Part shown: piece by piece, positions 1 through 19,994 of the stretch
How the letters are laid out: each line of letters starts with the position of its first letter
How positions within the stretch are numbered: position 1 is the first letter of the stretch
Origin: a virus
Strand: one strand, 5' to 3'
Length of the DNA: 19,994 nucleotides
UHGV virus genome: UHGV-0075856
Position numbers and translations under genes: made by a program
The notes under the pieces: generated by a model
The model's input: only the letters and a program-made list of their open reading frames with translations
Told to the model about the DNA's origin: nothing
Databases searched by the model: none

Positions 1-110
1 CATCGGGCATTATCTGAACATAAAACACTATCAATAAGTTGGAGTCATTACCCCACCTACACTGATTACCCCCCAGACAACAATATTCCTACTCAATGAA
101 CAAATGACTA

Positions 111-718
<608 letters not shown>

Positions 719-728
719 GGGGGCTGAT

Positions 729-1340
729 ATGGGGCTTAATGTTGCTTCAGTAAAGTCTTATGTATCTTCGGCATTAACGACGACATTATTTGGCTCCGGC
801 GTTGGTGAGCGGGAAGTTGGTAAGCTGACGTCAATCATCATGAACAAAATGCTGTTCGCGCAAGGATGGCAGTTCTCTGTCGAAGTTGATGGACTGGAGG
901 GAGCAGACTTCTTTGCCAAAGATATTACCTACCACGATTACAGCATCGAATATGAAACGATTAAAATCGGCGGAGGGAATATCCTTCAACCAACGGAGCG
1001 TTCGCCAGGGCAGATAACAATGATGGTCAGGGATACCGTTGATGGCCTCGTTTTGGACTGGTTTAAGACGGCAAAAAGTCGGGTGATTAATCCAGACGGT
1101 ACCGGGAATATACCGTCTAAATATTTGCTCAATGTGCGTATTTATCGGTTGCTGTCTTCCGGCTTAACCAAACTGGAAAATGAGATGACTGTATTCCCGG
1201 TCACTACCGGCGATGTCACCTATGCGCGGGATCAGGTTACGGAATTTAAGTCATTCCCAATGACCTTCGCATTGCACAGCACGTTTAACCAATCCTCAAG
1301 TTCTTTGGCTTCCCTTCTGGGCTTTAGTTTTTCTCTTTGA
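729..1340 (+). CDS. Hypothetical phage virion-module protein (203 aa), function unassigned
   Basis: ORF begins 11 nt after the previous stop with GAGGGGG upstream; same operon orientation. Ser/Leu-rich C-terminus. No recognisable motif. Confidence 0.5.
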   Translation: MGLNVASVKSYVSSALTTTLFGSGVGEREVGKLTSIIMNKMLFAQGWQFSVEVDGLEGADFFAKDITYHDYSIEYETIKIGGGNILQPTERSPGQITMMVRDTVDGLVLDWFKTAKSRVINPDGTGNIPSKYLLNVRIYRLLSSGLTKLENEMTVFPVTTGDVTYARDQVTEFKSFPMTFALHSTFNQSSSSLASLLGFSFSL

Positions 1341-1354
1341 ATTAAGGAGCAAGG

Positions 1355-2236
1355 ATGCTTTTACCCCTTTTCCCGCTACCATCGCGGCCAACTGAATTGA
1401 TCCAGTTCCGTCAGCCAAATATTGCTGATGCGATGCGTTTCAACTCGATAACACCGGAGGAACAAGAACAACAGACAACGGCGTATTTAAAAGCCTTGCT
1501 GGCTGAACCCGCGAAACATGATCCCCTGACATGGACGGCGCAGGACCGGATTACCGCGTTATGGTGGATATTTACCGGCTCCCGTGAAACACCGGTCGAG
1601 ACATTCACTTACACCTGTAAACATTGCGGTAAAGAGCATTATTACGATTGCGATATGAATGCTCTGGCTGAAGATATCCAGGTCCTGGAAGTGGAACCTT
1701 TCATTGACGATATTGAGGTGTCTGTAGAGGGAGTACCTTATCAATGGCGTATCGTGCCGCTTGATGGTTGGGCAATGGAAATGCTGGAGATGCGCCGTGC
1801 AGCATTGCCACCTGAAGACGACGCGGAATTCAAAGAAGCGATCGTTGATTTGCGTTTTTGGGAATTCGCTTATCAGTGTGAGCTTTATAACGATGTTAGC
1901 GGTACTCGTGAAGATCAGGCTGAGCGTCGTTATGAAACGATTAAACGGATGGCCATTGATACTGAATTTATGAAGCTGGCGGCACACATCCGACTGGCTC
2001 ATGAAAAGCTCGAACATGGTTTACCGTGCTACATCGATAAAGGTGAAATGCGTCTTCGTCTCCCGCCGCATAAATGCCCAAATCAGGATAAAAAGGAGTC
2101 CACAGAGGGTGCGTATACCCGTCTGTGGGTGCCCTTTCGGGCTACCGACTTCATTCCACAGGTGGGGATTGAAAAGCTATCAGACCTTAGTGTCCAACCT
2201 GGTTTTGTATGGGGGTATACCGATTCAGGACGCTGA
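1355..2236 (+). CDS. Hypothetical protein (293 aa) with a Cys cluster (C-x2-C-x8-C near residue 88), immediately upstream of the tape-measure gene; possible tail assembly/chaperone-type protein
   Basis: ORF with AAGGAG RBS at 1344-1349. Motif TYTCKHCGKEHYYDCD at about 1611-1660. Position directly 5' of the tape-measure gene is where tail assembly chaperones usually sit, but 293 aa is large for that role. Confidence 0.45.
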   Translation: MLLPLFPLPSRPTELIQFRQPNIADAMRFNSITPEEQEQQTTAYLKALLAEPAKHDPLTWTAQDRITALWWIFTGSRETPVETFTYTCKHCGKEHYYDCDMNALAEDIQVLEVEPFIDDIEVSVEGVPYQWRIVPLDGWAMEMLEMRRAALPPEDDAEFKEAIVDLRFWEFAYQCELYNDVSGTREDQAERRYETIKRMAIDTEFMKLAAHIRLAHEKLEHGLPCYIDKGEMRLRLPPHKCPNQDKKESTEGAYTRLWVPFRATDFIPQVGIEKLSDLSVQPGFVWGYTDSGR

Positions 2237-2317
2237 AAGGCTTACTGAATCCTATGCGTTTTTCCTGTTGGAGAAACTGGAAGAAAAACTTAAACCGAAA
2301 CGGTAGGCGATAAGATC

Positions 2318-5300
2318 ATGGAAAGAAAAAACGCCAACATTGACGATGTTATAAGGACAGTTGAAACCGCCAGTGCAAAAGAGCTGGAAGAGCTTGCAGG
2401 TATCCGGGAAGCTGTTGAAGATTTGAAAGGGGGACGCGTTGCAACTGTTGATCCTGTCTCTCGCAGTGTGTCGGCATTAAATCGCACAATCGAAAATTCC
2501 CGGCCAGACTTTGTGGCCAATGCGCCATCAGTGGACCCTATTGTTGAGGCAATGAAACGGCTTAATTTAGGGGACGTTTCTCGTGTAGTTCAGGAAGATG
2601 TTGCTCAACAGGAACAGCGGGCCAAATCAACCACACCAAAGGGTAAAAAACGACGCAGGAAGGCTATACCAGAGGATGTAAAGGCACAACGGACCGAAGC
2701 AGCCGAACACGCTCGCGAAATGTTCGGTCAAAAAGGCGGTGCGCAAAAAAGCCAAAACCAACGCGATGCGCGTGGTCGTTTTATTGGAAAGTCAGGGAGT
2801 AAGGCCGCAGCGGAAGATGCCCGTGCTGAACGAGCAGAAAAGGCCAGGCGAAAAGAGGATGATGAGCGTCTAAATGCTGAATCAGGTTTATTAAAAAAAC
2901 TGTCAAAAGTAGCTGAAGGCATAGGTAACCCTTCAGAGACTCGTGCTGTCGATGCGTTAGGTTATGCCGTTGCAGGTCCATTGTGGGCAGCAGGGAAGGA
3001 GCTTGGCGGGATATCAAAAGAAGTTGGCGGATCGCTTAATGGTGCCAGAAAGTCTATTGCCGATGTGATTCGTGGCAATGACGATAACAGCCGTAGAAAA
3101 GGTTTTTTTAGGCGTAAATCGCAAAATAGTGCCGATGTCGTTCAGGTTAACACCCAAAAACGGACGGTTCAGGAACTTCAGGAGCAGACCAGCGAAATTA
3201 AAGAGGGCAATGACAAGATTCTCAGCGCCCTTGATCAGATAGCCAAAAACACCGGGAAAAAGAAGGGCGGCTTGCTGTCCAAACTATTTAGCCTGTTAGG
3301 GAAGGGGGCCGGTGGCGTCGCGTCGTTGTTAATGGGGCGTGGCATGCTGAAAAAAGCTGGAGCACTCGCTTTTGGCGCTCTGGGGGCAAAGAAACTTGTA
3401 GGAATGCTACGCGGTGGTGGTAAGAAGACTCTCGCCCATGAAGGCGGAGATTTGGCTGCCCGGGCAGCAGGTAAACTTGGATTAAAGGCAGTTGGTAAAG
3501 GGGCGTTACGCGCAATTCCCCTAGTCGGCACAGTGGTTGGAGGTATTTATGATGCGGTAACCGGTTGGAATGATACAGAAGCGCAACGTCGAGCGTTTGG
3601 GCTTAAATCAGGACAAGATCCATCATTCCAGCAAAAAGCCGCTTATACGTTAGCTAATATTCTTGATATGGGGGGACTGGTATCTGGTATTAGCAGCGCC
3701 ATTGGTGAGGTTCTCAAATCACTTGGATTTGAGGATATCGGCAATATGTTGCAATCATTTTCGACGGAAAGTATTGCCCATGCCATTGATAGTGGGATTA
3801 CCAACTTAGAAACATATATTTCTAACCTTGGCGACACCATTTCTACCAAGTTCGATGATTACACAGCAAAGATTGGTGATGCTGTTTCAGCATGGTTTAG
3901 CGATACATCTAATAAGCTGCTTGAAAAGCTGGATGCCATCAAAGACTTCTTTACTGTCGATAACCTGAAACAGGTTTTCAGTGATGCAATTGATAGTGCA
4001 ATTGATTTCATTAAGAACCCAGGGAAACACATTAAAGAGGCGGCTGGTAATATTTGGGATGGGGTTAAAAATTTACCAGGTAAAGCATTAGATGCAGCGG
4101 TTGATGCCGTTAAAAATACCCCTGCGGCAATGATTGTATCAAAAATACCCAATCCGATCGGCGAGGCTAATGCGAAAGAAATCACTCCAGAGTTAAAAGC
4201 TCCGGTTAATAGCCACCAGGAGACATCTGATTCTAAAACTGAATCCGATGCCAAACAGACTAATATTGTTACCCGCGTGATAAATGCGGCACTGGACACG
4301 GCGAAAGATAGCAATAAAACAGTTAAAGAAACTGCTAATCAGATTATCAATGCAAATGCCGTAGAAACGGGCAATAGCGCGTTGCAGAAAATTGATAAAG
4401 CTATTGGTCAAAATAGCTCGTCATCATCGTCGCTTAATACCACTGGCACCAGGAATGACATTCAGAAAGCTGCGGATACCTACAACAATGGCAACTTGGA
4501 TGTAAAAGTCGGAAGTCTTGGCGCTGAAGGTAAGGCAAATCTCGATAAGTTGGCTCCGTATTTTGCCGAACTAGAGAATAAATACGGTCTTCCAGAAGGC
4601 ACTCTTTACGCGATTGCTGCAACTGAATCTGGTGGTAATCCGTATGCAAAATCCCAAACCGGTGCTCTGGGGATGTTTCAGTTCACGGGGATTGCTCGTG
4701 AAGAGACTGGCTTAGCTGAAGGTGAATCGTTTGATCCTGTGAAATCGGCAGAAGCTGCGGCTCTTCTCATGAGCAAATATCTGAAGCAAGCCAATGGAGA
4801 CTTAAACGAGGCCATCACTGCATATAATGCTGGGTTTGGCACTATCAATAAGTGGAAAAAAGGCACAGGTGACTTATCGAAAGAAAACCGTGAGTACGCG
4901 ATCAAGGTCAATACTCATCGTGCTCGCTATTTAGGTGGTGAAATCTATACACCTGGAGCAGGAGCACAGGGTGGGGCGCAATATGGAGTGAGGGGACCAC
5001 TGCCTGATAACGCTGTTATCGATCAGTCTACTGGCCTGGCGTTTACCCCTGGTGATAGCCCGTTTGAGAAAGGCGGTCTGGTAGACAAAATTGGCAATGC
5101 TGTTGGCGTTAACGATCTGGTCAACAAATTCATGAATGGCCGGGGTATGCGTCGGGAAGTCGTTCAGGGAACGCTCGAAGAACGTGCACGAGGGAAGGGG
5201 ACCGCAACAGCAGCTGGCAATGTGTATGTTGATACTCCGATGCCAGTTGAAGAGGCGCGTCCGGTGGCCAGCAACTCAAGTTACTTTGACCAACTCGGCG

Positions 5301-5710
5301 CACAAATGGGGATTGATGGGCTATTTGATAAACTCCGCAACTCGCCGGGGATGCGGAAAAATAATGCGCCTGAACCAGCCTCCACGTCCCAGGTGACGAC
5401 TGCCGCCAACGATTTGCAGCAACCAACCGGTCGTATGCAGATAGACGGACAGGTTATTAGTGACCTTGGCGGCTCCGGTGCCAAGCCGACAATGCAGTTG
5501 GCTGATAATACCGTTTCACTTGATGGTGAAACGAAGCGGCTGTTTGCGCAGATGACCTCATTGCTTGCCAGGATTGAAGAGCACACTAAAGACTCGGCGA
5601 AAGGCCAGGGAACTGTCGTAAAGGTCAGCACGCCTCAACCGGGCGTTATGCGCACGGTGCCACTGTCAATTGATGATCCGTTGATGAATGACTACGCGAG
5701 AGTTGATTGA
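2318..5710 (+). CDS. sit: Tail tape-measure / injection protein with internal lytic transglycosylase (SLT-like) domain; P1 Sit-like (1130 aa)
   Basis: 1130-aa ORF. N-terminal Lys/Arg/Glu-rich region, Gly-rich hydrophobic segment (about 3235-3540), then an SLT-like motif (GTLYAIAATESGGNPYAKSQTGALGMFQF ... AITAYNAGFG, about 4590-4850). Size and architecture match my recollection of P1 Sit (about 1140 aa); the symbol is by recollection only. Confidence 0.7.
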   Translation: MERKNANIDDVIRTVETASAKELEELAGIREAVEDLKGGRVATVDPVSRSVSALNRTIENSRPDFVANAPSVDPIVEAMKRLNLGDVSRVVQEDVAQQEQRAKSTTPKGKKRRRKAIPEDVKAQRTEAAEHAREMFGQKGGAQKSQNQRDARGRFIGKSGSKAAAEDARAERAEKARRKEDDERLNAESGLLKKLSKVAEGIGNPSETRAVDALGYAVAGPLWAAGKELGGISKEVGGSLNGARKSIADVIRGNDDNSRRKGFFRRKSQNSADVVQVNTQKRTVQELQEQTSEIKEGNDKILSALDQIAKNTGKKKGGLLSKLFSLLGKGAGGVASLLMGRGMLKKAGALAFGALGAKKLVGMLRGGGKKTLAHEGGDLAARAAGKLGLKAVGKGALRAIPLVGTVVGGIYDAVTGWNDTEAQRRAFGLKSGQDPSFQQKAAYTLANILDMGGLVSGISSAIGEVLKSLGFEDIGNMLQSFSTESIAHAIDSGITNLETYISNLGDTISTKFDDYTAKIGDAVSAWFSDTSNKLLEKLDAIKDFFTVDNLKQVFSDAIDSAIDFIKNPGKHIKEAAGNIWDGVKNLPGKALDAAVDAVKNTPAAMIVSKIPNPIGEANAKEITPELKAPVNSHQETSDSKTESDAKQTNIVTRVINAALDTAKDSNKTVKETANQIINANAVETGNSALQKIDKAIGQNSSSSSSLNTTGTRNDIQKAADTYNNGNLDVKVGSLGAEGKANLDKLAPYFAELENKYGLPEGTLYAIAATESGGNPYAKSQTGALGMFQFTGIAREETGLAEGESFDPVKSAEAAALLMSKYLKQANGDLNEAITAYNAGFGTINKWKKGTGDLSKENREYAIKVNTHRARYLGGEIYTPGAGAQGGAQYGVRGPLPDNAVIDQSTGLAFTPGDSPFEKGGLVDKIGNAVGVNDLVNKFMNGRGMRREVVQGTLEERARGKGTATAAGNVYVDTPMPVEEARPVASNSSYFDQLGAQMGIDGLFDKLRNSPGMRKNNAPEPASTSQVTTAANDLQQPTGRMQIDGQVISDLGGSGAKPTMQLADNTVSLDGETKRLFAQMTSLLARIEEHTKDSAKGQGTVVKVSTPQPGVMRTVPLSIDDPLMNDYARVD

Positions 5711-6066
5711 TGGCCAACAATAATGAAATTGATCCTTTACTGACGCTGGAGTTATCCGGCGTAAAAACGTATGAGTCCCAGGAGGAGGCCTGGGGCGCTC
5801 GTTTATATGAGTGGCTAAACACTTATCAGGGTGAGGTATACGGAGATCCGTCATGGGGCAATGTTTTACCGCAGTTTAAACACGAACCGACCAACTTGTC
5901 GCATGTTCAAATTGCGGTTGAGGCAATGCTGTTGCAAAAACTGACGGTAGATTTACCTGACATACCGATTTCTGGCTTGTCAGTAGCCGAGGGAGATGCT
6001 TTTGATAAGTTGAAAATATCCATTCGTATCAGGGATATAACTATCACACAGGACGTGGTGCTATGA
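5707..6066 (+). CDS. Small baseplate protein, gp25/GpW-like wedge candidate (119 aa)
   Basis: Start overlaps the tape-measure stop (ATGA), implying translational coupling. Size and position right after the tape measure, plus a G-E-x-x-G...EP pattern (YQGEVYGDPSWG...HEPT), fit gp25/W-like proteins. Motif match is weak. Confidence 0.4.
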   Translation: MMANNNEIDPLLTLELSGVKTYESQEEAWGARLYEWLNTYQGEVYGDPSWGNVLPQFKHEPTNLSHVQIAVEAMLLQKLTVDLPDIPISGLSVAEGDAFDKLKISIRIRDITITQDVVL

Positions 6067-7496
6067 GTAAAACAACACCGACTAAAGACAGTATTCGTGC
6101 AGAGTTTGAAGAGCTTGTCGAGAAAGATTCATTCTGGTCGAAGTTTGTCGGCTCTCAATTTGTCTCGATGCTGACATTGTTTATTACCCAGATTGTCTAC
6201 AGGTGCTTTCAGTATGCCGATGCGGCGCTGGCTGAAGGCTTTATATCGACCGCGACGCGGCGTTCCTCTATCCTGGCAGCGGCAGAAACGAATAGTTACG
6301 TTGGTACCAAGCCAACACCGTCATCGGGGATGATTGAGATCACCGCCACAAGTGAAGATGCCCCAGCGGTAATCCCCAAAAACATGCCTTTAATATCTGA
6401 CGACCAGTACCCTTACATGACTATGGATGTATGCAGGTTGGTTGACGGCACCGGTACGGTAGAAGTGGCACAGTTGGAAATCCAGGAGGTGACATATACC
6501 GTTACGGCAGCCAAAGAATTTCTGGAAGTCGTGTTATCAAAGGCTCTCACTGCTGTCTGCTGTAAGCTGGAAGTATTCGTGACGACCGATGGTAAGACCA
6601 CGCAGTGGTCTTCCAGCACTATGTTCCGGTTAGCCGGTAGTAAAAGCCAGGTCTACGTTGAGTTTTATAAGCCATCCGAGCAGTTGGGGGTTCGATTCGG
6701 TGATGGGCTAATTGGGCAAATACCGCCAGAAGGCTCGACCATTACACTTAAGGTATGGTGCACCAACGGAGATATAACCCTGGTTGCTGGCCAAAACCTG
6801 ACTCCTGTCGATTCTGCGGCTAATTTAGCTAATTTGATTTCAGTTAAGACAACGACACCCATAACCGCAGGTACCGATGCCGAAACAACGGAGATCACAC
6901 GTAATCGTGCACAATATTACCTTGCCTATGATGATCAGGTCGTATGGGGCGGGGACTATACGTATTTTCTGGTGCGTAACATCCCGGGACTGTCCTGGGT
7001 AAAGGCATGGGGCGAAGGCCAGCAAGAGAAATTAGATGGTGCTTATAATGTTCGGAATATCAATAAGATATTTATTTCAGGATGGCATCCAAACAAAAGC
7101 CAGTCAGAGCTTGAAGAAATGATCCTGGCTGCCTTTAAGAAGGTGCCGAATGAGTTGAACAAGAAATTCTCGTATAAAGAGGTCAGAAAACTCCCCTTTA
7201 AGATCACCATCACTGGGCGGATATCGGCAAGCCTGACCATTGAGAACGTGACTGATGAGCTGAAGTCGGCACTGGAAACAAAATTTGGGCGTGACTCAAC
7301 TTTCTTTGATCCGAACCGTGTCGGCAAGTACATCCTAATCAAGAAAAAAGACGTTTGGGCATTTATCGAAACGCTGGGTTATTTCCGCGACTTTTATCTG
7401 GAATTTGTCGAGTGGAATGAGTCCAACGGCTTTTACGATTTCGTTTATCTGGATACAGAAAACTCCACCTTTAATATTTCGTATGAGGAGGAGTGA
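6063..7496 (+). CDS. Baseplate structural protein (477 aa), J/gp6-like candidate
   Basis: ORF start overlaps the upstream stop; assignment is from position in the baseplate block only. Confidence 0.4.
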   Translation: MSKTTPTKDSIRAEFEELVEKDSFWSKFVGSQFVSMLTLFITQIVYRCFQYADAALAEGFISTATRRSSILAAAETNSYVGTKPTPSSGMIEITATSEDAPAVIPKNMPLISDDQYPYMTMDVCRLVDGTGTVEVAQLEIQEVTYTVTAAKEFLEVVLSKALTAVCCKLEVFVTTDGKTTQWSSSTMFRLAGSKSQVYVEFYKPSEQLGVRFGDGLIGQIPPEGSTITLKVWCTNGDITLVAGQNLTPVDSAANLANLISVKTTTPITAGTDAETTEITRNRAQYYLAYDDQVVWGGDYTYFLVRNIPGLSWVKAWGEGQQEKLDGAYNVRNINKIFISGWHPNKSQSELEEMILAAFKKVPNELNKKFSYKEVRKLPFKITITGRISASLTIENVTDELKSALETKFGRDSTFFDPNRVGKYILIKKKDVWAFIETLGYFRDFYLEFVEWNESNGFYDFVYLDTENSTFNISYEEE

Positions 7497-8332
7497 TGCA
7501 GCGTTCCTGGTTTAATAACCGGCTTACATCAGCTAAGCAAAAGTCATTACTTTATAAATCATTGGCTGATTTGGTTCAGTCAATGATGGACACCTTTGTT
7601 GACCCATGGTTGGAGCGAATTACCAACCGGAAGTCTATTTTCTCCATGAGCAAGGAGGATCTGGAGACTAGGACAAATGAACTTGGCCAGTTTTTTACTA
7701 TCAGGACGTCGAATTCATCTTCCGTTCCGATGTTGTTACAACAGCGGTTTGATGAGATCCATTTTAAGGGTACTGAACGCCCTATAAACCAGACAATTTA
7801 TCGCGAATTTAACGGTATATCGGTTTTATGGGATCCCATATATGCTCCGGTGGACTTTGAACGTCATCCCTATGGCACGGTCCTGATTCCAGAAAGCACA
7901 CTGGAAACCACCGGCGGCACATTCGGCGAGATGTTTCTGACTTCCAGAGGAATGATCAGTATTCCCATAAACGACCTGGCCCGGACAATGGGTATTACTG
8001 GAACGATAGATCAGTCCGCAATTACAGAAGAAATTCTCAGAAAGTTTAATCAGTTCGTAAAGCCTCTACTGCCACTGCATATAGTGTTTGATGGGCTTAC
8101 GCTCTATTTGTCGGTTGTTGTAAATGAACAGGCCGACATGATTACTTTGAATGAGATTTCTGATACCGAAAAAGCATTCTGCTGGTTTGAAACTTCGGAT
8201 ACAACTTCGCTTACTGAAGTTACGTCGATTAACGCCCCGATCACTGCAACGCCGGGCGGCACTATTGTGAAAGCAACGCCTACGTTTGATCGCACCCGCG
8301 CAGATGATTTGCTGTTGGATAGCGATGCGTGA
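7493..8332 (+). CDS. Baseplate/tail structural protein (279 aa); likely true start is the ATG at 7496
   Basis: GAGGAGGAG RBS directly upstream of the ATG at 7496; overlaps the end of the previous gene. Function by position only. Confidence 0.4.
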   Translation: MMQRSWFNNRLTSAKQKSLLYKSLADLVQSMMDTFVDPWLERITNRKSIFSMSKEDLETRTNELGQFFTIRTSNSSSVPMLLQQRFDEIHFKGTERPINQTIYREFNGISVLWDPIYAPVDFERHPYGTVLIPESTLETTGGTFGEMFLTSRGMISIPINDLARTMGITGTIDQSAITEEILRKFNQFVKPLLPLHIVFDGLTLYLSVVVNEQADMITLNEISDTEKAFCWFETSDTTSLTEVTSINAPITATPGGTIVKATPTFDRTRADDLLLDSDA

Positions 8333-8335
8333 CAA

Positions 8336-8360
8336 TCACCCCGTCCGCAGGGCGGGGTGA
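8336..8360 (+). terminator. GC-rich stem-loop (TCACCCCGTCC-GCAG-GGCGGGGTGA) 4 nt after the stop at 8332; attenuator/terminator candidate
   Basis: Inverted repeat read directly. The following sequence is only moderately T-rich (CAAGTTACTTATCTTAC), so intrinsic terminator function is uncertain. Confidence 0.35.
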
Positions 8361-8410
8361 CAAGTTACTTATCTTACAATGAGGCTTCACAACATTGATT
8401 AGGGAAAATC

Positions 8411-8845
8411 ATGTCTGACGTCTCAACAAACCTCTATAAGAGTCAGTTGTTGGACTATTACTATCAGCGGCGCGCTGAATCGTCCATTAACAAAGGCTCT
8501 CGATTTTTAATCAGCAAGGCCGTTTTTGGTACCAGTTCACTGGTTACTAAGAAAGGAGATGGCACTTATGAGATTGGAGAACTGCCTAAGGCTTTCGATC
8601 TGGCAGAACTGACCAGTCAATTTTGCACCATCAACCTCGTCCCAACCTACTCAGGCGGGATAATTACTGTCCGAATGGACCTTGATCAAAGTCAGTTGCA
8701 GGAAGGGAAAAACTACCCATTCAACACTCTGGTTGTTCTGGATAACGAGAATAAGCCAATCGCCATTATTTGTGTCCAGGAAGACTCGCTGTATGTGGGC
8801 AAAACATATACCGCAGTTATGGCCATAAACTCGACTACAGCATAA
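8411..8845 (+). CDS. Tail-fibre-associated structural protein (144 aa), immediately upstream of the fibre gene
   Basis: ORF with AGGGAAAA RBS. Assigned by position directly 5' of the tail-fibre gene (where P1/Mu R-like genes sit); no motif confirmation. Confidence 0.45.
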   Translation: MSDVSTNLYKSQLLDYYYQRRAESSINKGSRFLISKAVFGTSSLVTKKGDGTYEIGELPKAFDLAELTSQFCTINLVPTYSGGIITVRMDLDQSQLQEGKNYPFNTLVVLDNENKPIAIICVQEDSLYVGKTYTAVMAINSTTA

Positions 8846-8856
8846 GGATATGCTTG

Positions 8857-9930
8857 ATGAATGACGTTACAGTTGTTACATCGGTTACTTACCCATCACC
8901 CGAGTCGTTGGCTCTGGTGGCTGATGTGCAATACCACGAACCATATCTGTCAGCCGCTCTAAACCGAAAATTCAGGGGAATTGTTGACCCGGGATTTTAT
9001 GCTGGTTTCTTGCCTAAGCCTGGCGGTGGGATGAACCTGTTAATCACCTCAGTGGATGGAGATAAAACCGCTGGCGCGGCGTCAGTGGATATTGGTGAAT
9101 TCTACCAGGTAACTATTCAGCATCGTAAGGATATCTCTCTTGCACTTAACGCAGGCAAGAAATATGCAATTGTGCTGAAGGGAAGATACCTTCTTGGAGA
9201 AGATACCTATCAGGTGAATACCGCGTCACATATTCATGCAGCTGAATTTGTTGCCAGAACCTATACCGATTCATATCAGTTAGGTGATGGGGAACTGCTG
9301 GTTTGTACGGTGAATATCCCTGCTGGCGTATCTACCATTACTCAAGAGATGATTGATACATCCGAGCGTATCAACCGCACGATCGGCATTGATATTTCAG
9401 ACTCTGTAACCAGTACCAGAAGTGATGTTGCTGCGAGTTCGCTGGCAGTTAAAAAAGCCTACGATCTGGCGAAAAGCAAGTATACGGCGCAGGATGCAAG
9501 CACAACGCAAAAGGGATTAGTTCAGCTCAGTAGTGCCACTAACAGCACGTCTGAAGTGCTGGCCGCCACACCGAAAGCTGTCAAGGCTGCATATGATTTG
9601 GCTAACGGGAAGTATACAGCCCAGGATGCAACCACGGCTCAAAAAGGGATAGTCCAACTCAGCAGTGCTACCAATAGCACGTCCGAAGTGCTGGCCGCCA
9701 CACCGAAAGCTGTCAAGGCTGCATATGATTTGGCTAATGGAAAGCAAGCGGCAGACGCTACGCTCACTGCTCTAGCGGCACTAGCTACAGCAGCAGATAA
9801 ACTCCCTTATTTCACAGGTGTTGATCGTGCCGCGTTAACTGCATTGACAAGTGTTGGACGCGCCATTCTTGGTAAGACCAGTATTCAGAGCGTTCTTGAT
9901 TACCTTCCATTTCTGCTAAAGCACCCATGA
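8857..9930 (+). CDS. Tail fibre, constant N-terminal/shaft part (Sc); in this orientation it ends prematurely 8 codons after the inversion crossover (…SVLDY-LPFLLKHP*) and lacks a receptor-binding domain
   Basis: ATG at 8857 with AGGA RBS (the track ORF from 8770 overlaps the upstream gene). Contains 2.3 copies of a 44-aa phage fibre repeat (…QKG-VQLSSATNSTSEVLAATPKAVKAAYDLA…). The sequence after 9904 is the antisense of an invertase gene and hits a stop at 9928-9930. Confidence 0.8.
   Translation: MNDVTVVTSVTYPSPESLALVADVQYHEPYLSAALNRKFRGIVDPGFYAGFLPKPGGGMNLLITSVDGDKTAGAASVDIGEFYQVTIQHRKDISLALNAGKKYAIVLKGRYLLGEDTYQVNTASHIHAAEFVARTYTDSYQLGDGELLVCTVNIPAGVSTITQEMIDTSERINRTIGIDISDSVTSTRSDVAASSLAVKKAYDLAKSKYTAQDASTTQKGLVQLSSATNSTSEVLAATPKAVKAAYDLANGKYTAQDATTAQKGIVQLSSATNSTSEVLAATPKAVKAAYDLANGKQAADATLTALAALATAADKLPYFTGVDRAALTALTSVGRAILGKTSIQSVLDYLPFLLKHP
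9449..9745 (+). repeat. Tandem direct repeat, 132-bp unit x about 2.3, near-identical at nucleotide level, encoding the 44-aa fibre-shaft repeat
   Basis: Read directly: units begin at about 9449, 9581 and 9713; GAAGTGCTGGCCGCCACACCGAAAGCTGTCAAGGCTGCATATGATTTGGCTAA recurs at 9553 and 9685. Confidence 0.85.
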
Positions 9931-10249
9931 CATGAAAAAAGAAACGCCCCATGGGTGTTGATGTGTCAATACTGTCTGTCAGACTACGGAAATTAACACC
10001 TTTTTCCCGCAACTCCTCTATAAGCGTGATAAGGTGTTTCATACTTCTGCCAAGCCTATCCAGCTTCCAGACAACCAGCGTATCTCCTTCTGATAACGTT
10101 CTGAGCAGCTTTTTCAAGCCTGGTCTGGCTGACTTTGTTCCGCTTATTTTATCTTCAAAAATCAGTTCACATCCTGCGCAGTTCAGTGCATTTCTTTGTA
10201 AATCTGTGTTTTGGTCATTTGTTGACACACGAATGTAGCCAATTTGCAT
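9812..10249 (-). CDS. Serine DNA invertase (Hin/Gin/Pin family), N-terminal catalytic fragment only; invertase-homologous codons span 10249 down to 9905, then the frame runs into antisense fibre sequence to a stop at 9812
   Basis: Translation MQIGYIRVSTNDQNTDLQRNAL…GDTLVVWKLDRLGRSMKHL…SLTDSIDTSTPMGRFFFHVMGALAEME is the conserved invertase catalytic domain (active-site Ser in YIRVSTNDQ) and then becomes unrelated (GNQERSEYWS…). ATG at 10247-10249 with AAGAGG RBS; the track's TTG at 10258 is 3 codons upstream. HTH domain is absent here. Confidence 0.85.
   Translation of the reverse strand: MQIGYIRVSTNDQNTDLQRNALNCAGCELIFEDKISGTKSARPGLKKLLRTLSEGDTLVVWKLDRLGRSMKHLITLIEELREKGVNFRSLTDSIDTSTPMGRFFFHVMGALAEMEGNQERSEYWSYQEWRVQHLSMQLTRHDQHL
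9893..9918. other. Hybrid serine-invertase crossover site: hix/gix-like left half-site TTCTTGATTACC, central TT (9905-9906), right half CCATTTCTGCTA derived from inside the invertase ORF
   Basis: Left half matches 10/12 to the hixL half-site TTCTTGAAAACC as I recall it. Right half does not match the consensus and is the reverse complement of invertase codons about 114-118. The central dinucleotide coincides with the point where both gene fusions become in-frame. Confidence 0.6.
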
Positions 10250-10302
10250 GAAAAACAACCTCTTTGTTTAGTTAAAAATACATCGTTGGTATAGGTAGGG
10301 AT

Positions 10303-10330
10303 TAAGACTAAAACGTTGGTTTGGGGGAAG
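10303..10330. other. Invertase crossover site at the start of the Sv cassette (AAGACTAAAACG-TT-GGTTTGGGGGAA), adjacent to the invertase promoter region
   Basis: Half-sites resemble hix/gix (…AAAAC-N2-GGTTT…). Right half is identical to the fibre half of the reconstructed Sc junction site. Lies about 60 bp upstream of the invertase start on the opposite strand. Confidence 0.55.
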
Positions 10331-10530
10331 GCTCTGCACTGCCTGTTGGTGTGCCCGTTCCGTGGCCCTTAGAAACACCACCAACGGGCTGGCTAAAATG
10401 CAATGGTGCAGCATTTTCTTCTGAAATGTATCCCAAACTGGCAAAGGCCTACCCCACCAATAAATTACCGGATTTACGCGGTGAGTTTATCCGTGGTTGG
10501 GATGATGGGCGAGGTGTGGATGCGGGAAGG
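10316..10530 (+). repeat. Left inverted repeat of the invertible fibre cassette (conserved 5' part of Sv), about 200 bp, about 90% identical to the inverted copy at 11685-11898
   Basis: Direct comparison: ACGTTGGTTTGGGGGAAGGCTCTGCACTGCCTGTTGGTGTGCCCGTTCCGTGGCC here versus the reverse complement of 11843-11898 (CACGTTGGTTTGGGGGAAGGCTCAGCATTGCCTGTTGGCGTACCTGTTCCGTGGCC). Encoded peptides are near-identical for about 62 aa. Confidence 0.85.
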
Positions 10531-10779
10531 GTCATCTTAAGCATACAGGGGTGGTTAACAGGAAGTCATTATCATAATATTCGGTCATGGGACGCGTGGG
10601 ATAACACGGTATTGGTGCCAAATGACAGAGGGGGGGATAGTCTGTTGTCGACAGATAACGCCGTCCGGCAAGGAGCGATTAATGGTAAATTTACCAGTCA
10701 ATACAGAACGGAGTTATCTGGGGGGAATGAAACCCGCCCACGTAACATTGCCTTCAATTATATTGTGAGAGCAGCATAA
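10321..10779 (+). CDS. Tail-fibre variable C-terminal cassette Sv (receptor-binding part); not fused to Sc in this orientation (in-frame TAA two codons upstream), so the TTG 'start' in the ORF track is an artefact
   Basis: Peptide GEGSALPVGVPVPWP…GWLKCNGAAF…ETRPRNIAFNYIVRAA is paralogous to the - strand cassette. The frame opens exactly at the crossover site and is immediately followed by a fibre-assembly gene. Confidence 0.7.
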   Translation: MGEGSALPVGVPVPWPLETPPTGWLKCNGAAFSSEMYPKLAKAYPTNKLPDLRGEFIRGWDDGRGVDAGRVILSIQGWLTGSHYHNIRSWDAWDNTVLVPNDRGGDSLLSTDNAVRQGAINGKFTSQYRTELSGGNETRPRNIAFNYIVRAA

Positions 10780-11390
10780 TGGATAATGCGATATTAAATA
10801 GCGAACTTATAGCCATACAGGCAGGAAACATTATCGTTTATAACTATGATGGTGGTAATCGGGAATATATTTCTGCATCAACTGAATATCTTGCTGTTGG
10901 CGTTGGTATTCCGGCAAATTCTTGTTTGGATGCTCCAGGCTCACATAAAGCAGGTTATGCGATTCTCCGTTCAGAGGATTTAAGTTCATGGGAGTATGTG
11001 CCAGATCATCGTGGCGAAACTGTCTATAGCATTGACACTGGGAATCCCGAAGAAATCACGGTGTTGGGTGACTATCCGGAAAATACAACCACTATCGCCC
11101 CGCTAACACCATACGACAAATGGGATGGAGAGAAATGGGTGGTTGATACTGAGGCTCAACATAGTGCAGCTGTAGAGGCAGCAGAAACAAAACGTCAGTC
11201 ATTGATTGATACTGCGATGGATTCCATTAGTCTGATTCAGTTGAAATTACGGGCTGGACGGAAGTTGACGCAGGCAGAAACCACGCAGCTTAACTCCGTG
11301 CTAGATTATATAGACGAGCTGAACGCGATGGATTTAACCACGGCACCAGATCTCAACTGGCCTGAAAAACAACTTTCTACAGCCAGTTGA
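10779..11390 (+). CDS. Tail-fibre assembly chaperone (U/Tfa-like, 203 aa)
   Basis: ATG overlaps the Sv stop (TAATG). Sits directly downstream of a fibre C-terminal cassette inside the invertible segment, as in Mu/P1/e14 Tfa arrangements. Assignment by position and size. Confidence 0.6.
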   Translation: MDNAILNSELIAIQAGNIIVYNYDGGNREYISASTEYLAVGVGIPANSCLDAPGSHKAGYAILRSEDLSSWEYVPDHRGETVYSIDTGNPEEITVLGDYPENTTTIAPLTPYDKWDGEKWVVDTEAQHSAAVEAAETKRQSLIDTAMDSISLIQLKLRAGRKLTQAETTQLNSVLDYIDELNAMDLTTAPDLNWPEKQLSTAS

Positions 11391-11395
11391 TATAA

Positions 11396-11898
11396 TTAAT
11401 CCGCCCTCACAATATAATTAAATGCAATATTACGAGGGCGGGTTTCTAAGCCAGCAGTACCTAAATTAGCTACGGACTGTTTATATGTTTTAAAAGTTCC
11501 ATAATTAGGGGCTGGCAATCCTGCATCGCTTGTGTTCCCCCATCTGATAACTCCCGTATTACCACTAGTAGCCCATGCCTCGTCAAAGTAGAAATTAATT
11601 GAGCGGTCAGTTGCTACGGTTGATTTTGACGGTAATCCGTGAGCATGATCCTCCGTTGCATATCCTTGCTCGCTTAAAATAGAGCGACCAGAGTCAATCC
11701 CTCGCCCATCATCCCAGCCACGGATAAACTCACCGCGTAAATCAGGTAATTTTAACGTTGGGTAAACCTTTGCCAGATTTGGGTACTTTTCAGAAGAAAA
11801 TGCTGCTCCGTTACATTTCAGCCACCCCGTTGGCGGAGTGGCTGAGGGCCACGGAACAGGTACGCCAACAGGCAATGCTGAGCCTTCCCCCAAACCAA
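11396..11898 (-). CDS. Alternative tail-fibre variable C-terminal cassette Sv'; would be fused in frame to Sc after inversion
   Basis: Peptide (from the crossover) GLGEGSALPVGVPVPWPSATPPTGWLKCNGAAFSSEKYPNLAKVYPT…ETRPRNIAFNYIVRAD: same conserved ends as Sv with a divergent central region. The ORF-track N-terminal extension (12049-11899) is antisense of the invertase C-terminus and not part of the fibre. Confidence 0.75.
11402..11441. other. Inverted repeat CCGCCCTC…GAGGGCGG (8-bp stem, 24-nt AT-rich loop) between the convergent chaperone and Sv' 3' ends; possible bidirectional terminator
   Basis: Read directly; lies within the last codons of Sv' on the - strand and 12 nt after the chaperone stop; followed by GTTTCT on +. 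Confidence 0.3.
11685..11898 (-). repeat. Right inverted repeat of the invertible fibre cassette (conserved 5' part of Sv')
   Basis: Reverse complement matches 10316-10530 as described for the left repeat. Confidence 0.85.
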
Positions 11899-11910
11899 CG
11901 TGAATTAATT
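11873..11910. other. Second hybrid crossover site: fibre half-site TTCCCCCAAACC, central AA (11897-11898), then CGTGAATTAATT which is invertase codons 119-122 (R-E-L-I)
   Basis: The fibre inverted repeat ends exactly at the codon where invertase homology resumes. The central AA is the complement of the TT at 9905-9906. Confidence 0.6.
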
Positions 11911-12126
11911 GTTGAGAGAACACTGGCCGGACTGGCAGCTGCACGCGAACAGGGACGCATTGGCGGACGTCGCCCGAAGTTGACAAAAGAACAACATGAG
12001 CAAATAGCGAGGTTGATCGAAAATGGCTACAGCAGGAAACAGTTGGCAATTATTTACGATATCGGTGTATCGACGATTTATCGTTATCATCCTGTAGAGA
12101 AGCGCCAAACTCAATCTGAGCTGTAA
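11899..12126 (+). CDS. Serine DNA invertase C-terminal fragment (end of E-helix plus HTH DNA-binding domain, 75 codons); no native start codon in this arrangement
   Basis: Peptide RELIVERTLAGLAAAREQGRIGGRRPKLTKEQHEQIARLIENGYSRKQLAIIYDIGVSTIYRYHP matches the Hin/Gin C-terminus and continues precisely from …GALAEME at the end of the - strand fragment. Upstream in-frame residues (MGKPLPDLG…LPPNQ) are antisense of Sv'. Confidence 0.85.
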   Translation, partial: RELIVERTLAGLAAAREQGRIGGRRPKLTKEQHEQIARLIENGYSRKQLAIIYDIGVSTIYRYHPVEKRQTQSEL

Positions 12127-12435
12127 TTCTAATGCCGCGTCGGTGTAATTTATCTTGATAGAATAGGTACATTTATCGCGCGGCACATCAATTCGATGTA
12201 TCTAGCGCCTGCTGACCGCTAATGAAAACTGTTCTCGAAATGTTGTCCCTAGTCCGAGACTAGGGTATCACCTCTGGAAAGCATACGCAGAACCTTTTTT
12301 AACCCAGGGTGCCCAGCTTTTTTGCTGCTCGCCTTATTCGCAAAAATTAGCTCACATCCTGCGCTTTCAAGTGCTTTTCACTGCATAGCTGTGTTTTGTT
12401 CATTTGTCTATATGCGTACATAGCCTATTAGCATA
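12127..12435 (-). pseudogene. Decayed Cin-like serine invertase remnant (N-terminal about 100 codons, several in-frame stops and frameshifts), convergent with the invertase C-terminal fragment
   Basis: Reverse-strand translation from 12435: MLIGYVR-I*-TNEQNTAMQ*-KALESAGCELIFANKASSKKAGHPGLKKVLRMLSRGDTLV… then frameshifted (…ALDTS…). About 75% nucleotide identity to the 5' end of the invertase at 10121-10250. Recognisable homology fades near 12190; the 3' boundary is uncertain. Confidence 0.7.
12247..12265. other. Perfect palindrome CCCTAGTC-CGA-GACTAGGG inside the invertase pseudogene, at the point where its reading frame collapses
   Basis: Read directly; sits where the pseudogene stops tracking …GDTLVVWKLDRLGRS… in the intact paralogue. 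Confidence 0.5.
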
Positions 12436-12561
12436 TTTTCTGCCCACTATCGTTATTTATTGCAAGCTACAGGTTTTAATTAACAAAACCAGTGTGTGTG
12501 GAAATCACAAAGTGCATACCGTTCTCAAATGTTGTTCAACTTACTGTTGTATAGGTAAAAA

Positions 12562-12825
12562 ATGACATTTTATGTACATATCGTGATGTTATCCCTTCTT
12601 GGTGGGGTGTATTCGTATTTGAGTGGGCTATGTGAAAACCGTTACGAGTCTTCATGCAAGAAATTGCTGGCCGAATGTATTTCCGCCGTACTTGCTGGCT
12701 TTATTGGCATGTATCTCGCGGAATATAAGGACATGAATGAAAGCCTTCAGAGCTGCATGGTTCTTATTTTCAGCGCCAATAGCAGGCTTATTATTGAAGG
12801 TTCCAAAAGTCGGTTGAATAGGTAA
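12562..12825 (+). CDS. Small hydrophobic ORF (87 aa, two predicted membrane segments), unassigned; may be non-coding
   Basis: Open frame with ATG, but only a weak RBS (TAGGTAAAAA). Two hydrophobic stretches (IVMLSLLGGVYSYLSGL; ISAVLAGFIGMYLA). Sits in a 0.77-kb gap between the invertase remnants and the holin gene. Confidence 0.3.
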   Translation: MTFYVHIVMLSLLGGVYSYLSGLCENRYESSCKKLLAECISAVLAGFIGMYLAEYKDMNESLQSCMVLIFSANSRLIIEGSKSRLNR

Positions 12826-12899
12826 GTCTCTTATGCAACATAACCGGTTGAGAAGTTACTTTGCATACCATTACCTCCTGACAACGTAGGAGGGAACTT

Positions 12900-13229
12900 G
12901 TGCTTGACACACAGGAATTAGCTCCAGTTGCTATTGCGCTCCTGCTTTCAGTAATTGGTGGGATAGGCACGTTCCTGATGGATGTCCGAGACGGTCGCCA
13001 GTCTGGCAATTTGTTGGGATTGGTTACGGAGATCTTTGTTGCAGTGACAGCTGGCGCGGTGGCGTACCTATTGGGGCAACACGAGGGCTGGGAGTTATCA
13101 ATTACGTACTTAATGGTAACGATAGCCAGCAATAACGGTCATGAGGTGATTTCAGGGATGAAACGAGTGAATATCGATAGCATTCTGAATGTTCTTACAA
13201 GTTTGGTGAAAAAGGGAGGCGGGAAATGA
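12900..13229 (+). CDS. lydA: Holin (P1 LydA-like, 109 aa)
   Basis: GTG start 5 nt after a strong AGGAGGGAA RBS. 109 aa with hydrophobic membrane segments and a charged C-terminus (…VKKGGGK). Size, position ahead of a 147-aa partner and a dar operon match P1 lydA as I recall it. Confidence 0.6.
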   Translation: MLDTQELAPVAIALLLSVIGGIGTFLMDVRDGRQSGNLLGLVTEIFVAVTAGAVAYLLGQHEGWELSITYLMVTIASNNGHEVISGMKRVNIDSILNVLTSLVKKGGGK

Positions 13230-13669
13230 TTGGCTGGGGTGTATGCGTTCTTGCGTTAGCCTTAGCCGATCGCTATTTGCTAAAACGCAAGGACATCACG
13301 CATTTAGAACTTGGTGATGTGGAAATTAAACCGGGTTTCATCCGGGTGCCGTTCAAATACCGGTCTAAATTCCCGTTTTTGCGCGGCGCAACGGTCAGAT
13401 ATTGGATCCGCGATGTTCAGAAGCCGACGACAGTGATTGAAGGCGAACAACGTTGTTTGACGTCGGCTGAACAGGGCGAAAACAGTGAATGGTTGTACAT
13501 ACCCACTGAATATATGGGTAAAGGAGAGCGACTGTGGCATTTCAACGTCATGGTTACGCATGGCGACTCGTTCATTAACCCGTTGTATCGGATTTTCCCT
13601 GTTACTCAGCAAATCCGCAGAAGTTACGTAATAAATCTCGCACAGGATGTGTCAGATGACGAAAAATAA
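13226..13669 (+). CDS. lydB: Antiholin / holin-associated protein (P1 LydB-like, 147 aa)
   Basis: ATGA overlap with the holin stop (translational coupling). N-terminal hydrophobic segment (GWGVCVLALALA). Size and synteny match P1 lydB as recalled; no catalytic motif seen. Confidence 0.5.
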   Translation: MIGWGVCVLALALADRYLLKRKDITHLELGDVEIKPGFIRVPFKYRSKFPFLRGATVRYWIRDVQKPTTVIEGEQRCLTSAEQGENSEWLYIPTEYMGKGERLWHFNVMVTHGDSFINPLYRIFPVTQQIRRSYVINLAQDVSDDEK

Positions 13670-14258
13670 GTATGCAACGGTCGATTTTGACCAGGTTAAT
13701 GAAAAGGGGCTGAAATCCCTTATCGCGGCGATCAATAAAACCGGTGTTACGGTAATTGAGGTTGACTCCAGCAACCGCGCAACAACGAAAGATGGCGTTA
13801 AAGTTAAAACCGCAAAGCTGGTTCTTAACGACGGACAAATTCTTGCCATACAGGTAAACGATACTGGCGATATATCGTCTGTGAGGCTGAATGGAAAAGC
13901 TATTCCTAACGCTCAGTCGCCGGATATCAAGACGCTTGGTACCGTCATGGGGCAAGCGGCCCGCAAAAACTCCGCAAAATTCCAGAAATCACTGATCGCC
14001 AAAGCGAAACGTGTTGCCAATCCGGTAGACAAGAAACCGGCAGTAAAATCCAACTTTCAGCGCCTGCAAGAGGCAAAACAGCGGAATGCTCAGGTGGTTG
14101 CCGCTTATAAATCAGCGCAGAACTCGGTGTCTTTCAATCAACAGCAGATCACTGATTTGCGGGCGAAGCTGGATAAGGAGACAGGCCGACTCAATAACGA
14201 AAAGGCCCGAAATGGCGAACTCAAACGCCGTCTTAAGCAACTGAAAGCAGGAAATTAA
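13656..14258 (+). CDS. hdf: Hdf-like protein (DarA-homologous fragment; head-associated antirestriction/morphogenesis component), about 200 aa
   Basis: ATG at 13656 with AGGA RBS (track ORF starts at 13647). Shares a segment with the next ORF (…ARKNSAKFQKSLIAKAK… versus …AEKNSAKFQRAQKKKK…, and AAAAACTC[C/G]GCAAAATTCCAG at the nucleotide level). Both have a coiled-coil-like stretch. Confidence 0.55.
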   Translation: MTKNKYATVDFDQVNEKGLKSLIAAINKTGVTVIEVDSSNRATTKDGVKVKTAKLVLNDGQILAIQVNDTGDISSVRLNGKAIPNAQSPDIKTLGTVMGQAARKNSAKFQKSLIAKAKRVANPVDKKPAVKSNFQRLQEAKQRNAQVVAAYKSAQNSVSFNQQQITDLRAKLDKETGRLNNEKARNGELKRRLKQLKAGN

Positions 14259-14259
14259 C

Positions 14260-16179
14260 ATGGAACAGTTCAATATCAATAAAGGGGTGACGATCAAGCC
14301 TGGGCTTGACGTGCTTCCCCCGCCAGTGACTGATGATGAATATCGCGCATTAATGGCCGGTGAGGACCGCTATCTGATGACGGAATCCAACACCCTGGAG
14401 GAAATCGAGGCTACGTTCTTCTATGACACGCCGATCCACTGGTGTGCTACGGATTTACTGGAGGCGATTAGTTCTACTCGTTTGCAGTTACACCGGACCA
14501 TGCAGGCATTTGTCCGGGCATTAAACCAGAAGCTGAATGGTACCGGAATCTCTGCGGGGAGTGATAAAACGGGGGATGTGGCCCAGAACGGTGCACGCGC
14601 GATCGGCGGGGCTGAAATTGGCCGGGCACGTAACGTTAACGGGCTGCCGGTCCTGCCAGCCATTATTCCGCTCAGTGATGGTCAGACTATCAGCATTCTG
14701 TTTCATAGCCCGACAGCGGAAAACCGGATCACCAATAGCGATACGCTGATTGCTTTCCAGTTCTTACTGAATAAAAAAGACGTTACTCATACCGTTGCTC
14801 CGATGAGTGGACGTGATATGACGCTGGCGCAGGTCACCATGAAACTTGCCAACCTTGCAGAGAAAAACTCGGCAAAATTCCAGCGTGCGCAGAAGAAGAA
14901 AAAAGCCCTGGTTGATGAAATAACCCAACTACAGGCTGACAGTGACCAGAAAGAGGATGCCATGAGCGACCTCGCGGATCAGGTGGCAGCGGTAGAAGGG
15001 CAGAAGGTAGATCTGGAGCAGAAAATTAACGCTGTTGCATCGGAAGCGGATTCTCTTTATGAAGAGAATGAGCGTTTGCAGACGGAGATTGATCAGCTCA
15101 ATCGAACTGGTGGGCGCGAAACCATTGCTCCTGCGGGGATGACTGGTGGACACTCTCGCGCGATGACGGATCGCCTTGCAAGTATCAAAAATCGTATGCA
15201 TATGAACGGGGAAGTGACGCTCAGTAATGGTGCATCAATGAAGCAATTCATTGAGGACGGTGAAGGGTATATCCAGTTAACCGATTCGGATGGCAGCGTG
15301 TACATGATCAAGGCTAAATCCATACAGGGTGTGGACATGGCAGATGCGATCGGCAAGCTGTTTAAAGCCTATAAAGCGGGTAATGTATCGGAATACCTGG
15401 TCCAACCAGAAGAACATAAACCGGAAAACGTCGAACCTGAACCAGCGGAGGATACCGGTAGCTCTTCGCCTGAACCAGAAGTCTCTGTAGGTGCATATCG
15501 ATATGCCCTGCAAATGCGTCCGGCGGCCCCTGGCGCAATACCTGAAGGTAACAAAGCAATTCTGCCGCGCCCTGATGAAGGTGACCCGTATTATGAATAT
15601 GCACGCTACGGCATTGCTACTTACGATACCCCGCTTTCTGATCAGCAAATGAGTGAGTACGACCTGAAGTTATTGCCTCGCGAGGATTCTTTCGACTTCT
15701 TGGCGAAGACACTTACTAATGGTCCGTTTGGCAAATATGCACAAAAAGCTCTGGAGCTGGCCACCAGCTCACCAGACGAGTTCCGCGTAATGCTGAAAAC
15801 TCAGTTTCAAAAAACTTTCCCCAATATTGCGTATCCGGGGGGCGCTGGCACCGAAAAAATGGTGCAGAGCATGATCAATGCATTGCAGGCCGAAGTCGGT
15901 GAGATTACTCAGCCAGAACCTGCCCCGGCACAGCCTGATGAAACGGTTAGCGAAGCAGATGCAGAGGCTAATAAAGCCATTGAATATCTCAATAACGTGA
16001 TGGATATGCAAAGCACTGACATGGCGGAGATCCGTAACGCCCGGGGCAATGTCCGGGAAGCGATTGCAGCCCTTCAGGCTGCCGGGCGTTTTGAGGAAAA
16101 CGAAGAGCTGGTTAATGGCGCTGCTCGCCACCTGGCTGATCTGCTGGTAGCAATCCAGAAAGCGGGGGTAGCGGCATGA
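14260..16179 (+). CDS. darA: DarA-like antirestriction/capsid-internal protein (639 aa)
   Basis: 639-aa ORF starting 2 nt after the previous stop. Internal homology to the preceding Hdf-like ORF, a heptad-rich coiled coil (…DEITQLQADSDQKEDAMSDLADQVAAVEGQKVDLEQKINAV…) and an acidic Pro/Glu-rich linker. Size and order (holin, antiholin, hdf, darA, ddrA, ddrB) match the P1 darA operon as I recall it. Confidence 0.6.
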   Translation: MEQFNINKGVTIKPGLDVLPPPVTDDEYRALMAGEDRYLMTESNTLEEIEATFFYDTPIHWCATDLLEAISSTRLQLHRTMQAFVRALNQKLNGTGISAGSDKTGDVAQNGARAIGGAEIGRARNVNGLPVLPAIIPLSDGQTISILFHSPTAENRITNSDTLIAFQFLLNKKDVTHTVAPMSGRDMTLAQVTMKLANLAEKNSAKFQRAQKKKKALVDEITQLQADSDQKEDAMSDLADQVAAVEGQKVDLEQKINAVASEADSLYEENERLQTEIDQLNRTGGRETIAPAGMTGGHSRAMTDRLASIKNRMHMNGEVTLSNGASMKQFIEDGEGYIQLTDSDGSVYMIKAKSIQGVDMADAIGKLFKAYKAGNVSEYLVQPEEHKPENVEPEPAEDTGSSSPEPEVSVGAYRYALQMRPAAPGAIPEGNKAILPRPDEGDPYYEYARYGIATYDTPLSDQQMSEYDLKLLPREDSFDFLAKTLTNGPFGKYAQKALELATSSPDEFRVMLKTQFQKTFPNIAYPGGAGTEKMVQSMINALQAEVGEITQPEPAPAQPDETVSEADAEANKAIEYLNNVMDMQSTDMAEIRNARGNVREAIAALQAAGRFEENEELVNGAARHLADLLVAIQKAGVAA

Positions 16180-16541
16180 CACTATCAGCTATTGAGTTAA
16201 TGGATCTCAGCGATAAGTTGGATGCTCTGATGTCCAAAGCGGCTACCGCGAGTGGCATGGAGTTGCTGGATATCAGCGATGAAATCGACCAGATCATGCA
16301 ACAGATGGGGTACGGCGCGTCCGGAGGTGGTAGTGGCGAGGAAAAACAACCTTCGGAACATGATGGTGTGCCAAAACTGGTTGCTGATTTCCTGGCTGAT
16401 AAATTCGTCGATCAGAGCACCGATGCATTTATCGGTACCTTGCAGGATTTGAGTCAATATGTTGGCACATACATCGACCTGGACCAGGTTAAACAGCACA
16501 CGGCGGCATGGATAGCCGCCAACATTAAAGAGGCAGCATAA
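16176..16541 (+). CDS. ddrA: DdrA-like small acidic protein of the Dar operon (121 aa)
   Basis: ATGA overlap with the darA-like stop; acidic; assignment by synteny and size. Confidence 0.5.
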   Translation: MTLSAIELMDLSDKLDALMSKAATASGMELLDISDEIDQIMQQMGYGASGGGSGEEKQPSEHDGVPKLVADFLADKFVDQSTDAFIGTLQDLSQYVGTYIDLDQVKQHTAAWIAANIKEAA

Positions 16542-16553
16542 GGCGTAACAGGG

Positions 16554-19541
16554 ATGAGCTTAAGCGATCAGGTGGTAATGGCCACCAGCATAGAAACGCT
16601 GATCGAGCTGCTAAAGAACTTGCCCGATTATGGGCGGGTTTCGTATGTGGTGACAGCGAAGGGAGACGAGGTAAAAACAGCGTTTGATATCGTCGATGCC
16701 TCAGCTCTTTTGGTATCCAATACTCTGGATGGGAAAATTAATCCTGACTATCCCCAGGAACTTCAACCGCGCGACCGGACCCGCGCATCCAGCCTTCTTC
16801 AGGTTAACCAGATATCCAAGGATTTGCGGCCTGCTCAGCTTACCGATTCCGGTCTATCCAGCCATGGCGCGCCGATAATTGGTGAGGACAATGCCGTTGA
16901 GTCAGGTAATGGACGGACCATGGGGATCATTAAAGCCTATCAGGACGGCAATGCGGATCGGTATCGTGAGTACCTGATTGATCATGCGACCGAATTCGGC
17001 ATACGACCTGAAAAGGTTGAATCAATGACGGCTCCGGTACTGGTGCGCCGCCGGTTAACTAAGGTTGACCGCGTTCAGTTTGCCAAGGACTCAAATATTT
17101 CTGATCTTCAGGAAATGGCAGCCAGTGAAAAGGCTTTTGTTGATGCCGACAGCATAACACCGGCGATGATGGCGCTTTTTAACCCGTCAGAAAGCGGAGA
17201 TCTGCTTAGCCGCAGTAATGACACGTTTATTCGCGGATTTATGACGCAAGTTGGTGCCACACAGGCGGCTGGCCTTGTAACTGAAGATGGGCGACCAACA
17301 CGGCAACTTGTAGACCGTATACAAAACGCGATCTTTGCCAAGGCATATAAGGATGCGCGCCTGGTAAGGATGGTTGCAGAAGAACCTGATCCGGATATGC
17401 GTAATGTTCTGACGGCGCTTAATGCGGCAGCCAATGATTTTGTCCAGATGCAGGCTTTGTCAGGAGAAGCGCACAAGCAGGCTGTGACAACTATTGTTGA
17501 TGGCATTGAGACAGCGGATAGCCTCGATAAAAAGGCGCTGGCGGCATTGAAAGATGCGGTAGACCTGGTAAGGCAATCGAAGGAGTCAGGCCAGCATATT
17601 ACCGATGTTATTGCTCAGGGGGATATGTTCAGCGAAACGGCCCCGGAAGTGAAAGCACTCGCGTTGTTCATCGTCGCGAATAACCGTAGCGCGAAGCGTA
17701 TGGCCACCGCCTTTAAGTTGATGGCGCAACGTATCAATGATGAGTTACAGCACCAGGGCCAGGCGCTCGGGGATATGTTTGGCGGCGGCGATGTGTCGTT
17801 ACAGGATATCCTTCGCCAGGTGTCTCAGGAACTGGAAAACGAAGGCATGCAAGGGATATCCGGCGGTCTTTTCGAGTCCGTTTCCGGCGGTAGTTACAAC
17901 GGTGTTGCTCCATATACCAGCTTGCTATTACATCGGGCATCCGGCATCAAAGACATTATTCATCTGATCAGGCTGCTATCCCGCACCGATCCCCAGGATG
18001 AGCAGCTTGTACAAGTGCTTGCGCATTTTGTCCGAATGCCTGTTGCCGACGTAAAAAAATGGTGCCGATTATTCGGTATCAGCAATTCGTTACTTCGCGG
18101 ATTGTTAAATCACGCATCCTCCCTTGGGCGCGACGGCTTTGATGAGATAGCGCAGGCGATAAAAAACGGAGATATGCCACCAGCTATTGACTGGTTTTCC
18201 ATTCGCCCAACCAGGGTGAAAGCATTCCTTAGCGCGGCGCATTCGGCATCACCATTGGCAGAAATGGTTCAGAGGTTGTCGCTCATATTCACAGACCATA
18301 CCGCGTTGGGTGATCTGACTCTGGACGAGATGAAAGAAGCCTCCATTCAGTGGGCCGATCAACAAAATGAGGTTAACTCTGACTTCTTGCCAGCATTCAG
18401 GAAGGCCGTTAGTAAAGTGGATGATGCCCGTGGAATTCTGAAGGCATTTAAGGCATTGCAAAGTCGGGTTAATAAACATGTCGGTGATATCGATGGGGTA
18501 ACGGCGGAAGGCAGGGATATCCTTAAAGAGCACGGCATAACGCCAGAGTTTATTGATGAGATCAGGACGGATATGCAGCGTGAGGTCGTATCGTCCCTGC
18601 AAATCGTAGCCAGAGCGTTGGCGGATGCTAATCCGAAGAGTGCGGCCATTGTTAACCGGGTTATTGGTGATATTGAAGCATCGGAGGGCATGGGGGCGCT
18701 GAAACTCTTCCTTTCGCGAGCGTTTAATCCTAACGGCAATATTCTCCCCGGCATTATTTGTGAGGCTAAAAAGTATGTCAGCGAAGAAGAACTTGAGCAT
18801 CTTGACCAACTACTTAAGCGATTCTCATATAACCCGCAGACACGCTGGCAAATGAATCAGCGAAGTATGGGTTCGGTCCACGAGAAAGTGTTATCTGCCA
18901 TGAACAGTGCGATCGCCAACTCATCCGTATCTGAAGAAAAAGCTCTTGAGTGGGCCGACTCTTTTATCACGGAAGAAGTGGAAGAAGCCCGCGCTGGACA
19001 GAATGGTGGGATAGACCTGCGCAAGGAACTTGCTGATATTTATCGCCTGACCGGCGGTAAAATTTCGACCTTATCAAAGGTGGTTCACCACCAGGGAAGG
19101 GCATATGCAAATCTAAATGGTGTTGTTGCTGTCAATTTGAACGATGAAAATGCAAGTGCACTGTGGCACGAGCTGGGTCATCATCTTGAGTACAGTAACC
19201 CTGGTTTGTTAGAGAAAGCCCGGTCATTCCTGAAGGCCAATGTTGAAGGGGATAAGCCATCTTTCGTTAATATCGGTGGGCGTGGCAAGCCTGAATGGTG
19301 CTTCAGATCTCGATTGAGTAATATTTATATGGCGAAGGTATACCCGCCAGCCTCAGTAAGTAACACCGGGAAAATTCGGCAGAAATCACCGACTATTTCC
19401 AAAACGTCAGCAACGGAAGTATTCTCTATGGCTCTTCAGTTGTATCATGACAAAGAGGCCGCTGCCGCATCACTGATGAATGGTGACGGATTGCTGGAAC
19501 TGTTATTAGGTGTGGCAAAGGAGCTAAATAATGCAGATTAA
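16554..19541 (+). CDS. ddrB: DdrB-like large Dar-operon protein (995 aa) with an HExxH zinc-metallopeptidase-like motif (WHELGHHLEY at about 19163-19192)
   Basis: 995-aa ORF; motif read directly; assignment by synteny and size. Confidence 0.5.
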   Translation: MSLSDQVVMATSIETLIELLKNLPDYGRVSYVVTAKGDEVKTAFDIVDASALLVSNTLDGKINPDYPQELQPRDRTRASSLLQVNQISKDLRPAQLTDSGLSSHGAPIIGEDNAVESGNGRTMGIIKAYQDGNADRYREYLIDHATEFGIRPEKVESMTAPVLVRRRLTKVDRVQFAKDSNISDLQEMAASEKAFVDADSITPAMMALFNPSESGDLLSRSNDTFIRGFMTQVGATQAAGLVTEDGRPTRQLVDRIQNAIFAKAYKDARLVRMVAEEPDPDMRNVLTALNAAANDFVQMQALSGEAHKQAVTTIVDGIETADSLDKKALAALKDAVDLVRQSKESGQHITDVIAQGDMFSETAPEVKALALFIVANNRSAKRMATAFKLMAQRINDELQHQGQALGDMFGGGDVSLQDILRQVSQELENEGMQGISGGLFESVSGGSYNGVAPYTSLLLHRASGIKDIIHLIRLLSRTDPQDEQLVQVLAHFVRMPVADVKKWCRLFGISNSLLRGLLNHASSLGRDGFDEIAQAIKNGDMPPAIDWFSIRPTRVKAFLSAAHSASPLAEMVQRLSLIFTDHTALGDLTLDEMKEASIQWADQQNEVNSDFLPAFRKAVSKVDDARGILKAFKALQSRVNKHVGDIDGVTAEGRDILKEHGITPEFIDEIRTDMQREVVSSLQIVARALADANPKSAAIVNRVIGDIEASEGMGALKLFLSRAFNPNGNILPGIICEAKKYVSEEELEHLDQLLKRFSYNPQTRWQMNQRSMGSVHEKVLSAMNSAIANSSVSEEKALEWADSFITEEVEEARAGQNGGIDLRKELADIYRLTGGKISTLSKVVHHQGRAYANLNGVVAVNLNDENASALWHELGHHLEYSNPGLLEKARSFLKANVEGDKPSFVNIGGRGKPEWCFRSRLSNIYMAKVYPPASVSNTGKIRQKSPTISKTSATEVFSMALQLYHDKEAAAASLMNGDGLLELLLGVAKELNNAD

Positions 19542-19839
19542 AATCGCAGCGCCATTAGGCGGAGATGCCATTATCGAATTTGATGATAATGAAGAAGTTT
19601 CCGGGCGTTTAAGCATTATCTCCGGTGACATTACCGAGGACATGATCACTGAAGCCATAGCTGGGGCAAATCCCAATAGCTATATGGGATTCGTTAACAC
19701 CCTTGATGCTCCCGTAAGTGATGTTCTCCGAACGCTGCATCTTTACGCTGGCTGGTTTGTTGATTGGCCATCTGTAGATGGTGGCGATGAGGACGACGAC
19801 GATGATTTTGGTAATCATGTAGACCAGATCGTATATTAA
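19531..19839 (+). CDS. Small acidic protein (102 aa) with poly-Asp/Glu C-terminal tail
   Basis: ATG overlaps the end of the ddrB-like gene; C-terminus …VDGGDEDDDDDFGNHVDQIVY. Confidence 0.45.
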   Translation: MQIKIAAPLGGDAIIEFDDNEEVSGRLSIISGDITEDMITEAIAGANPNSYMGFVNTLDAPVSDVLRTLHLYAGWFVDWPSVDGGDEDDDDDFGNHVDQIVY

Positions 19840-19904
19840 CTCCCTGATAGTGTTAAAATAACCTGTTCTGGTATGTTAATTGTGTACTTAAGGTAAATGT
19901 GTTG

Positions 19905-19939
19905 TGGCTTGCTTTAGACTATGGAAGCAAGCCATTTCT
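19905..19939 (+). terminator. Intrinsic terminator candidate: 10-bp stem (TGGCTTGCTT / AAGCAAGCCA), 10-nt loop, followed by TTTCT
   Basis: Inverted repeat read directly, 66 nt after the stop of the acidic ORF; likely the end of the dar operon transcript. Confidence 0.5.
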
Positions 19940-19953
19940 GGTGATGCCTCTAA

Positions 19954-19975
19954 TTAGTTGAATCTGATGTATAAT
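19954..19975 (+). promoter_or_regulatory. Possible extended -10 promoter (TG-n-TATAAT at 19968-19975) reading rightward out of the window
   Basis: TGTATAAT read directly; no well-spaced -35. Weak evidence. Confidence 0.25.
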
Positions 19976-19994
19976 ACGGGCTTTTGAGGTTATC

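Follow-up and report, generated by a model that had tools for sequence, protein, structure and literature searches.

Both the invertase gene and the tail-fibre gene S of the DNA analysed here (a 19,994-nucleotide stretch of the virus genome UHGV-0075856, in the following called the window) are broken in their present state. With high probability, this arrangement is best explained by a single aberrant invertase-mediated inversion in a Min/p15B-type module of a P1-like phage-plasmid, in which the fibre crossover site recombined with a quasi-site, Q, situated within the reading frame of the invertase itself. An inversion at this intragenic site also took place independently in a P2-like prophage, so that it constitutes a recurrent route to self-destruction of such switches. 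The relevant features of the window are:

8857 to 9930, + strand: tail-fibre gene S, 357 amino acids, PF03406 (Phage_fiber_2)
9812 to 10249, - strand: N-terminal invertase fragment, codons 1-115 at 10249..9905, residues ending ...FFFHVMGALAEME
9893 to 9918, + strand: hybrid crossover site J1, TTCTTGATTACC-TT-CCATTTCTGCTA, central TT at 9905-9906
10160 to 10231, - strand: putative recombinational (Fis-type) enhancer in the invertase 5' coding region, assigned by homology
10304 to 10329, + strand: authentic promoter-proximal crossover site, AAGACTAAAACG-TT-GGTTTGGGGGAA, central TT at 10316-10317
10321 to 10779, + strand: variable fibre cassette Sv, tail-collar domain (PF07484)
10779 to 11390, + strand: tail-fibre assembly gene (U/Tfa type), PF02413, annotated likewise in relatives
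about 11396 to 11898, - strand: variable fibre cassette Sv', PF07484
11885 to 11910, + strand: hybrid crossover site J2, TTCCCCCAAACC-AA-CGTGAATTAATT, central AA at 11897-11898
11899 to 12126, + strand: C-terminal invertase fragment, codons 116-190 plus stop, RELIVERT...YRYHPVEKRQTQSEL, remainder of helix E and HTH_7 domain
12270 to 12434, - strand: psi-cin, remnant of a P1-cin-type invertase gene covering its first ~55 codons, decayed and interrupted by in-frame stops

The N-terminal fragment harbours the catalytic Resolvase domain (PF00239, E 1e-43) including the serine of the motif YIRVSTNDQ, which aligns with the catalytic serine of Gin (alanine in the 3UJ3 mutant). Following residue 115, its frame runs through 30 unrelated codons antisense to Sc and terminates at 9812. 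The HTH_7 DNA-binding domain (PF02796, E 7e-16) is encoded separately at 11899-12126 on the + strand. Since catalytic and HTH_7 domain are united in one chain of about 190 amino acids only upon re-inversion in silico (PF00239 then scoring E 2e-51), the gene represents a disrupted member of the Hin/Gin/Cin/Pin family. The fibre gene is affected at the same junction: Sc is cut by J1 after ...SIQSVLDY and continues with eight junk codons (LPFLLKHP) up to a stop at 9928-9930, while Sv has no promoter and is separated from Sc.

Comparison with intact relatives such as pGD27-62 reveals that the segment 9905-11898 is inverted in the window. A BLAST alignment against pGD27-62 yields three collinear blocks of which the middle one alone is flipped: window 7000-9906 corresponds to 7906-5000 of the plasmid, window 9896-11905 to 2998-5007 and window 11897-14500 to 3009-406. 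Re-inversion of 9905-11898 restores an invertase of 190 amino acids which is identical to WP_001165547.1 over all 190 residues, its gene matching the intact genes of pGD27-62 and pLAO54 at 573 of 573 nucleotides. The restored protein aligns with Gin of phage Mu (PDB 3UJ3/4M6F) without any gap over residues 1-185 (E 4e-92). The same operation produces a Sc-Sv' fibre of 516 amino acids differing from that of pGD27-62 (WP_112929361.1) at three positions. A first-pass annotation of the window had described the invertase halves on opposite strands and had predicted that inversion would rejoin them without an indel and would fuse Sc in frame to Sv'. Re-reading of the sequence and the alignments bear out the prediction for the invertase; for the fibre the in-frame fusion stands, while the fused Sv' is a likely chimera, combining parts of two cassettes.

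In this chimera, the body probably derives from cassette 2 and the 5' end from cassette 7, the switch falling within 11767-11806. A sibling assembly (L012), 100% identical outside repeats and carrying the same J1 and J2, contains an inverted segment of 4,411 bp with seven Sv cassettes and eight crossover sites, as opposed to two cassettes and three crossover sites, two of them hybrid, in the window. In addition, Sc of the sibling assemblies comprises one extra 300-bp repeat unit, giving a gene S product of 457 amino acids. Both the Sv' of the window and its number of Sc repeats have therefore probably been collapsed during assembly, and what the window shows in its interior is probably a seven-cassette Min/p15B-type region in collapsed form.

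The crossover itself can be located to the base. J1 combines a good fibre-side half-site with one half of the quasi-site, and J2 a good Sv-side half-site with the other. The parental fibre crossover site reconstructed from them, TTCTTGATTACC-TT-GGTTTGGGGGAA, and the native site at 10304-10329, positioned between the invertase 5' region and Sv, fit published invertase sites and their consensus (26 bp, with two imperfect 12-bp half-sites in inverted orientation around a 2-bp core), and the former is broken exactly at its centre by one of the two breakpoints. Its partner Q, TAGCAGAAATGG-AA-CGTGAATTAATT, lies at invertase codons 115/116 in helix E and shares the central dinucleotide in inverted orientation (TT versus AA). 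The inversion is reciprocal, with both junctions present and not a single base lost. Since the bases adjacent to the dinucleotide differ on both sides between the parental sites (ACC|TT|GGT versus ACG|TT|CCA), the crossover is confined to TT/AA, as is characteristic of conservative serine-invertase recombination. Q matches the consensus half-sites poorly, although a 5-bp core, AACGT, is common to it and the native outer half-sites. A half-site matrix gives +25 bits for the fibre site and about -11 bits for Q, which thereby ranks 8th among the 70 AA-centred positions of gene and promoter and 146th to 172nd among the 1,731 of the window; with so poor a score, sequence resemblance fails to account for the choice of Q on at least two occasions. 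These results agree with the first-pass annotation, which had postulated a 2-bp staggered cut at a shared TT/AA, a hix/gix-like fibre site, a cryptic partner within the invertase frame and an over-extended inversion between the two that disrupts invertase and fibre and whose reversion would call for an invertase supplied in trans. The comparison with related phage-plasmids which it had suggested finds the predicted parental arrangement in intact pGD27-62. Its account has to be amended in three respects: the event is not a one-off, the system resembles Min/p15B and not P1 Cin, and the Sv' joined to Sc is likely chimeric, as noted above.

In a P2-like prophage (L016, GCA_037047765.1) J1 and J2 occur at the same intragenic dinucleotide. 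Its restored invertase gene differs by 1-3 nucleotides from the intact counterparts in E2348/69 and STEC1590 and by 70 from that of the window, the N-terminal halves of the prophage and window genes showing 22 synonymous and no nonsynonymous differences. Judged by these sequence distances, the prophage split is a second event, independent of that in the phage-plasmid. A J2-type junction is furthermore present in a third lineage (L017 and L018, flanks 93% identical), where the N-terminal half is missing. The split state is rare: it was not found in 72,556 plasmids, 5,426 complete E. coli genomes, a phage collection and IMG/VR, and none of the hundreds of related plasmids or the 2,234 E. coli genomes with a match shows it. 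Among P2-like elements it was seen only in GCA_037047765.1, Logan assembly ERR11200800 and their relatives.

The event would be the work of a Hin/Gin/Cin/Pin-type serine DNA invertase, for which the resident enzyme is the simplest candidate; the sequence fits cutting by this enzyme or by one supplied in trans and does not tell the two apart. Pairing of the authentic fibre-proximal site with Q, a 2-bp staggered cut and rejoining would flip all DNA between the two sites. As a result, the catalytic half, together with promoter and putative enhancer, abuts Sc on the opposite strand, the DNA-binding half keeps its place beside the holin genes, and gene S terminates eight codons beyond the junction. 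With its enzyme destroyed, this state presumably cannot revert by itself, which would explain how a rare event came to be the majority form in the sample. Loss of infectivity would be the expected consequence.

The window is a contig assembled from short reads of a human-gut metagenome, with about 17x coverage; its interior looks collapsed at repeats, and similar-looking "invertase fusions" in S. Typhi are scaffolding artefacts, albeit with N at the join. Nevertheless, we regard it as extremely unlikely that the contig joins fragments which are contiguous in no real molecule. The parental sites have nothing but the TT in common, so that no de Bruijn path leads to J1 or J2 and an assembler cannot have created them. 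In the assemblies carrying the junctions there is neither an N nor a k-mer common to both parental sites at J1 or J2. An identical J1 junction protein is encoded by four contigs from at least three assemblies, J1 being recovered in metaSPAdes-style, MEGAHIT-style and scaffold assemblies and the reciprocal J2 in two of them; these three may originate from one sample and are then independent as assemblers, not as biology. Both junctions are, however, also found in a different element, represented by an NCBI genome and a Logan assembly. If the junctions are real, they might still stem from illegitimate or microhomology recombination or from a replication template switch that ended here by chance. 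The poor resemblance of Q to the consensus would suit such an origin, and the third-lineage junction is of deletion type with a 5-bp direct repeat, AACGT, on which slippage could instead have produced it. A process of this kind is highly improbable for the window, since one breakpoint falls on the 2-bp centre of a functional crossover site, the exchange is fully reciprocal on 2 bp of identity only and an independent lineage shows the identical pair of positions, a coincidence hardly to be expected without an enzyme.

A further explanation accepts the invertase but takes Q for a selected secondary site, be it as a one-way fuse or as a reversible on/off control of invertase and fibre. Q has been used at least twice independently, and its core GAAATGG-AA-CGTGA is kept even in P1 cin. 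Conservation of this core, however, follows from that of the helix E peptide AEMEREL; the split state is absent from the related plasmids and matching E. coli genomes mentioned above, and its product has neither a functional fibre nor an enzyme for the return, with no evident gain for the phage. We therefore consider a programmed function quite improbable. Little credence is likewise given to the specific version in which Q evolved as a fuse, kept in the invertase subfamily since a rare crossover permanently shuts down switch and fibre. Were it true, a benefit might accrue to the host or the plasmid stage, e.g. prophage domestication or an end to costly shuffling, and Q would be recognised via features outside the consensus half-sites, namely the AACGT core and a narrow-groove AATTAATT tract.

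Tail-fibre inversion switches are textbook systems of site-specific recombination, and from laboratory selections Arber's group reportedly argued that genetic novelty arises in part from rare recombination events at secondary sites. Inversion system and quasi-site recombination as such are already known. What appears to be unreported in the literature searched, the quasi-cix work being covered via citation and Arber's account, is that self-splitting occurs naturally and repeatedly at one intragenic site of poor match. The aberrant inversion between fibre site and Q provides a natural, base-resolved example of secondary-site use in which the site lies within the recombinase's own gene and enzyme and fibre are lost together. 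That the same dinucleotide was hit in a phage-plasmid and a chromosomal prophage despite its poor consensus match makes Q a concrete case for studying target choice by Hin-family invertases, be it governed by core sequence, DNA shape or enhancer proximity. It also singles out one way in which the infectivity of prophages and phage-plasmids may be lost. For annotation it implies that "Resolvase-only" and "HTH_7-only" reading frames around fibre cassettes can be halves of one gene, and invertase-based synthetic memory devices could inactivate themselves via intragenic pseudo-sites.

The module is probably of the multi-cassette Min/p15B type, having an invertase gene whose transcription leads away from the segment and the psi-cin relic adjacent to that gene, and does not follow the layout of P1 Cin. 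The Min multiple-inversion system of plasmid p15B was reportedly described by Sandmeier, Iida and Arber. As judged from its reported layout and from homology notes in the P1 GenBank record, p15B shares with the present element a P1-like backbone, the order R, S, inversion region, lydC, lydA/B, darA, probably a larger set of Sv cassettes with a 26-bp crossover site ahead of each, a Pin/Gin-like invertase and a truncated cin-like relic beside it (the P1 record notes a homologous p15B stretch). In contrast to p15B, the invertase is split here and S truncated via the intragenic crossover, and the number of cassettes differs (two in the window, seven in the sibling scaffold). The P1 C-segment likewise exchanges the fibre C-terminus by means of an enzyme of the same family; the putative enhancer is identical to the annotated enhancer in the 5' coding region of P1 cin (cin nt 19-90, same codons) at 58 of 72 positions, and the Q core GCAGAAATGG-AA-CGTGA is the same in cin. 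The psi-cin relic, lying outside the split itself, is ~89% identical to P1 cin nt 1-165. However, cin points towards its segment with cixL overlapping its 3' end, whereas the present invertase gene is directed away from the segment, with the site upstream of its promoter; moreover, P1 possesses two sites and 0.6-kb repeats.

Cin rarely uses secondary crossover sites (PMC4270481). In quasi-cix recombination by Cin (Iida & Hiestand-Nauer 1986/1987, as cited, and Arber's account in PMC4270481), rare events reportedly join, as here, an authentic to a poorly matching site with matched central dinucleotides, leave conservative junctions and fuse or break genes. They were reportedly selected on laboratory plasmids, whereas the present ones are natural and recur in unrelated elements; in addition, the quasi-site here resides in the recombinase's own frame, making the product self-locking. 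Finally, the fibre inversion modules of E. coli P2-like prophages share with the window an N-terminal invertase half of 100% protein identity and the intact parental layout. The site of the shufflon-like locus of E2348/69, TCCTCAATTACC TT GGTTTAGGAGAA, is of the same type as those described here (PMC4272514), and that of EC958 Phi2, GAGAGATAAACG TT GGTTTGGGGGAA, has the same form as the window site at 10304..10329 (PMC4134206). In contrast to the split state, both loci flip normally between authentic sites.

The window is in its entirety contig NODE_1811_length_19994_cov_17.08 of the short-read metagenome assembly ENA ERZ773108. Its gene content (baseplate/tail genes, R, S, the inversion region, the invertase, lydC-type holins, LydB and Hdf/DarA, in this order) together with near-identity to many E. 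coli plasmids assigns it to the P1-like phage-plasmids. The features in and around the inversion region are:

8857 onwards, + strand: tail-fibre gene S, ending ...SIQSVLDY-LPFLLKHP, stop codon at 9928-9930
10249 onwards, - strand: N-terminal invertase fragment, MQIGYIRVSTNDQ...FFFHVMGALAEME, 115 codons, followed by 30 unrelated codons
11899 onwards, + strand: C-terminal invertase fragment, RELIVERT...YRYHPVEKRQTQSEL, then stop
12270-12434, - strand: decayed relic of a P1-cin-type invertase gene (5' end), with about 89% identity to cin nt 1-165

Alignment with the intact relative plasmid pGD27-62 yields three collinear blocks of 99.1-99.8% identity, of which the middle one (about 9905-11898) alone is flipped. 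Re-inverting 9905-11898 in silico rejoins the invertase halves from their opposite strands, as the first-pass annotation had predicted, into one protein of 190 aa which is identical to the intact invertase WP_001165547.1 and whose DNA agrees at 573/573 nt with the intact genes of pGD27-62 and pLAO54. The rejoined protein contains Resolvase and HTH_7 domains and gives a gapless alignment with Mu Gin (PDB 4M6F/3UJ3; residues 1-185; E 4e-92), so that the expected collinearity around residue 115 is borne out; the junction is located in helix E. The same operation fuses Sc, the constant part of S, to the variable cassette Sv', giving a fibre of 516 aa with three amino acid differences from that of pGD27-62.

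At base level, the parental fibre site reads ...GTTCTTGATTACC TT GGTTT... and the parental invertase site, as reverse complement, ...CAATTAATTCACG TT CCATTTCTGC.... The left junction of the window, J1 (across it: GATTACCTTCCATTTC), reads ...GTTCTTGATTACC TT CCATTTCTGC..., and the right junction, J2 (across it: AAACCAACGTGAATTAATTG), reads as reverse complement ...CAATTAATTCACG TT GGTTTGGGGG.... Since the parents differ on both flanks of the TT, the exchange is confined to this dinucleotide with zero bases gained or lost and with parental flanks, in agreement with the proposed crossover at a shared central dinucleotide. Both the observation and the mechanism put forward in the first-pass annotation are right. 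The quasi-site inversion is real and resolved to the base, and the kind of system in which it occurred is known. Its interest is raised by independent recurrence at one intragenic position, with the caveat that the interior of the window is probably a collapsed assembly.

As the parental sites have nothing but the TT in common, a de Bruijn assembler is unable to step from one to the other, and the junction k-mers must therefore be present in the reads. The exact 145-aa fusion of N-terminal fragment and junk is encoded by four contigs, none of which contains an N in its sequence, namely the window and the following:

L012: 22.7-kb scaffold, ERZ28658024, SAMEA2737840
L014: MEGAHIT-style k127 contig, ERZ914957, ERR589835, PRJEB6997, human gut
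JGI/IMG copy

J2 is also present in the sibling scaffold L012, which is 100% identical to the window outside repeats, all mismatches lying at repeat boundaries (window 9597-9726, 11702-11766 and 11807-11891). This identity suggests one strain or sample assembled differently; the sibling assemblies are probably independent as assemblers, not as biology. The Sc of L012 has one 300-bp tandem-repeat unit more than that of the window (window 9522-9729; L012 reverse complement 9411-9918), and its inverted segment of 4,411 bp harbours Sv1 and the assembly gene U on one strand and six more Sv cassettes on the other; TTCCCC[T/C]AAACC-AA-CGTTTTTATG stands in front of each of the six. The window is without 2.2 kb of this segment, comprising five Sv cassettes (window 11396-11898; L012 reverse complement 12091-14305), and its Sv' is probably a chimera in which the body of cassette 2 continues into the 5' end of cassette 7, with the switch in the shared stretch 11767-11806. 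The difference may reflect a real deletion; since the jump occurs inside a shared stretch, short-read repeat collapse is the probable cause. J1 and J2 are unaffected by such a collapse, and L012 re-inverted in silico gives the same invertase along with a 604-aa fibre. No plasmid with the cassette order of L012 was found.

Searched with a 251-bp probe, J1 has no place at ≥80% coverage either in PLSDB (72,556 plasmids, 171 with a match) or in 5,426 complete E. coli genomes, and a J2-centred 40-mer is absent from both sets. The phage collection holds no contiguous match to the split arrangement, and exact and degenerate junction patterns gave nothing beyond chance matches devoid of invertase homology in IMG/VR, JGI metagenomes and GTDB representatives. 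A large protein collection was searched with the ORF running antisense through the 5' end of Sv into RELIVERT, and this returned three clusters with a J2-type junction:

P0002: NCBI assembly GCA_037047765.1
P0003: two ENA assemblies
P0236: E. coli protein HAY4782181.1

The locus in GCA_037047765.1 (L016) belongs to a P2-like prophage rather than to a P1-like plasmid and shows the architecture of the window:

fibre gene H: truncated, ending ...GVLDY-LPFRLKPP, then stop
invertase N-terminal fragment: 145 aa, strand opposite to H
native site: AAAACGAAAACG-TT-GGTTTGGGGGAA
J2: TTCTCCTAAACC-AA-CGTGAATTAATT
invertase C-terminal fragment: 127 aa, after J2

Re-inversion of 1,974 bp restores an invertase of 199 aa and a fibre of 531 aa, and the predicted parental sites are present in the intact relatives E2348/69 and STEC1590. 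The restored gene is 1-3 nt away from the genes of these two relatives and 70 nt away from the restored gene of the window; between the invertase N-terminal halves of L016 and the window there are 22 synonymous codon differences and 0 nonsynonymous ones. For either split gene, the closest intact gene is found in the same type of element, which argues that the two splits are independent and recent, at the same dinucleotide. The Logan assembly ERR11200800 contains a P2-type J1 with the identical N-terminal fragment in a prophage differing from L016 by 2.3%. E. coli matches to the L016 module at 85-86% coverage do not show the split state; their invertase is intact, and they represent the normal alternative isomer.

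A third P2-like lineage (L017/L018), with flanking tail genes 93% identical to those of L016, shows a normal Sc|Sv junction and a J2-type junction, TTCCCCCAAACC-AA-CGTGAATTAATT, while the N-terminal half of the invertase is absent. The simplest reading would be that the DNA between two sites in direct orientation was deleted, namely the promoter-proximal site and Q, the quasi-site at codons 115/116 of the invertase; slippage on the common AACGT is a fair alternative. In L017, an IS3-family element (1607-2820; HTH_Tnp_1 and rve) truncates this prophage with its J2-only junction and has removed everything upstream of the C-terminal part of the fibre.

Q itself (TAGCAGAAATGG-AA-CGTGAATTAATT) is, as had been noted, a poor site, scoring about -11 bits compared to +25 bits for the fibre site with a matrix of 12-17 native half-sites. 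This matrix fails to single it out: Q ranks 146th-172nd of 1,731 AA-centred 26-mers in the window and 8th of 70 in gene plus promoter. With native sites it shares the central dinucleotide, the correct orientation, an A/T tract and the core AACGT, which occurs in the outer half of native sites and at one other intragenic place (nt 150). All Q events found fall into the invertase subfamily with the right half CGTGAATTAATT, and the N-terminal half, where present, is protein-identical. Very few targets within the gene may be usable, and Q may count among them owing to the identity of its core and perhaps to a narrow minor groove. Events at Q would also be fixed preferentially because they destroy the enzyme able to undo them or to shuffle them further; the preference is thereby explained only in part. 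Use of secondary crossover sites is documented for Cin (PMC4270481). The searchable literature, to which the key quasi-cix papers of the 1980s do not belong, yielded no description of invertase genes hit naturally and repeatedly by a crossover. Cluster P0135 (117 aa, 44 member sequences, Logan) is an invertase ending ...GALAEM-NVN, which fits the loss of one G from ATGGAA directly beside the central dinucleotide of Q and could be a footprint of cleavage there or a sequencing error.

Other broken invertases resemble the split state. 'Hin1'/'Hin2' of vB_EcoM-813R1 (L003 4742-5313) and vB_EcoM-673R5 (L004 5612-6183) are adjacent same-strand frameshift fragments, not inversions; many other genes are fragmented in these records too, and sequencing errors are the probable origin. 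In S. Typhi, many proteins named 'site-specific recombinase' have invertase residues 1-125 in common and vary after codon 125 (L023 1783-2316, GCA_001094085.1; L024 2541-3296, GCA_001356075.1). At the join stands a single N, and palindromic or unrelated contig comes after it, which marks them as scaffolding artefacts mimicking split invertases rather than a second intragenic site. Further broken or fused invertase ORFs from E. coli and Salmonella assemblies (P0039, P0202, P0011, P0004, P0017, P0031, P0141/L020) include tail-fibre assembly protein fusions, one ORF that lacks residues 50-117 in frame and a gpD fusion a few bases beyond Q; their breakpoints differ from Q.

In the P1 record, cin faces the C segment; the 3' end of the gene carries cixL, and its nt 19-90 make up the enhancer. 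In contrast, the invertase of the window family is directed away from the segment with the crossover site upstream of its promoter, and its stretch homologous to the enhancer is 58/72 identical. The cin-type relic at 12270-12434 adjoins lydC, the place of cin in P1, and contains in-frame stops, one of them at the catalytic-serine codon; its best-conserved part overlaps the enhancer stretch (62/72). We take the relic beside lydC and the probable multi-cassette structure to match the Min system of p15B. The p15B notes in the P1 record agree with a Min-type assignment.

As predicted from the sequence, S would be without its receptor-binding C-terminus and both cassettes would be detached from Sc, so that particles should not adsorb. 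The N-terminal fragment would retain its promoter but be left without the DNA-binding domain and the greater part of helix E; no promoter is evident in the sequence for the C-terminal fragment. Reversion would need an invertase acting in trans on J1 and J2, both of them hybrid sites in which a single half-site is good. The sole tail-fibre assembly gene for the cassettes (10779-11390) has the orientation of the cassette at 10321-10779. The re-inverted Sc-Sv' fibre would have no assembly gene downstream on its own strand, a layout identical to that of pGD27-62.

Follow-up and report, generated by a model that had tools for sequence, protein, structure and literature searches.

A Min-Type Tail-Fibre Switch with Two Tip Cassettes, One Chaperone Gene and a Split Invertase Gene in a P1-Like Phage-Plasmid

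Genes and Features of the Locus

The window, that is, the whole stretch of 19,994 nucleotides analyzed here (UHGV virus genome UHGV-0075856), contains a fibre operon, two tip cassettes on opposite strands, one chaperone gene and an invertase gene in two pieces (Table 1). It is colinear with the 92-kb sister plasmid pGD27-62 at 98.6–99.9% identity, except for positions 9907–11896, which are inverted.

Table 1. Features of the fibre switch, with positions in the window.
Feature	Positions	Strand	Evidence
P1-type late promoter LPs, −22 box AAGTTACTT plus −10	8362–8380	+	19-mer identical to annotated P1 LPs
R, fibre attachment or assembly, constant	8411–8845	+	phrog_2032, E 1e-84; corresponds to P1 R annotation
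Sc, constant part of fibre gene S	8857–9930	+	Phage_fiber_2 repeats, E 6e-50
Hybrid junction A, TTCTTGATTACC-TT-CCATTTCTGCTA	9893–9918	+	Minimal-mismatch reconstruction against pGD27-62; site catalogue
Min-type invertase, 5′ fragment, codons 1–114 + 1 nt	9907–10249	−	Resolvase PF00239, E 4e-42
Mix site B, intact, AAGACTAAAACG-TT-GGTTTGGGGGAA, invertase-proximal end of the canonical invertible segment	10304–10329	+	
Sv, split collar with HYH-containing insert, 151–152 aa	10318–10779	+	Collar PF07484, S_tail_recep_bd, phrog_523
U, TfaE-type tail-fibre assembly chaperone, 203 aa	10779–11390	+	Caudo_TAP PF02413, E 3e-30; phrog_105
Sv′, StfE-type, split collar with HAH-containing insert, about 165 aa	11396–11896	−	Collar PF07484
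Stem-loop, perfect 15 bp, in the last Sv′ codons, 11 nt after the U stop	11401–11441		
Hybrid junction C, AATTAATTCACG-TT-GGTTTGGGGGAA	11885–11910	−	
Min-type invertase, 3′ fragment, rest of codon 115 to codon 190 + stop, HTH DNA-binding domain	11897–12126	+	
cin pseudogene remnant (P1-type, 5′ part, in-frame stops)	12255–12434	−	Alignment to P1 cin 5′ region

Both tip cassettes, Sv and Sv′, contain the Collar domain (Pfam E-values, 5e-15 and 8e-15), in agreement with the sequence-only reading, in which they were taken as alternative distal fibre cassettes of an invertase-driven switch. Sv′ is 84% identical in amino acids to StfE of e14 over its full length. The near-identical inverted repeats of about 200 bp described earlier at the 5′ ends are present as an outer repeat of 230 nt (10313–10542/11672–11901), complementary far beyond chance, while “near-identical” is generous at the DNA level (82%). 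As had also been noticed, the last 15 or so codons are common to the two cassettes: both terminate in ETRPRNIAFNYIVRA, with A as the next residue in Sv and D in Sv′, and the conserved 3′ ends form a short inner inverted repeat around the chaperone gene U (10729–10780/11395–11446, 52 nt, 85%), whose arms share a run of about 15 consecutive identical bases at the longest. U is co-oriented with and immediately downstream of Sv only, the stop codon of which overlaps the ATG of U; there is no such overlap for Sv′, and the stop codons of U and Sv′ are just 5 nt apart. Flipping of U through the inner repeats was considered and rejected: a synthetic Sv′→U junction had no true match in 5,426 Escherichia coli genomes, and the two near-full matches are hybrid or frameshifted cassettes upstream of U, such as the mosaic cassette of pUTME-8-1, with Sv′ still convergent.

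The Caudo_TAP match of U spans residues 78–197, and the protein is 78% identical to TfaE of e14 and 75–77% to the Tfa proteins of HK97, HK106 and pro483. In an AF2 model of U, only the C-terminal helical hairpin is confident, residues 1–58 having pLDDT below 50, and a weak similarity of U to the collar (BLASTP E 0.03) has no support from Pfam. The minus strand of 10780–11395 holds only ORFs of 52 and 36 aa, neither matching a family in Pfam or PHROGs. Furthermore, tblastn with seven Tfa proteins (U, U and U′ of P1, those of HK97 and HK106, and two of pro483) detected neither a second chaperone gene nor a remnant of one in the 20-kb window, and a tblastn search with Tfa proteins detected none in the whole 92-kb pGD27-62. 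The earlier account of one chaperone ORF with nothing 3′ of Sv′, contrasting with Mu and P1, which have two such genes each, is thus borne out.

Split Collar of the Fibre Tips

Judged from alignment, the shared C-terminus of the cassettes is the closing strand of a split collar domain. Each cassette would be composed of a collar, formed by about 85 N-terminal residues together with the last 15 or so, and a variable receptor-binding insert in the middle. A phmmer comparison with T4 gp37 (2XGF) gave E 2e-15 with both the N- and C-terminal stretches aligned, and likewise for gp12 (1OCY); the C-terminal motif is aligned to the extreme C-termini of both T4 proteins. In gp37, domain D10 consists of residues 811–881 and 1010–1026 with D11 inserted between them, so that the C-terminal residues are part of the collar domain and the receptor-binding part is inserted into it (PMC6957217). 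With these published boundaries, an N-terminal motif, a closing strand and an insert between them can be assigned in the cassettes. The conserved ends and the different centres therefore follow from the fold. Since gp37 and gp12 end in the same motif, the idea that the shared C-terminus links the tips to the chaperone system loses its specificity, and the motif need not be a chaperone tag.

Crossover Sites and an Aberrant Inversion

Crossover sites of this family are 26 bp long, with a 12-bp half-site on either side of a 2-bp TT core, and lie at the 5′ ends of cassettes. Across seven sequences, every one of the 36 mix sites shows the TT core together with the inner half GGTTT[AG]GG[GA]GAA. Site B, the 26-mer of which adjoins the invertase gene in all related loci, is complete, so the sequence at 10303–10330 was rightly proposed as the normal partner of the Sc site. 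Sites A and C are both hybrids, in which a good half-site is paired with a half that comes from within the invertase gene: junction A joins the outer Sc half-site through the TT core at 9905–9906 to the right half of an intragenic quasi-site, and junction C joins the left half of this quasi-site through the core at 11897–11898 to the inner mix half-site. Sites B and C are inverted and have the TT core and inner half-site in common, the outer half of C being foreign. The Sc site and site B are direct, not inverted, repeats in the window.

The window is an aberrant isomer, the product of a conservative inversion between the Sc crossover site and a weak quasi-site within the invertase gene. The locus had been taken as being in a normal state; instead, the invertase gene is split at codon 115 into parts 1.6 kb apart on opposite strands, and Sc, which is fused to neither cassette, runs into seven foreign codons and a stop. 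The invertase halves carry no mutations, and when rejoined they encode a protein identical to WP_001165547.1, an intact 190-aa recombinase, which shares 82% identity with PinE and 74% with Cin. Like other members of the Din family, it has an N-terminal resolvase domain and a C-terminal HTH (HTH_7 PF02796, E 8e-16 on 11893–12123). Its 5′ fragment contains an enhancer-like stretch of 35 nt (10191–10225, 88.6% identical to the P1 cin enhancer). Sc is 99.75% identical to pGD27-62 up to its true end at 9906, and the next seven codons, PFLLKHP, and the stop are antisense invertase DNA; the reading frame in relatives goes on as SVLDYL-GLGEGSALPVG. From 11897 onward, the window is again 100% identical to pGD27-62. 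In a reconstruction against this plasmid, mismatches are fewest with the breakpoints placed in the TT core (9905–9906) and the AA core (11897–11898), without indels.

A single conservative inversion between the Sc/Sv′ site and the poor quasi-site at codon 115, which share the TT/AA core, split the invertase and truncated S. Only a related invertase supplied in trans and acting on junctions A and C would release the arrangement from this locked state. An assembly artefact from a culture of mixed inversion isomers is an unlikely source of the split: the mutation-free halves and the absence of the junction from INPHARED phages, PLSDB, 5,426 E. coli genomes, GTDB species representatives and IMG/VR could be explained in this way, but a mis-assembly is expected to break within the 230-nt repeats, whereas one break here coincides with the 2-bp core of a genuine crossover site and the other has only that core in common with it. 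Both reciprocal junctions are present with no base gained or lost, a signature of a serine recombinase. It is hardly conceivable that the intragenic site serves as a programmed lock with which the invertase shuts down itself and fibre production. Although the event is precise and in principle reversible, and the codons in which the site falls (ALAEMERELIVER) are conserved across Din invertases, this DNA conservation is explained by that of the protein; the quasi-site fits the half-site profile poorly (of the window's 3110 TT/AA-core 26-mers, 261 reach an equal or better score), a point that also counts against the inversion reading itself, and no other Min-type record searched has the junction.

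Min-Type Design with a Single Chaperone

The locus is a tail-fibre host-range switch of a P1-like phage-plasmid, of the p15B Min type. Its Pin-like invertase is co-directional with S, a P1-type cin remnant lies beyond, and a single tfa gene is common to the cassettes, while the more than two cassettes and crossover sites and the many isomers of p15B Min are not found here. In the cin remnant, the enhancer-like (12345–12407, 88.9%) and promoter regions are conserved, and the P1 record annotates the same cin-region homology to p15B nt 7147–7408. All of the seven related Min-type loci examined harbor 2–10 cassettes and exactly one Tfa chaperone gene. The core Sv-U→ ←Sv′ is constant across the loci L003 to L008, each with one Tfa as in the window and the entire pGD27-62; the L006 region is 99% identical to p15B min (PMC5786510). 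The single chaperone is therefore a conserved design of the p15B Min lineage rather than peculiar to this locus, and not the symmetric layout of Mu G or P1 C with a chaperone behind each tip, as no chaperone ORF or remnant follows Sv′. With two cassettes, as in pGD27-62, against 3–10 in relatives, the window element is a minimal member of the family. In this design, LPs drives R and Sc, Min exchanges the 3′ end of S, and the one TfaE-type gene stands behind Sv, facing Sv′.

LPs is the only late promoter reading into the fibre operon. Late-promoter boxes are located only at 8362 and 12853 (LPdar), and none with a plausible −10 was found in 9700–12400 at up to two mismatches. An internal or flanking promoter for U was also rejected, for there is no late box and sigma-70-like matches are fewer than in shuffles (3 vs 7.7). 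When Sv′ is fused to Sc, U is antisense to the sole late promoter; as read from the gene order, co-transcription of U with Sv′ from the late promoter cannot occur, and U would be co-transcribed only in isomers whose U-bearing segment is oriented like Sc. The opposite arrangement, with U antisense to Sc, is frequent in deposited records (L001, L003 and L006). The stem-loop at the end of Sv′ has a dG of −24.6 kcal/mol on the minus strand and −23.0 on the plus strand (z −4.5 and −4.0), and is a probable bidirectional terminator between the convergent genes. The “VRAD” cassette that faces U is the only one with this stem-loop, which is conserved in L006 and L008 and absent from cassettes preceding a tfa gene.

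How Is the Second Tip Served?

Probably, U is a generalist chaperone. Sequence relationships point to this, because Sv′ is 84% identical to StfE, whose partner TfaE is 78% identical to U; by the same token U would be compatible with StfE-type tips. In HK97, HK106, pro483 and e14, tips whose inserts are unrelated are followed by TfaE-type proteins of 75–78% identity to U. U may act on the common collar scaffold, and if so redundant chaperone copies could have been dispensed with. As U is never co-transcribed with Sv′, Sv′ would either fold without it or receive low-level U independently of orientation. If Sv′ needs U, the Sc-Sv′ isomer is expected to give defective fibres, yet this isomer is the state of two records (L003 and L001), which counts against a generalist U. 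Furthermore, according to a summary of North et al. (2019) in PMC9608196, a Tfa binds the fibre through its variable N-terminal domain, which would argue for specificity and against generality.

There is a different reading, possible though tentative: Sv′ and other chaperone-less cassettes fold by themselves, U is dedicated to Sv and perhaps retained on the fibre in the adhesin, and the switch gives either a “tip plus Tfa” fibre or bare-tip fibres. The U start overlaps the stop of Sv alone, no late promoter can drive the never co-oriented U in the Sc-Sv′ state, and the U-antisense isomers are frequent, as described above; in addition, Sv′ has its own terminator-like hairpin at the stop codon, and the pN/pS of its insert against e14 StfE is 0.27. 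On the other hand, StfE, the closest relative of Sv′, precedes its own co-oriented TfaE, and tips of the HK97 and HK106 type, resembling another Min cassette, have Tfa directly downstream. We know of no fibre of this tip family that assembles chaperone-free, which also counts against self-folding of Sv′.

Alternatively, a second chaperone gene behind Sv′ was deleted, leaving a non-functional Sv′ kept only as a donor for recombination between cassettes. Two convergent tfa genes in e14 and pro483 where the window has one, the short distance between the stops of U and Sv′, and mosaic cassettes such as that of pUTME-8-1 would fit a deletion; so would the plasmid alleles of Sv′, of which all but one difference fall within the shared collar part and which are therefore uninformative on selection acting on the insert. 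However, such a loss is improbable, since all loci examined have Sv′ as an intact ORF of 164 aa, its insert region keeps 99% identity or more across 101 E. coli records and evolved under constraint relative to StfE, no tfa remnant is left in the window or the whole pGD27-62, and all Min-type loci retain the same core.

Taken together, a minimal two-cassette Min-type switch with a generalist U, caught as an aberrant isomer, is the likely reading of the locus as a whole. Such a kind of system is already known; the window adds one curious accident and does not overturn current understanding. It is a rather doubtful idea that StfE-type tips, perhaps most Min cassettes, assemble without a co-expressed chaperone, or that U arrives independently of orientation; in the latter case, leftward transcription from the retained cin promoters around 12440–12530 may be the route. 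If this is true, the one-tip-one-chaperone rule of this fibre family is conditional.

Retargeting of phages, pyocins and P1 transducing particles by tip swap usually moves the cognate chaperone too. Going by the Min-type design, a single TfaE-type chaperone may suffice for collar-plus-insert tips, or none may be needed. The split collar explains conserved ends with a variable centre, and defines the exact positions for exchange of inserts. With the split invertase, there is a case from nature in which a serine invertase has destroyed the gene that encodes it via a quasi-site. It is also a warning for annotation, as what one reads at the locus is a recombinase in two fragments and a fibre cut short, and it bears on whether such mcr-1-type phage-plasmids still make infective particles.

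Comparison with Known Systems

The closest system is Min of p15B from E. coli 15T−, together with its P1/P7-like copies (pMCR_SCKP-LL83). There too, a Pin-like invertase gene follows the invertible DNA in the same direction as S, the crossover sites are identical, the cassettes belong to the same family ending RPRN[IV]AFNYIVRA, a single tfaE-type gene lies in the same core, and a cin pseudogene remnant is found downstream. In contrast to the many states of p15B Min, two cassettes and two canonical sites give the window element only two normal states; U can never land downstream of the other cassette, and the copy in the window is an aberrant isomer with a split invertase gene.

Pin of e14, acting on the P segment of a defective prophage in E. 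coli K-12, resembles the window in its invertase (82%), in StfE (84% to Sv′) and in TfaE (78% to U). However, the layout of e14 is symmetric, as it has both tfaP and tfaE, chaperone genes that converge. Its StfE tip is directly upstream of TfaE, whereas the StfE-like tip of the window faces U from the opposite strand and the chaperone gene is preceded by a different tip, Sv.

P1 Cin/C and Mu Gin/G share the operon logic of late promoter, R, Sc and alternative Sv ends, as well as a Din-family invertase and 26-bp sites; their enhancer inside the invertase gene would correspond to the enhancer-like stretch of the window. They are unlike the window in the S-U and U′-S′ arrangement with one chaperone per tip, in cin pointing towards the segment, and in their much longer tips, which are not simple collar-plus-insert cassettes.

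In T4 gp37 and gp12, the collar is likewise made of an N-terminal part and the extreme C-terminal strand (NIAFNYIVR in gp37 and NISLNYIIK in gp12), with a receptor-binding part inserted and HxH motifs within the inserts. T4, however, uses gp57A and gp38 and no Caudo_TAP chaperone, and its inserts are longer and unrelated.

As for the split invertase, quasi-site (cixQ-type) recombination by Din invertases was reportedly obtained under laboratory selection by Iida and Hiestand-Nauer in the 1980s. In both cases, a genuine site and a poorly matching sequence with the same central dinucleotide give a precise inversion. Here the sequence is natural, not selected in the laboratory, and the quasi-site is inside the invertase's own gene, so that the event destroys the enzyme and truncates the fibre.

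The element and its switch lineage

The window is P1-like (Punavirus) phage-plasmid DNA. From 53 to 19933 it runs colinear with the mcr-1 plasmid pGD27-62 (NZ_MN232192.1), at 98.6-99.9% identity, except for one inverted stretch. On the + strand, baseplate genes are followed by the late promoter LPs, the constant fibre-operon gene R, Sc (the constant part of fibre gene S), the switch region, and lydC, lydA, lydB and hdf. Sc contains 132-nt tandem repeats, whose copy number varies greatly among related plasmids (Sc regions of the records L004 and L001 compared), and the S gene measures ~1.07 kb, against an annotated S-gene CDS of ~2.5 kb in pToe51-2.

The invertase gene, once rejoined, is co-directional with S, and its product shares 82% of its residues with PinE of e14 and 74% with Cin of P1. 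Beyond it lies a decayed cin fragment, a trace of a Cin system that a Pin/Min one replaced. This remnant faces left, toward the invertible DNA and the gene for the Min invertase, and the GenBank record of P1 annotates the same cin homology to p15B. For the closely related region of pMCR_SCKP-LL83, PMC5786510 reports 99% identity to min of p15B. Taken together, the Pin-like co-directional invertase, the cin remnant and the likeness of pMCR_SCKP-LL83 to p15B place the switch in the Min lineage.

Features of the switch region and its surroundings
Feature	Position	Strand	Remark
Partial TfaE-type match	296-493	+	in upstream P1-like ORF
LPs	8362	+	P1 late-promoter box
Sc tandem repeats	9457-9720		Phage_fiber_2 units
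Breakpoint TT	9905-9906		mismatch-minimal
Invertase codons 1-114	10249-9907	-	Resolvase domain
Site B	10304-10329		intact crossover site
5′ inverted repeat	10313-10542 / 11672-11901		230 nt, 82%
Sv	10318-10779	+	fibre-tip cassette
Sv collar	10336-10509		compared with U
3′ inverted repeat	10729-10780 / 11395-11446		52 nt, 85%
U	10779-11390	+	Caudo_TAP, E 3e-30
U residues 39-88	10893-11042		compared with Sv collar
Sv′	11396-11899	-	fibre-tip cassette
Hairpin	11401-11441		perfect, 15 bp
Invertase, remainder	11897-12126	+	HTH_7
Breakpoint AA	11897-11898		mismatch-minimal
cin 5′ fragment	12255-12434	-	P1-type, in-frame stops
cin promoter + enhancer region	to ~12560		~90% retained, upstream of cin remnant
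Second late-promoter box	12853

An inversion that splits the invertase gene

A break at codon 115 divides the invertase gene, whose two parts lie on opposite strands. The window differs from the pGD27-62 arrangement by a single inversion, the best reconstruction of which leaves 16 mismatches in 4.4 kb and zero indels. One parental partner is the Sc/Sv′ crossover site, TTCTTGATTACC-TT-GGTTTAGGGGAA, and the other lies within the invertase gene, ...GCAGAAATGG-AA-CGTGAATTAATT. Because one breakpoint falls within the core of an authentic crossover site, the two reciprocal junctions are both there, at 9893-9918 and 11885-11910, and no base is gained or lost, the inversion bears the marks of a serine-invertase event at a quasi-site; jointly, these three features also counter mis-assembly or template switching as its source. 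As a result of this arrangement, Sc ends in ...SVLDYL-PFLLKHP-stop, with seven foreign codons and neither cassette fused, and site B and the Sc junction are direct repeats. Rejoined in silico, the halves encode the same protein as the intact recombinase gene of the sister plasmid (WP_001165547.1), so the aberrant inversion is either recent or coexists with the normal isomer.

A programmed lock at an intragenic site was considered and rejected, since the quasi-site fits poorly to a half-site profile built from the crossover sites of Min family loci (261 of the 3110 TT/AA-core 26-mers in the window score at least as high); its use is therefore read as an accident. Searches for the aberrant junction in 50,697 phage records, 72,556 plasmids, 5,426 E. 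coli genomes, GTDB representatives and IMG/VR gave no occurrence. In the phages vB_EcoM-813R1 and vB_EcoM-673R5, the annotation breaks this invertase into two ORFs, “Hin1” and “Hin2”, and gives the fibre genes in pieces; there the DNA is colinear and the ORFs are split by frameshifts, which probably stem from sequencing errors, unlike the inversion in the window.

Cassettes as split collar domains

Each cassette has a hit to the phage tail collar domain of Pfam (E ~1e-14). The near-identical 5′ ends and conserved 3′ ends described in the sequence-only reading are borne out by two inverted repeats, and the common C-terminal codons by the shared ending ETRPRNIAFNYIVRA. At their very C-termini, T4 gp37 (2XGF, ...NIAFNYIVR) and gp12 (1OCY, ...NISLNYIIK) align with the last cassette residues, and their collar regions align with the first ~60. 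In gp37, collar domain D10 comprises residues 811-881 and 1010-1026, and needle D11 is inserted into D10 (PMC6957217). From these alignments and this layout, the cassettes are read as split collar domains with a variable insert of 40-70 residues, an organization that accounts for both inverted repeats. The C-terminal motif had also been proposed as a chaperone tag: the motif is indeed common, but such a tag is unnecessary, because gp37 and gp12 end in the same motif and use other helpers, gp57A and gp38.

One chaperone and two cassettes

The identification of U as a fibre chaperone is upheld by its Caudo_TAP match, and its ATG overlaps the Sv stop codon. U residues 39-88 and the Sv collar have ..VG.P.....P..G and PD.RGE in common, a likeness that is not significant (BLASTP E 0.03, tblastn E ~0.01) and lies where the AF2 model is poor. 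In line with the claim that no ORF lies 3′ of Sv′ on the - strand, all that is found there is two small ORFs, of 52 and 36 aa, neither of which matches any family; seven chaperones, representing three types, used as tblastn queries revealed no second chaperone or remnant in the 20-kb window or in complete pGD27-62, and therefore the single-chaperone observation stands. Residues 57-120 of the TfaE type are weakly matched (tblastn, E 0.001) in an ORF annotated as hypothetical in pGD27-62 (47340-47906).

Whether U serves Sv′ can be approached through relatives. Sv′ is 84% identical in amino acids over its whole length, insert included, to StfE of e14 (L013 2731-3869, E. coli K-12), which lies directly upstream of a co-oriented TfaE 78% identical to U; thus the StfE tip precedes tfaE in e14, whereas Min-type plasmids have another tip in front of the tfaE-like gene, which their StfE-like tip faces from the opposite strand. 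In HK97, HK106 and pro483, moreover, the tips have unrelated inserts and are followed by Tfa proteins 75-77% identical to U, and another Min cassette resembles the HK97 tip. By these pairings, one chaperone type accompanies at least five insert types. A generalist chaperone could recognise the collar.

Or Sv′ may be chaperone-independent, a rival at about even odds with the generalist reading. Several observations count against supply of U in cis: the P1 late-promoter box occurs at only two positions, sigma-70-like matches are fewer than expected at random, and a hairpin in the last Sv′ codons starts 11 nt after the U stop. This hairpin (dG ~-24 kcal/mol on both strands, z ~-4.5) occurs in the U-facing cassette only, where relatives have kept it; it probably serves as a bidirectional terminator between convergent genes, built from synonymous codon choices. 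The variable N-domain of Tfa binds the fibre, according to the summary of North et al. 2019 in PMC9608196, which favours specificity over generality. Sv′ is intact in all loci examined; compared with StfE, from which its synonymous divergence is close to saturation, its insert has a pN/pS of 0.27. Nearly all differences among plasmid Sv′ alleles lie in the common collar part and so are uninformative for the insert. U is antisense to Sc in three deposited records (L001, L003, L006) and co-oriented in four (L004, L005, L007, L008), about equally often.

We read the locus as a Min-type switch whose cassettes are interchangeable collar-insert modules, with a single generalist TfaE-type chaperone co-expressed in some isomers only; the Sv′ state would tolerate the absence of U or obtain it by another route. 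The identity and architecture of the switch are close to certain, while generalist logic and chaperone-independent Sv′ are about evenly balanced.

Comparison with known switches

Seven related loci carry 2, 2, 3, 6, 7, ~10 and ~11 cassettes and exactly one Tfa each, around a constant core in which Sv (151 aa) and then U (203 aa) face the 164-aa “VRAD” cassette Sv′. Min cassettes all end in RPRN[IV]AFNYIVRA, each has its own crossover site at the 5′ end, and the outer half of inter-cassette sites shares bases with the stop codon of the cassette before it. In pUTME-8-1 (NZ_CP157116.1; L016 4602-5125), U is preceded by a frameshifted mosaic cassette with 86% similarity to Sv and 81% to Sv′, a sign of recombination between cassettes or possibly of errors in sequencing. 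Where an array holds three or more cassettes, some isomers put the Sv-U unit 3′ of another fused cassette, so that U can be co-transcribed with it. Sv′ and U lie in one invertible unit in opposite orientations and are therefore never co-oriented; the two-cassette version, the minimal member of the family, can normally take just two forms: Sc-Sv-U, and Sc-Sv′ with antisense U.

The self-splitting inversion is a natural instance of quasi-site recombination. The Min system reportedly goes back to work by Iida, Sandmeier and Arber (1990-1992), and the chaperone asymmetry is a property of this system, known for ~35 years and widespread in P1-like plasmids. One chaperone is normal within the Min family and unusual compared with Mu and P1, which have two in the S-U / U′-S′ arrangement, and with e14 and pro483, each with a convergent pair of tfa genes.

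Follow-up and report, generated by a model that had tools for sequence, protein, structure and literature searches.

Results indicated that positions 12258-12434 of the window (the whole 19,994-nucleotide stretch of virus genome UHGV-0075856 that was analysed) very probably represent a relic, now without function, of the cin gene that was resident in a P1-type phage-plasmid. A first-pass annotation, made from the letters alone, had proposed the fossil of a second, Cin-like invertase at 12127-12435, and such a fossil was found there, with 49 of 59 amino acids and 157 of 177 nucleotides (88.7%) identical to P1 cin and a Pfam Resolvase match. The relic lies beside a Min-type invertase that would have arrived with a foreign tail-fibre cassette. 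The features of the region are given in Table 1.

Table 1. Coordinates of the features at and around the cin remnant in the window
Feature	Position	Strand	Basis
Min-type invertase 5' part, codons 1-114 and first base of codon 115	9907..10249	-	split off by inversion
Min-type invertase 3' part, codons 116-190 and stop	11899..12126	+	collinear with intact min (573 nt) of L006 and L004; HTH_7
Spacer, putative 3' flank of the foreign invertase	12127..12245	+	prophage-flank match and sharing with L004
Junction filler, 12 nt	12246..12257		read directly from the sequence
cin remnant, P1-type codons 1-59	12258..12434	-	gap-free P1 cin alignment and Pfam PF00239
Homologue of the recombinational enhancer within P1 cin (cin nt 19-90)	12345..12416		62/72 identical, no indels
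Former cin upstream region	12435..12548	-	P1-homologous; predicted expression signals altered
lydC holin gene	12562..12825	+	PHROG holin E=6e-28; P1 annotation

Identity and extent of the cin remnant

Read on the minus strand, the remnant aligned to P1 cin (nt 1-177) without gaps and gave the translation MLIGYVRI*TNEQNTAMQ*KALESAGCELIFANKASSKKAGHPGLKKVLRMLSRGDTLV, in which asterisks are stops. A tblastn search with P1 Cin produced a significant match to codons 1-59 (E=3e-31, against a small target), and blastn of window 12258-12548 against P1 gave E=5e-96. The Pfam Resolvase profile (PF00239) scored 37.1 bits against a cut-off of 23.3 (E=4.3e-9), positions 2-68 of its 145 alone being matched. 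Absent from the remnant are 127 of the 186 cin codons, including the HTH domain; the HTH_7 profile was found in the Min gene alone.

The limits differ from those first proposed. The ATG sits at 12434 and not at 12435, and no cin similarity was found past codon 59 by tblastn with Cin, so that the homology ends at 12258. It had been thought to reach about 12190 within a segment flagged to 12127, but local alignments of 12257-12127 with min and the remainder of cin, run for both strands, scored at the mean of shuffled controls. The frameshift that had been reported was not found either, as the P1 alignment is gap-free and the homology just ends.

The remnant is nearer to cin than to the other invertase of the window, the Min-type one (157 versus 118 of 177 nt, the latter 66.7%, with 37/59 aa), in agreement with the first-pass reading, and its best non-self phage matches were all P1-group cin genes. 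The 5' end of the window's min also aligns gap-free with cin nt 1-177. The identity of about 75% estimated earlier for the two N-terminal regions holds for the best 94-nt local match, but not across all 177 nt.

Genomic context

The gene order in the window is S tail fibre, invertible segments, invertase, lydC, lydA, lydB, hdf and darA, and 12258-17038 is 95.6% identical to P1 DNA; from these two features the window is identified as a P1-like phage-plasmid. Homology to P1 begins at 12258, takes in the cin upstream region and lydC, the conserved right-hand neighbour that anchors the synteny, and continues to darA.

Within the constant part of the S tail-fibre gene (9430-9752), tandem repeats of ~150 nt were observed (…TAQDA.T.QKG.VQLSSATNSTSEVLAATPKAVKAAYDLA…), which are more numerous in relatives, for example vB_EcoM phage L002 (vB_EcoM-813R1). 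A 230-nt inverted repeat with 82% complementarity (10313-10542 and 11672-11901) codes for the N-terminal parts that the two alternative fibre tips have in common (…GEGSALPVGVPVPWP…), and a single tail-fibre assembly gene (10779-11390) is located between its copies.

Lesions and expression signals

The remnant contains two in-frame stops, a TAG at codon 9 and a TGA at codon 19, which agrees with the earlier count of at least two. The TAG replaces the codon of the catalytic Ser9, which is TCA in P1. Substitutions relative to P1 cin numbered 5, 4 and 11 at the first, second and third codon positions, respectively, with 10 changed codons nonsynonymous and 7 synonymous; the functional pair of cin and min showed 7, 6 and 37, with 10 nonsynonymous versus 30 synonymous. 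Judged by this pattern, the remnant is evidently a decaying pseudogene under relaxed constraint. What an invertase would have, namely a complete catalytic domain (~135 aa) with Ser9, HTH_7 and an uninterrupted frame, is lacking, and the remnant has the properties of a cin pseudogene: it is closest to cin, it holds the cin position together with the upstream DNA, and it carries signs of relaxed constraint.

Changes in the promoters and the ribosome-binding site were read from the alignment to P1, in which the coordinates of both are annotated. The cin Shine-Dalgarno GAG of P1 is GGG in the window. The predicted -10 box of P1cin has changed from TAAAAT to TAAAAC, with a spacer 1 nt shorter, and that of P2cin from TATCAT to CAACAT. 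An active antisense promoter directed toward min was considered and rejected, since the former cin upstream region showed no promoter-like site on its minus strand and carries mutations in both predicted cin -10 boxes. A search of 11700-12900 against Rfam returned no credible known-RNA match.

Junction and spacer

The first-pass annotation had described the 3' end of cin as missing and replaced by the 3' end of the other invertase. It is indeed lost past codon 59, and min is on the opposite strand, but 131 nt of non-invertase DNA (12127-12257) part the remnant from the min stop codon (12124-12126). Positions 12131-12193 are 81% identical to chromosomal P2-like prophage DNA that begins 19 nt downstream of a Min-like invertase. 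The prophage alignment is continuous from inside the invertase gene into the spacer and covers approximately the first 65 nt past the stop. In all, about half of 12127-12257 corresponds to DNA that follows Min-like invertases on their 3' side in such prophages. The D6-like plasmid NZ_CP069886 (L004) shares 96 of 119 spacer positions with the window. This donor-type flank suggests that the 131-nt spacer came, at least in part, with the foreign cassette. A weak terminator-like hairpin was reported by the terminator scan at 12132-12146 within the spacer.

In the junction filler, 12247-12254 (CCCTAGTC) repeats 12258-12265 (GACTAGGG) perfectly in inverted form over 8 bp. The cin homology ends with these latter 8 nt, and the two arms form a hairpin around the 3-nt loop cga. 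The 12 nt are missing from the longer remnant of NZ_CP069886 and can also be loosely aligned to cin codons 63-69. The inverted repeat at the cin end may be filler that was templated when a deletion or join created the present end of the stub.

The Min-type invertase and its inversion

The 3' part of the Min-type gene lies tail-to-tail with the cin remnant. Joining the reverse complement of 9907-10249, AA and 11899-12126 restored a 190-aa ORF identical to WP_001165547 / UniRef Q05517_ECOLX, and relatives L006 and L004 carry the intact 573-nt min on the plus strand. The gene was split by a precise reciprocal inversion between sites at 9894-9916 and 11885-11911, with 2-bp cores TT (9905-9906) and AA (11897-11898), respectively. 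One crossover is the site at the constant/variable junction of the tail fibre, of the type TTCTTGATTACC-TT-GGTTTGGGGGAAG, and the other is a poor quasi-site inside min at codon E115 (GCAGAAATGG-AA-CGTGAATTAATTG). The chimeric junction that splits min was found in zero records among complete E. coli genomes and PLSDB. The neighbour of the remnant, which had been called an active-type invertase, is a distinct invertase as proposed, of Min/Pin type, but it is inactive in the window, being split by inversion. It seems that the Min invertase abolished its own activity, leaving the segment locked. In another P1-like plasmid, an invertase 98.5% identical to p15B Min has been described in reverse orientation relative to cin (PMC6906374).

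In the records of vB_EcoM-813R1 and vB_EcoM-673R5 (4456-5027), min is annotated as two CDS, "Hin1" and "Hin2". The gene measures 572 nt there and not 573, a base being absent in the T-run that encodes FFF, and the missing T is probably a sequencing error.

Distribution of truncated cin genes

The min end, spacer and stub of the window were present at 99% identity or more in 141 PLSDB plasmids and about 155 complete E. coli genome records, and the same arrangement occurs in two deposited phages. The stub is unannotated in records identical to the window. With P1 record 4090-4800 as the cin-region query, 136 of the 415 complete E. coli genomes with a match held at least 80% of it; truncated cin is thus commoner than intact cin among the P1-like elements of these genomes.

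The E. coli stubs sort into several discrete break-point classes, and across lineages the breaks fall at about codons 17, 46, 59, 77 and 103-109. The L012 class keeps about 17 cin codons, while two plasmids (L010 and L011) have about 46 and no invertase whatever. The stub of NZ_CP069886 contains cin codons 1 to ~103 (its end is near 103-109) with a frameshift and stops, and is annotated by PGAP as an incomplete recombinase pseudogene.

The stub of the window is nearest to P1 cin (157/177) and that of NZ_CP069886 to D6 cin (159/175). Between the two elements, identity is only 79% for the stubs and 81% for the spacers but reaches 98.7% for the min 3' parts. The cassette therefore reached P1- and D6-type backbones either by two captures or by recombination between backbones with later exchange of min. 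Shared derived substitutions were examined as proof of a single event and were uninformative, the two stubs having 2 in common versus 21 and 10 private ones. The cin stubs of other lineages are the same kind of scar, made independently.

Origin of the remnant and alternative explanations

With homology, synteny, lesions, donor-type flank and distribution observed as described, we infer an order of events followed by neutral decay. A foreign invertible tail-fibre cassette would have entered from the side of the S (tail-fibre) gene, bringing alternative fibre tips, a tail-fibre assembly gene and a p15B Min-type serine invertase in the orientation opposite to cin. It would have displaced the P1 C segment, the cixL site and the 3' part of cin, and its right-hand junction would have fallen within cin, the first dispensable DNA before lydC/lydA. 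A replacement arriving from the tail-fibre side has to end short of the lysis genes, and this geometry is the simplest reason for a junction inside cin. The stub would then have decayed neutrally, acquiring two nonsense codons (one at the catalytic serine), a mutated Shine-Dalgarno and changes in both predicted -10 boxes. It was perhaps shortened by a further small deletion in the lineage of the window; if the ancestral stub was a longer one, like that of NZ_CP069886, the end at 12258 would have resulted from a further deletion of ~115-150 nt. The stub presumably does nothing now, and inversion would depend on min, itself lost here through inversion. The earlier proposal of two invertase generations, with a captured gene replacing a resident cin, fits these data: the position and orientation of cin and its upstream DNA are kept, and the neighbour is of Min/Pin type with its own tail-fibre segments and a prophage-type flank.

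The proposal that the replacement went through recombination within the invertase genes themselves was not supported, as the two genes are in opposite orientation with the 131-nt gap between them, the junction shows no cin or min similarity beyond shuffled controls, and its position varies among lineages. These last three observations, and the lack of any site-like sequence at 12246-12258 on inspection, also make it most improbable that cin was truncated by site-specific recombination, with Cin or Min acting at a quasi-site inside it, even though a comparable event took place within the window's min (reciprocal exchange at the 2-bp core, codon 115) and the longest remnant, that of NZ_CP069886, ends near the equivalent position. 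That the gene is live and merely looks broken, through sequencing errors or read-through, is practically impossible. Its sole support is a good start codon. The same stops recur in about 150 independent records, which excludes sequencing error; the catalytic serine codon is a stop, and two thirds of cin, DNA-binding domain included, are missing. A functional gene in another frame was not found at the remnant, the ORFs at 12322-12423, 12404-12565 and 11905-12186 being without a PHROG family match.

A retained function of the stub was weighed in two forms. Enhancers of the Hin family are effective at a distance and in either orientation, and the cin-derived, Fis-dependent enhancer could in principle still act in cis for Min as a second or back-up copy, which would explain why the remnant is kept. 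The homologous stretch, mapped from the P1 annotation (P1 record 4588-4659) through the gap-free alignment, is complete in the window (86% identity) and is kept in all three stubs that adjoin a replacement invertase (the window, NZ_CP069886 and SJ46). Such a role is nevertheless very unlikely, going by the sequences compared. Min has an enhancer-homologous stretch of its own in its 5' end, to which the P1 record note maps p15B nt 6463-6533; stubs of similar size are present in the two plasmids without any invertase, and one class is down to ~17 codons. Mismatches are equally dense inside and outside the stretch (10/72 versus 10/105), and the AT-rich tract between the Fis sites, which contributes in Hin (PMC3798978), is altered in the remnant. 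Since stubs persist without any inversion system, their retention needs no function. It is also improbable, if somewhat less remote, that the stub provides right-hand homology that can be reused, perhaps together with a working Fis enhancer, when whole tail-fibre/invertase cassettes are swapped among P1/D6-type phage-plasmids through homologous recombination; if true, such a role would account for the near-identical min beside stubs of two cin alleles.

A decayed scar of module replacement is thus the preferred reading. The stub cleanly marks the repeated replacement of the tail-fibre host-range module in P1-like phage-plasmids. It is of use in the annotation of these plasmids, which are widespread and often carry resistance, and in tracing the lineages that have a cassette-exchange event in common. 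By itself it matters little, and it opens no new mechanism.

Comparison with known systems

In P1, P7 and D6, as the comparison proposed in the first-pass annotation bore out, an intact 186-codon cin occupies the place and orientation of the remnant, divergent from lydC/lydA. It reads toward the C segment, with cixL just past its stop. The window differs in having 59 of the 186 codons left, no catalytic serine, no HTH, no cixL and mutated signals.

Salmonella phage SJ46 (NC_031129) resembles the window in the order of a foreign plus-strand invertase, a minus-strand cin 5' stub and the holin gene. Its invertase is a different one ("pin", MQYGYARVST...), its spacer is different, and its break is at ~codon 77. 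The SJ46 stub, which shares the locus 1740-2677 with this invertase, tail-to-tail, is still an open 74-aa ORF, near-identical to P1/P7 cin and annotated as "DNA invertase", and is an independent, more recent event. A break point shared by SJ46 and the window, as at a hotspot, was rejected because the SJ46 stub reaches ~codon 77, with a 1-nt deletion. Stubs annotated by PGAP as "recombinase family protein, incomplete, missing C-terminus" in P1/D6-like plasmids such as NZ_CP069886, NZ_CP020522 and NZ_CP103706 are likewise 5' stubs of cin at the same place, but they differ from that of the window in length and backbone, and some have no invertase nearby.

The closest system is p15B of E. coli 15T- (X62121), which was compared through the notes in the P1 GenBank record. 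In these, p15B nt 7147-7408 corresponds to P1 cin ~nt 1-173 together with the promoter region (89%, 1 gap), and nt 6463-6533 to the cin enhancer. The span, identity and single gap are the values measured for the window remnant, and the 684 nt between the two p15B segments equal the distance from min nt 25-95 to the stub in L006. With the same cin stub span and min spacing as the window, p15B therefore has the same arrangement. Plasmid pMCR_SCKP-LL83 (MF510496) is 100% identical to the window over 12000-12560, and its segment has been reported as 99% identical to the p15B multiple-inversion region min (PMC5786510). A full-text literature search found no paper explicitly describing the stub. A truncated cin-like 5' region beside min was reportedly already noted by Sandmeier et al. 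in J Bacteriol in 1992, with the same evolutionary conclusion. The p15B-type order of min, cin-homologous stub and lyd genes was found in the window, the p15B side being taken from the P1 record notes. On this comparison no difference from p15B was demonstrable other than the additional split of the window's min by inversion. The cin remnant is thus a common and already recorded module-replacement scar, ordinary among P1-like elements, and not a new feature.

Follow-up and report, generated by a model that had tools for sequence, protein, structure and literature searches.

The late dar operon of bacteriophage P1, carried intact in a P1-like phage-plasmid genome

The dar operon of bacteriophage P1 has been under study since the 1980s, and two genes located outside this operon in P1, darB and ulx, are required for protection against EcoB and EcoK; both are also outside the 20-kb window analyzed here, i.e., the whole 19,994-nucleotide stretch of virus genome UHGV-0075856. 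In P1, LydA has been described as a holin and LydB as its antiholin, within the late dar operon (PMC9025707). Moreover, Hdf, DarA, DdrA, and DdrB are reported, with their roles, in the P1 virion proteome, where LydA and LydB are never mentioned (PMC9024508), and the protection that Dar proteins confer against type I restriction-modification acts in cis (PMC12707154). A 2026 paper resolved DarA and Hdf in situ, within the P1 head. On the inner side of the P1 capsid, 55 DarA-Hdf pairs contact the DNA and are ejected with it; these pairs occupy every penton-hexon junction, and the capsid ruptures in their absence, while DarA loses its residues 1-69 and the helical domain of Hdf comprises residues 135-203 (PMC12810830).

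A second group of related systems is that of the polyvalent, injected antirestriction proteins, for which DarA-N, DdrB-ParB, and MPTase domains were defined, the Hdf-DarA homology was named and published, and a C-terminal metallopeptidase was proposed in DdrB (Iyer et al., 2017; PMC5512222). The same domains were found in the window, with DarA_N in both Hdf and DarA, and DdrB-ParB together with an HExxH motif in DdrB. However, whereas polyvalent proteins join their domains in one giant polypeptide, in the window these are distributed across separate small cistrons.

In the window, positions 12900-19839 were colinear with positions 24244-31183 of phage P1 (AF234172), with 98.0% nucleotide identity, 100% coverage and not a single indel over 6940 nt in each sequence. 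The seven genes, all on the plus strand (lydA, lydB, hdf, darA, ddrA, ddrB, and hxr), share lengths and start codons with those of P1, in whose annotation they and the late promoter LPdar stand at the corresponding positions; gene order, overlaps, and late promoter are likewise the same as in the P1 operon (AF234172/NC_005856). Accordingly, the original prediction of a P1-type darA operon (lydA, lydB, hdf, darA, ddrA, ddrB) is borne out, as are the lengths given for its seven open reading frames (109, 147, about 200, 639, 121, 995, and 102 amino acids; the third, Hdf, has 203 residues, or 200 from the ATG at 13656), the last of which had been left unnamed and corresponds to hxr. Across the operon, 137 nucleotide substitutions relative to P1 resulted in 41 amino acid changes (16 in DarA and 13 in DdrB), so that each protein differs from its P1 counterpart by 0 to 16 residues, and the dN/dS values of the six genes that differ (0.04-0.54) denote purifying selection. 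Furthermore, Pfam, PHROG, and NCBIfam gave concordant family assignments for LydA, LydB, Hdf, DarA, DdrA, and DdrB. What the analysis shows directly is which genes these are, that they are intact, which domains they encode, what the promoter sequence is, and that selection on the genes is purifying; the region is almost certainly the late dar operon, in working order, of a P1-like phage-plasmid of the genus Punavirus.

Such operons are common. Nineteen phage records matched the region at 95-99% identity. A further 757 plasmid records matched it, and in 430 of these the match extended over 80% or more of the query. P7, RCS47, SJ46, JL22, phi456, and IncY plasmids of Escherichia coli, such as pLAO54 (NZ_OP242276), presented 98.2-99.0% identity over the whole region, and pLAO54 was 100% identical to the window between positions 11897 and 14400. 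RCS47, SJ46, and vB_EcoM-813R1 carry an IS200/IS605 insertion within the operon, whereas the copy in the window has none. Both the P1 dar operon and the Hdf-DarA homology are already known, and the present copy is an ordinary, intact one in a common P1-like phage-plasmid. Its practical value is in annotation: the window can be assigned with confidence to a P1-like phage-plasmid (Punavirus, IncY-type) whose dar operon is complete. For questions about how Dar proteins block type I enzymes, or about the roles of DdrA, Hxr, and the ParB and putative peptidase domains of DdrB, P1 itself serves equally well.

Upstream of lydA, the sequence of an Lpa-dependent late promoter, LPdar (positions 12853-12871, plus strand), is present, as read from its -22 element (AAGTTACTT, 12853-12861) and its -10 element (TACCAT, 12866-12871); LPdar is annotated in P1 AF234172, and from position 12843 to the start of lydA the window is identical to P1. 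The holin gene lydA (12900-13229; 109 amino acids) begins with GTG behind a GGAGGG Shine-Dalgarno sequence, and is 100% identical to its P1 counterpart at both amino acid and nucleotide levels; its product matched Pfam PF16083 (E=5e-7; 30.1 bits against a cut-off of 28.4) and the holin PHROG 1527 (E=4e-49). This gene of the LydA-type holin family is followed by an overlapping gene of the LydB family, lydB (13226-13669; 147 amino acids), encoding the LydA antagonist (antiholin) with two amino acid differences from P1 LydB and a full-length match to PF16084 (E=8e-104; 344 bits against a cut-off of 28). The ATGA start/stop overlaps proposed to couple translation at 13226 (lydA/lydB) and 16176 (darA/ddrA) are both present, read directly from the sequence; moreover, the start of hdf overlaps the end of lydB, hdf and darA are 1 nt apart, and the last 11 nt of ddrB are shared with hxr. 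The lysis genes had been predicted to be fused to the Dar operon, and they do belong to one late operon in P1 (PMC9025707), but as separate cistrons, with no gene fusion. By analogy with published work on P1, from which expression, packaging, lysis timing, and antirestriction are inferred, LPdar would drive one tightly packed message in the late phase of lytic growth, LydA would open holes in the membrane that give an endolysin encoded elsewhere access to the wall, and LydB would delay LydA, preventing premature lysis.

The hdf gene, as annotated in P1, spans positions 13647-14258 (203 amino acids; three differences from P1 Hdf), while a 200-residue form starting at the ATG at 13656 has a better-placed AGGA and is the one annotated by PGAP in pLAO54. 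Its product, about 200 residues long, has a single DarA_N domain homologous to that of DarA (PF18788 at residues 13-109; E=1.5e-21; 76.9 bits), followed by a helical tail, and it matched the Hdf-like antirestriction PHROG 1620 (E=4e-80) and, over residues 1-203, PDB chain 9ukm_H, "Hdf" (E=1e-121), a chain that is also present in 9vz0. The following gene, darA (14260-16179), encodes 639 amino acids arranged as an N-terminal propeptide of about 69 residues, DarA_N, a helical region, and DarA_C, with 16 differences from P1 DarA, nine of which fall between residues 250 and 343. DarA matched the NCBIfam equivalog NF052326, "antirestriction phage head protein DarA," with 1089.5 bits against a cut-off of 350, and both Pfam domains above their cut-offs (DarA_N, PF18788, at 66-204, E=3e-42; DarA_C, PF18789, at 411-472); furthermore, it was matched over residues 1-639 by PDB chain 9ukm_I, "Defense against restriction protein A," also found in 9vz0. 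Similarity to Dar proteins and the placement of the 639-residue protein in the DarA family, on which the original prediction depended, were thus both found (NF052326 and 9ukm_I).

The segment said to be shared by the two proteins is indeed there, with the heptapeptide KNSAKFQ at residue 107 of Hdf and residue 202 of DarA, and BLASTP aligned Hdf 44-115 with DarA 122-210 (31% identity over 90 amino acids; E=7e-4), two regions that lie in DarA_N. It is to this homology that hdf (homologue of DarA fragment) owes its name. As for the anticipated coiled-coil stretches, coiled-coil character at about residues 190-290 of DarA is backed by weak matches to coiled-coil families. Hdf and DarA are paralogues that have in common DarA_N and the helical segment after it. 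As in P1, the prohead protease would remove about 69 N-terminal residues of DarA, and parallel helices would pair Hdf with DarA on the inner capsid at penton-hexon junctions, touching the packaged DNA; normal head size and the loading of DdrA, DdrB, DarB, and Ulx would need this pair. Once ejected with the DNA, the Dar proteins would act in cis, shielding that DNA alone from type I restriction enzymes.

In this context, Hdf and DarA could primarily be a device for capsid assembly and stabilization, acting on head size, penton-hexon cementing, and neutralization of DNA charge, with antirestriction as a secondary outcome of the loading of DarB, DdrA, and DdrB. Their position at each penton-hexon junction and the rupture of capsids lacking them (PMC12810830) speak for such a role, and an EcoSal review points out that interdependence complicates the interpretation of dar phenotypes; however, in a CRISPRi knock-down darA and hdf were non-essential for plating, and therefore they are not core structural genes. 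We consider this primary role possible, if rather unlikely, and it does not conflict with the reading of the region as a functional dar operon, whose proteins, according to P1 experiments (PMC9024508, PMC12810830, PMC12707154), enter the head during packaging, leave it together with the DNA, and protect that DNA in cis from type I restriction-modification, properties that the present copy would share by analogy.

The operon had also been placed directly downstream of the host-range switch, which is roughly correct, but a lydC-like holin gene (12562-12825) and fragments of an invertase gene lie between them, and the adjoining switch is rearranged and broken, unlike that of P1. The lydC allele diverges from that of P1 (87 versus 93 amino acids, with 55 identical alignment positions). 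As a separate observation, an aberrant inversion at a quasi-site within the invertase gene, with its junctions at 9906 and 11899, has split this gene in two and truncated the tail-fibre gene S, which ends eight codons past the aberrant junction. Cin-type invertases reportedly use quasi-sites with the same central dinucleotide, as Iida and Hiestand-Nauer are said to have found in the 1980s; our literature search on quasi-cix sites gave nothing relevant. The inversion in this copy may have been a self-inactivating one, with the tail-fibre invertase cutting a quasi-site in its own gene.

If the disruption of S and of the invertase gene is real, the element may make no infectious particles, in which case the antirestriction role of the operon would not be exercised. 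On a rival reading, the P1-like plasmid prophage is defective and its dar operon is a relic in decay, with genes that are still readable and no longer used because no infectious particles can be made. The early stop in S, the two-part invertase gene, and the end of an IS1-family element abutting the hairpin after hxr are in line with such decay. On the other hand, the seven open reading frames are intact, with neither indels over 6940 nt nor dN/dS values against P1 above 0.54, LPdar is unchanged, the identity with pLAO54 between 11897 and 14400 is complete, and the inversion could have occurred recently, could be undone in trans, or could be a minority state that the assembly picked up. Decay of the operon is, on this evidence, improbable.

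Within the intact operon, ddrA (16176-16541) encodes 121 amino acids (pI 4.07; two differences from P1 DdrA) that matched the DdrA-like anti-restriction PHROG 1855 (E=1e-57), and no relatives outside this PHROG were found in Pfam, NCBIfam, or PDB. The next gene, ddrB (16554-19541), encodes 995 amino acids with 13 differences from P1 DdrB, a DdrB-type ParB domain at residues 36-167 (PF18763, the DdrB-specific ParB family; E=2e-39), and a zincin-like HELGH motif at residue 872, located by pattern search. Neither residues 701-995 nor the whole protein gave a profile or PDB match to a peptidase, and the putative peptidase assignment rests on the earlier proposal (PMC5512222). Antisense within ddrB, an open reading frame of 132 amino acids (17108-17506, minus strand) is present at the position of P1 iddB. 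That the 639- and 995-residue proteins belong to other families (SMC-like coiled-coil and partition ParB) and resemble Dar proteins superficially can safely be dismissed, since the coiled-coil models, SMC-like ones among them, that DarA 154-290 weakly matches have cut-offs far above the scores obtained (e.g., 22 bits versus 567), DarA reaches 1089 bits against 350 for its equivalog and matches 9ukm_I end to end, and the ParB-superfamily domain of DdrB is the DdrB-specific one. With respect to the predicted packaging of the operon products in the capsid, this agrees with the P1 virion proteome for Hdf, DarA, DdrA, and DdrB, but not for LydA and LydB, which are lysis proteins absent from that account (PMC9024508).

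The last gene, hxr (19531-19839), encodes 102 amino acids with a pI of 4.05 and a poly-Asp tail, and would be co-transcribed with the rest of the dar operon. Its product is 95% identical to P1 Hxr (five amino acid differences), belongs to PHROG 2292 (unknown function), and is known from P1-like elements only, its 14 homologue clusters being all close relatives. An HTH/Xre-type domain had no match in Pfam or PDB at E<=10, nor in NCBIfam, and the P1 annotation of Hxr as an Xre homologue is therefore unsupported by these three sources. An AF2 model built from an eight-sequence alignment was of low confidence (pLDDT 59.3), with three strands at the start. Speculatively, and with little expectation that it will hold, Hxr might be not an Xre-like repressor but a small acidic anti-defence or Dar-loading factor, resembling DdrA in size and charge, in which case its label in the P1 annotation would be wrong.

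Downstream of hxr, a terminator candidate had been placed at 19905-19939. A 12-bp hairpin does occupy positions 19904-19935, is stable (dG -18.2 kcal/mol; z=-3.6; none of 200 shuffles as stable), and is conserved in P1, where it separates hxr from isaB, which runs towards it; however, the T-tract after it (ATTTCT) is weak, and a consensus terminator scan returned nothing at 19905-19939 and no overall excess (10 sites versus 7.3 expected). On the basis of folding and conservation in P1, the hairpin is a possible terminator. In P1, isaB and then IS1 follow downstream, whereas in the window the end of an IS1-family element begins about 5 nt past the hairpin. The P1 IS1 itself was considered for this end and rejected, as the last 55 nt of the window match the IS1 inverted repeat in part and belong to a divergent IS1-family element.

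The stretch at 12900-19839, which the original prediction had identified as the darA operon of phage P1, is a textbook case, carried by a very common element, and is already known. Among 50,697 phage records searched by megablast, it matched 19 at 95-99% identity, including P7, RCS47, SJ46, JL22, phi456, and P1 itself (AF234172 / NC_005856, 24244-31183; 98.0% identity, 100% coverage), and this colinear P1 match, together with the family tests, supports the proposed identity. In P1 the corresponding region carries, behind the late promoter LPdar, annotations for lydA, lydB, hdf, darA, ddrA, ddrB (with an internal antisense ORF, iddB), and hxr; the 102-aa ORF that the prediction had left unnamed is hxr. 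Gene by gene, protein lengths and start codons are the same as in P1, with no amino acid differences in LydA, two each in LydB and DdrA, three in Hdf, five in Hxr, 13 in DdrB, and 16 in DarA. Since both operons measure 6940 nt, with no indels and dN/dS values of 0.04-0.54, the genes are intact and under purifying selection. Moreover, the LPdar -22 element AAGTTACTT (12853-12861), the -10 element TACCAT (12866-12871), and all sequence through to the lydA GTG start are the same as in P1. The same DNA is found in 757 plasmid records, mostly non-mobilisable Escherichia coli plasmids, the closest being IncY phage-plasmids such as pLAO54 (NZ_OP242276), to which the window is 100% identical at 11897-14400. 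Indeed, the window is P1-like throughout (sit, bplA, gene 16, R, S, tail-fibre switch, and dar).

When the ORFs were compared with the P1 Dar proteins, similarity was found throughout. LydA and the upstream LydC-like protein (E=1e-9) both match the LydA holin family (Pfam PF16083), and LydB matches PF16084 across its full length (E=8e-104). Pfam further identified DarA_N in Hdf, DarA_N and DarA_C in DarA, and a DdrB-type ParB domain in DdrB, while the PHROGs families matched were Hdf-like and DdrA-like antirestriction. The 639-aa protein is DarA, scoring 1089.5 bits (cut-off 350) against the NCBIfam equivalog "antirestriction phage head protein DarA"; both DarA and Hdf match their P1 counterparts in PDB end to end (9ukm, 9vz0). 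Iyer et al. (PMC5512222) proposed a metallopeptidase at the DdrB C-terminus, which an HELGH motif at residue 872 fits; no profile or PDB match supported a peptidase fold in DdrB.

The seven same-strand ORFs (109, 147, 203, 639, 121, 995, and 102 aa) are tightly packed, with the sizes read from the sequence agreeing exactly with the ORF table. The ATGA start/stop overlaps proposed as translational coupling are present at the lydA/lydB (13226) and darA/ddrA (16176) junctions; in addition, the end of lydB contains the hdf start, hdf and darA are separated by 1 nt, and the last 11 nt of ddrB are shared with hxr. The lysis and Dar genes, described originally as fused, are better called co-transcribed, being separate cistrons. 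The hdf start is ambiguous (13647-13658): the P1-annotated ATG at 13647 lacks a Shine-Dalgarno sequence, and the ATG at 13656, which is PGAP's choice in pLAO54, has AGGA 10 nt upstream and gives 200 aa. The PHROG match to Hdf starts at residue 4.

Internal homology between Hdf and DarA, also predicted, is real and already published. Hdf 44-115 aligns with DarA 122-210 (31% identity, E=7e-4), sharing KNSAKFQ (Hdf 107, DarA 202), and both stretches fall inside DarA_N; moreover, DarA 166-287 matches the Hdf PHROG (E=8e-4), so that the similarity continues into the helical segment. By cryo-EM, DarA and Hdf pair via parallel helices (PMC12810830). Relative to P1, DarA has nine of its 16 substitutions between residues 250 and 343 (window 15007-15288), an apparent cluster located in the modelled part of the protein (residues 70-382) and including the penton-contact loop 342-346 (PMC12810830).

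The lysis, packaging, and antirestriction roles that the operon would play here are taken from P1, in which LydA acts as the principal holin and is antagonised by LydB, both being expressed under a late promoter of the dar operon and unlinked to the endolysin gene (PMC9025707). The claim that these proteins are packaged in the capsid holds for Hdf, DarA, DdrA, and DdrB, which are P1 virion head proteins, but not for LydA and LydB, which are lysis proteins and are not mentioned in the published virion proteome paper (PMC9024508). On the inner capsid surface, 55 DarA-Hdf pairs touch the DNA at penton-hexon junctions, and are gone from particles after DNA ejection; DarA lacks residues 1-69, in line with prohead protease cleavage, and loss of DarA or Hdf leaves all other Dar proteins missing from the particle (PMC12810830). 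Protection against type I systems acts only in cis, on packaged DNA (PMC12707154), and hdf, darA, ddrA, ddrB, and hxr are all dispensable for plating when the host does not restrict (PMC10695390).

The operon lies only loosely "directly downstream" of the host-range switch, which is rearranged and differs from that of P1. Comparison with pLAO54 revealed that, within 8857-12126, the invertase gene is split in two, with codons 1-115 on the minus strand (10249 to 9905), codons 116-190 on the plus strand (11897-12126), and the Sv-U-Sv' segment (10313-11901) between the halves. Both junctions (9902-9906 and 11897-11901) are reciprocal with a TT/AA core: recombination has taken place between the Sc crossover site (..GATTACC TT GGTTTGGGGG..) and a quasi-site in the invertase gene (..TTCACG TT CCATTTCTGC..). 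The tail-fibre gene S stops at 9930, eight codons beyond the junction, without a receptor-binding tip. A single inversion, starting from a normal two-Sv switch in its alternative orientation, accounts for the whole arrangement, truncated S and disrupted invertase alike; the switch appears to be locked, and the fibre truncated. The junction 100-mer was not found in 5,426 complete E. coli genomes or 72,556 plasmids; the aberrant inversion could be fixed, or it could be a rare molecule caught by assembly. The constant part of S (9457-9744) contains 300-nt tandem units corresponding to Phage_fiber_2 repeats, two fewer than in pLAO54 (600 nt, in frame), and this short form also occurs in NZ_CP035313 (99.9% identity).

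A remnant 5' fragment of another, divergent cin-like invertase gene (12434 to 12258, minus strand) is found between the 3' end of the first invertase gene and the lydC-like gene, covering aa 1-59 with 63% identity to the pLAO54 recombinase; it occupies the position of cin in P1, and pLAO54 has the same remnant. The lydC-like holin gene (12562-12825) is a divergent allele compared with P1, coding for 87 aa rather than 93, with 55 aligned positions identical; the copy in pLAO54 matches it at 100% identity.

At the operon end, Hxr (19531-19839), which is annotated in P1 as "possible repressor; homolog of Xre", had no HTH family match at E<=10 in Pfam, and none in NCBIfam or PDB. It is acidic (pI 4.05) with a poly-Asp tail, is confined to P1-like elements, and its dN/dS (0.54) exceeds that of every other gene in the operon. 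The terminator candidate placed at 19905-19939 corresponds to a genuine hairpin (19904-19935; -18.2 kcal/mol, z=-3.6) conserved in P1, where hxr and isaB converge on it from either side, but its T-tract is weak and it was not among the calls of a consensus terminator scan. P1 homology ends at 19938, and the window stops 55 nt (19940-19994) into the inverted repeat (GGTGATGC...) that bounds a divergent element of the IS1 family; the insertion lies some 5 nt past the hairpin, where P1 has isaB. This junction is common to six plasmid records, in one of which (NZ_CP034659) the next 0.8 kb contains broken ORFs resembling InsA and InsB.

Follow-up and report, generated by a model that had tools for sequence, protein, structure and literature searches.

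The closest described system is the metallopeptidase (MPTase) domain of polyvalent proteins analysed by Iyer et al. (2017, PMC5512222), who had already included P1 DdrB; both protein and domain are those studied here, with no essential difference. DdrB, a component of the Dar antirestriction system of phage P1, is a head protein that is required for adding DarB to capsids. The Dar proteins enter heads one after another, and the protection that they give works in cis only. The P1 RefSeq record lists DdrB as a 'possible metallopeptidase' and the annotation of phage JL22 as a 'putative metallopeptidase'. Iyer et al. described a C-terminal MPTase in DdrB with an HExxH motif and a downstream Glu helix, proposed autoproteolysis and cited a processed 76-kDa virion form of the protein. 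They found that phage-type proteins combine this MPTase with ddrB-ParB, MuF, InPase and DarA-N domains, and for the ParB-like domain of DdrB, DNA binding is a prediction (PMC5512222). The metallopeptidase prediction was therefore published with the annotation of the P1 genome and elaborated in 2017; these earlier predictions were made independently. A preliminary description of the present DNA had called the family one usually described without a catalytic assignment, which these three sources contradict. The literature searched yielded no experiment on whether DdrB binds metal or cleaves proteins, and a catalytic-dead ddrB mutant is apparently unreported in the searchable literature. The present work confirms the prediction and adds detail rather than a novel idea. 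The additions are a likely third ligand and a likely oxyanion tyrosine, residue-level conservation counts, an AF2 model with its nearest solved folds, a stand-alone form of the domain, and the immediate adjacency of distant relatives to DarA-like and DarB-like polyvalent genes.

The window, which is the whole 19,994-nucleotide stretch of UHGV virus genome UHGV-0075856, carries a gene that is 98.1% identical to P1 ddrB at the nucleotide level (Table 1). The product is identical to P1 DdrB at 982 of 995 residues, without any difference over residues 841–995, and by sequence it is DdrB as in phage P1. Its translation contains NGVVAVNLNDENASALWHELGHHLEYSNPG. The darA product encoded upstream matches Pfam DarA_N and DarA_C. 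In the full-length AF2 model, the ParB-like domain has pLDDT values of 80–93, and the linker ahead of the peptidase domain falls below 50 at residues 712–738 and 756–767.

Table 1. Features of the ddrB locus, with positions in the window and residues of DdrB
Feature	Position	Strand	Residues	Basis or remark
hdf	13647–14258	+		upstream, same late operon; P1 annotation
darA	14260–16179	+		upstream, same late operon; P1 annotation
ddrA	16176–16541	+		upstream, same late operon; P1 annotation
ddrB coding sequence (P1-like phage-plasmid)	16554–19541	+	995 aa + stop	ORF list, translation
ddrB-like ParB-superfamily domain	16659–17054	+	36–167	Pfam PF18763, E 2.2e-39, 134.8 bits
Low-confidence linker directly 5' of the peptidase domain	18687–18854	+	712–767	full-length AF2 model
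Predicted zincin-like (gluzincin-type) metallopeptidase domain	18864–19538	+	771–995	
Arginine in 'RAYAN', between two beta-strands ahead of the active-site helix	19098–19100	+	R849	nearly invariant, 139/140
Predicted active-site helix	19143–19196	+	864–881	DSSP on full-length model
HELGH	19167–19181	+	872–876 (H872, E873, H876)	predicted two Zn ligands and general-base Glu
Acidic residue three positions past the second His (HExxHxxE)	19188–19190	+	E879	140/141 Glu, 1 Asp
YMAKVY (family consensus PYVGKxY)	19326–19343	+	925–930	Y925 140/140, Y930 138/140
TEVFSM	19413–19430	+	954–959	E955 140/140, T954 128/140

The HELGH motif noticed near the C-terminus is real and is the single HExxH of DdrB. 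It had been placed at 19163–19192, an interval that encloses the motif but lies one base off the codon register, since WHELGHHLEY is encoded by nucleotides 19164–19193. Among 20,000 shuffles of DdrB that preserve its composition, 2.8% contain an HExxH, so the motif by itself is only mildly unexpected. The preliminary description had proposed conservation across homologues as a check. An exhaustive HMMER search gave 375 matches, and H872, E873 and H876 are kept in all 141 domain-covering representatives taken from the best 150, whose median identity to DdrB is 27%; this count is partly ascertainment-biased because the motif adds to the scores that chose the matches. In these alignments it is the conservation, rather than the motif alone, that lifts HELGH above chance. 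A word-indexed search with residues 701–995 reached no further than P1-like fragments and a pair of incomplete Salmonella proteins with 49–53% identity, and the distant homologues needed the exhaustive search.

Other conserved residues suggest how the site might be completed. E955 opens a helix (residues 956–962) in both models, and from its invariance and its place at the start of a 'glutamate helix' it is the likely candidate for the third zinc ligand. E879 and E914 are conserved too and may be ligands instead. An acidic residue at the position equivalent to E879 has been noted in one phage-type MPTase clade (PMC5512222). Y930 is, by analogy, a likely candidate for an oxyanion-stabilising tyrosine. 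Within the DdrB family, 6 is the modal spacing from this Tyr to the Glu; PPEP-3, which has a parallel arrangement, shows 7 (Y190 to E197), and an insertion brings the value in P1 to 25. R849 would belong to the substrate or edge-strand region.

The model of the isolated domain has a high pLDDT of 91.7. It places the HExxH on a helix (residues 97–111 of the model, 867–881 of DdrB) preceded by two beta-strands, with E955 at the start of a later helix. HELGH also lies inside the predicted helix of the full-length model, as in a zincin active-site helix, and the N-terminal sheet with its edge strand and the overall likeness to solved zincins agree with this fold. The nearest solved folds are lethal factor and the PPEPs, and weak, sub-threshold Pfam matches in members of the DdrB family include zincin families. 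Sequence and model together indicate that the C-terminal domain of DdrB very probably has a zincin, peptidase-like fold, and that it is probably catalytically active. Such activity, if real, would make an enzyme rather than a passive DNA-coating protein of one among the six Dar components of P1. The zincin interpretation of the motif is supported as regards a metallopeptidase-like domain, but neither the supposed lack of a catalytic assignment nor the antirestriction reading drawn from ArdC finds support.

Assignment to a narrower family is another matter. Pfam searches with full-length DdrB and with its C-terminal part returned ddrB-ParB only, leaving the peptidase region without a model. NCBIfam and PADLOC gave zero matches to DdrB, the PDB sequences yielded nothing but noise with phmmer or profile hmmsearch, and Foldseek against the PDB gave no match below E 2. 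The M34-type enzymes (PPEP-1/2/3 and anthrax lethal factor) and MtfA (M90) are among the closest known systems. Their sequence identity to DdrB is only 9–15%, and Pfam, PDB sequences and Foldseek all failed to give a significant match. DdrB has a longer insert between its HExxH and Glu helices, and these enzymes are secreted bacterial proteins whereas DdrB is a phage head protein. A significant sequence or profile match to MEROPS M34 is absent, and the relation to the M34 enzymes is one of resemblance and not of membership. SprT/Spartan/Wss1 and ImmA/IrrE (M78), which the preliminary description had also proposed for comparison, are, like DdrB, HExxH zincins tied to DNA transactions. DdrB was not placed in either family, as neither a His third ligand soon after the HExxH (SprT) nor a significant Peptidase_M78 match with an IrrE-like fold was found. 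The broad definition of the polyvalent-protein MPTases by Iyer et al. (2017) does fit DdrB in architectures and neighbours.

ArdC (R388/pSa; PF18818, MPTase-PolyVal; PDB 6sna) shares with DdrB a C-terminal gluzincin-type HExxH domain, delivery with the invading DNA and a tie to antirestriction. R388 ArdC, which the preliminary description had named as carrying such a domain, matches PF18818 with 164.8 bits against a gathering score of 27.5 bits. By this model DdrB falls outside the family: PF18818 found no match in full-length DdrB, residues 701–995 or residues 771–995 at E values up to 1–10. When the DdrB family (141 sequences) was compared by hhalign with the ArdC metalloprotease family (74), the P value was 0.0046 with a probability of 7.7% over 50 columns, and a second hhalign comparison was similar. 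The register was 'ELxxF..TGG...RAY...L.HExxH', which sets the RAY of R849 on the RAY of ArdC.

Homologues of the domain occur as ddrB-ParB + MPTase, MuF + MPTase and InPase + two ddrB-ParB + MPTase. Proteins encoded nearby include InPase-DarA_N-(LPD3)-ddrB-ParB, PBECR3-InPase-DarA_N-DarA_C and methylase + SNF2 giants, and both architectures and neighbourhoods agree with those of Iyer et al. Among viral contigs, alignment A1 picked up only loci of at least 98% identity. With the narrower alignment A2, genome contigs gave 21 loci, which are biased to one clade. Of 19 distant prophage loci, 17 have a DarA-family polyvalent gene directly 5' of the peptidase gene. At two loci (L099 and L102) the peptidase gene is followed by a giant gene for a DarB-like methylase + SNF2 protein.

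On balance we favour the reading that the motif marks the active-site helix of a gluzincin-kind domain of about 225 residues in head-packaged DdrB, with a role in processing cargo. H872, H876 and E955 would hold the metal, E873 would activate the water and Y930 would stabilise the tetrahedral intermediate. The most likely role would be limited proteolysis of capsid-internal cargo and not destruction of host enzymes. That the domain acts on DdrB itself or on Dar cargo packaged with it is a more tentative proposal. In cis, a cut in the poorly ordered linker (residues ~712–767) would free the N-terminal ParB-like module and could account for the form of about 76 kDa that Iyer et al. cite from virions; the computed mass of the fragment is about 77–80 kDa. 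In trans, neighbouring Dar or polyvalent proteins (DarA-like and DarB-like cargo) could be cut during head assembly or ejection. Cargo processing is favoured because a DarA-family gene so often precedes the peptidase gene, because Dar acts solely in cis, and because more P1-like plasmid records keep the C-terminal segment of ddrB (478) than the N-terminal segment (430). The presence of homologous domains in phage proteins with MuF, ddrB-ParB and InPase domains also counts for it, as do the need for DdrB in DarB addition and the sequential loading of the Dar proteins. The peptidase question bears on the maturation or deployment of large antirestriction cargo.

A different role would be that of an injected effector, in which the whole of DdrB or just its C-terminal fragment accompanies the DNA into the cell and cuts host proteins such as components of type I R-M or BREX systems. 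Host targeting is among the possible MPTase roles listed by Iyer et al. (2017, PMC5512222), the nearest solved folds are trans-acting endopeptidases, and a DNA-binding-type domain joined to a metalloprotease recalls ArdC and Spartan. We consider this reading unlikely, as no host target is known and failed DarB loading accounts for the reported DdrB phenotype. Protection in cis only speaks against a protease that diffuses freely to destroy restriction enzymes. The analogy with ArdC, which had been offered in favour of proteolytic antirestriction, lends no support either: ArdC is the sole tested analogue, it left HhaI undegraded, and its E229A mutant still works. The effector might instead ride on the incoming DNA, held there by its predicted DNA-binding ParB-like domain, and cut only those enzymes that engage this DNA, which would square a protease with cis-only protection. 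That DdrB sits in this way on ejected P1 DNA and cuts the type I restriction or BREX proteins that engage it is quite improbable. If true, it would explain why Dar protection is strictly in cis and would place DdrB beside Spartan and other DNA-dependent proteases as their phage counterpart.

The zincin fold could also have no proteolytic function and serve as a peptide-binding or assembly adaptor, either for docking DdrB to DarA/Hdf or for the recruitment of DarB, with catalysis dispensable for antirestriction. Inactive LF-like domains, such as LF domain I, have lost the HExxH, whereas the DdrB family keeps it. In a pure binding module one would not expect the H, E, H, the third-ligand Glu and the Tyr to stay invariant at ~27% identity, and we judge an adaptor improbable too. 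A chance HExxH in a non-enzymatic helical protein would be in keeping with the shuffling rate at this size and composition and with a region that matches no curated family model, but it is effectively refuted by the residue conservation, the domain model and the nearest solved folds.

The origin of the 76-kDa form bears on the cis option of cargo processing. No conserved cis-cleavage site is visible among full-length homologues because the linker is unconserved. The processing known from P1 heads affects the major capsid protein and DarA and is ascribed to Pro, the prohead protease. DdrB has (L/I)xE sites at residues 657–659, 667–669 and 735–737 that Pro might use, therefore the 76-kDa form need not stem from DdrB's own domain. 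Virion mass spectrometry gave 59.5% coverage of the 995 residues of DdrB. This would need about 84% coverage of a 700-residue fragment, a weak hint that virions contain more than an N-terminal fragment; Gonzales 2022 gives no peptide map of DdrB in its supplement. DdrB was also considered, and rejected, as the protease that trims DarA, a cut that the literature assigns to Pro. The LLE|A site of DarA at residues 66–68 fits its missing residues 1–69. The peptidase domain also occurs in a stand-alone form of about 620 residues flanked by DarA-like and DarB-like genes; a less far-reaching idea, also quite improbable, is that this form is the dedicated trans-acting maturation enzyme for polyvalent capsid cargo of the DarA and DarB types throughout Proteobacteria.

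The C-terminal region of DdrB is probably metallopeptidase-like, as read in the preliminary description, and this is supported by two of the checks that the description had proposed, conservation across homologues and structure prediction (AlphaFold2). The observation is confirmed, and new, independent evidence supports the peptidase reading. The metallopeptidase finding in DdrB is already known and the idea that the family lacks a catalytic assignment has to be withdrawn: the P1 RefSeq entry for ddrB reads 'unknown protein function; possible metallopeptidase', the phage JL22 annotation gives 'putative metallopeptidase', and Iyer et al. 2017 (PMC5512222) identified a C-terminal zincin-like metallopeptidase (MPTase) domain in P1 DdrB. 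The same authors cited a 76-kDa processed virion form of DdrB and proposed autoproteolysis ahead of packaging, with processing within the head, post-injection processing and host targets as alternatives (PMC5512222). A literature search found no experimental test of the DdrB MPTase later than that paper. DdrB is a non-essential head protein that has been described as helping DarB join the capsid, and its loading is described as following Hdf, DarA and DdrA.

HELGH, the sole HExxH of DdrB, occupies residues 872-876 (nt 19167-19181). The motif peptide quoted earlier was found in the translated protein, and the range first given for it, 19163-19192, includes HELGH but is one base off the codon register. 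A bare HExxH is weak evidence because 2.8% of 20,000 shuffles of the DdrB sequence contain one by chance. A word-indexed homologue search returned P1-like proteins only; an exhaustive HMMER search with residues 701-995 against 1.84 billion cluster representatives gave 375 proteins at E<=1e-3, with the matched region centred on residues ~775-995. Conservation was counted in the best 150 of the 375 matches, 141 of which span the motif region, with a median identity to DdrB of 27%. H872, E873 and H876 are kept in 141/141 of these homologues and E879 in 140/141, the remaining one having Asp. In the same set, R849 is found in 139/140, E914 in 137/140, Y925 in 140/140, Y930 in 138/140 and E955, inside a TEVxSMG block, in 140/140. 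The invariance of HExxH is partly ascertainment-biased because the motif itself raises the scores of the selected sequences; despite this bias, the many further conserved positions show that the domain family is real. Pfam, NCBIfam and PADLOC have no model for the peptidase region of DdrB, and sub-threshold Pfam matches of 41 family members include the zincin families Zincin_1, Reprolysin_3/4/5, M10, M57, M64, M78 and M91.

The AlphaFold2 model of residues 771-995, built from a 41-sequence family alignment, is confident (pLDDT 91.7, pTM 0.89). From the N-terminus it has four helices, two beta-strands and a long helix bearing HELGH and E879, followed by a second helix, short strands, a YxxxxY segment and a helix that opens just past E955. 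PPEP-3 uses H153, H157 and E197 as ligands and E154 as base, and its oxyanion tyrosine, Y190, lies seven residues ahead of the Glu. This spacing is modally 6 in the DdrB family, whereas it is 25 in P1 DdrB owing to a 19-residue low-confidence insertion. Based on the PPEP-3 arrangement and the family spacing, H872, H876 and E955 are assigned by analogy as putative metal ligands, E873 as the putative base and Y930 as the putative oxyanion tyrosine. The full-length model (pLDDT 70.8) falls into five parts: the ParB-like domain, predicted with confidence; a helical region; a middle stretch at residues ~437-590, where prediction is poor; a helical module at ~590-710; and a low-confidence linker at 712-767 directly ahead of the peptidase domain. 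The middle stretch (window 17862-18323) is of very low confidence, with pLDDT 35-60, and is unconserved even in full-length DdrB-like proteins, in which residues ~10-480 and 775-995 are conserved.

The specific affinities to ArdC, SprT and ImmA suggested at the outset were not upheld. Structure-comparison scores were 3.6 for Spartan, 3.4 for Wss1 and 3.3 for ArdC. ArdC of R388 carries ArdC-N and PF18818 MPTase-PolyVal (164.8 bits), with H201, H205 and E229 as metal ligands. Profile-profile alignment of the DdrB and ArdC families spans 50 columns (P 0.0046) at a probability of only 7.7%, and in this alignment the TGG, RAY and HExxH elements are in register. Such a result would fit the distant common origin that has been put forward for polyvalent MPTases but does not amount to family membership. 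Membership of DdrB in the ArdC family was rejected; DdrB has no PF18818 match in Pfam searches.

What, then, does the domain do? A proteolytic role in antirestriction had been thought plausible from the ArdC analogy. The E229A mutant of ArdC remains able to promote conjugation into P. putida, and HhaI was not degraded by ArdC; the analogy therefore does not support the idea that restriction is countered by proteolysis. The best-supported role, though not a secure one, is limited proteolysis of capsid cargo, either DdrB itself or its neighbours. A cut in the linker at residues 712-767 would give an N-terminal fragment of ~77-80 kDa, close to the cited 76-kDa virion form, and this fit, together with gene neighbourhood evidence and the fact that Dar protection works in cis only, is what favors cargo proteolysis. 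It is not secure because the known P1 head-protein cuts are credited to the prohead protease Pro. Residues 66-69 of DarA read LLE and then Ala (LLE at 66-68, window 14455-14463), which is consistent with the cryo-EM structure of DarA, where residues 1-69 are missing, and with a T4-gp21-like (L/I)xE rule for Pro. DdrB has (L/I)xE-type sites at residues 657-659, 667-669 and 735-737. Virion peptide coverage of DdrB is 59.5%, which would be high if DdrB were a 700-residue fragment.

The neighbourhood evidence comes from 21 genome loci (Nitrosomonas, Pseudomonas, Propionivibrio, Uliginosibacterium, Luteimonas, Nevskia, Sphaerotilus, Acinetobacter and others), all from one clade owing to the search pattern. 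The ORF immediately upstream of the peptidase gene has a DarA-family match in 17 of the 19 loci having upstream sequence; the exceptions are L099, with a short fragment only, and L096, with none. Hdf homologues lie farther upstream in about ten loci. The upstream genes encode polyvalent proteins: InPase-DarA_N in L097, PBECR3-InPase-DarA_N-DarA_C in L102 and InPase-DarA_N-(LPD3)-ddrB-ParB in L103 and L105. These last fusions place the ParB-like domain on DarA, whereas in P1 it is on the peptidase. Across these loci of one clade, the peptidase stays beside DarA-type cargo though the ParB-like domain changes partner. Downstream, L099 and L102 have a giant gene with a DarB-like methylase and SNF2.

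Homologues combine the peptidase domain with ddrB-ParB, with MuF, or with InPase and two ddrB-ParB domains; a frequent form is a protein of ~620-660 residues with the domain mid-protein. BFVD structural matches are phage proteins, MuF and polyvalent types among them. In metagenome contigs the gene for the ~620-660-residue form comes after those of a DarA_N protein (578 aa) and a BubE protein (98 aa) and before that of a 1067-aa protein. Loci L088-L108 and L003-L005 (match ~10001-10645 in full-flank loci), distant proteobacterial prophage-like regions, share a conserved cassette: an hdf-like gene, a DarA_N polyvalent gene, sometimes a small BubE gene, a stand-alone peptidase gene of ~620-660 codons and a large gene, either DUF2958-containing or with DarB-like methylase and SNF2. 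In L104 the ddrB-ParB domain is in a separate downstream gene; in L103 and L105 it is fused to DarA. This shuffling of domains connects DarA and DarB with the ParB-like domain and the peptidase.

At the DNA level, ddrB of the window shares 98.1% identity with P1 ddrB and 97.9-98.9% across 19/19 matching phage records; further matches lie in 492 plasmid records, most of them from Escherichia. The protein shares 982/995 residues with P1 DdrB, without a difference in residues 841-995. The late darA operon has the P1 order lydA, lydB, hdf, darA, ddrA, ddrB, hxr.

Coordinates of ddrB and its operon neighbours in the window
Gene	Coordinates	Description
hdf	13647-14258	late darA operon
darA	14260-16179	late darA operon
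ddrA	16176-16541	late darA operon
ddrB	16554-19541	P1-like phage-plasmid DdrB, 995-aa ORF
hxr	19531-19839	late darA operon

The hxr start codon lies inside the final 11 nt of ddrB (19531-19541) and darA and ddrA share 4 nt (16176-16179); both overlaps would fit with the operon genes being translationally coupled. Antisense to ddrB, a 132-aa ATG ORF (17108-17506, minus strand) corresponds to iddB, annotated in P1 with its function given as unknown. Three P1-like DdrB cluster representatives have apparent large internal deletions, P0011 lacking residues 360-405, P0013 198-654 and P0014 592-877; the last takes out the HExxH motif. Each of the three may be a real allele or an assembly artefact.

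Among plasmid records, at >=80% coverage, the peptidase-coding segment is kept in 478 versus 430 for the N-terminal segment, so it is not decaying. In an identity comparison among P1-like plasmids, the C-terminal segment (18864-19541) was present in about 48 more records than the N-terminal segment (16554-17231), and 213/481 records were at least 99% identical to the window over the former versus 23/433 over the latter. That the C-terminal segment is closer to the window suggests mosaicism or recombination within ddrB.
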